A stretch of 64,000 nucleotides of DNA from Callorhinchus milii (lineage: Eukaryota): assembly GCF_018977255.1 (NCBI RefSeq), contig NW_024704765.1, positions 5,766,001 to 5,830,000 on the forward strand, written 5' to 3'. How positions within the stretch are numbered: the first letter of the stretch is position 1; each line of letters starts with the position of its first letter. The position numbers and the translations under genes were made by a program. Positions 1 through 64,000 of this stretch are shown here, in pieces. The notes under the pieces were generated by a model that saw only the letters and a program-made list of their open reading frames with translations, did not search any database and was not told the DNA's origin.

Positions 1-213
1 GAGGGGAAAGAGGTAATATGTACGTAGTTCCCCTGCCCTAATTCAATCATATTCTGATCAGCGACTGCATGTTCAGCCCCAAATATAACATTAACGTCCT
101 GGACAAATCTGTCTGTGGACACATAATGTACATTTCCTAATTATTTTTACAGAAAGGTGAGAATTGATTATTTTTTCATTGTGAGGTGGCAGCAGAAAGG
201 ACAGCACAGACCC

Positions 214-3200
214 TCATTGGTCTAACGGCTTTATGAAGTACAGTTGTTTCCGCAGGAAGTTGAACGATCCAGGGATCTGTTTGTATATTCCTTTGGCTTC
301 CTCGTCTTCCGAAATTCTCTTTGTCACCTGAACAGAAAAAGAGATGGGATTGAACCATTCAAAGAACCAGAGGCCTGAGCACTGCTGTTTCTCAGTTTAT
401 AACAAATTTGTAAAAGAAGCTATGAAAGCCAAGACAGATTCTGTCCACACCTGATATCCTTATAGAAGTGATGGCCAACACACAGGATACAGAGGTCAAT
501 TATATCCCCAACAACAACAATTTGCACTTATAGAGGGCCTTTTTTATGTCAGGAGGACGTCCCAAGGCATTGGACAAAGAGGGAGGGGGTTTGCATTTGA
601 GCTCCAGAGAGGGGTGGAGGAGCGAAAATGACCAAAGGCGCGGTTAAAAGGAAGGTCTTGAGATGGGCCTTGAAGGAGATAAGGAAGGGGGTGAGGCTGA
701 AATCAGGAGAGTACTAACCATTGTTAGAAGTCTTTGCAGATCTTCCAAATGAGCATATTCACTGAAAACTTCCACTAACGTTTTCATGTACCATGAACCT
801 CATTCTTGTCTCTCCAGGATACATAACCTGAGAGAAAGAACCAAAACAGCAGGTAAAACAATCTGTTGCTTCTTAACGATCGGAAAACAAAATAGGACTC
901 GGGTTTTATATTCAGAGGCACAGAATACAAAAGCAAGGAGTTGATATCAAACTTGACAAGACCTTGGCTACAGTTGGAGTATTGGATACAGTTTTGGGCA
1001 CCCCATTATAGGAAAGAAATAAAACCAATTGAAAAAGTTCAACATAGATTCGCTAGGATATTACCAAGGTTATGAGTTTCAATCATGTGGAGACACTTGA
1101 ACAATTAAGATGTTTCCTTTAATAGAGAGCAGAAGTTTAAGGAGTGACTCTCTTAGTTGTCTTGAAGATCATGAAGGGTAAATATTAATATTGTTAAAAG
1201 GGTAAATTTGAAAGTTAAAGGATAGACATTACTATTATTATTATATACTGACATCAGCATGGGTGCTATTCCCTGTAAACAAGATGCTCTGCTTGAGGAG
1301 GTTAGGATACCTGGGAATGTGGAGTAGGAAACCAAGATGTCACTGGGTGTTGGTAAGCTCGATGTTGCATCAATTTCATCCAACGTCTGACAGGGAACTG
1401 CGTCCATTTGCAAGCTCTCACCACTCGAAAGTAAACCAGGAGCACCATCAATTTCATCAGCTGTCTTGAATCCAAGATCCTTCATCCCTGTTAGAATAGT
1501 AAAGGTTCACTGTTCATTGGACCCGAGCTGGGGGTTGGGATCAGGAAGGATGGAGGGCAGGGATAAAAGGGTGTCCAAAAGCACAGTCAAAGAGGAGGTC
1601 TTGAGACAAGAAAGGGAGCGAGGTGAAAGAACTGTGGGATGGAGTTCCAAAGGGTAGAGGCCAGGTCACTGGGACTCGAATATTCAAGAAACAACTAAGT
1701 GCTGAAGTGAGAAAGTGGGTATTCTGGAAGGATGTGATCAAATGAACCAAACATCCGACCACTTGCCTACACACTATCCATACAAGTCAGAAATAACCAC
1801 GGTACATACCTCCACCACAGGCTTGAATAAAGAACAATTTGGGTTTTTTACGTAGTGTTGGGCAGTTTGACCCATCAAAGTGCCTAACAATTTGCTGGAC
1901 AGATATTGGATTTCCATCTACTCCATAAATAGCGCCTGGAAACTGACTGTGCTGAGCCTAAGTAAGAAAAAGCAAAATGTATACATTATGTTTTTGTGTC
2001 TTTTCCACCCCCTTTCTTCCCTACCAAGGAAGGCACAGTAACAAGAAGCAGAAGCTAAGAATCACAATTAAAATTAGTATAAGAGGAGATTAGTATTCTC
2101 TACACAGGTGGCTGGAATGTGCAATTCTCTGCCACAAAGCTCAAAGATATTGTTAAAAGGGAATTAAATACTTGAAGAAAGTAATAATAAAGAATGTGGG
2201 GAGGAGGCAGGAGAATGAGATTAAAAGATTTGTTTTAACCCCTTATAACATAAGCTCTTCACAGATAATTGCAGACAAGTATAGTGATGTGGCAGCCACT
2301 CTAAGCACAGCAAAGCCAGGATATATCTCACCTCATTGCCATGTGAAAGAAGGACAACAACACAACAATCAAAACGGGTATGATCCTTGTGAGCCAATTC
2401 TCTCAGCTCCTTCTCCAGTTCCTGTCAGAAAGAACACAGGAGCAGTGTTAAGACATGCCAATTTATAATTTACTGCTAGCCAGTAAAATAACCTGCACAT
2501 TCACATAAAAAGGCTCAAAACTGGTCTTGTTATAATAAATAATAGCCACAATAATGATCCTTGTATTTGATGTAGCATCCCTCACGCCAGGATGGCTCAA
2601 AGGGCTTCACAGGATTTACTGTAAAGTGTAATTACCGTATTTGTGTTTGGAGGTGAATGAAATGAGGAAAATAAGAGGACTGAGAATAAAGTTATGGGAT
2701 GATGTGATTCAGGTATTAAAATAATGAAAGAAAATGTCAGGCTACATAATGGGGAAGTAAAGATCATGGAGAGGAAAGGTGGGTAAATAGGATTAAAACA
2801 TTTGCCCACGATCTAATAGGACAAATTCAATCAACTACTGCTGTTCCTATCTTCCTTGTTATACTATTGTTGGGTTAAAAAAAAACTCACTTGTTTGGTC
2901 AAATTTTGTTTCGCAATGACTTCAAACTGCAGCTTCTTGAAGAGCCTCTTGACGTTGTCACGGTCAATGTCCGAGCCCTCACGCCTGCCCAGACGACTGC
3001 TTTTAGAGAAGTCCACATTGTTGATGATCAAACAGTAGCCACGAGGAACCACATCCATTTTGTAAATCTAAATAAACGAGTATCAAAGATTTATGACCAT
3101 TCGGGGACCAACTCACGTTTGATCAAATAGTTTATAGTGGCTAATGAATAATGAAGTTAGGTGAGGTTCTAGGACACCCTTACCCTGTGGTATAAAGAGT

Positions 3201-4759
3201 AAGTGGGAGGGAGAAAACTGGCAAAGAGGAAAAAGAAATCTCCTGGGCAAATACACTAGGAGCTACGTATGGGATCAAGTTTCCTCCAAAAGCTCCTCCT
3301 CTCACATCAGAGCATCAATTGTTTTCAATTCCCATAATAACCATCCAATGGCTTCTACCAAAGAACTACCAAAGACTCCACGACAATATTGGGGTGGGGG
3401 GAACTCACCATCTCATCATTCCAGTTCCTGCCTAGCTTTGGCTTTCTACAAATGTTGAGATCAGTATCTGAACCTGCAACACAAGATCAGAAGTGAGTGA
3501 GTGATATTCTAGACTGGGTGGGGGGGTGGAGAGCCAACCTTCTGGCTGCTGAGGGCCAGGTGCCTGATTTGAGAAACGCCCAAGGGCCACATAAGCAACA
3601 TTTTTGTGTTTCCAGAACATAATCCGTAAGAATCACACGTGTTCTAAAACTGTATAACTATTACTTAATTTCACTGGATTGTGGTTACGGTGCAAGCTTT
3701 AACCATGAGGTTAAAGAATTCATAACCCAGTGAGAAATTAGGTTTTTTTTCAAAGCAACAACTTGCATTTATATCGCGCCCAGAGTGCTTAAACACCTTA
3801 CATACACTGTACTGGAGCTGGAGGGCGAACCGGGGTGTATTCAGGCCAGGACGTCTTTGGTCTACCAGGGTGTTTGGTGAGTCCCTCCTGTAATAGCTTC
3901 ACAAGCTCATGTTGACCAGTTTCCTCCAGACTCTCCAAAAAAGCAGGAAAGGCTCTTCTTCCACGAGTCTGCAAATCGATCACCAGCTGTCGGGCTTGAT
4001 CCCTGCGTGTGCCCGATTTCTGCAGTCAAACCAATTCGCCGTGAACTTTGAATGCTCATGACTTCGTTACTTTGGGCCGGCCGGACGCAGTAACTGCCCC
4101 GTAACATAACGTGCACTCGTACATTGCACTTACATTGCGACTCTCGTGCAGGAGAACGTCTACGGAGACTCGAAGCCCTTCACAGACTATACTGTAAAGC
4201 GAACTGACCGTGTATTTAGTGGGCGAATCTCGCCAGCCGGTTGTGCCCTGTGTGATTCCGGGTCAGCCCGGCCATAGGTAAACCTGCTGCTCTCCTTGCC
4301 ACTGAGTTATAATAGCTTATCAGCAACGAGAACCACACTCAGCCCCACTGAGCTTTGAGCCCAATTCTCTCCTCCCCGTCCTGTCCTGACCCCCCACCCT
4401 GTCCTGACCCCCCCCCCCGTCCTGTCCTGACCCCCCCCCCGTCCTGTCCTGACCCCCCCCCCGTCCTGTCTTGACCCGTCCTGACCCCTCCACCCCTGTC
4501 CTGACCCCTCCACCCCTGTCTTGACCCCACCTCTCCACCTCTGTCCTGACCCCTTCACCTCTGTCCTGACCCCCCACCCGTCATGACTCCCCCACCCCTG
4601 TCCTGACCCCCCCCCCGCCCCTCCTACCTGGATCTCCTCCAACATGTCCTGAGAGAAGATCCCTTTCGCCAACAGCGGATCGAGCAGGAGCTCTGGCTGC
4701 AGCTCGGTGACCAGCTCCACCCGGCGCCGCCGCAGGAGCTGCCTGTGTCCCTCCTCCAT
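214..4759 (-). CDS. CASP9: Caspase-9 (9 coding exons; 1-nt frameshift in exon 8 as given)
   Basis: Exons (minus strand): 4759-4628, 4019-3806, 3473-3409, 3067-2891, 2421-2332, 1957-1810, 1487-1311, 827-719, 327-214, all GT-AG. Translation gives a CARD ([17 protein letters not shown]...[15 protein letters not shown]), the catalytic His motif LSHG, the caspase-9-diagnostic QACGG, linker LQMD-AVPC and [21 protein letters not shown] and C-terminal [16 protein letters not shown]. About 408 aa if the exon-8 frameshift is corrected. Confidence 0.95.
520..700 (-). mobile_element. L2-type LINE/SINE 3' end fragment in a CASP9 intron
   Basis: (CAA)n tail plus tgcacttatagagggcctt...tgtcaggaggacgtcccaaggca is the reverse complement of the 3' tail seen at 63860-63920 and in the SINEs. 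Confidence 0.55.
900..1200 (+). mobile_element. CR1-like LINE 3' ORF2 remnant
   Basis: Degenerate translation RGTEYKSKE...[32 protein letters not shown] resembles the conserved CR1 ORF2 C-terminal region. Confidence 0.7.
4375..4620. repeat. GC-rich minisatellite (~20-22-bp unit, GTCCTGACCCC-based) at the start of CASP9 intron 1
   Basis: Repeated ctgtcctgacccccccccc units are directly visible. The CASP9 sense strand is G-rich. Confidence 0.9.
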
Positions 4760-5170
4760 TCTCCTCACTCAGGCAGGTAACCGACGCCGTCACTTCCGCC
4801 CGGCCGCGGCCACGCACTTCCGGGAGAGTGCGGAACATCACTGAGGGGGGGACCGGCTGCCCGGACCCGCGGCCTCGGGGGGGGGGAACCTTTCCCTGTT
4901 ACACCGCAGTGACCAGTTGGCCGCGTCTGATTGGTCGGCTCGAGCCGCCGTTGCTGACAGTTGTTTTACCGCCTCTCTTCGGGGGGGAGGCGGACGGGTT
5001 TCTGTCGTGTTTTCGGCTCCGGGGGCGTTAATAATAAAACAAACAACACCGGGCGGAAGGCAAGAGAAACGCGGCTTTAAATCAGCTCCAAAACGAGCGG
5101 GAAAGCCGAGGGGGGGAAAGAGAGACCGGAAGTGACGCTCACGGTTTCCGGTTCCTGCACAGGGGTCAAG
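4760..5170. promoter_or_regulatory. Bidirectional CpG-island promoter shared by CASP9 and DDOST
   Basis: Only 411 bp separate the divergent ATGs and the region is CpG-rich. ETS-CRE-like SCGGAAGTGACG occurs at 4799-4788 (-) and 5126-5137 (+), with another ETS site near 4815-4823, a reverse CCAAT (ATTGG) at ~4930 and a YY1-like CAAGATGGCGGC over the DDOST ATG. Confidence 0.8.
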
Positions 5171-10888
<5,718 letters not shown>

Positions 10889-11524
10889 GCTAGGACGAAC
10901 TAGCGCGTCGCGGAGAATTTCTAAAGCTGGAAATTTTAGTTTAGGTTTAAATTGGTGATGGGCTTGTACAGACACAGACACGCTCCGGGCTGGAATTTAC
11001 ATGCACTGGGACCAGACCTGCACCATCTTGAGAGCCACCAAGTTGGCAGGACACACATCCCCAATACTGCTGCTGATTCAATGGTTGTGGACGAGCTGAA
11101 TGTGTGACTTCTCGTGTACTGGGTGATGTAGCTGTACAGTTGTGAGCCTGATCTTTCCATTTGGAGGATTAATTTACTGATTTTTTTTGTGTGTGTGTGT
11201 GTGCAGTTAAGAAGAAAAGATCTAGAAAAGCTGCCTTAAAGTTCTAAACCTTTTGGGGTTGGCTTGCAAGAGTTCGACTGTTGAAGCTTTTTTGTATCAC
11301 TAGTGCTGATCAGAACATCCTGTTTCAAGTTATTAAACCACTCTGCCTCCTGGTTGAGGCCTGTTACCAGTCTGAAGAAGAGATTAAAATGAGCCAGAGG
11401 AAATTTTTATATTCGGATTGATCTGATAAAACATTTTAATTTGGAATGCCTCCTCCAATTGCTCCTAGCTGCGTTTCCACATTAACGTATGTCTGCTTTG
11501 AGATTCATCGTCCAGACCGTGAAA

Positions 11525-11530
11525 AATAAA
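11525..11530 (+). terminator. Candidate polyadenylation signal for DDOST
   Basis: AATAAA ~640 nt after the stop, followed by GT/T-rich sequence. Confidence 0.55.
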
Positions 11531-11849
11531 ATTTAACATTCCGCCTGTTGATTTTTTGGGGCTTCTTTAGCCGTGTAACTGACTTTTTTTTTTGGTTGCG
11601 TACGCTACAGTCGTTGGGTCTCTTTGTACCTGTATTGCCTTTGGTGGCATTTTGGTGTCCTGCCTTCTACAATATTAATCCTAACTCCTGGATCAAAGGG
11701 AGTTTGGTAGATGCCAAGGTAGATGCGCTATTTTGTTCACCACAAGGTCCCCCCCGCCCCCCCCAAAAAAAAATTCACCATGAGGTCAATGATCAATTAC
11801 TCTTGAGGATTACTGGCTAAAACATTGGGTGACGGGACAAGCCCTCTCC

Positions 11850-12547
11850 AAGGACTTATTAACCGGTGCAACGCTAGACCAGGACGGGGGGGGTGGGGGG
11901 GGGATACACGCTAAGGCCGTGGTGCACGTACGGTCTTATCTGTTTCAAGACTGAGATAGGGCGGGTGGTGCGTTGGGAACGGGGTGGGTGGGGGGTGCGG
12001 GGGGGGGGGGGGGGTGGGTCGAGGGGAGGCGACGAGGCGGAGCGATGTGCTGGCTGGGAGGGGCGCGGAGCCCTGCCCTGGATCCCTCGGCCCGGGGGCC
12101 GCCCGCGGGACGCCGCCAGACATTTTTACGGCGGTGCGTCCGTCCGCCCGTCCGTGCGGGGCAGCGCGGTGCGAGAGGCGAGGGGTGTCACCGGTGGGTG
12201 GGGGGGGTGGGTGGGGGGAGAAGGGGGGGGTCGACCCTCGAGCGGAAAACGAACGAACGAACAAACAAAACAGCGCCAAAGTTTTAAGGCCATCGATCCG
12301 AGTGAAGGCAACGAGCGGGACACGTGGGGGGGGGTCACGTGGCCCGAGCACGGCCGGTCAGCTTTACGGCAGCCCCCCCGTGGGTTGGGCTCTCTTTGCG
12401 ACAGCGGTGGCGGGTGTTTGCGACAGTGCGGCGCGCGGCTCGTTGTCGGCCGCGGACTTGGCGGCGCGCGGTGAGGCGGAGCTCGGGCCCCGGAGACAGA
12501 CAGACAGACAGACCGGGAGGGAGGGAGGGAGGGAGAGCATCGCCGCC
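11850..12547 (+). promoter_or_regulatory. CpG-island promoter and 5' UTR of DDI2
   Basis: High CpG density; two E-boxes (CACGTG at 12321-12326, GTCACGTGG at 12334-12342); Kozak GCCGCCATG at 12542-12550. Confidence 0.7.
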
Positions 12548-15500
12548 ATGTTCCTGACCGTGTACTGTGTGCGGCGGGACCTGAGCGAGCTGACCTTCAC
12601 TCTGCAGGTGGACGGCGGCCTGGAGCTCGAGACGCTGCGGGCCCTGTGTGAGCTGGAGAGCGGCGTCCCCGCGGCCGAGAGCCAGGTACACCCCCCCTCA
12701 CACTCCCCCCCTCACACTGCCCCTCACACTGCCCCTCACACTCCCCCTCACACTCCCCCCCTCACTCCCCCTCACCCTCCCCCCTCACACTCACCCTCCC
12801 CTCACACTCCCCCTCCCCCCTCACACTCCCCCCCTCACACTGCCCCCCCCCTCACACTGCCCCTCACCCTCCCTCCCTCACACTGCCCCCTCACCCCTCA
12901 CACTGCCCCCTCACACTCCCCCCTCACACTGCCCCCCCCCCTCACACTGCCCTCACCCTCCCTCCCTCACACACCCCCTCACACTCCCCCCTCACACTGC
13001 CCCCTCACCCCCCTCACACTGCCCCTCACACTCCCCCCCCTCACACTCCCCCCTCACACTCCCCCTCACACTCCCCCTCCCCTCACCCCCCTCACTCCCC
13101 CCTCACACTGCCCCTCACACTCCCCCTCACACTCCCCCCCCTCACACTCCCCTCACACTGCCCCCCCCCTCACACTCCCCTCACCCCCTCACACTGCCCC
13201 TCACCCTCCCCCCCCTCACACTGCCCCCCCCTCACACTCCCCCTCACACTCCCCCTCACACTGCCCCTCACACTCCCCCTCACACTCCCCCCTCCCCTCA
13301 CCCCCTCACACTCCCCCTCCCCCTCACACTCCTCCCTCACCCCCCTCACACTCCTCCCTCACCCCCCCTCACACTCCCCCCTCAGCCCCCCTCACACTCC
13401 CCCCTCACTCCTCCTCACCCTCCCCCATACCCCCCTCTCCCTCACACTCCCCCTCCCCCTCTCACACTCTCCCCCTCCCCCTCCCACTCCTCCCTCCCCC
13501 TCCCCCTCCCCCACACACACAGGTTTTCCCCCCCACCCACACACACACACACCAGTCCCCACAACAGGGCCCTGGGGACACACCCAGAGCCAGGCTGCGG
13601 AAAAATACGCTCACTCACTCCCATCTAGTCCAGAGAGAGAAGGAAGGGCAGCCCTGTAATATGTAATGGAGCCCATCCGTGTGCGCGTGTGTGTATATAT
13701 ATATACAGTGTTTATGTAATATATATATATATTATAAATTTTGAGAGCGGGATGGGGCAGTTAGAGTTGGGCGTAAAGAGAAAGAAGGCATTGTTGTAGA
13801 AAGTGAAAGAGAATTACACAGCAATATAAATCTATGAATAGGCCACTTCCTGATTAATTTGTCAGTGGTATTGCTCAGGCAAGTTGTCACACTCTACATA
13901 TCATTACCAGCATAGATGCCGAACAACTGTGCAAACCTACGGTAAACAAATCCCAAGGGCCGGATAAATTACATCCGAGAATCCTTAAGGAACTAAGGAA
14001 GGGAATTGCAGGAACTCTGGCACAAATCTTTCAGACATCACTGGATACTGGAGAGATACTGGGGAAAGGCAGATGTTACTCCTATTTTTTTTGAAAAGGC
14101 AAGAAACGTGACGCAGGAAACTACAGACAAGTGTGTATGACATCCATTGTGGGTAAAGTTGTGGAGACTTTTATTAAAAATAAGATCGTGGAGCATCTGG
14201 ACAGTAAGCAAATGATAAAAGATAGTCAGTATGGGTTTATGAAGTGGAGATCCAGCCAAACCAATTCACTGGTTTTCTTTCTTTGGTTTTGTGTGTCAAA
14301 GGAGCTTGATAAGGGTAAGACAGTGAATGTTGTATATTTGTGTTTGTGCCCAATTAATACATGGATCGTTGGGAAAGAATTCCCCATCAAAATCTGTCAG
14401 TAAGGCATTCCGTTTTGTTTCTGTGTTAGATATTATTTGCAGAGCATGCGCTGACAGACAATCGCCGGACACTGGAAGCGTATGGACTGAAGGATGGTGA
14501 TGTGGTTGTCTTGCGTCAATTGGATAGACCACAGGTGCAGACTGGCCTGCAGCTCCCCGGGGCATCGGGTAAGAAATGCCAGAAAAGGGCAGCTGGTACT
14601 TTTGATTTGGATCAAATATTTCTTGTGCATCAACTCCATGCCTGCCACACACACAATGATCATTTAAGAAATACCTTTCATCATTGTGGTCCACCATTTC
14701 CCCTCCGCATGGCTTTTATGGTCCATCAACTCTCTAAAATGGCACAACGGTGAGATCTTCTCTCCTCCCGAACAGGCTCTGCTGTGTTTTTTTTAAAAAC
14801 AGTATTGCTGTCGAAATACAGTATCAAAAATTGGAGAAGCCAACAATCTTCTAGATTAATTGCCCATTGATCTTAAGACGGTTTGCGACACCTTGCTGTG
14901 TATAAAATGGTTGTTTTGTTTGTCTATAATGTTTTGGGGTGGGTAGAAGGGGTGAGGGTAGGGAGAGTGTGTGTGAGGGGGCAAGGGGGGGGTAATAATT
15001 ATTGTAATGCGCTTGGATTTGTTTTGTCACAGAAGGCAATATAAAAATGCAAGTTATTTTTGTCTAAGGGGAAAAGAGGATGAAATCCTGCCATCATTAC
15101 TAAAGTAGTTTAACAGGATGAATGGCCTGTCTCCATTTATGGCATCACTACATCATCTGATGCTTGGTGCAGCTAGTTCAGTTCTCCTCTTGACCTCTGT
15201 GTTTCATTTTCCTCTTCAGGACTTCCCAGGATTGACTTCAGTAGTATATCAGTGCCTGGAGCTTCGGTGCCAAGCAGACCACCCACTGGAACGTCTGTCC
15301 AGCAGCTGCCAAATCCAGCCTCCACCAGTGCTACCAGCTCTCCGCCCCCTGTTCCAACCCAACATGGATTGGAAAATAACCCAACATTACTAAGGGACAT
15401 GCTTTTAGCAAACCCACATGAGCTGTCCCTGCTCAAGGAGCGTAACCCTCCTCTTGCTGAAGCATTGCTGAGTGGAGACCTAGGTAAATATTGTCAGTTG

Positions 15501-16919
15501 TTTTAATTGCTCTCTATGTGGTTTACAGTTCCCTTATTACTATATGATTGTTTGCAAGATTGGTTGCACAATTGTATGGCGTTCTTATTCAACAGGGTGG
15601 TCGGTGAGGGTTGTTACTGTCTGTGTAAGTGTACAACGATTCTATTAGTTCAGCCGGTTCAGGGTCATTTTGTCCTGACTGTTCTTTGAACCCACAGAGA
15701 AGTTCACCAAAGTGCTGCGCGAGCAACAGTCAGAGCGAGCCCGCCGTGAGCAGGAGCGGATAAGACTTCTAAACGCTGACCCCTTTGACCTCGAGGCTCA
15801 GGCTAAGATTGAGGAAGACATCAGGTACGCGAGATGCACTGCTTGTTTTCAAATTTCCTTCAGTGACAGTAATAGCCCAGTACTGTGTTCCGTGTTGAGC
15901 ACTTTCTCAACATAGGGTTTGCTGGGTTAGTGCTAAATGCGCAGCTGATACATTACACTGACCAAGCTCAATCCACTGATACATTTTCTGATGCACTTTG
16001 TTAGTGCACATCGATCTATAATAATGTATAATAATAATCGTCCTTGCATGTAATACTTTATGCAAGTATTATTATGATATATTTAGCAATCTGATTTGCC
16101 AGTCTGTGATGTTGTAGTAACATTTGCTGTCTTACAATAGGCAGCAGAACATTGAGGAAAACATGACAATCGCAATGGAGGAATCGCCGGAGAGCTTTGG
16201 CCAAGTAGTGATGCTGTACATCAACTGCAAAGTCAACGGCCACCCAGTCAAGGCCTTTGTGGATTCAGGTCGGTACTTTAATTCAGTTCAACAATCGACT
16301 GGTTGAAGTATGTGCCAAAATGTGTCTGACAACTTTGAACTGTCTCTGACACAGGAGCACAGATGACAATCATGAGCCAGGCCTGCGCTGAGAGGTGCAA
16401 CATCATGCGACTGGTGGACAGGCGGTGGGCAGGCATCGCTAAAGGCGTTGGCACACAAAAAATCATTGGCAGAGTTCATCTGGGTGAGTAGGAATGACTT
16501 ATCATTACTGTCGTGGAGCATCTAGACAGTAATACAAAGATAAAAGATAGCCAATGTGGGTTCATGAAGGGGAGATCCTGCCAAAATAATTTACTGGTTT
16601 TCTTTGACTGTGCGATAAAAGAGCTTGATAAGGGTAAGGCTGTGGATATTATATATCGGGATTTCAGTAAGGACTTTGATACAGTTCCTCATGGACGGCT
16701 GATACTGAAAATGAAGAAAGTGGGAATCAGAGGAAGTATCTTGCACTGCATATGTAATTATCTGACCGATAGAATCCAGAGAGTGGTGGTACAGGGAATG
16801 TCCTCAGGCTGGGAGAATGTGTTTTCCGTATATTCTGACCAACATGGAGTCATAGTTTCAGCTTTTGACTTAATGGAAAGAAAAGGTTATGGGAATATCT
16901 TTTTATTGTTTATTGTTGA

Positions 16920-16954
<35 letters not shown>

Positions 16955-18103
16955 GGATATTTTGGTCAGTTGGTGTGTTTGTGTTGTACAGCCCAGGTGC
17001 AAATTGAAGGTGACTTCCTGCCATGCTCCTTCTCTATCCTGGAGGACCAGCCAATGGACATGTTACTTGGACTAGACATGCTAAAAAGACACCAGGTAAG
17101 AGGCTGAGTGTCCAGTTCTAGTTAGTGGAGCAGCCACACTCCTACAAAGAGAATCTGTCCCATTATTAAATTATGTACATTACAATTAAGCGGACATTTA
17201 AGATTATTTTTTGAAATTCTGCACAGTCTTCAATTTCAATGCAGTGATAATAAGCCTAAGATGGTGAATCATCTCAGCCCTCGGGATCTTTTGGTTTGAA
17301 TTTGTTTCTGTGTGTTAATTTCTGTTGCCTTCTATTTGATTGCTGCGTTGCCAGTGTTCCATTGACCTGAAGCGGGATGTGGTGGTGATTGGCACAACAG
17401 GAACAGAGACCCGGTTTCTGCCTGAGGCGGAGCTCCCCGAGTGTGCGCGACTGGCATATGGCATCCCACGCGATGATCTCCGTCCTGAGGAGATGGCAGA
17501 CCAGGAGCTCGCTGAAGCGTTACAGCGATCTTCAGAGGAATCGGGTAATTCACAAAATCTCTCTTTACAAAAATGTAGCATGGGTTCCCAGAGTGACATT
17601 ACAAACCCGTGGTACCCATGTGGGCAGATATATCTACTGGATAAACCCTTAGTTCTCCTTTTTCCTCCCAAACAACTAACCTTCAGGAGGATATCGGAAG
17701 GGTTGGAGAGGCTCAGAGGAGAGCAGGAGAAACCTATGGCTCTAACATATGCGGAAAGACTTGCACAGCTGAACTTCAAGCCAAACTGAAAGGGAAAATC
17801 CAGAGCTTTACGCTGTTGAGGGGTGTTAATTTTCTAAATGTAAGAGAGATATCGAGATAGATTGTGAGAGCAGAAGTAAACCCAGAGTTGTTGGCCTTGC
17901 TCTTTTGTAAAGGGAAGTTCGACCTTGTGACATTGGCAGACCCTGGGATTGCTAATGGAATCTGGACTCCAGCTGTGTGGCTGCATTGTGACTGCATTAC
18001 CTCATGACGATGTATTAACATGCATGCTGCATGCTTGAGTTTGTTAATCACGTCTGGCGTTGTGGTTTGTTTTCTCATCCTAACAGGACCCCCGCATCAC
18101 TGA
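12548..18103 (+). CDS. DDI2: DNA-damage-inducible 1 homolog 2 aspartic protease, short isoform (UBL-HDD-RVP-UIM), 411 aa
   Basis: Exons 12548-12685, 14430-14568, 15220-15483, 15698-15824, 16141-16268, 16355-16483, 16992-17095, 17355-17544, 18087-18103. [25 protein letters not shown]; LPRIDFSSI; [26 protein letters not shown]; retroviral-like protease [14 protein letters not shown]; UIM-like [12 protein letters not shown]; ends GPPHH*. Confidence 0.95.
12690..13550. repeat. C-rich minisatellite (~12-bp CCCCTCACACT(C/G) unit) at the start of DDI2 intron 1
   Basis: About 860 bp of near-tandem cccctcacactc/g starting 5 nt after the exon-1 donor. Confidence 0.95.
13945..14345 (+). mobile_element. 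CR1 LINE ORF2 (RT-proximal) fragment in DDI2 intron 1
   Basis: Translates to [13 protein letters not shown]...[28 protein letters not shown]...SQYGFMK, typical of CR1 ORF2. Confidence 0.85.
16512..16830 (+). mobile_element. CR1 LINE RT fragment in DDI2 intron 6
   Basis: [20 protein letters not shown]...[28 protein letters not shown] matches RT motifs; it overlaps and resembles the 14186-14340 part of the other copy. Confidence 0.9.
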
Positions 18104-18146
18104 TGCATGTTGTGTTTGTACTACGCTGAAGATGATCACAGTCCAG
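18087..18146 (+). other. DDI2: Putative 60-nt stop-codon cassette exon of DDI2
   Basis: Acceptor tttgttttctcatcctaacag|GA CCC CCG CAT CAC TGA; candidate donor CAG|gtatt at 18146/18147, 43 nt after the stop. Confidence 0.6.
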
Positions 18147-19183
18147 GTATTAAAGGCTTTTTTACTCAAGTAATATGACTCAACATTTCCACCATCGGTG
18201 GCCATGCCTTCAGCCAGTACGCCCCGAAACTCTGGAACTCTCTCATTCAATCCCTCCACCTTGTCCCCTCCCTCCCCACCTTCAAATCCTGCCTAAAGAC
18301 CTTTTTGATCATGTTTCACGGTCACCTCCCCCCTGGCTCAGTGTCTGGCTCCATCACTGTTAAGGCCTCCGGGAGGTTACACTGTGGGAAGGGGGCTATA
18401 TAAATGGAACTTCTTGTTGTATGACTTGCCTAGTGAATTATTTGCAACATTAACCACTTACATTTATAGGGCACCTACAAGAAATGTCTTGGATGTGTTT
18501 TACGGCATGAGTTTACTTAGAAATGAGTGATTTGCAGCTAATCTGTGCCCAGGGACAGCAATTGAGATAAGATAATTGTTTTGAATTTAGGATGTGAATT
18601 TGAATGAGGAGTGTAAATATAAACCAAGCTAACCCCAGAGCAAAACTCAACATTTTTTCTCAATGGAGTTGGGAGTCCCTTAACAGTACCTGAATCTCAT
18701 GGTAGACGGGACGTAAATTAACGACTCAATCAAATGGCGGGTGATAACTGGAAATAATATTAGCCGTTAATCTGGGCTGAGGTTCAAGGTTGGGAAGATA
18801 ATTTCTGGGCAGACCCCAGAATGTATTTCTTTATACAGCAGTCAATTAATGGCTGGAATGAAAGAGAGGGTGAGCTGAGCTGGCTGCATGATGAGGGTTG
18901 TTTCAAGGCACTGAAAAACATAAGTTCTTTGAGATCTGAGCTGCCTTGTAACTGTAGTGAGATTCACCTGAAGGTTTGCAATCGAGACTGTTGAGATTGA
19001 ATTAGTATTAAAATGCGAATGTAATTAATTCTGCCAAACCAGCAACAAGTGTAAAATAAATAGAAACCAAGGAATAGAGCGATTGATGTTTGAGACTTGT
19101 AGTTTGTTTTGCCCATAAATTGGAACATTTGTGTGTACGTGGCATTTGGCAAATTATTTCTTTTCTATCCGTTTTATTTGTAG

Positions 19184-21213
19184 GAAACGAAAATGGCAAA
19201 ACTACCTCATTGGAAACCCCTTCATTACTGACACCTCATCCTAATCTCCCTCTTCCCACGACGGGAACTGGTGAATTTCAAGCCCCTTATAGTCAAAGTC
19301 AGTTGGACCATTCCGTTTCCGTCCCTGCTAGCCTTCCTTTACCAAAACAGAATGAATCTGATTTTAGAAGAAGAGAAGACCTTCAGATGCCTGAGTGTGC
19401 AGAAACACAGGCAGAAAATCAGCTCCTGCCGGGACCTTCACAGTGTCTTTCTGACCATCTGTTGGCTCTGCCGTCTCCTGATCATCTGTCTGTTCCTTCT
19501 CAGGCAACGTTAAGAGGAAAGCATACACCACACCCAGAAACCCTACGCAGCAGCTCACAAAACCCCTCAAGACAGCTGAATACAGATACTGATGAAACGT
19601 CTGTGCCAAAATCTTTCTTGCCTGATATAACACATCCGCGTGAGTTTGGCAAGGAAACGAGAGATTGTTCTGTTCCGAGTGTCAGAGCAAAGCCTCAGCT
19701 GGAATCTCCAGGTGAAGAAGGTTGTGATTTGGAGGCAGCACCAATGAGACAAATTGAGGATATTTCTTCAGACGCTCAGCCATATCCTGATCCCACTAAA
19801 TCAAGCCAAACCGCCTCGCCTCAATTGACTCTGGGTGACTGCTCCTCCAATGATCACCATTTGCAAGAGCATGTTGACTCTGACAAGGGTGCTGATGGCG
19901 ACCTTCTTGAAGAGGCGACTGAGCCATTGGTAATGGACCTTGAAATACACGAGAGAGATCTGAATAGCTGCTGTGAGAAAACTGCAGTTTGTGAACGAAC
20001 GTCTACTGGAAATTCAAGTAGAACGGCTGAGTGCTTTGACGCTGTAATGGAGGTGAGTGCCACTGACCAACAAGCGGAGGAGAGCGACACAGCTACAGAG
20101 ATGGACAGCAGTGACCCAAAAGAAGGAAGAGTCATGGATTCAGATCAGGACAATACTCTACGGATGGAATTTGAGGAAACATTCTTGAAGAACAGCTCCA
20201 GTTCGGCAGCAAATAATTCTGGTGAGGTTAGCAGCAGAAGTCACAAAGGAGAAGCTGCTCAGAGTAGTGATGAAATGCATGTTGATGCCCATTTGTCCAC
20301 AGATATGAAACCTCCCTCTCAACAAGGTACCCCATTGGCACCAGACTGTGATCCAAATGATTCCTCTCTCTCACCTGTAGCTGCTTTGATCGAGTTGCAT
20401 CAGCAATTAGTCTCCAAATGTCATGAAGCTGACTTCAATGTATCAGCCGCTGAGGGGATCATCTGCCGGCCAGAAGCTGTCAGTCAGGGAGAGCGTGTTC
20501 AGCCGATGGAAGCATGTGAAGAATCGCTGACTGATGGTGGCACAGCAAGCGAGATGTGTCACAGTGCAGAGCAGCACATTGAAGTGATGGAAGTGGCAGA
20601 GCAAGATCCTTCTGAAAAAAGGGATGAAGATATGGAGTGTTCCGATCGCCCAGCTCCACAAGTCGTCTCGGAGGTCAGGCAAGATGCCCAAGATGTGGCC
20701 CAGGAGATTTTGACACGAGAAGCTGAGCACGAGGCTGTGCCACCTTCTGTGCTTGTGTCCGAGAACATGACCAAGCAAGCGGACGTCCCCCCAGCCAAGG
20801 GGATTCCAGAAAACCAACCAACATCTCCAAAGATTGGTTCGGGAGATGTGGTGCGTACGCCTGCGTCTGCAACAGATAATAATGACGGCCAGATTTCTCA
20901 GCACACTGCTGCAGAGCTGCAGGTGCCTGATATTGCACTGTGCTCCTCGGAGATTTCAGCAGCTAGGATGCCTTGGGAAAGGACCATGGAAGCAAACGTG
21001 GATGAGCCCAATACATATTGCAGGGAGAGCAGCCCTCTTGACCGAGGGCCCACAATTCCTTCACTGCCGATTTTCCCAGCTGCTAATATTGAACAAATAA
21101 GAAGATCAGGATTTACTGAGCAAGAAGCCATCGAGGCCCTTGAGCGGTCTGATGGCGACACAGAGTTAGCTCTTCTGCTGCTTCTAGCCAGACAGATTGT
21201 GGTTCCTGTCTGA
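19184..21213 (+). CDS. RSC1A1: RSC1A1 (RS1)-like long exon with C-terminal UBA domain; in-frame alternative last coding exon of DDI2
   Basis: Open frame of ~676 codons after a strong acceptor (ttttctatccgttttatttgtag|GA AAC GAA). The body is acidic, Ser/Pro/Glu-rich and low-complexity. The C-terminus IFPAANIEQIRRSGFTEQEAIEALERSDGDTELALLLLLARQIVVPV* matches the RSC1A1 UBA tail. Its phase matches the DDI2 exon-8 donor. Confidence 0.85.
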
Positions 21214-22599
21214 AGCTGGTTAATAGGAATCGGTGGACACAAGTGAAACTGTTATTTTTAAAGATGTGGTCTTATGTAGCCTGGTCTCAAAGTTTAAGAT
21301 TGTGTGGAATTTTGGCAAACCCTCAAATTCAATCTTAGTCAATTCACTTTTACAGTATATCGCTGTGAAGTGCTGCGAGACCTCTCAACGACGTGATAAG
21401 GTGCTATATCAAATGCAAGGATTATTACTGTTGTTAATAATTTGGAAGCCAGTTGAAACATGCTGTGTGGAAAGCCTGATTTTTAACTTCAGTTTAAGAA
21501 ATTTCCAAAATTCTGCACAACACTAAATTTTAAGACCACCTCCTTAAGACTGATTTCAGGTCTTCAATTCTACATCTGATCATGTTCCACGCTCAAGTCA
21601 GAACCCATCACCTTTGCATCTGTTTGGAACTTACTGTCTGTACTGTTGTCATTAGTCACCAACAAACTGCTTGTGATGAAGTACCATTGTGCTGGAGGTG
21701 CCACTCTACAGTAATTATTCCACTCAGAAAATTTTAAACTTATCCGACAACCGTTTGTCTCCATTTGTCCCACCACCAACTACATACAATCTGTAACAGT
21801 AATTAAAACCACTTGTTTTTAAAAGGATAGCAAAAATACATAGCCCGTTTGAACACTTGGAAAATGAGCTACACTATTATTATTTGTGCTGAGTCAGGTT
21901 TTATCCTTTAGATTTTGGGTTTGTTCGTGCGTTTGGCATAAGCTTGAGAAGATGTGGGAAGGTCCATCCTTAATATCCTTCATCGGGAGTTTATCACCAA
22001 AATGTTGGATCTTCTTCTCGTAAATCTCTCAGCAAACCTATCGAGACACATTCGGTATTCAGAGTTGGCGAGGATTGTTTTGAAGGCGTTTGTCCTTTCT
22101 GGTGCGTGATTATGAACAGCCGCTTGATGGGATATCTGGTCTTTGTTTTTCTCTTTTTTTAAACCAAATAAAAAAAAGAAAAATCGCCAAGCATGGTTTT
22201 GGTTTTGTCTGGTGGACGGTTTAAGACAAGTTAACTCATCTGTCACATACGGAAACCCATCACCATGCTTAAGAGTACAGAAAAGAGCCCAATATCTGAA
22301 CTATTTGGGACTGGCCCTTTATGGATATGGAGACTGAATAATGGGTAATCAGGAAAATACAAACCTGCTACTGTGCAAACCCAAAACTTCGCCTAAAACA
22401 GTGTATTAGCACCTTCACTCTTTTTCTCACTCTCTGAGTCTCTCTCTGCAGAGTTTCTCTCTTAACTTTCTCTCTTTGAATACCTTTCCCTCATTCTGCC
22501 TTTTTTCTAAATAATATGTTTCTTCTACTTCCTCTCTGATTATTAGCAAGAAATGTTATAATATTAAAGGCCTCTAACCTCAGATCTAACGGCACTAAA

Positions 22600-22860
22600 C
22601 TTACCCCCATTGCATCAGTTCTAGCCAGTCTCTATCGGCTCCCTCTTGCTGAACGGATCAGTTTCAAGATTCTCACACTTGTTTTCAAATCCCTTCATGC
22701 CCTTGCACCTCCCGACCTCTCCGACTTGCTTTACCCCGCAACCCACTACCAGCTACCTCTGCTCGAGTGGCTCCGACCTTTTCTGCGTCCCTTGTGCCCT
22801 CTGTTCTACTATCGATGGTCGAGCTTTCAGCCACTGGGTCCCAAAACTGGAAGACTTCCT
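22600..22860 (+). mobile_element. L2-like LINE 3' ORF2 remnant
   Basis: Resembles the 63490-63720 part of the longer L2 copy (catcagttctagccagtctctatcggctccc...tttcaagattctcacacttgttttcaaatccc). Confidence 0.7.
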
Positions 22861-23839
22861 CTTCCCGGCTCAGGGTCATGCTCTGCCACTGTCAAGTGCT
22901 CTGGGACGCTAAGCAAGTAGTGAAAACAGCCCTAACTTCTCAAGTCTCTTTGTTACTGAAACCTACTGAAAAGTTATTTTTCAATTATTTTTTAACCCCC
23001 CCCCCCACACACACTCCCCATTGACGCATGCCTGTGCCCCAGTCCTCAGCCTCATGATCGGAGGTAGTTGCACGAATAATAGTTGCTTTTTAGTGTTTTT
23101 CATCCAAGTGACCATTGTCCCATCTGTGCCTTTGAGATGAGGCAAAGCAGAGCTCTCCTCAGCCAGCTGCAACATACATGTATAGCACTAGGGGGCGCTA
23201 AAGAGAGACCAGAATCACGAGTGAATGCTGATTTGAGCCTCCCTTGGCTTACCCACAGAATAATAATAATAATAATTATTATTATTGTTACTTACCCAGA
23301 GAATTCCAGGGCTAATTGATCCATCCCATTGCAGCCTTAGCTGAGGTCAGCAAATTTAAACACGCTGGGATTCAAATCGGCAAGCTTCCTCGGTCCGTGC
23401 GTCGCACTTCTGCCAGACGTCTGGACAGTATGATAAGGTGCTACATCAAATGGAAAGGATTATTATTATTATTATTATTATTGTTGTGATACCGCACGAC
23501 CGGGGCTGGTACTTGCCGCACCGTTTCGACAGCTTTCCCGTGTACTTCAATGCTAGGAAGGGAAAAAAGGAGAGTTTCTCCTGGTGTCATTGTCAACATC
23601 TGAAGGACGGCGCCTGTGAGAATGCAGTGCAGCACTGGGCCCCCCCCCCCCTCAGCACTGCATGGCGTCCCACCAACGTGACCTCCTCCGGGTGCCAATA
23701 TATACATTAAACGTAAACTTGCATTGGTTGATCTGTCAGTTTAGACTGAGCTCGGGGTGGGGGCTCAAACACACTTACTCTGAGACGAGACTCAACGTCT
23801 TGCGTTTATAGGGCACCTCTTACAGGTCTCGGAGTGCTG

Positions 23840-24684
23840 AACAGCGGCGGAGCATTGACCCTCAGCCTGCGAGCGAGGCGCGCGGGGGGGGGGGGCGCGC
23901 GGCGGGGGGGGGGGGCATTGCGGCGGTTACAAGAGAGCAATCCTAATCCGATTCGGATCACAAACGCAAGGGATTTTAAACGCTACATCTGTTTGACCGG
24001 GTGCGCGGCTCTCGGGGGTCGCCAGGCGCCCGGGTGCGGGCAGGGTGTGCCAGGAATTTAAAACACAACACTAAAACATGATATGAATCACAAAGTAAGT
24101 TATATTAAGTAAAGTGAAGCAGGGGCTCTGCAGCCCAAAGTGGCACCAAAAGTAGCCCAATGTTATGGGGCTTTGCCTCGCCAGGGATAGCAGCACAGGG
24201 GCCGATTTCGGCTTACAGTGCATTTTGAAAAAGGCCTTTAAAGTGTGTGGGAGGACGTCTGGAAGGTTTAAATTTAAAAATTATTAAAACAAAATGAAAG
24301 CCTTCCCCCCCACCCCCACCCGCCCCTCATTAACCAAAGCAGCAGTAAACCCGCCCAATCGGGCGTGAACCCGCCCAACCCGCCTGTGTGTGTGTGTGAC
24401 GCTATTACGTTGGGCGCGTGACGCTCCGACGCGGCGTGAGGCGTGCGTGCGTGCGTGAGTGAGCGAGCGCGTGCCGTCGCGGCTGCGCTGTGGGCTCTGG
24501 AGGAAGATGGCGGCGGCGGCGGCGCCCAGTGGGTGAGAGAGAGAGAGAGCGAGAGAGGGAACGGGAGAGAGGGGACAGCGCGGCGGCCCACACGGAGACA
24601 CCGAGAACCGCCACGAGGAGCGGCCTTTCGGCGCGCGGTTGAGCCGGCGGGGGCGGGGCGGGAGCTGGAGGCGACGCCAGGCCG
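23840..24684 (+). promoter_or_regulatory. FBXO42: CpG-island promoter and non-coding first exon of FBXO42
   Basis: CpG-rich; CCAAT near 24356; YY1-like AAGATGGCGGC at 24504-24514; donor CCG|gtgagt at 24684/24685. Confidence 0.65.
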
Positions 24685-25447
24685 GTGAGTGAGAGCCGCA
24701 GCTTAGGCCGCGACCCCCCAACCCCCCCACCACCCCTCCCCGGCGCCTCGGGTAGAAGCCTCGCCGGCCCCGGGGGGGGAGGGGAGGGAGGCCGGGAGAG
24801 GGAGGGCGGCTCTCTGAGGAGGAGGAGGAGGTGGCGGGCGGTGACTGTGCGAGGCCCCGGGTCTCACGGTGGGGGTGTCTCCCCCCCCTTTGTGCTGCGC
24901 CCCTTCCTCTCCCGGAGTCGGGAGACCCCGAGCGGCCTGAGCTCCCTGGGCTCCTCCCTCCCCGGCAATGTGAGGGGTTTGTCGGCTTCAGGGGGGGCCC
25001 CGGTCTCCCCGCAATGTCATTGTCCGGCAGCAGATTGCATGGGACTCCGCGCCTTTTCAGGTCAGGAGGACCTTCCCGACCCCGCTGGACAGTCGGCAGT
25101 TTGCACCCCAGCCCGGGTTTGGGGTCAAGGGAGGGGGTAGAGAGCAACCGAGAGGGGGTGGGTGTTGCGGGGTGTGGTGGTGGTGGTGGAGGTGGTGAGT
25201 TGGAGGGGAGTGGGGGGTTGGGGGGTGGGGGGCGCAATGGGCAATGGGGAGGATGTTCGAAGGCAATGGTCAAAGAGGAAGCTCTTGAGGTGGGTACTGG
25301 AACGTCCGCTGAGGGAGGCGGAGGCTGCGGAGCGGTCGAAAGGCCGAGCCCTGTGCAAGCGAGAGGCTGAAACGGCCCCTGGAGGGCACCAGCTGCTGGT
25401 GGGAGGGAGGGGTGGGGGGGGCTGCCTGGGGTGGGGTGGGGAGGGGG

Positions 25448-25850
25448 GCTGCCTGCCGTGGGGTGGGGAGGGTGGCGGAGGGGGGCTGCCTGCCGTGGGG
25501 TGGGGAGGGTGGCGGAGGGGGGCTGTCTGCCGTGGGGTGGGGAGGGTGGCGGAGGGGGGCTGCCAGCCGTGGGGTGGGGAGGGTGGCGGAGGGGGGCTGC
25601 CTGCCGTGGGGTGGGGAGGGTGGCGGAGGGGGGCTGCCTGCCGTGGGGCGGGGAGGGTGGCGGAGGGGGGCTGCCTGCCGTGGGGTGGGGAGGGTGGCGG
25701 AGGGGGGCTGCCTGCCGTGGGGTGGGGAGGGTGGCGGAGGGGGGCTGCCTGCCGTGGGGCGGGGAGGGTGGCGGAGGGGGGCTGCCTGCCGTGGGGTGGG
25801 GAGGGTGGCGGAGGGGGGCTGCCTGCCGTGGGGTGGGGAGGGTGGCGGAG
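25448..25850. repeat. 37-bp G-rich minisatellite, ~11 copies, in FBXO42 intron 1
   Basis: Unit gctgcctgccgtggggtggggagggtggcggaggggg recurs at 25448, 25485, 25522 and onward. The 37-aa periodicity of the spurious ORFs equals 3 units. Confidence 0.95.
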
Positions 25851-26677
25851 GTGGTAAATTGAATGTAGACCGTAATGCCGTAACTGGGGGAAAACCTGGG
25901 ACTCTTACAATAACCCTGTTCCTTGTACCTGCTTTATTTTTGCCCCCCCCCCCCAGTTGCCAGCCACACAAAGCGGAATCACGCACCTTTTCCCGCTAAT
26001 ATTCAGTCAATTCACTGTACGGTCTCTTCTGTGAAGCCCTTTGAGACGTCTCGAAGACGTGACAAGCGCTATATCAAATGGAAGGATTATTATTATTATT
26101 AGCAGTGATATTGACTCTGGCTGAGTGATCACCTTCCCGGGGTGAAGGTTGAACAGTAATGTTTCAGTCTATGTAACCTGGTATCATCCACCGCGGTGCA
26201 AAACTCAATCCCATTTTATATTGCTGGACGCACCTGCAAAGCATCCCGGGATACTTCCACCCCAAAGGGTCCTTGAAATCTGCAAAGTTCTCTATTGTTT
26301 CTAGATTCACAAACTGTTCTTGTTCTCTGTGATGGCCGTTGACTCTTTAAACATTTAAGCGTGTCCACGCCTATATATGGTAACTTGATGTGTTCACCGA
26401 CTCGGATGTTCTTTTGTTGGCTCTCGCGTGGTTACTTTGGAGGTCAGGAATCTGCACTTCAGTGTCCTAGCCAACAATCTTCTAGATTAAATTGATTATT
26501 CACCTCATGGCTGCTAGTCAGACATTGTTTGGTGCTGCCCTATTTGTCTGCAAAAAAACAACCACTTCACAATAACTAGCGGAAGAGTACTTTGAGACAT
26601 TTTGGATGTGATGCACTATAAGATGAAAGTTCTCTCTGTGTGCATTCAATATTGACATGAATGTTGAATTTTTTTAA

Positions 26678-34265
<7,588 letters not shown>

Positions 34266-37229
34266 TGCACTGCCTCGAGGGGTGTTTCACTCTACCTGAG
34301 GCGCACCGCACCATAAGCTGTGAATTCAAACAAAAAAAAATACGATTATCTGTAAAAACTATTCCGCAAATGGATTAAGTTTGCTTTTAAAACGCAAACG
34401 TACGTGCACATGCGCGCACAAAAAAAAAATCATTTCGATCCAGTTCCAGTGTTTTTCATTCCACGTTTGGATTTGTGTGTCTTCATTTAATTCACGCTGT
34501 GATCGATACTCTGGCTTCTGCCTTCAATGCTGAGGAAATGACTGCGGCTGGTTCCACCAGTTGCAGTACTTCTTGGTGGCAATCCAGCTGGTTAGCAAGT
34601 TTGGGCGAGATCTTGGCACGGAACTGGTACAGGCCGGGCCAGGCAGGGCACAGCTGGCGGGCAGGAGTTTACATTGTTTGGATTGGTTGTAGAGCAGTCC
34701 GTGCTTCAGTGAGATGGCCCCCTCGATCGTTGGCTTGCGTTCAAGTCGACATTCTTCCCAGGTCAGCCAGTTGATATCTAGAAAAGGACAAAAGATTGCT
34801 TAACGACTCTCAAGGCAATTCCATTCACACGTGGTTCAGTCAGTGACAGAAAGGTATGGTGTAGGAGTTTCGAAGTTAAACGTACACTAATTGATTTAAG
34901 AGTGAATTGCGCAAATGCTGGTGTATAAGAGAAGTGTAGGCTTGTGATGATCGGTGGAGCTGTGATGACTTTGTTATACTGTGGGATCACTGCGGGTCAG
35001 CACTAACCCTTGTTGCACTGGAGCTGTAGGGTTTAGGCTGAGGTGACAATATCTATCATCTTTTCCATAAGCAGAAGGAATGTGGTGTTTCCTGATAGCT
35101 TTGTTCTGTTACCTCAAAGACTGACACTTGAGATGTCAGCCTTGACCACAAATCACCCTTATGGCTAAAACGGCATAGTGAGGCGGAGTGTTGCTGTAGT
35201 ACAGAAACTCTTGGTTATCTCTCATTACAAGAAACATTATATCTATAGTCTCTGGTCTGAAGCTGGTCCCACTTTCATTCTGATGCTGATGCTTTATATA
35301 CAGTATTTTATGATTACTGGGCAGTGGTTGGTGCAGCTGCCTTTGGTATAATCGAGTGCCTCGCACATCCCATTAACCCAGATATTTTTAGTGGCAAGGA
35401 ATTTTCAGACTTAGCGTTCTTTTTTTATTTGTGCCAAATTTCTCTCTCTCCCCCCACCCCACCACCACCACCTGAGGTCAGTGAGCGGAGCTGGTGGAGG
35501 TTCCTGGCATTCCTGTAGTTCCCGCTGCACAAACGGCCAATGTTCCTTCAAGCGTGAACCTAGACAGGGCTTGTTGACCTGATATTCAAATTTAGAGAGT
35601 GTCATGGCTATCGCCAACCCTATTCTCATTGAAAATTAAACACAAAGAAACATTTGCCAGCTGTGATGTCTGGAGAGCCTGGCTCGTTTCTCTTTTCCCC
35701 CTTTCCCCCTCCCCGTCTGTAGCCTAGGGTCACGAAAAACAATTGTATAATATCTGTACTTCTACTCTAATTGAGATCAGCTGCCTTAGCGCAGACAAGT
35801 CAGAGGAGTTTTATTTGATCTAGTTTCTCTTGTCAAGCAGCTATATATGTACGCACTGATGGCAAGCAAAGCCCTCTCTCGCTCGCTTACTCTATCTGGG
35901 CGTCCAGTTGAACAGAATGTTACTTTTTTTTAAAATAGCAAGTACATTTTTAACACTGCTTTACTTTATTTTTGTTTTGAGAACTTGTTCCGTCTTTTAA
36001 AAGAAAACTTTGCTGCCAATAAATTTAAGGTCATCGCCAAGAATCCTGAGCGCGACAGAAAGTGGCCGTTGATGAGCAAAGCTTCCTAGCGGAGGTTCTC
36101 ACTAATTCAGCAATATACAGGTGATGTTTTTCTACTGATCTTCGGTTTCTCTTCCATTTCCTCTGTGCTGGATTTTCACCTGAGTGCAAAACCTAGGAAA
36201 TGGAGCAATTTATGCAATAAATAGACTATCTGATAAGGGACATGAATAAGTCTGTGCAATGAGACTTGTAGAGCAGTCAAATCCAAACTCACTGGAGCCT
36301 ACAATGGACCCTATTGAGAACTGAGCTGCCAAATCTGTCGTAAAGCAGCCATGTGAGGTTTGGGTGGAAATTCCAAAATCCTAAATACTTCCAGCCCTGG
36401 GCGCGCACGTGGAATAGAGCTGAGCGCACATTGGCGGCTGATAAAAGTTCACACTTGTGTGTGTGTGTGTGAGAGGTTTGAAATCTGCTAATTATGCCTT
36501 TATACTGCATTGCATCTTACAATAATCCTCCGCAGCTGATTTCATGCTAATGTAATTTGTTTTTAGTCAAGCTACCAGGATCCGTACAGAATGGGGTTCA
36601 GACATTTTAAAGTGCTGACAATTAACCGGAGGGCTGCACAGTGTTGAATGTATTTGCCGGTGAAAGGTTGAGCTGCAGTTTGTGTCTACAGGTTGTTCAC
36701 AAAGTCCCGTTACCCCTGCGCCCCCATGCGTTTTTTCTCTACAGTGCAATGACCAACAATTGAAACATGGAAGAATGATGTAACTTTATTTAGAAGTGCT
36801 TAATTGTATTCAGTGCAAGTAACTGTATTTAGACGAACAGAGGATTGGGGTGTGTGGGGGGAGGGGGTGGGGTTGTGTGTGAGAGCGCAATCATTTTCAT
36901 GGAAAATAATCCATCGCCATGTTCACTGCCACGTCTTCCTTAACTTGGATGGAGTGAGGAGGAAGTTACTGGTATCAGACATTGTTCCACTCCACTCACC
37001 TGCAACAGAAAATAAAAATTTGTGAACACCCTGTATATTGGCACCGAGCTTAACACTTGTGCTGAAGGCGGTAGCAGTGATTGAGGGCGCGCAGGTTTCA
37101 GTCGCTTTATAATGAAATGGTAGAGCCGGGCAAGTGTTGGTCTTTCTCATTGCATTTAAGTGTATGTTGCTTTGCTCCCATTCTCTACGTGTTTTAACTA
37201 ACACAAGATGAGCTTCCTTCATGTGTCAT

Positions 37230-37290
37230 TTTTAAAAAAAAATAAAATAAAAACATGCATCGTTTCATCAGACTCTAAATAAAATTGAGT
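37230..37290 (+). terminator. Candidate FBXO42 polyadenylation signals ending a ~3-kb 3' UTR
   Basis: Clustered AATAAA hexamers near 37240-37250 and 37278. The intervening region is largely free of SINEs, as expected of a UTR. Confidence 0.4.
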
Positions 37291-40200
37291 AAATGTAGCA
37301 AATGAAAAGCTCATTTTTGAAGTGCTCCGACCAAGGCTCTTTGTAAATGGATGCATATCAGGTTAACCTTCCCATGCCTTGGTTTGAATTCACACTCGGG
37401 GGAGCTAACGTACTGTTTTTCTGAATGGATTCCTTAATCCCCGTTTAGAAGACGCAGCGAACGTCTGGGAATGGACCCGATCAGAGTGGACTTCTGTGTC
37501 TTGTACAGTCTAGTTTCCATTGGGAGTCCTGAAATTTCCCCGATTAAGCAATCCTGATAAGAAACATTGCACGTTTGACCCCCATTATGGTTTATGAAAC
37601 TTTATGGTCCAGGTATATTTTATATTTGAGTGATTTTCCTCCTTCCTAAACAAACCATGTCTGTCGTGCTACTCGTATCATCCTCTTTCCTAATCCTATT
37701 AAGATTCAAGAAATAGCAATGAAGTTGAATCCTATGCAAATCTTTCATCCACAAAACTTGATCATTCAGATCTGCCTCCAGTTTACCCTCCTGCCAATAC
37801 CCAACTTATGAGTACCTGACCTGTGTTATACTCTTACTGTAACAGTTGTGCAGTAGCTATTTGACTGTGGTATGGCCTGATTTACAAGACTGTTTTTGAA
37901 CTTATATGTAGTCTTTCCTATTTGCATGCCTATCTCCTGCCCTGATGTTTTGGAGCAACTCCTATTTCACTACAGAAGTTAAAACTGTGTGTGTGTAAGG
38001 GGTGAGGGGAGAGCTATCTGAATTTTGAGACACCCAATGCTGTTGCAAGCATCCAAAGTCTTCAGGCCTGCTGACTTTAGGACTGCAGTCACTCATTGTA
38101 AATGTGGGGGGAAATGTGTATGTACAAAAAATTAGAAGCGCAAAACAGCAGGGAGCAGGGAAATGATACACAACCATTTAACTAAGTTTCATCTCTGTTT
38201 GATGGTGCATTCCCATCGATTTTTTTTTAACAAAATGTTCTTTTCAATGCAAAATTGCCTATTTGTGTTCAGCTACTGACCGAGATTTAAAGAGTGTCGT
38301 TAATCTGTTTAGGTCTCATGATGATTGCATTCATGGGTGTCTTACTGTTAGTGACTGGAACTTGGTGTCATTTCCCGAGGGCTTGTTTCACCTTTTCATG
38401 TGACACAGTATAGAGACGTTTTTACTATTAACAGTGTTAAAGGAAAATAACATTTTATTGGAAAATCTATGTCAATAATATATTTTTGTGCAGTGTTGGT
38501 CCATGGCTAGAATGTTTGCCACCCAGAATAAGTGTTACTTGTGCAAAAGGTGCTTGTTTGAGAGGCATTTGAGGTAAACACCCTTGGGTGCCTCTATACA
38601 GAGTCATGGAATGTGTCACTGCTCCCCATCCTTCAAATGTTGTTCGTTTTCCTCTCACAAGGCCCAAGTGGCAGAGCTAATTGGGTGCTGGACTTTGAAC
38701 AAAGAACAATACCTGTTTGAATCACTACTCTTGTTTCAGATGCAATTCATTTTCTGCAGGTGTGAGGTTTAGAAAGGCAAATGGTGGAAATTCTTGCAGT
38801 CCTGCCAGGCTAGGCAGGTAGGATAGCCACACAATCAAGTCATCATGTGTTATCCACACAAGATCTCCTGCCAACATAGACATCAAGCTTACTGTGTTAA
38901 CTTTGGGAGAAGAGAGAGACAAACAGACAATCGAGGGCCTAACATTGCACCTCGGTATAATTAGGTCGGGACTGAATTTCTGCACCAATCTTTCTGGATC
39001 TCTCTGCTATTCGTCACACAATGCTCCTGATTAGTTTGAATCGTTTCTAATAGCTTTTTTCATTCATAAATGATTCAGTTGGTTTGCAGTGATCTAGTTC
39101 TGGGTATCCAGAATTTGCCATTAGTTGTTTATTGCTGGTAATGATACAAGGAATGCTGCAGATAACACCCCCGCCCCCCCCCCCCCCCACACACACACAC
39201 ACACATTAGGGAGTAAACGCCATATGCTTAAACTTCTACTAAATGTTTTCTTCCGCAACAATTTTGATTTTGAAACGTAACTTTTTTTTTCCCCCTGTGT
39301 TCCTCCCCCTTCTACTGACGGTTAATTCATTCCCTGACATCCTGCAACCAGGAGGGGCTGAGTTCCTCTGTGCAGCCGTTGACAATGCTGGCCCACATTG
39401 GCAGGCAAATCATCCACTAAACAAGAGACACGTCTGAAGATTGCTCTCAGAACTCGCAACCTTTTGCTTTGGGAGTTGAGCATTCATCCAGGCGTGTGTG
39501 GGGAAACCGTGTTCCAAACCGACAAACAAAGAAACGGCGAGTGAATTCTGACTCGAGTGAGGTTTAATCTATTACAATAAGGTTTAAAATGGACAAAAAA
39601 AGACACATTTTTCAGTAGAAGATATAATACGTTTTAAAAGGGCAAATCCTGACCCAACACTCAACGTTTTCGGATTGAGTAGAATTTTCTAACAACTTGG
39701 CTCTGTGTTGAAATTACCGTTGTGAGGAAAGACGAGTGATTTAAATGTATTTTGGTGAACTGTGCTTAGACCTAACTTTCTCTCCCCTCAGAACAACTTC
39801 TGTTTATATCAGAAGCTTTCATCTCCAATGCAGTGGTCCGTCTATAGTGGGATCTGCACGTTGTGCCCCACACAGACGCACTGGTAGCTTATGGGCAGAG
39901 CAGGTGTGTTTGCCTGCATCCATGATTTGAGTGTAATGCAAGTATTTTGTAAAACTGTTTGAAGTGACCTTTAATTAAAAGATATTACTTAAAAGAATGG
40001 GATCGTTTTGTGACGTGACTGTGGAAACACCCGTGCTTATCTTGGACCGAGGAGGGCAACTTGCTGCGGGGAACTCTGCGGGGAAATCTGTTGCCACGCT
40101 CGCCCACAAAACTCTCGCTGGCCGCACTGCACCGAGTGAAAGGCGCTCTATGAATGAAACCTTGTTGTTGTTACACGGCGTATCCTGCAAAGCGCTTTTA

Positions 40201-40386
40201 GATGTCTTGCCAACGTGAAAGGCACCGCACTAAGCGCGAGGACGACCGTTGTTCACAGAATTGGTGACAAATAATCCTCGCGTGTGATAAAGCGCCTCGT
40301 CACGTCGTCAAAGGGCAGCTCAAAAGTGTTTCAAAGGATACACTGCCCTTTAGAAAATCAACAGCGAAATACTCGCAGATGCTGGA

Positions 40387-40702
40387 AATAATAATCCTTG
40401 CATTTGATATAGCGCTTTTCACGTCGGGAGGACGTCCCAAAGCGCTTCACAGAACACACTGTAAAGTGAATTGACTGTATATTTGTGGGCAAACGCGGCA
40501 GCCAATTGCGCACAGCAATGTCCCACAAACAGTTGTGGATTGAAAATGACCAATTTATTATTGTTTTGGGTTTTGAAGGGATTATTATTGGGCTCTGTGT
40601 GGAGTAAGGAAACTTGCCCGAGGTTTCGCCCTCTGCCTGGAACTGAACCCAGGTCTGTCACTTGCAAAGTGAGTGCTCTAACCACTGAGCCACAGGACTC
40701 CA
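40387..40702 (-). mobile_element. Full-length tRNA-derived SINE (Deu-domain-like core, L2-type tail)
   Basis: Reverse complement of the 43105-43429 copy: tRNA-like head GGAGTCCTGTGGCTCAGTGGTTAGAGCA, core TGTGGGACATTGCTGTGCGCAATTGGCTGCC, tail ending in (ATT)n. Confidence 0.9.
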
Positions 40703-40844
40703 ATCTGGAGCAAAAGCAGAAGCGGCCGGGAACCCTCGGCAGGTCAGGCAGCGGCTGTGGAGAGAGGAAAGTGAGTCAACGTTTCGGGTCCAGGAGCTTT
40801 ACGTCAGAACGAACTGGGGCGGGCGGTGGGTGTGGGGGATGTTG

Positions 40845-41600
40845 GGAAGGGAAGGCGGGCAGGAGGAGGGAGGGAAGGCGGGCAGGAGGGAGGGTGGAGG
40901 GAGGGGGAGGGAGGGAGGGGGAGGGAGGGAAGGCGGGCAGGAGGGAGGGAGGGAAGGCGGGCAGAGGAGGAGGGAGGCGGGCAGGAGGGAGGAGGGAAGG
41001 CGGGCAGGAGGGAGGGAGGGAAGGCGGGGAGGGGGGAGGGAAGGCGGGCAGGGGAGGGAGGGAAGGGAGGGAAGGCGGGCAGGAGGGAGGGAGGGAAGGC
41101 GGGCAGGAGGGAGGGGGGGGGGGGGGAGGGAGGGAAGGCGGGCAGGAGGGAGGGGGAGGGGAGGAGGGAAGGCGGGCAGGAGGGAGGGAGGGAAGGCGGG
41201 CAGGAGGGAGGGAGGGGGGGGGGGGGGGAAGGCGGGCAGGAGGGAAGGCGGGAGGAGGGAGGAGGGAGGGAGGGAGGGAGGGAGGCGGGCAGGAGGGAGG
41301 GAGGGAAGGCGGGCAGGAGGGAAGGCGGGCAGGAGGGAGGGAGGGAAGGCGGGCGGAGGGGAGGGAGGGAAGGCGGGCAGGAGGGAGGGAGGGAAGGCGG
41401 GCAGGAGGGAAGGCGGGCAGGAGGGAGGGAGGGAAGGAGGGAGGGAGGGAAGGCACGAGGGCAGTTGGGAGGGAAGGCGGGAGGAGGGAGGGAGGGGAGG
41501 GAGGGTGGAGGGATGGTGGGCAGGAGGGAGGGAAGGTGGAGGGAGGGATGGCGGGCAGGAGGGAGGGAGGGTGGAGGGAAGGCGGGAGGGAGGGAGAGGG
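40845..41600. repeat. Purine-rich minisatellite (GGGAAGGCGGGCAGGAGGGA-type) upstream of CPLANE2
   Basis: About 750 bp of near-pure G/A with recurring gaaggcgggcaggagg. Confidence 0.95.
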
Positions 41601-41679
41601 GCGATGGAGCACTTGGCGCGGGAGTGAGTGAACATCCATTGGGGCGGAATGTCCCCCAAAGCCCAGAGGCAGCACCGCT

Positions 41680-41831
41680 GGAGCAGCGCCACGTGGGGGA
41701 AGGGGCGTGGCGAGCGGCTGCGCGTGACGTCGACGGGCGGCGCGGCGACGACAGCGGCGGCGTGACGCTGACGTCAGATCCGACGCAGGACGCAGCGGCG
41801 GCCGGGAAGCGTTGGCTGCCATGGCAACCGG
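41680..41831 (+). promoter_or_regulatory. CPLANE2 promoter / non-coding exon 1 with CRE and RFX X-box
   Basis: TGACGTCA at 41769-41776 plus CRE half-sites; GCTGCCATGGCAAC at 41815-41828 (1 mismatch to the X-box GTTGCCATGGCAAC); donor CGG|gtagg at 41831/41832; acceptor ttccaag at 42570. Confidence 0.65.
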
Positions 41832-42578
41832 GTAGGCCTCGAGCCTCGGGCCTGGCGCGGCGGTGGTGTTTGCGGGCTTGTCCCGGGCTGCGGGGAGGAG
41901 AGGGAGGGAGTGAAGGGGAGGGAGTGAGGAGGGGGGGGGGAGCGGTGGCTGCTGTGAGAATAGGCTTTGGAGTGAAGGCTGTTGGCGGCCATTGCTGGGG
42001 GTGGAGGTGAGGGGTGGGGTGGGTGTGGGGTGGGGGGGGTTCAGGCCTCTCTCTCTCTCTCTCTCCCACCACCGCTCCCCTGAATAATTCCTTCCAAAAA
42101 AATAATACCACTACAAATTGGCCGCTTTCAAACCCACGGCTGTTCGTGTGGAGGCGCCCCCCCCCCAAAAAAAAAACACACAGTCACTACACTTGACGTG
42201 TGTGTGTGTGTGTGTGTCCCGTGAAGCGCTTTGAGACGTCTCGACGAGGGGATGAGGGGCTGCATCGAATGCCAGGATTATTATTGTTGTCATCATTATT
42301 ATTGTTGACCATTGTTATTCATTATTATTGTTAATCATTATTATTATTCATTATTATTGTTAATCATTATTATTATTATTATTATGTAGGGTGACTCGTG
42401 GAGAAAAACAAATGGTCCCGTTTTCTGTACAACAACAGTCCGATCGTATTGGAATCGTATATATTGTGAAGAGCTCGTAACCCTTCCCCAGGAAACTCAT
42501 TGCCGAGACGTGACGCCGGGTTTCGTCTTCTCCCCCCACACACCCCCACACCCCCCACTCCGCTTCCAAGCAATCGCA

Positions 42579-45500
42579 ATGCTGCTGAAACCGGGATCTC
42601 TCATCGCTGCGGACTGGCACCTGTCTGCCGACAGCCGGGAACACCTGACTAGCATCCTGCGCAGAAACAAGAGGAAGATGTTCGGTAAAGAGACGCCGTC
42701 CGGCGGCCGACGTGGAGGGCGCTGTGTAAATCCAAGTTATTGTTGTTGTTAAAGCGGGCGCCGTGAACCTAAGGAAGCGGTGTGGTCGCGGGGTGAGTGG
42801 GGGGGGGAGGGGGTTCTGATCCGGTTCAAACAGCGCGGTGGTGTTCATCTTCAGAGATTCAGACATCTTGCCGCTGGGTGGTGGGTTGCTGCGGGGATCG
42901 GGCACCTGGCTGGAGGAAGGAGCATTTAATTGCAATGTGTGCGTTTTTTTTTGCCGGATACGTTACCCTTTAGGACCATTTAAGTTTAACCCTATAGCAG
43001 AGTCGCTGCCCTTGATTGTCCCCGTGCCGTGTAGGAGCAGGCAAGAACACGTTGCTAAATTGTGCAACCCTCGTTCTTTCTTTTAAATTTCATTCAATTT
43101 AAAGTGGAGTCCTGTAGCTCAGTGGTTAGAGCACTCGCTTTGCAAGCGAGAGACCTGAGTTCAATTTCAGGCAGAGGGCGAAACCTTGGGCAAGTTTCCT
43201 TACTCCACACAGAGCCTAATAATAATCCCTCCAAAACCAAAACAATAATAAATTGGTCATTTTCAATCTACGACTGTCTGTGGGACATTGCTGTGCGCAA
43301 TTGGCTGCCACGTTCGCCCACAAATATACAGTTAATTCACTTTACAGTGTGTTTCTGTGAAGCGCTTTGGGACGTCCTCCAGACGTGAAAAGTGCTATAT
43401 CAAATGCAAGGATTATTATTATTATTATTTAAAGCCGCCTTTATTTCCTTAATTAAACGACATTTCCATTCCAGGCGTTCTTTAATGCTTTTGTTTTTGG
43501 CCAGGGTTGCTCGAGAGGCCTGTGCTCCCCCCGAAGGCTCTGACTGACACCGCGTGCTACAAGATCTTCCTGTCCGGGAAGAGCGGAGTAGGGAAAACTG
43601 CCACGGTTGCCAAGCTTGCAGGTTCGGAAATCTCCAGCACCCATTACGAGACCCCAGGTAAAGTCAAAGCCTCCGCATGTGTGCATTATCCCATCCTCAC
43701 CAGGCTCCACTGGCTCCCTGTGGATCAACTTCAAGATCCTTGTCCAGACGTTCAGTTCTTTCACAGTTTTGCCTCTGCTCTTTACACTCTCCTCATCCCT
43801 TTTCTTGTGCCCTTACCATCTGCTTTCTCAGTTCTGGTCTATTACTTCCTCCAACCCATCGTAAGCCTTCACCAACCCATCGTAAGCCTTCAGTTACTCA
43901 AGCCATTATTATTATTATTGTTATTATTTCTATTAAGATTTTTCATTGAGTTAGAATGTAATACAATTAAACATTAATTATGAAACTCTTATTAGCTGTT
44001 ATAATCTTACCCCTCCCAGAAGGGTTTAGGCTGATTGAGCCTGCTCCTTGTGGGTGTTTAACAACATTGTATTCCTGTGTCAATTTCCCTTCTGAATTTG
44101 GCCATAGTCTGATTGAGACTTGCCTCTTTTAGAAGACGGAATCTCCTTTTTAGCAATATAGAAGTTTGAAGACAAATGGTGGTTTAAAACCAATCTTTTA
44201 TTTGCAGCCAAACCTGTAGGTATAACAAACAAAACATAACACAAAAACAATAGAGTACTTACTAACCACTACCAGGTCTGACTGTTCTTGTTCCCTTGTG
44301 CAAATTTAAACGACTCTTTCGTTCCTGAGCTGGAGTTTCAGCCTCCCTCTTTCTCTGTATTGATGGGATGTAAAATATCCAGACTTTCCTCACACTCCGT
44401 TAACTCCAAAACTCTTAGCCTTTGATGTTCGGCTGACACAATTCTGAATTCCTTTGATGGACTGCCTTGACACCTGTGCCATCATCACATCCTCCCAACT
44501 ACAAAGTCTTGTTTTACGTGTTTAAATATCTGAATAGCCTTTTCAAGGCAGAGCAATTTCACACAGGAGACAAACAAAACAGACCAGAGCCGAACAAGCA
44601 ACAGAATTCACACTTGCTGCATCAAAGGGGCAATAGAGAGAATAGAACTCAGGGAGATGGGCAGGTTCACAGGCAGTCTCTTCTCACACTAGCCTCACAC
44701 AAGCTGGCTTGGTAAAGTAGTAAAAAGGCTGGAATTTCAGTCAAAGTTTAAGTCCATATTTCAATTGTTGTCTTAACTGCAGGAATTCAAACAAGGATCG
44801 TGTACTGGCCAGGAAAGCTGAAGGAGACTGGCCGAGTGATTATGTTTAGCTTTCAGTTCTGGGACTGTGGGGAGGCAGCACTGAAGAAGTTTGACCATAT
44901 ACTTCCTGTAAGCAAACCATCTCCATCCTCCATTTCAAAGAAATTCTGAACCTTTTTGATGATTAGACGCTTCCAATGAATGTTCAGTAATGACCAATCC
45001 CTGCTGACCTTTTGCTAGTTGATACTTTATTGATTACCTATTAGTTATACATGTTTTCTGTTTCAGTGCTATCCCTTCTCGATTATATTTGCAAGCCATA
45101 AGACGTGATGACTGTTTCAATGTCTTTCTTTATCTCCCTCAGGCCTGCAAGGACAAGGTTGATGCCATCTTGTTCCTTTTCTCCTTCACCGATCGGTCAT
45201 CATTCGATGATTTGCCCAACCAAATGTCAAGGATAGTAGACAATTCTGATAAAATTACTAAAATTATTATCGGCACAAAGTATCCTTTGATAACAACAAC
45301 AAACAACAAATTACACTTGAATAGCGCCCTTCATGTCGGAAAGATAACCAAATCATGTTTGGGTTCTGACCGCTTTGCCTAACCGCTGGTTTTATTTTTC
45401 CCAATTTCCACCCGTCGTCTCATTCTCATGTACGTTCAGCAGGTGCCAGGACCTCTCTGGTACCTTAGTCCAGAGTTTGTATACTCTTATGCAAGATGAT

Positions 45501-46036
45501 GGGTATCGACACCCGGCTGACCAAAAAAACAAAAAAAAATGCTTTACAAAATATAATCGATTAAAAATTAAGTGATTGATACACAGGCAAACCCAGCAAT
45601 TCATCTCCACTACCAATGAGATGAGCAGCCAATTAACCTGAAATTTTGGGGGTGTATGTGCATTAAGAGGGCAATATAAACCAGGTTGACTGGGGGAAAG
45701 ACTGCGTAAACAGTGTGTTATAGCAATAGCAGAACAGTCCCTGTTTAACTTCTTTGACTAAATGCTAACAGATTTGATCAGTACATGCACACTGACGTCA
45801 CTGAGAGGGACCTGAGGGAGTTCCAGCAGACCTGGCATCTCCCCATCTTCAGGATGAAGAACGTTAACGGACCCTGGTTGTCAGATGGAAAGACCGTGGA
45901 TGGCAAGGCAGGGCTGCTGGAGGTAGCTCACATTTTGAATGGACTTGCGGAGCACCTCTGGTACCAGGACCAGGTGACAGCTGGACTTGTCCCTCCTCCC
46001 CACCACAGTCACGAGCAAAGAGTTTCCCCCTGCTGA
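42579..46036 (+). CDS. CPLANE2: Ciliogenesis and planar polarity effector 2 (RSG1 small GTPase), 5 coding exons, 261 aa
   Basis: Exons 42579-42684, 43505-43657, 44783-44907, 45143-45279, 45772-46036. Motifs FGLLERPVLPP, P-loop GKSGVGKT, G3 WDCGE, FLFSFTDRSSF and G4 TKFD (split by a U12-type intron), ILNGLAEHLWYQD. Lies downstream of FBXO42 as in human. Confidence 0.93.
43105..43429 (+). mobile_element. Full-length tRNA-derived SINE with 8-bp target-site duplication
   Basis: A/B-box tRNA-like head (TAGCTCAGTGG...GAGTTCAATT), Deu-like core, L2-like tail and (ATT)n; ATTTAAAG at 43097-43104 and 43427-43434. Confidence 0.9.
45280..45771 (+). other. CPLANE2: U12-type (minor spliceosome) GT-AG intron in CPLANE2
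   Basis: 5' site GTATCCTTT; branch-like TTCTTTGAC at 45750-45758 with the A 14 nt from the AG; no polypyrimidine tract. Splicing restores G-T-K-F-D-Q. Confidence 0.85.
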
Positions 46037-47989
46037 AATCCTTCACAGACCAACACAGTCTCTTCCCCGGAGCACACTATCTCTCTCGCTGTGTGTCATT
46101 CCATGTTGCTGTAAATGTCAGGCTGAATGGTAGCTAGGCGGTGCAAGTCACCGTGTTCCCTTTCACTGTGTTTGTGCTGTGTTCGGTGTCGCCTGAATTT
46201 AAACGTGTGCGAGTTTCTGCTGCTTTCTCAGCCAGCAACATGCCACGGGAAATCTAGCAAAGAAAAATGTTTGTCTCAGGTCAAAATATGACTTTAAAAA
46301 TGTGCATTTGCTCAACGTCAGTTGACAACAACAATTTGAACAATGATCCAGCATTTCAGCCATTTCCTAACCAGAGGCAGGTGGGACAGGGAGTTGCCAT
46401 TATTGGGGAGGGTCCGTGGGGTGGGGGTTCTAATTCTATTGGATTTCCAGCATATCCCACCTGGTTACAGGTTACACTGGTTGCTTTCACACGTGGTTTG
46501 GTATAGGTATTGATTCACGGCCAGAGGCGTAAACCTAATGCAATGTTAATGTGTATGGAAAGGAATCCAGAACCAGGCACTGGGAGAGATCATCTCTCAG
46601 GCCGTTCACATGGAAGTCGATGCCTTGAAGTAAAACATGTAATCTGTGGTCTGTGCACTCACTCCGCACTGTGTTTTGGACCTGATTCCCGGCTCTGCGA
46701 GTGGCCTGGGACTGTACACAGAACTTGTGATCGATCTGCAAATTCCCATAAAACATTTAAGGGCAATTTTAAATTTAAAACCAAGCAAACAGGGTCACCG
46801 TTTTTCCCTGGCAGGGATCTTTACATTGTGACCTGAAGACTTGTGGCTATGTTTAAACGTTACTAATTACCAAAAAAGATTGGGCACTAAATACCAGTGA
46901 GAGTGGACATTGGGACTGTCGCACAGTTGTATAATGGAGCCTGGCAATCTTCGTTAGGATTATGCTGGAGGAACCTTTTCGTGGCGAGACTTGTTGCCTT
47001 CAGAAGAGGATGGGTAAGCAGGTTTCTCAGTGAAGGAATCTATTTGAAATCTGAACCAACGTAACATGTGCAGACAGAGCAATAGAGACTGACTCGCTGC
47101 AGTGCAGGAGTCGCTTTTCTTCATCCGAATAGATGTTCACCTTTATTTTACAATTCCCAACCCGAGCCTATACCAGCGGCTGCAGGATTAAAGGGCAATC
47201 TCACACCAACAAGGTAATGACTGAATCACAACAGAACTCTCGCGTTATCTTGTTTGACAGTTATTGCGTGTTCATCAATGTTAGTTGTCACACCATGTTG
47301 TCACACCAACCATAACTACGGCCAAAAGCATTGATCTCGGATGCGAAATCTTTTCCTCATTGTCTTCCCACCAATTCTCATTGATCTCCATTTTTGGTCA
47401 ATGTGATTATTATCACCTGTAGTAATAATAAATAATGTGATAATATTACATGCTAATATATCCTCCCCCATATACTGAATTATCTATTATACTTCCCCTT
47501 TCTATTTTATTATTATTTAAGGACACTGCCCCACATGGAAGCCGCTATATAAAGTTTTATAGGTGACTCAGAGATCGCAAGCTTTGTGAACAAGTTTTTG
47601 TCTCTTTCTGTTTTGATCCTGATCTGGTGCAGGTCACGGGCAGCCGAGAATCTCAGAACCTGCCTAAATTGTCAGCTGAACCGCCTTGTTACTGAATCCT
47701 GTAGCATTAAACATTCCTGACTTGTCCATACAGCCTCCATAACATGCCTCAGTATGTAGTTCTCAGTGCAACCACAGAGCAGTGCTGTAATCTGGCCAAG
47801 TAACCAAACGTGATCAGTTGTCTTGATTTCTGGGAATGTTGATGTTGTCGAGTGTGATAGCTGGAGATTTCAAGACTTAGAGGTTAGAATGAAGAAGGGT
47901 TAGGGTGACCTCTCATCGTTTCATAATACTAACCCTAGTATCTTCCCATTATATCAAGCCCTTTCTTAAACGAGCCAGTGTTCCTTGCC

Positions 47990-48480
47990 CCCCCCCCCCC
48001 CCCGAAAAACACCCAAAGACACTGTTCTCAGCCATCCATCACCTCTTCCCCACCCCCCCAAGCTGCCAAAACTCTACCCCCATCACACCAGTCCTTACCA
48101 AGCTCCACTGGCTCCCAATTACTGAACGGATCGATTTCAAGATCTTCTCACTCATTTTCAAATCCTTTCATGCTCTCGCCCCTTCCTACCTATCCAATTT
48201 GCTTACCCCCCAATCCACCTCCCGCTTGTCCCTCGTCTCCTCCGTTCCACTATCAGTGGCCGTGTCTTCAGTCACTACTCCCCAAAACTGGAACACTCTC
48301 CCTCAATCCCTCCGCCTTGCCCCCTCCTTCCGCACTTTCAAATCCTGCTGAAAGACCATTCTTTTTGATGGTGCTTACAGTCACCTCACCCCTCCCTCTC
48401 CTGCTGGCTCGGAGTCAGACTTCGCCACTGTCAAGGGGACACTACCCCACCTGAAGGGAGCTATATAAATGCAAGGCTGG
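47990..48480 (+). mobile_element. L2-like LINE 3' remnant
   Basis: ITPVLTKLHWLPITERIDFKIFSLIFKSFHALAPSYLSNLL...APSFRTFKS is the conserved L2 ORF2 C-terminus; tail gctatataaatgcaag. Confidence 0.85.
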
Positions 48481-48949
48481 TGCTTCATTTTTGCAGGATT
48501 TTGATCTCCATTATATCTCCTTCACTCTGTGTGTTGCGTATTTCTGTTATCAATATTTAACGACTGGCCAGGAAACCACTGTCCTGGGATTGTTTCCTGC
48601 TCTCTGTGTAGTCTGTGAGAGAGGAGAGAGAGCAAGCCGGTTTGCAAGGATTACATCATTTAGTCAGTGGCTGCTGTGGACCCTGGAGACATTCTCATTG
48701 GCGAGATATAAAAATGGGGAAGCTGGAGGTGTGATGCAGTGCTCTGCGACTTAGCTCAGAAAGAGCTGCACATCATTTGTTCCCAGACGCTGGGGCTTGT
48801 CTTGAGGGAGAGAGGCTGAGCTGTGATTTCCATCCCCAGCAAGCTGGCTTCTTGCCCTGAGCCGGGTGGATGCACTGGGTGCATTGGCAAGCGACTGGGT
48901 TCACACTCTGTGTAATGTGCTAAGTCCTGGCTGGAAGGTGGGTGAGAAG

Positions 48950-51900
48950 ATGCTCAGACACAAAAGCTCTGAGTCAGAGGAGGACAGGAATGCGCTGATA
49001 GCCCTGGAGAAGGACGGATCGCAGCTTTTAATGGACACGTATGGCAGCACGCAGCGGAATGGAAACTACTACCCCACCTGCTGTGTGAGTTACCTCCTCG
49101 CTTGTTGCTGGCTGCTAACTGCACACACACATACCTCCCCTCCACACACACACACACACACGCCCCTCCTCTGCAGCAATTTCAACCTCAGCCACCACAA
49201 CAAATCTGGCTTCCTTTTTTTAAAAAAATCTTGTCTCAGGATTTTATTAAAGAAAAGTGAGAGGAGAGAGGGTTGGTTGAATCCACAACATTCCTCCACG
49301 TTCAACAATAGCGACAACTTGCAATTATATAGCTCCCTTCATATGGGGCATCATCTCGGAGCGCATTCGAGCTACGAGCTCAGCTCCCTTGTTAGGACCC
49401 TGGGCTTCAATCAGAAGACGGTTCAAGTAATCAGCCTGCTCTCAGGTGGACGTTAAAGATCCCGTGATGTTATCTGAAAAAAGACCTTTCTCCCTGTGGG
49501 GTCAGGGCTAACAATCCTCCACATAAGTCGGTCAATTGTGCAGAATTTGCCTAGAGAAGTCCCTACACTCGACGATAATTACGTTATTAATAATAATACC
49601 TACGTTTGATACAGTGTCTTTCATGTCAGGAAAGTGTCCCAAAGCGCTTTGTGGGATTCACTGTACAGAACAGTGACTGTGTTTTGTGGATGAACACATA
49701 GGATATAATAATAATAATCCTTGCATTTGATATAGCGTCTTATAATGTTGTCTCAAAGCGCTTCACAGGATACACTGTAAAGTGGATTGACTATATTTTG
49801 TGGGTGAAATGCACACTGTCGAGCACTTTGATGTGATGAATCTCCATAGTCTCTCTTCCTTGCCTTGCTGAACTATTAAGCTCCTGGGATTTTGTTGTAG
49901 ACACAAGTGTTAATGAAAAATGCATTGGCTCTTTATTTTTTTCACACCAGTTATAATCGCAAAGATATTTTGCAAAAGGATCTGGACCGAGATATTTTCG
50001 GGGAAAAATCAACCAGGTTTCGCTGCACTCAATTATTTGCACGTTATCTGGCTGTTTCATCGACAGCCCCACTTCACTTCCCAGCGCCTTCTGACACACA
50101 CACTGACCAGTGTCACTGACACAAACACTCTGACCAGTGCTACCTGCTCACCTATATACTGACCACTGACATGTAGCTCAATCTTGCTCATGTATTACAG
50201 GATGAGGAAGGTGATGAGGACTTCTACATCGGTTCTCATGGGAATTACAGCCCCGACCACAAAGGAAATTACTTCCGGGATGGGACAACCAAAGTGGGTA
50301 AGAGCTCGACCTGCCTGAGGAGGGAGAGAGCTAATGAGAACCGTGTTACTCTTCCATTGTCAATCATGGGGCCTGTGTGTCCTCAGCTCCTATTTGTCCT
50401 CCCGCTTGTCTCAGTTTTCTACTCTCTTGTAATAACAATATACCAATCCTTCAGGTAAGACGTTAAACTGAAGTTCCAAAATACTGTAAAGAATATACTG
50501 TAGGATAAATGCGGCAGCCAATTGTGCACAGAAATGTCCCACAAACAATTGTGGAATGAGTGACCAAAATATTTTTTGTATTTATTAGTTTGAAATCAGT
50601 TAAGCAAATAGCTTAAAATAGGTCCCGTGTTTGGACAGCGATGAGGATGTGTTTGTTGGGTGTCTGACCGGTGGCGATTCGATTCAACCCTCAGATTTCG
50701 TGCTGGTTTGGGAGGTGAAAGCGGTGGGACACAAGAAGAGGAAATTCGGTCCGCGCACCAGAAGACGCAGAAGGATGAGCGCGCCGCCGCGAAAGGCAGC
50801 GCGTCCCAAAAGCACCAGAAATGGAAAGACAAGTTTGTGAGGAATCTACAGAATGCTGGACTCCACATGGAGCAGGTGGGCAGCATCCACAGCAATTGTC
50901 TATGTCTATAAGTCACATGGCCGAATGCTTCCCGGGTGCGGAGGGTGGGGGATTGGGGCAGACACGAGTGCCGTGCGTGCAGTTTCCTCACAACAAACTC
51001 CCTCTTTCCCCAGGGAGAAACTTCTCTACATCCTTCACCCCCCCCCCCATCTCGCTCTGCAGTGTGTGAGCTGGGCCACAGCAGTGTGAGTGTGGAGTGT
51101 GTGCAGCAGCACTGAGCTTAGCTGGGATCCTTGTACACAGTGTGTAATCTGCTGCTCTCTCATGTCACTCGCCTATAGGAGGAGACCGTCACTGAGAGGA
51201 AGAGCATTTGCTATCTGAAGCTGAGCGCACCTTGGGATGTGTTAGTCTATTATGCGGAGGAGCTGTGTATGAGAGCACCCTTGCAGGTTAGTGAGAGAAC
51301 ATTGCACACTCACATAATAATAATCCTTGCATTTAACACAGCGCCTTGTCACGTCTTTGAGACATCTCAAAGCGCTTCACAGAATATACTGCAAAGTGAA
51401 TTGACTGTATATTTGTGGGCGAAACGCGGCAGCCAATGGCACACAGCAGCGTCCCCACAAACAATCGTGGATTGAGTGATGAATTTATTATTACTATCGC
51501 CGTGCTCACTGATCCTCTGTGTTATGTACAGGCACAGCCCAATCCCAGCATGAACTCATCAGAGGAGATCCTGAGAAAGCTGCGAATCCCAAACTACCTG
51601 TCGGAGCCGGTGCCCAACAAGCCTCTGGATTACTACACGTGCCCATTCCGCAGATCCAAACTGCAGAGGTGAGTGAGTGTGCGATCCTTTCTCCTCAGAG
51701 ACTCAAGACCACACCAGGTTCAACCCCGTACTCCCATAAACCCTCGCCCGAGCTGAGCCTTGCTCCGCTGCTTGCAGGTGGTGAGTTAGTTGAAGGCTGA
51801 TGCTTTAGTGTAGTGGTTAGCCCACTCGCCTCACAAGCGAGAGTACCCAGGTTCGATTGCCGGGTGGCTTGAAACCTTAGGAAAGTTTCCTTACTCCACA

Positions 51901-54900
51901 CACATGCTTCCGTTTACCTAGCAGTAAGTTGGAATCCATTCCACGACTGTGGGGCTGGCAGTTGCCTGTGGCCAGTCAGCCACAGCTGTGTCCCAGCCAG
52001 AGCAAGTGAGGCTAGCCACTGCCCAAATAGCCTCGACATGGTCTAGTCACAGAGCAGGAACACGACTGTGACCCAATCAGCACCCAGGCCCACCTGTGGC
52101 TATCCGCCCGGCCTCAAACCTCCTGTTCCTCCTCTCTTCCCAAACCAGTGAGTGTGAAAGCCAGAAAAGGAGATAAGAGGCCGTGCAGAGAGCGACGGAG
52201 CGGGAGATAATGATGTTGTCAAGCTTCACTCTCTGTTGTCATGGATCCCAAACCTTGCAGGGGAGTGAGGCCTGGGTGATATTTAGCACTTCTCTCTCTC
52301 TGAGGCAACTCAGAATTTTCTTCCTTACATCCTGTTTTGCTTCACCAGGTTTTTGGGAAGCGATGATCATGAGACCTATTTTACAAACACTCAACGGCAC
52401 CGCATTGTAAGTACTAGGTGTGAGGAGCAATTATCACCTGTGTTTATTATCACATCACATGTTCCATATGTCACTCTAGCGTGGATTGCGCAGTGAGATT
52501 TTCTTTGCCGTTGGATGCTGTGGGATTAAGACTGATGTTTTGGGGCTGAGGGTATGTGTGGGGAGGGAGGGTGGGATGGGGTGTGAGGGGGTGCGATTCT
52601 GAGGCCCCTCTTGATTGTCCCTTTTTTACCAGGTGTATGAAATTCTGGCTAGAACAGTGTATGGGAAGAGGAAGCGGGCTGAGATCGGAATTGACCGCTT
52701 GTTAAATGAAGGAGTTTTTGCTTCTGCATTCCCGCTGCATGAGGTGAGAGGCGTAGAGCTGTGGGGGACCACCTGGTGGGGGGGGAAATCGCCCTGTGAG
52801 AGTGTAATCGGCTTTGTTATAACCATTTCTGCTGCTGCGTCCCTCCATCCCACAGTCCCTTCGCCTCGCCCCCCTTCCTTGCTTGCTTCAGGCCCTATCT
52901 TAAGCTACGTACAGTGCCTTTGGGACGTCCTCCTGACATGAAAGCCGCGGTGTACATGTAATTTGTTGTTGCCGTTGTGATGAGGTGCTGCGTCGGCTGC
53001 TGTCTGTGGTGTGTGACTGACGGCCTCTCGCTGTGTTCTGTGCTGCTGTGCCCGCTCAGGGCCCGTTTGAGCTGCCAGACTACGTCGTCCCCGCGGAAGA
53101 ACTGAACCCGAGGCAAGTTCTGTACAACTACTGGGCTCGCTGGGCCAAGTGGTGCAGGTACCAGCCGCTGGATCACATCCGCGAGTACTTTGGGGAAAAG
53201 ATCGCCATTTACTTTGCCTGGCTGGGTGAGTCACTGCAGCTTCCCCTCAGGCAGGTTGTCCCGACCCAACTGTCCAGCGCCTTGGGACGTCCTCCCGACG
53301 CGAAAGGCGCTCTATAAATGAAATCTTGTTGTTGTTGTTGTTGAGTGTTCAGCGGGGAGAGAGCGCGTGGGGGAGTGGGACTGATTGTCCCACTCATATA
53401 AATGCTAGTTGTTGTTGTTCAAGCAAAGTAAATGTTGACCTGGGTGGAATCTCGCCCCTGATGTGAGCAGCAGCTGGGGTTTGATGTATGTCATATAACC
53501 CTCTCCCCTGTGTAGGGTTTTACACGGCCTGGCTGTTGCCAGCTGCTCTCGTCGGGACGTTTGTCTTTATATCTGGGCTGATCTCGATGAAGACCAACAA
53601 GCAAATGTAAGTCACAGTCAGGGGGGGAGAGACTATCAGCGCCTCTCACACATAACCCACTAAAACCCTCGCCGGGTTTCCTGTAGAATTATAAGCGTAA
53701 CAACTCGCACTTATATACAGAGAGCACCGTTTACACGCTCGATCAGCCTCTCAAAGTGCTTCGCAGAATCGTTCCGTGACCAAAAGATTGAGCCCACACT
53801 CACAATGGCTGTGCCTCTGCTCAAGCTCGTAGCATCTCTGCTCACACTTGCTGCGCCTCTTTCTGCTCACACTCGCTGTGCCACTGCTCACACTGGCATG
53901 GCTGAGCACACAGTGACCATGTGCGTTTCCTCTCACAGAGAAGAGGTCTGTAACAGCAGCAGCCAGTACCTCCTGTGTCCTTTGTGTGACAACTGTGGCA
54001 CGTGGAACCTCTCAGAGACCTGTTCCATGGCTTACGTAGGTTACGTCACGCATGTTTACTATTGACCTGTCTACAGTTGTATGTTAATGGCTGATGTGAT
54101 TCTCTATTGATTGGCAAATAATAATAATAACAATAATAATCCTTATATTTGATGCAGGACCTTTTCACATCTTCAAGACATCTCAACGCACTTCGTAGAA
54201 TATACTGTAAAGTGTAGTGACTGTATATTTTGTGGACGACAATATATTAAGCTGCCAGTGTGAATGCTCGAAAGGTAGCGTGGCTCACAGGGCCAGAGTA
54301 AACCGTATATCCCGTGAAGCGCTTTGATACATCTGGAAGACGTGATCAGGCACGATATCAAATGCAAGGATTATTATTATTTATTTATTATTATGAATCT
54401 TGCGAGTGACCCTCCTGTCTTTGCCCTGCAGATGGGTTACCTCTTTGACCACCCAGGCACCGTCTTCTTCAGCATCTTCATGTCTCTGTGGGCCGTGGCC
54501 TTCCTGGAGTACTGGAAACGGACCAACGCCATGTTGGCCCATCACTGGGATTGTGCAGACTTCCAGGAGGAGGAGGCAAGTGTCTGAGCTTCCCATTAGC
54601 AACTGTCCAGGGTGGCCACAAAGTCCTATTACCTTCCCCCCACCCAAAACCCCTTTTTATATACTGTATATTTAACAACAAACAACAGCTTGCAGTTATA
54701 TTGCACCCCTCACACAAGGTAGCGGCCCAGAGCACTTAATATTTGTAAGCATTGGATTCTTTGCACTTAAAGGTAACGGGATCTGATGTGAGGTGTCAGT
54801 GTGGCTTTAGATGAAGTTTAAGCTCAGCGCTTTGCCCGAGGCTCTGTAACCCCAGCCTCTCTCCCCCCCTCTCTCCCCACTCCCCTTCTCTCTCTTCCCC

Positions 54901-57900
54901 ACCACGCCCCCTCCCGCACACAGGAGCGGCCGAGACCTGAGTTTGCTGCCATGGCACCGAAAATGGAACAGAATCCCATCACTGGGGTCAAGGAGCCGCA
55001 CTTTCCGGAGAGGGACCGGCTTTCCCGCGTCATCACAGGTTCCATGGTCATCATCGTCATGGTGAGGACACACAGTCTGGACAGGGCTAGCTAAATGTGT
55101 TCATTTTAATGGTAATTCTCATGGATTAATTTGTTTTTCTCTTCCATTCCTTTTCTCACCGTTACCCTCCTCCTGGCACCATCACCATTTCCGACCCTCT
55201 CTTTCTCGTTCAATCTGCCCCCCCCCTTGTCTCTCCACAACCCTCACCCCTCCTCCCCTGCCACTGTTCGTCTTGATTTGTTTCCCTGCTCGCCCCCCCC
55301 CCCCCCCCCCACCCGCTGTACTCCCATCGGCTGTGTGGCCTCCAGCTCTTTGTGGTGATGATCTTCTTGGTGACGGTGATCATGTACCGTGGGATCATCA
55401 GCCTGATGATGTACCAGACCGGCAACTCCATCCTCATCACCCAGGTCAGACAGACAGACAGACGGACAAATTACATTTACACAGCATCTTTCATGTCGGG
55501 AGGACGTCCCAAGGCACTGGACAGTCAGGGATTTGAACCCAAACTGGGGGCCGAGATCAGGGAGGTGGAGGGCGGGTGGGTGGAGGTAGAAGGGTGGCCA
55601 AAGGCACGGTCAAAGATGAGGGTCTTTGAATTGACTTGAAGCAGGCAAGGGAGGGAGCGAGGCGAAGTGGGATGGAGTTCCAATGGGTGGGGTAAGCACT
55701 CCTGGCCTGTCGCTGAGTCAGCTGGGATAACAACAGGAGCAGAGTGCCCTGTGTTGTGATAATCCTCACATCACACAGCGAACATCTGACTTCTACGTAC
55801 AGTGCGTTGGAGGGAGGCCAGATTGACGCTGCTGTGACTCCCCACAGGCTGGGAACATTGCCAACATCAGCAGCTCCATGGTGAATCTCATGCTCATCCT
55901 CCTGATGAGCCAGGTCTACACCTCACTGGCTGAGCAGCTCACCCGATGGGGTAAGGAACCCTCCGAGCTAGAGGTCTATGGATTGTGGGGTGCCGATCGT
56001 GTGTGCGTCTAACTTTGCAGCGTTGTGTGTGTGTGTGAGTGTATACATGTGTGTACGCGCACCAATGTTGCTGCTACCAGTTCTATAATAATAATTTGCA
56101 TTTGACACAGCGCCTTATCACGTCTTTGAGACGTCTCAAAGCGCTTCACAGGATACACTGTAAAGTGAATTTACTGTATATTTTGTGGGCGAAACACGCC
56201 AGCCAATTGTGCACAGCAGTGTCCCCACAAACAGCCGTGGGTTGAGTCACCAAATTATTATTGGTTCCTACACGAGTGCTCTTGTCCTTCACAGAGATGC
56301 ACCGCACGCAGACGCAGTTCGAAGACGCCTTCATCTTCAAAGTGTTCGTGTTCCAGTTTGTGAACTTCTACTCCTCCCCGTTTTACGTGGCGTTCGTTAA
56401 AGGCAGGTGGGTCACAGACGGCAACAAGAGGGAAATAGCCTGGGTGACCAGTGTGCGGTTGGAGCTTGTTAATAGCTACAGTCACTACACAGCACTGACA
56501 CAGTAAAGGTGCAGCTGAACGTATCAACGCTATCTACCTGATTACCATTGTACCACAAACAGCCATGGATTACAAGGGGGATTTTGTTTTATTCCGTGTA
56601 ATTGCCAGGCTATATATGCCAGTGACTGAGCCCTCACTCACTGTGTGACTGTCTGTCCTGCTGTCTGTTTGCTCAGGTTTGTGGGCTACCCGGGGCACTA
56701 TGGCAAGCTGTTCGGCATGAGGAACGAGGATGTAAGTCCAGGCTGGATAGGAGCATTGCACGGGAGAAATCACTATTCATTCACTCTCACTCACTCACAC
56801 ACACACACATATTCACATACACTCACTCACACAAATACACACAAATACATACAGAAATACACTTTCACACTCACACAAATACACACACACACACACAAAA
56901 ACACTCACATAAATGCAAAGACACACAAAAGCCTGATACTGACAGCCTGAAACTAGCTGGCACTGTTGTTTGCCCTGACAGTGTGGGCCTGGAGGGTGCC
57001 TGATCGAGTTGGCCGAGCAGCTTTTCATCATCATGGTGGGGAAGCAGATCATCAGCAACATCCAGGAGTTTATCATCCCGTGAGTAAGGCCTTCCCACAG
57101 CGCCCCAGGTGCAGACTCCCCTGAGAGCCAGCAGAATGACCGCCAGGAGAGACAGAGATGAGCAACAATCACCAGGAAAGGTCTCTCCACATCAGCACCG
57201 GCTCCAAGGAGAGCAAACAAGTCAGTCAGGGTAGGACAAGGAGGTGAAGGGTTGGGCGTGTGAAGGGAGGAGCGGTTGGAGAGAAAAGTAGAGAGAAGTT
57301 AGGTAGTATGTTCAGAGGACAGGGAGTAATAATAATAATAATAATAATCCTGCATTTGATATATGACCATTTGTATTTTTTTTGGTCGTCTGGGTGTCTG
57401 ACACATATGGAAACCCATCCCCGTGCTTAAGAGTATTCAAACCAAATTGAGATTTCCATAAATCCCCGACATAGTTGTAGGAATGGAATGTGCACTGTCT
57501 CTCTCCTTGGAGGGATGCATCCTGCTTACCTAATTCCGGGAAGCATTTGGTGAAGGTTGGCAAGGTAACTGCTGGAGTCTAACCAGCTAAAACCATTACT
57601 TTCCTCCTCTCGAAGCCTCCATTTAATTCACTTTCAAATCAGGCTACGAACTCTTAGCTCAACCGTGGCTTTTGGCAGAGTGTTCCACGTTCTTCCCACC
57701 CGCTGTGTAAAGATTTTTTTTATTTGCTAACGGCCAATTCTCTTCCTAAATCCTCTGCGGCCACTGGGGTGTCAGCAAGCTGAAGACCTGGTGGCAGAAA
57801 CGGAAGCTGTCTCTCCTGCGAGGTTCTCAGATCTGCCAGGCACCCAGACGCTGGGAGGAGGATTATGAGCTCATCGACTGCGAGGGACTGTTTGAGGAAT

Positions 57901-60876
57901 ATCTGGAAATGGGTGAGTGAGCTCACAAATATCATAAGCCTAGACTCGGGTGAAACTTTGGCCCCTTGCATTGGATTCCCAGGAAGGACACTGGACTCCT
58001 GTTTAGAAACGGTTTAGTGCAGTAACGGGAGAAAAGTCAGGTGGGAATTCCAAAAGAATGAGATAGAATGGACCGAAGATCCTTCTTCACGTGTATCTTA
58101 CCTTGTGTTTGTCAGTGTGGTGTGATGTGGTGAGTCAGTGTTGATGCTCTCTCTCTCTCTCCTTCCCTCCCTCCTGACGGCCAGTGCTGCAGTTTGGCTT
58201 CATCACTATCTTCGTGGCTGCGTTCCCGTTGGCTCCGCTCTTCGCTCTGCTTAATAACTGGGTGGAGATCCGCCTGGACGCCCAAAAGTTTGTGTGTGAT
58301 TACCGGCGGCCGGTGGCGGAGCGGGCTCAGGACATCGGGGTCTGGTTCAACATCCTGGAAGCCCTGGCTCAGCTCTCAGTCATCATCAACGTGAGTCACT
58401 GAAACATGGAGTCACTGTGAACCAGAGATGATCAGATAAGACACTCGAGAGACCGTCACCCATGCTAGTTTGGTCACTGAATCCACGGCTATTTGTGGGA
58501 CGCTGCTGTACGTAATTGACTGCCATGTTTCACCCACAAAATGTACAGTCAATTCACTTTACAGCATATCCTGTGAAGAGCTTTGAGACGTCTCGAAGGC
58601 ATTGTATCAAATGAAAAGTTTGTTATTATTACTAAAGATTACTTGTGGATAATTGGGTACCCTGCAAAATACTGCTTTGATACGGTGCTAACCAAAAGCT
58701 TCTTCCAACACGAGTCAGTGAGAGTAATAATAATAATACTGAATATGACTAATAATAATAGTAATAATGATAATCCTTGCTTTTCATCACGTCGTTGAGA
58801 CGTCTTTAAGCGCTTCAGCCTAGGCCGTGGGCTCAACTCAACCCTCGCTGCCACAATTGTCTCAAATAGAGGCAAGACTGAACCAAACTGAGATGTTACT
58901 GTGAGTGTTCTGAATGACATGTGTCTGATCCCTCTGACTCTATAAACCACTTAAGCCTGTGCTTATTCCTGTCCGATCCAGGCTTTTCTGATTGCGTTCA
59001 CGTCTGACTTTCTGCCCCGCCTGCTCTACCAGTACGAGTATGACAGTGACCTGAATGGATACGTGAACTTCACACTGGCCTACTCCCCACGAAGCAACAG
59101 CAACTACACCATGTGCAGGTGGGAGAACCTGGGTTGCCTTACAGTTACTGTAGGGAACTCTTCCCCCTTCCTTTCCATGGGTCTTATCAAGGTCTGCCTT
59201 CCTGGGCAATCTCTTCCACATATTCACTGCCCTCTGCGTAAATTAATTAATTCAATCCCAAACTGCCTGCTCACATGGCTCCTCTTCTGAGACTGAGGCT
59301 ATAGTTCCCTTTGCTGCAGAGATTCTGACCAAGTTTAATGTGTTCGTGGCAACATACAGTCTCAAGTTAGAAAAGGAATTAGCAGACGTGCAAGAAGCAG
59401 GCTCTTCCCTCCACAGCCCCCATCCCCGGACCCCGATATTGATATCAGTGAAGCCAAGTTATGCATTCAACCTGTGTCTTGCGGAACTCTTGTAGGAGTG
59501 AGTGCTGGTTAGCGGGATTGTACTCCACCACTAGCTGCATCCGCTTGGCTGGCTCCGGCCTCCTGTTTGTCCCTTGTCTCCTCCGCTCCATCATCAACTC
59601 TCTCTCAATCCTTCCGGCTCGCAGTGTTTATTGGTAGCCTGATGCTGTAGTTCTCACACTCGGATGTTCGCAGCTCCTCGCTTCCTGATGATGGTTTGCT
59701 AATCCCGTGATGCTGTTTTCAGGTACAAAGCTTTCCGGGATCCAGATGGGAATCTCACGCTCTTCTACTGGAAGCTGCTGGCAGTTCGACTCGGATTCAT
59801 TATTGCCTTTGAGGTATTGCCGGGATGGGCCGGATACACACCAGAGGTTACTGTGCAAACCTGTAGCTCAGTGATTGGAGCGCTCACCTCGCAAGTTGAA
59901 CCTGGGTTCGATTCCCGGGCAGGGGACACTTTGGGCAAGTTTCCTTACTCCACACACCTGTTCACCAGCAGTAAGTAGGAACCCAGTTGTTAGTCGATTG
60001 GCGGATCACTTTTCTGGGAGTAATAATTCCTTCAAAAAAAATAATAATTTGGTCCACTCAATCTGACTGTTTGTGGGGACACTGCTGTGCGCAATTGGCT
60101 GCTGTGTTTCGCCCACAAAACATACAGTCAATTCACTTTACAGTATATCCTGGGGTGAAGCGCTTTGAGATGATGTGTTGTTGTCTCTGACCTCGATTTT
60201 ATCTGGGCGATTGATGGCAAGGAGACATCCCCCACCAGCACTGTGCTGGAGCATCAGCCTCGACTGCGAGCTCCAAGACCTGATGTGGGGGTTGAACCCA
60301 CACCCTCCTGACTCGGAGGTGAGAGTGCGAGGGCCTGAGCCAGGCTGACTGACAGCCGTTGCCCTTTTGTTGCAGCACGTGGTGTTCTTCATCCTGAGAG
60401 TGATTGACTGGCTGGTGCCCGATGTCCCCGAGTCGCTGGAGGTGAAGGTGAAGCGGGAGCGATATCTGGCCAAACAGGCACTGGCGGACAATCAGGATGC
60501 TCTCCTGCAGGTGAGTCAGTGCTTGGTTTACCCAGGGCAGTGTTTGCGGTGGGTCTGGGTCTAGCTCCGGCTCTGTCCCTCTCACCCAGTGTGCAGGGGA
60601 CGATTGCACAAGGGTGACAGCAGCTTTCATTAAACTGTCCCATCAGCCTTAGACTGAAGGGATGGAGGAGGGTGATGGGATGGAGGGTTGGAGGAGGTAG
60701 AGAAATGGAGGAGAGTGGAGGGATGGAGGAGGAGGGTGACGGAATGATTTCCTCCTGACGTGACAGACGCTGTGTAAATGTAATGTGTTGTTGTTGTGTC
60801 TGGGCCTGTCATGACTTCACTGCTGTGTGTGTGTGTGTGTGTGTCTCAGGAAGTGGTGTATCACGCAGCACCCTGA
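48950..60876 (+). CDS. ANO7: Anoctamin-7-like (TMEM16 family), 23 coding exons, ~887 aa; 1-nt frameshift in exon 3 as given
   Basis: Exons 48950-49084, 50201-50297, 50695-50875, 51179-51286, 51532-51668, 52349-52406, 52633-52743, 53060-53225, 53516-53606, 53939-54035, 54432-54575 (GC donor), 54924-55061, 55346-55444, 55848-55950, 56295-56406, 56677-56731, 56982-57079, 57776-57912, 58185-58390, 58982-59118, 59723-59813, 60376-60510, 60850-60876. Motifs [59 protein letters not shown], Ca2+-site NIQEF / EYLEM / [11 protein letters not shown]. The last exon is less certain. The symbol denotes ANO7 subfamily, not proven 1:1 orthology. Confidence 0.88.
55490..55720 (-). mobile_element. L2-like LINE 3' remnant in an ANO7-like intron
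   Basis: Minus strand reads ...[22 protein letters not shown]..., followed by the shared tail. Confidence 0.65.
59860..60185 (+). mobile_element. tRNA-derived SINE copy (subfamily with AGCAGTAAGTAGGAACCC segment)
   Basis: Head ctgtagctcagtgattggagcgctc...ggttcgattcc, Deu-like core, tail. Confidence 0.85.
60215..60350 (-). mobile_element. 5' part of a second tRNA-SINE family
   Basis: Minus strand gtcagcctggctcag...actctcacctccgagtcaggagggtgtgggttcaacccc. Similar degraded pieces lie near 7690-7800, 23630-23790 and 32255-32370. Confidence 0.6.
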
Positions 60877-61250
60877 GCCAGGAGCTGCCGGCCTGAGCCA
60901 GGATAGAGATGGATGCCCAATTGGCTGGATCCCCTCCAACCACTCCCCGGTGGGTCAGAGAGTTGATGCCGTGGATGGCAGTGGCAATGGAGCTGCCGGA
61001 GGCTGCGATTGACTCTGAGGGGAAGTTGATGCATTGGTTTGATGTGCGCTGGGGACCTGGCATGTTGTACCCTCCCAGCTAGCTGTGCATGGCTATGATG
61101 TGCCTCTGTGATCAGGGTGGGGAAAGTGCTTAGGTAGAAGGTGCCTTTACTGTTCTTTGACCAGGGCTGTACTTTGTGATTTGTTTCCCTCACTCTTTCC
61201 TGAGCTGCGTCCCCTCCATCCTGACCTGTTCTCTCTCCTCGCCCTTACCT

Positions 61251-61580
61251 GGAGTCCTGTAGCGAAGTGGTCAGAGCACTTAGGGTTTGATTCCCGGCCG
61301 GGCAAAACGTCAAGCAAATTTCCTTACTCCACATGCCTCTCTGTTTACCTAGCAGTAAGTAGGAACCCGGCTGTTAGTCGATTGGCAGATCACTTTCCGG
61401 GGATAACAATCCCTTCAACTAAAAATAATAATAATTATTATTCACGACTGTTTGTGGGACACTGCTGTGTGCAGTTTCACCCACAAAATATACAGTCAAT
61501 TCACCATACAGTGTATTCTGTGAAGCACTTTGAGACGTCCCGAAGACGTGATAAGGTCCTATATCAAATGCAAGGAATAT
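61251..61580 (+). mobile_element. tRNA-derived SINE copy in the ANO7-like 3' region
   Basis: GGAGTCCTGTAGCGAAGTGG head, core and tail shared with the other copies. Confidence 0.85.
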
Positions 61581-62879
61581 TGCTGCCCTCTGACCGTGGG
61601 GTGATGGCTCGGTGCGATGAATTCTCAGCTCAGTCGCTGTTCACTATCAGAAGAGATCTCATAAGATGGGCTCAGATGAAGAAAGCTCTTTGGCCCATTT
61701 GATCTTATCCTTGCAGATTCCCCATCCTCCTGTCTACCCATCGCAGCATTGAGCTGTTTGGTTAAGAGTCCAATGTCTCTTACATAGCTCACTAACCTTG
61801 CTGCATCAATGGCTTTGAGATTGATGGGGGGGGGGAAAAAAAATCAGTTTTTGGACCAAACCATTTCTGCCAAAGACAGAGAGAATGGCATTGAGTCCCA
61901 TGGCTAGTCTTTAGGAATGGATGGAGGGATGTGACTGTTATCAGGCTTTCCCCATTTGGACTCTGCTTGATTGAAGAACACTGTTTAGAAATGCCACAAA
62001 CCGGCCCCATAATGCAGTGTCCCCCACCTCTTGTTAAGTCTCAGACGCACGTCCTGCATGTGTGTATATTTGTTCTTACAGCCATATATGTATAGTCAAT
62101 CACGTGTGCTCATAGTAATTTACATGGGTGCAAGAGGCATGACTCCAATCAGCCCCTCCGTTTTGAGGGTACAGCCCACGCATGTTTTACATTGCAGCAG
62201 GAAGACAGGCTTGGACTCTGTTCCACATCTATAGTTGAGCCCGAATATTGGTGCAACCAGAGAGGTTACAAAGCTGATAATGGGGTGAAAATTCCACGGT
62301 GTTTCTCAATGGATTTGGGGGTCGTAATTCTACCCTAGGTCTCGGTTCACTCAGTTTCTCTATTTATGCAGCATTTCAGTGTACAGAACTCTTTAAGCAA
62401 ATTTTTTGTAAACAGCTTTAACGTCCCAGCTGTTTTTCCTCCTAAATGTCCTTTCAAGAAACTGCAAGAGGCTCACTTCAAATTTAAGACCACATTCAAC
62501 CATTTGCCATTTTTGGGATGCTCTGAAGTGCTACTTTAGTGCTACTAAATAAAGTCAATCTAGATTTTTCTCCCTCGCCCTCCCTGCTCGCACCCCCTTG
62601 ATGTGATAATTATAAAACATTACCAACTTTTGTATTTTTTAATATAGCACAGGTTTCCTGACTTTATGAACAGCGTAAAATTGTGTTGTTTTATAACCGA
62701 TTCCATGCAATTTAAATTTATTAATCTATTAAATGCATCCCTGAGGGAGAACTGAATAGAGGGGTACAGTGAAGGGAATTCAGAGGGCTGAGGGCTCCTG
62801 TGGAGGGTTAAACACCAGCACAGACCTGTTGGGCTGAATGGCCTGTTTCTGTGCTGTAACCTTCTGTATTTGAGTACAT

Positions 62880-63922
62880 CTGCATAAACGGCTTCTCCTC
62901 CCGCTCTCATCCGGTTACCTGTGGGGTACCCCAAGGAACCATCCTTGGCCTCCTCCTCTTTCTGATCCACATGCTCCCTCTTGGGGATGTCATCCGCAGA
63001 CATGGGGTACATTTCCACATGTATGCAGATGACACCCAACTCTACTTTTCCATCTCTCTTTGCGACCCCTCAGTCCCCTGATGTTCTGCCTGTCAGACCT
63101 CAGGGGCTGGATGAGCGCAAACTTCCTTCAGCTGAACGTTGACAAGACGGAAGCCATACTCTTCGGCTCTCATCATCGTCTAAAATCTCACGGTTCTCAC
63201 CTCCTCCACCTACCCGACTCCCCTAACTCTCCGACCTGTACGCACCTAGGCATCAGGTTCGACCCCCAATTATCCTTCCTCCCCCGCATCCGGTCCCTCA
63301 CCTCCGACGCATCGCCCGTCTCCGCCAATACCTCTCCCCAAAAGTCGCTGAAACTCTGGTCCCTGCCTTTGTCACCTCCTGGCTGGACTATTCAAACGCC
63401 CTCCTCGCCGGTCTCCCCTCCACTACCATCCATAAAATCCAATTCATTCAGAACTCTGCTGCTCACATTCTCACCCGTGCGAAACTCCGCTCCCCGATTA
63501 CACCAGTCCTTACCCGTCTGCACTGGCTGCCTGTCCCAGAGAGGATCGATTTCAAGATCATCACCCTTGTATTCAAGTCCCCGCACTCCTCTGCACCTCC
63601 TACCTCTCTGACCTCCTCTCTCCTCAAAACCGTACCCGTTGCCTTCGTTCCTCCAGGTCTGTCCTCCGCTCCACCCTTGGTGGCCGTGCCTTCAGCCACT
63701 ATGCCCCGAGGCTCTTGAACTCCCTTCCTCACTCCCTTCGTCTCGCTCGCTCCCATCCCATTTTCAGGTCTCTGCTGAAGACCTTTCTTTTCGATCGCGC
63801 TTTTGGTCACCTTCCCCCCCTCTCCCCCTCCCCCTGGCTCGGTCCCGGGATCCGTTACTGTAAAGCGCTCTGAGACGCCGTCCGGCGTGGAGGGCGCTAT
63901 ATAAATCCAAGTTGTTGTTTTT
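62880..63922 (+). mobile_element. 5'-truncated, frameshifted L2-clade LINE (RT C-terminus, 3' UTR and tail)
   Basis: GVPQG...LGLLLF, FHMYADDTQLYFS (RT catalytic YADD), WMSANFLQLNVDKTEAILFG, LHWLPVPERIDFKII; tail gtaaagcgctctgagacg...ggcgctatataaatccaag(ttg)n. Confidence 0.92.
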
Positions 63923-64000
63923 GTTAATCTACACCCAATCTGTTGGGAAACATTACATTTTTCACATTACATTTACAGTGAGTGTAAGTTTAATGTAAGC

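Follow-up and report, generated by a model that had tools for sequence, protein, structure and literature searches.

DDI2 and the RSC1A1-type reading frame downstream of it probably belong, in the elephant shark Callorhinchus milii, to one spliced RNA in which a 60-nt cassette exon decides between a 411-aa protein and a UBA-bearing form of 1082 aa. After exon 8, which encodes the UIM, the pre-mRNA would either include or skip this cassette. Its inclusion, which was detected in every run analysed, would end the protein past the residues GPPHH, giving a product with UBL, HDD, retroviral-type protease and UIM, and would turn the 2-kb RSC1A1-type frame into 3' UTR. Upon skipping, exon 8 would be joined in frame to the last exon, adding an acidic disordered linker of ~625 aa and a C-terminal UBA.

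Results

Coordinates are given as positions within the window, the stretch of 64,000 nucleotides that was analysed, and all features described are on the plus strand; exon borders are marked by a slash. The first four coding exons of DDI2 were located approximately by tblastn of the 1082-aa protein P0001: exon 1, with the start Met and the onset of the UBL (12548..12706, also in the list of open reading frames), exon 2 (14430..14570), exon 3, in the HDD region (15213..15500), and exon 4 (15697..15870). For the following ones, RNA joints were present in four out of four runs (16268>16355, 16483>16992 and 17095>17355). The protease domain has its onset in exon 5 (16139..16268), which is followed by exon 6 (16355..16483) and exon 7 (16992..17095, donor CAG/gtaaga). 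The catalytic D-S-G-A lies at the border of exons 5 and 6, with DSGA at residue 264 of P0001. Exon 8 (17355..17544, from sequence and RNA joints) carries the motif LAEALQRS, residues 395-402 of P0001, which fits the UIM pattern L-x-x-A-x-x-x-S (PMC4962041); a Pfam scan of exon 8 alone gave no match. Its 3' end reads AAT CGG/gtaatt, leaving one base over (phase 1).

Exon 9 is the cassette micro-exon (18087..18146), bordered by the acceptor tcctaacag/GAC and the donor CAG/gtatta. With the G carried over from exon 8 it reads G-P-P-H-H-TGA, the TGA being located at 18101-18103, 43 nt upstream of the donor. This single in-frame TGA is the only block within the 60 nt, and skipping of the exon keeps the frame. 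The coding part of the last exon (19184..21213, from sequence and RNA joints) is a frame of 675 codons plus stop, 2030 nt from the acceptor ttatttgtag/GAA at 19184 to the stop at 21211-21213, which is 3' UTR in the inclusion mRNA and encodes the C-terminal 675 aa in the skipping mRNA. Within it are found the junction-proximal peptide NENGKTTSLETPS (19186..19224), among the most conserved blocks of this exon, a conserved motif starting with SPVAALIELHQQLV (20374..20436, ORF residues 397-417) that is predicted to be helical, and a three-helix bundle assigned to a UBA by fold and sequence matches (21079..21198, ORF residues 632-671). The 3' UTR (21214..21950) reaches at least 21950 in contigs of all four runs. 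A dispersed repeat is present inside it, at about 21369-21565. The positions that the initial annotation had given for DDI2, the micro-exon and the RSC1A1-type frame all hold, both by reading of the sequence and by RNA joints, and the sequence likewise confirms the distance of 43 nt between the stop and the last junction.

Splicing was analysed on Logan contigs from four runs of three studies (X1, X2, X4 and X6), whose RNA status was guessed; a spliced origin was assigned to the contigs because their joints are bounded by GT..AG. Both inclusion joints, 17544>18087 and 18146>19184, were present in 4/4 runs. Thus, the exon with GPPHH and a stop proposed in the initial annotation is real and in use, and in the same RNA it is followed directly by the exon with the RSC1A1-type frame, the order being 8>9>10. 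Single contigs of 3509 nt (X6, record 16) and 2707 nt (X4, record 12) even extend from exon 5 through exon 8 and the micro-exon across all of the big frame. Regarding the skipping that had also been proposed, the joint 17544>19184 was detected in one of the four runs (X1), on one short contig flagged 'between: not known' whose shorter side is 27 letters, under the 31-letter bridging rule, whereas X2, X4 and X6 contained inclusion only. This contig had a depth of 21.2, and the inclusion joints had depths of 67.6 and 62.5, although depths of assembled contigs are crude and neither isoform ratios nor transcript starts and ends can be read from them.

A different reading of these contigs would make the RSC1A1-type frame a separate gene driven by a promoter within intron 9, on the model of the 'intronless' mammalian RSC1A1, and would ascribe the DDI2-linked contigs to read-through or assembly merging. 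Unspliced contigs of low depth do cross the acceptor (X1 record 3, 18281-19211, depth 9.3), intronic contigs of depth 7-13 are present in X2, and separate models of 582-703 aa exist in other cartilaginous fishes. However, the 19184 acceptor is joined to the micro-exon in all four runs, with a shorter side of 59 letters in X2, X4 and X6 and of 30 in X1, in both X4 and X6 one contig carries DDI2 exons together with the big exon, and the depths of the two parts, even if crude, are alike (71 and 94; 68 and 74-80). Also, the tetrapod start Met is replaced by Thr here and by Ser in sharks, and a conserved block precedes the first in-frame ATG (codon 68). As for the separate models, the start of the 'stand-alone' catshark protein P0240 lies in exon 8, read in a different frame, which marks this protein as the longest ORF called on an inclusion mRNA. 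A stand-alone gene is, on balance, very unlikely.

The two products predicted from this splicing are already known as RefSeq models of C. milii. Inclusion gives the 411-aa P0276, ending in EESGPPHH (XP_007905424.1), and skipping, which stays in frame, gives exactly the 1082 aa of P0001 (XP_007905422.2), to which the frame of the window is 100% identical. Both sizes are those initially predicted, and the reservation then made that the fusion might not be new was justified. In P0276, Pfam detected a UBL (PF00240, 27.4 bits, cut-off 25.4), Ddi2_HDD (PF24669, 106.1 bits) and Asp_protease (PF09668, 178.8 bits). The linker, the first 625 aa of the big frame, is acidic (pI 4.38, D+E 116 vs. K+R 45), and the frame is predicted to be disordered, with pLDDT <50 for 586 of its 675 residues, as had been anticipated.

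A UBA fold, as expected at the end of this frame, was also recovered. With PF00627 (cut-off 22.4 bits), the last 60 aa scored 23.3 bits when scanned by themselves, whereas the whole 675-aa frame stayed below threshold at 18.6 bits. The predicted helices 632-640, 645-654 and 659-671 form a compact three-helix bundle (pLDDT about 94). The best 50 fold matches were mostly UBA or UBA-like, with Z 4.5-6.5, modest values that are expected for 45 residues; they include the yeast Ddi1 UBA (2mro_B, Z 5.9, rmsd 1.8, 30% identity, 44 aligned) and Mud1 (1z96, Z 5.3, rmsd 0.7, 35 aligned). Matches by sequence were 2g3q (E 0.009) and 2mr9, the Ddi1 UBA (E 0.026). The big frame, as modelled, ends in a UBA fold, which may bind ubiquitin.

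P0001 was matched by 289 proteins of 595-1893 aa, 120 of which were listed. Among the matches listed, fused DDI2-RSC1A1 models of about 850-1200 aa occur from sharks to placentals, including marsupials, platypus, birds, reptiles, amphibians, coelacanth and ray-finned fishes, although the long-form models of other species are mostly automatic and may copy each other via homology-guided annotation. A single chain from the exon 8 anchor PECA[RK]LAYG to the end of the UBA was found in 94 of the 120, and exon 8 and the last exon are compatible in frame in all 94 long forms parsed. The short form recurs as well: a tail of 2-5 residues beyond exon 8 is present in 69/96 parsed short forms and, taken separately, in 21/22 further amphibian ones. 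Three proteins of 914 aa (P0100, P0305 and P0306), which cluster at 90% with Danio rerio XP_021332474.1, are encoded by Logan contigs of just 2922-3589 nt, too short to be anything but spliced cDNA. As the fused models span sharks to placentals and the short stop-exon tail recurs, the locus has, by these comparisons, the general gnathostome layout and not that of a shark relic. The contrast with mammals drawn in the initial annotation, in which the elephant shark preserved an ancestral state, was thus not upheld, a fused model being annotated in placentals too, as in Bos taurus ('isoform 2', NP_001422309.1). In summary, the observation itself is confirmed, and the interpretation as first given is partly supported.

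Over the 94 long forms, residues 411-420 (GKTTSLETPS) had a conservation score of 0.72; the UBA reached 0.75-0.86, and most of the linker stayed at 0.12-0.5. Thus, the peptide just past the acceptor (K-x-TTS-L/P) is about as conserved as the UBA. It precedes the start Met of tetrapod RSC1A1, a position occupied by Thr here (LETPS) and by Ser in sharks. Its conservation shows that it is coding, be it in a fusion to DDI2 or from a start in the micro-exon. The big frame is 34-41% identical to the shark and ray frames over its full length and 19-21% identical to those of tetrapods. Polymorphisms between runs comprised 5 synonymous and 8 non-synonymous changes in the big frame, with a pN/pS of 0.47, too few to prove constraint.

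It could be argued that in this species the big frame is no longer translated and is a relic, mere 3' UTR open by chance or recent descent, as it follows a stop codon in the dominant mRNA and is mostly poorly conserved and predicted to be disordered. Nevertheless, it stays open for 2030 nt with the full-length identity to shark and ray frames given above, and jawed vertebrates share a conserved UBA, helix motif and junction peptide, making a relic extremely improbable.

The micro-exon stop is embedded in TGATGCATG, where it overlaps one ATG, a second ATG comes next, and a UGCAUG hexamer is contained. The frame of the overlapping ATG (18103) closes after 8 codons, whereas the ATG at 18107 is in frame with the last exon across the 18146>19184 splice; both are in weak contexts. 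The hexamer TGCATG, which we take to be an RBFOX site, is present at 18104-18109 within the micro-exon and twice in intron 8 (18021..18033, copies starting at 18021 and 18028), 54-66 nt upstream of the acceptor, so that three of the 15 plus-strand copies of the window are found within 89 nt. The micro-exon has (U)GCAUG both inside and beside it, as expected of RBFOX-type exons, which makes it a candidate for RBFOX action; a literature search on Ddi2 and Rbfox returned false matches only. The location of the stop within TGATGCATG together with the three hexamers within 89 nt is a new observation of this analysis. The stretch around the stop also seems to be kept in distantly related jawed vertebrates, as peptides from its non-coding frames appear in database models: ITDACC (catshark), MHVVF (Logan record P0243) and MMHVCV (Hyla).

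These start codons raise the alternative that the inclusion mRNA is a two-cistron message and the sole meaningful RNA, the skip joint being splicing noise. Restart at AUG 18107, two codons past the UGA at 18101-18103, would then produce a stand-alone RS1-like protein of ~689 aa or, in a variant of this idea, readthrough of the UGA would produce a fused protein including the 20 codons of the micro-exon. The in-frame cassette of 60 nt with one TGA and an ATG (18107) open through the whole UBA frame is as this alternative would have it, and the junction peptide precedes every in-exon Met here, the first one (codon 68, cttcagATGc) being weak in context. Furthermore, several protein models or ORF calls of other species start in the homologous micro-exon and continue into the RSC1A1 frame: P0243 (Logan, MHVVF...), P0266 (Hyla sarda, MMHVCV...), the Logan record P0265, with a placental-type junction peptide (MCAAAGVGPRT+EKSGKESTSLG), and P0244 (Merops nubicus, MVLGSAAQK+NSDKETTSLE). 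These examples are biased, however, as such models arise only in species with an in-frame ATG, and that ATG varies by species, being 18107 here and the stop-overlapping one in P0243 and P0266. The catshark P0240 requires an out-of-frame ATG in exon 8, which implies that in the catshark both micro-exon ATGs are out of frame. In eukaryotes, reinitiation past a frame of 411 codons is as a rule inefficient, the contexts of the two ATGs are weak, and no Rfam family, SECIS included, was found in 17000-24500. Finally, the fit in frame between exon 8 and the last exon in 94/94 long forms parsed speaks against this alternative. We therefore consider a two-cistron message as the sole product unlikely.

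A combined scheme was also contemplated, in which the micro-exon is a conserved three-way device that unites RBFOX-type tissue-specific skipping with termination-reinitiation of an RS1-like protein from the inclusion mRNA. UBA-bearing DDI2 may in such a scheme arise by RBFOX-driven skipping, and reinitiation at the adjacent AUG would account for 'RSC1A1' expression in species without the tetrapod start Met. This scheme is unlikely.

Discussion

The above results favour a single DDI2 transcript with an optional stop-containing exon. By the 50-55-nt rule, the inclusion mRNA should escape nonsense-mediated decay, because its stop lies 43 nt upstream of the last exon junction. For the skipping form we infer a regulated and translated isoform, through which the micro-exon might control ubiquitin binding of the NRF1-activating protease and, conceivably, NRF1 processing.

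Gene models, RNA joints and a conserved peptide that lies in frame ahead of the RS1 start indicate that DDI2 and RSC1A1 are one gene in jawed vertebrates, in which the skipping of one 60-nt exon can make a UBA-bearing DDI2. The fusion is largely known, an under-used fact of annotation rather than a discovery, and the part of interest is its regulation, that is, the conserved surroundings of the stop and the UGCAUG cluster. If the long isoform exists as protein, it bears on how DDI2 recognizes heavily ubiquitylated NRF1 and on the interpretation of Rsc1a1 and Ddi2 knock-outs, since each may touch the transcript of the other.

Compared to the RefSeq and Ensembl DDI2 models of C. milii, Danio rerio (XP_021332474.1) and Bos taurus (NP_001422309.1), the products described here show no structural difference, and such models annotate fused and short forms in all major jawed-vertebrate groups. 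These models, mostly automatic, are silent on regulation, NMD geometry and the conserved sequence around the stop. No paper on a long DDI2 isoform was found in our literature search.

Mammalian RSC1A1/RS1 shares with the elephant shark frame its strand, its orthologous position directly past DDI2 exon 8, the conserved helix motif and a C-terminal UBA ending in LALLxLLA(K/R)xIVVP. In contrast to its description as an independent intronless gene, the frame is here an exon spliced to DDI2 in 4/4 runs, and the start Met (MxSLPxSDGF in tetrapods) is replaced by Thr. RS1 is treated in a review as a regulator in its own right of SGLT1 trafficking (Koepsell, 2020; PMC7462918). P0001 nowhere contains QSP, the motif of the RS1-Reg domain (PMC7462918); among the other forms checked, 9/9 non-placental ones lack it as well and 2/2 placental ones have it.

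With respect to yeast and invertebrate Ddi1, a shuttle and protease with UBL, RVP and UBA, the long form has an identical domain order but adds a UIM and the ~625-aa acidic disordered linker between protease and UBA, and its UBA would be optional, set by the skipping of one exon. Vertebrate DDI2 is treated in PMC4962041 as a protease that lost the UBA, with weak ubiquitin-binding elements only. A paper from 2016 traced the RSC1A1 UBA to DDI2, yet stated that vertebrate Ddi1-like proteins are without UBA. Siva et al. identified the same UIM and reached the same conclusion, that the UBA of RSC1A1 is the old Ddi1 UBA; the gene models and RNA joints described here add that an in-frame link between DDI2 and RSC1A1 is still possible.

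Finally, the micro-exon resembles the stop-codon ('poison') cassette exons in being small, probably alternative, flanked by AG and GT, and closed by a stop in frame. It differs from them in that its stop, 43 nt from the last junction, is predicted to be insensitive to NMD, and in that inclusion gives the main productive form instead of acting as a decay switch.

Structure of the DDI2 locus and reading frame of the cassette exon

In a tblastn search with the fused long form of DDI2 (P0001, XP_007905422.2, 1082 aa), the gene was located on the plus strand from about position 12548, with eight coding exons preceding the region of a 60-nt micro-exon. Exon 8 (17355-17544, +) ends in AAT CGG|gtaatt with one base left over, the micro-exon (18087-18146, +) is bounded by the acceptor ttgttttctcatcctaacag|, with a good pyrimidine tract, and the donor CAG|gtatta, and the RSC1A1-type frame of the last exon (2030 nt, +) extends in the same frame as exon 8 from the acceptor cttttctatccgttttatttgtag| at 19184 to a stop at 21211-21213. 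With the carried G, the micro-exon encodes Gly-Pro-Pro-His-His and a TGA (18101-18103), with the donor 43 nt downstream. In the DDI2 frame it reads PPHH*CMLCLYYAEDDHSP, being an in-frame cassette in which a single TGA blocks reading. The coordinates of the initial annotation, which had been read off the sequence, were all right, and the last-exon frame was 100% identical over 675 residues to the RefSeq 'protein DDI1 homolog 2 isoform X1' of Callorhinchus milii.

The locus is probably a single gene under a single promoter, in which alternative use of a 60-nt exon yields the inclusion and skipping products initially proposed. Inclusion would be the default and would give a DDI2 ending in the UIM, from an mRNA whose stop would lie too near the last junction for decay to be triggered, and skipping would extend DDI2 by a UBA on a long acidic tether.

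Upstream of DDI2, a CARD-domain exon (4310-4768, -; PF00619, 26 bits), which we take to be caspase-9-like, and the first exons of an OST48/DDOST gene (5132-5728, +; PF03345, 56.6 bits) are arranged head to head about a GC-rich island. Intron 1 of DDI2 contains about 1 kb of C/T-rich simple sequence (12648-13628, +), the open frames of which read PHTPP/LTLP repeats (GC 0.645 and GC skew -0.335 over 12001-14000). Reverse-transcriptase fragments were detected in intron 6 (16513-17007, +; RVT_1 27.0 bits, below the cut-off of 29.6) and in intron 1 (14131-14403, +), the latter by a similar peptide (DSQ.GFMK.RS) with no Pfam match. Downstream of DDI2, GC-rich blocks were found at 24001-26000 (0.676) and 40001-42000 (0.641), the second with a strong skew of G over C (0.476).

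Splice joints in assembled contigs

The contig assemblies of four runs from three studies (X1, X2, X4 and X6) were compared over 16050-21950. None of them is registered as RNA; they are small and contain about half of the words of the stretch, as expected of exons alone. GT..AG-bounded joints between DDI2 exons 5/6, 6/7 and 7/8 were detected in all four runs, as were the joints 17544>18087 and 18146>19184, and exons 5-8, the micro-exon and the entire last-exon frame were found on a single contig in X6 (3509 nt) and in X4 (2707 nt). Thus, the splice acceptor at 19184 is in use, its partner being the stop exon, which is in turn spliced to DDI2; the dominant mRNA therefore codes for the short protein, with the RSC1A1-type frame as its 3' UTR.

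The skip joint 17544>19184 was detected only in X1, on one contig with a depth of 21.2 compared to 67.6 and 62.5 for the inclusion joints. This contig has 27 letters on its shorter side and is marked 'between: not known'; it resembles the short assembly-graph bubble expected if both forms are present, which is thin evidence. As rare variants are dropped from contigs, the lack of the skip joint in three runs does not show its absence. In the zebrafish cluster, three fused proteins of 914 aa come from Logan contigs that measure just 2.9-3.6 kb; these must be spliced cDNA and give transcript-level support for skipping in another species. Introns were covered in X1 and X2 by low-depth unspliced contigs (7-18), which may be pre-mRNA.

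RNA start points are not visible in contigs; we consider an independent promoter for the last-exon frame quite unlikely, as the acceptor at 19184 is joined to upstream exons in all the runs and the first in-frame ATG of the last exon is codon 68, in a weak context.

Two stretches of raised depth were also observed. The summed contig depth over 21369-21565, in the DDI2 3' UTR, was 1,000-81,000 across the four runs, with many contig ends at 21383-21427; this stretch is a SINE-like repeat, dispersed and strongly transcribed, with no match to an Rfam family (E up to 0.1). Another repeat lies in intron 9 at 18217-18413, with depths of 513, 371 and 83 in X1, X2 and X4 and 0.5 in X6, and a loose end at 18268.

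Existing models and spread among jawed vertebrates

The 90% cluster of the window protein holds XP_007905422.2 (1082 aa, isoform X1) together with XP_007905424.1/XP_007905425.1 (411 aa, isoform X2, ending in EESGPPHH) and UniProt entries of both lengths. Among proteins of 595-1893 aa, 289 matched P0001, and the 120 listed are fused DDI2+RSC1A1 models, from sharks, coelacanth, gar, bowfin, sturgeons, teleosts, frogs, salamanders and a caecilian, and among amniotes from turtles, a crocodile, birds, squamates, platypus, marsupials and many placentals, including Bos taurus NP_001422309.1 ('isoform 2'). RefSeq already carries the feature for Callorhinchus milii and about a hundred other species.

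Short forms were found with the DDI2 part of P0001, counting the tail from the UIM core AEAL, and 69 of the 96 parsed stop 2-5 residues past exon 8. The tails read G+HRRH, RRHH, HQRH or RQRH in sharks and rays (many also of 411 aa), E+RQKP in amniotes, D+TPKP in salamanders, E+HQKH in lungfish and G+QH or QN in teleosts; QQKP, QRKP or a similar ending was found in 21 of 22 further amphibian short forms, and the remaining short forms have longer alternative tails. The presence of short tails across these groups indicates that the stop exon is as old as jawed vertebrates. The core of the initial interpretation was right, its presentation as peculiar to the lineage was overstated given the fused models elsewhere, and the contrast drawn between the elephant shark and mammals fails at the level of gene models, since fused models and short tails occur in both.

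A third C-terminus, extending about 30-40 residues past exon 8, was observed in DDI2 models of sauropsids (turtles, a crocodilian, birds, squamates and tuatara; P0129, P0134, P0141, P0146, P0147, P0149-P0152, P0159, P0161, P0163, P0164 and P0166). It ends in Cys-x-x-x (CALL, CVLL, CILL, CVLS, CILA, CVLQ or CVIF), like a CaaX prenylation box.

Conservation of the junction peptide and of the stop context

Conservation was scored over 94 of the 120 listed long forms, anchored from PECA[RK]LAYG in exon 8 to the end of the UBA. The ten residues after the junction, GKTTSLETPS, showed a mean top-residue share of 0.72, compared to 0.74-0.75 in the helix motif, 0.75-0.86 in the UBA and 0.12-0.5 in most of the linker. 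The UIM core is followed by T[TS]S[LPRQ] in 81 of 99 parsed long forms (at residue 17 in 80); ten more carry STS, and seven are models in which the junction differs. The same block stands directly before the Met of stand-alone RSC1A1 (TTSLEMPSLP, TSLGMSSLP) in placentals, birds, turtles, crocodile, salamanders and a caecilian; the residue at this position is Thr in elephant shark, Ser in sharks, Pro/Ser in coelacanth and ray-fins and Thr in marsupials. Judging from these alignments, animals that lack a start codon at this place still show protein-level constraint on the residues directly following the acceptor.

Such constraint would fit translation inside a longer protein, be it the DDI2 fusion or a product begun in the micro-exon. 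The latter is conceivable because the ATG at 18107, two codons past the stop, reads in phase through the entire UBA frame on the dominant mRNA. Another ATG, at 18103, overlaps the stop (TGATG), and its frame closes after eight codons; for readthrough, a selenocysteine or other RNA element for the in-frame UGA gave no Rfam match in 17000-24500 (E up to 0.1). Restart at 18107 or readthrough during translation of the inclusion mRNA is a rather unlikely source of the RSC1A1-type product, and the DDI2 fusion produced by skipping is preferred.

The nucleotides of the stop exon could be followed through proteins called in other frames. The catshark 'isoform X1' (P0240, Scyliorhinus canicula XP_038677587.1, 703 aa) starts in exon 8 read one base off and continues ...ITDACC...EDDHSPG|KENGK, which match frames 1 and 3 of the elephant shark micro-exon, as a one-base length difference would give. 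It seems to have been called as the longest ORF of the inclusion mRNA, with its first 36 residues being exon 8 and micro-exon out of the DDI2 frame, and its start is probably not a real N-terminus. Similarly, P0243 (a Logan record) starts with MHVVF, frame 2 of the elephant shark micro-exon, P0266 (Hyla) with MMHVCV, the homologous exon in another frame, and P0265, with a placental-type junction peptide, with MCAAAGVGPRT|EKSGKESTSLG. The equal longest-contig figure suggests that P0243 (671 aa) and the 402-aa P0184 lie on one 3560-nt contig. Peptide identity in non-coding frames indicates that nucleotides around and after the stop are kept in distantly related jawed vertebrates; TGATGCATG around the stop would thus be conserved in other species, as far as peptides, in which wobble letters are not readable, can tell, and from peptide lengths the stop would lie about 26-45 nt from the junction in the species of these models.

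Within this stretch, TGCATG occurs at 18104-18109, with further copies at 18021 and 18028, so that 3 of the 15 plus-strand copies of the window fall inside 89 nt, in a window in which the hexamer is under-represented (23 on both strands vs. 45.9 expected). UGCAUG is the RBFOX site, and skipping is favoured when the factor binds within an exon or ahead of it; the matches inspected in a literature search for a link between DDI2 and RBFOX were spurious. The conserved stop context and the hexamer cluster offer a concrete handle on regulation.

Domains of the short form and of the last-exon frame

Window exons were searched one by one, and the fused products were represented by database models. In the 411-aa model (P0276), the UIM pattern LAEALQRS was found together with a ubiquitin-like domain, the Ddi2 HDD and an aspartyl protease bearing DSGA. 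The frame of the last exon has an acidic composition (pI 4.38 over the first 625 residues). A fold prediction that used ten aligned RSC1A1-type frames showed it as nearly all disordered (pLDDT < 50 at 586 of 675 residues) with two exceptions, a helix at 397-417 with the motif SPVAALIELHQQLV, kept in all relatives aligned, and a three-helix bundle at 632-671 (pLDDT ~94).

The Pfam UBA scored 23.3 bits with the last 60 aa alone (cut-off 22.4) and 18.6 bits, under the cut-off, with the whole frame. In a structure search, matches of the bundle were nearly all UBA or UBA-like, including the UBA of yeast Ddi1 (Z 5.9, rmsd 1.8, 44 residues, 30% identity) and Mud1 (Z 5.3, rmsd 0.7, 35 residues). The two best PDB sequence matches of the UBA were those of Ede1 (E 0.009) and Ddi1 (E 0.026), and a profile of ten whole RSC1A1-type frames gave no matches among PDB sequences (E up to 1). 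Invertebrate Ddi1 was considered as the nearest relative of the UBA, with matches of 413-486 aa expected to be UBL-RVP-UBA; a protease domain was found in none of the ten scanned and a UBA alone in five, and these matches are RSC1A1-type ORFs. Therefore, the link to the Ddi1 UBA rests on the fold, weak sequence matches and the 2016 paper.

It is highly improbable that the last-exon frame is an untranslated relic. Its place in the 3' UTR of the dominant mRNA would suit a relic, and run-to-run differences within it (5 synonymous, 8 non-synonymous, pN/pS 0.47) are too few to weigh; the junction block, the helix motif and the UBA are conserved across jawed vertebrates.

A second conserved linker block, LD(H/R)S-x-S-x-PAS (19528-19545 region, P0001 residues 447-456), reads HSVSVP in elephant shark and RSxSxP in sharks, turtles, birds and ray-fins; the latter resembles a 14-3-3 mode-1 site.

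Comparison with known systems

The observation of a stop cassette between DDI2 and an in-frame RSC1A1-type exon was confirmed. In the available text of Siva et al. (2016, PMC4962041), the UBA of RSC1A1 is traced to DDI2, the Ddi1-like proteins of all vertebrates are described as being without a UBA and the word 'splice' is absent, and RSC1A1 is not mentioned in that of PMC11109483. No description of the fused isoform or of the exon switch was found in a literature search with subscription journals and supplements outside its range. The annotation is at odds with what is still stated in the DDI2 literature. For RS1, the RSC1A1 product, functions are assigned, in the available part of the literature, to the N-terminal RS1-Reg domain with a QSP motif (Koepsell 2020, PMC7462918). 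This motif was absent from the elephant shark protein and from 9 other non-placental forms checked, whereas it was present in both placentals checked.
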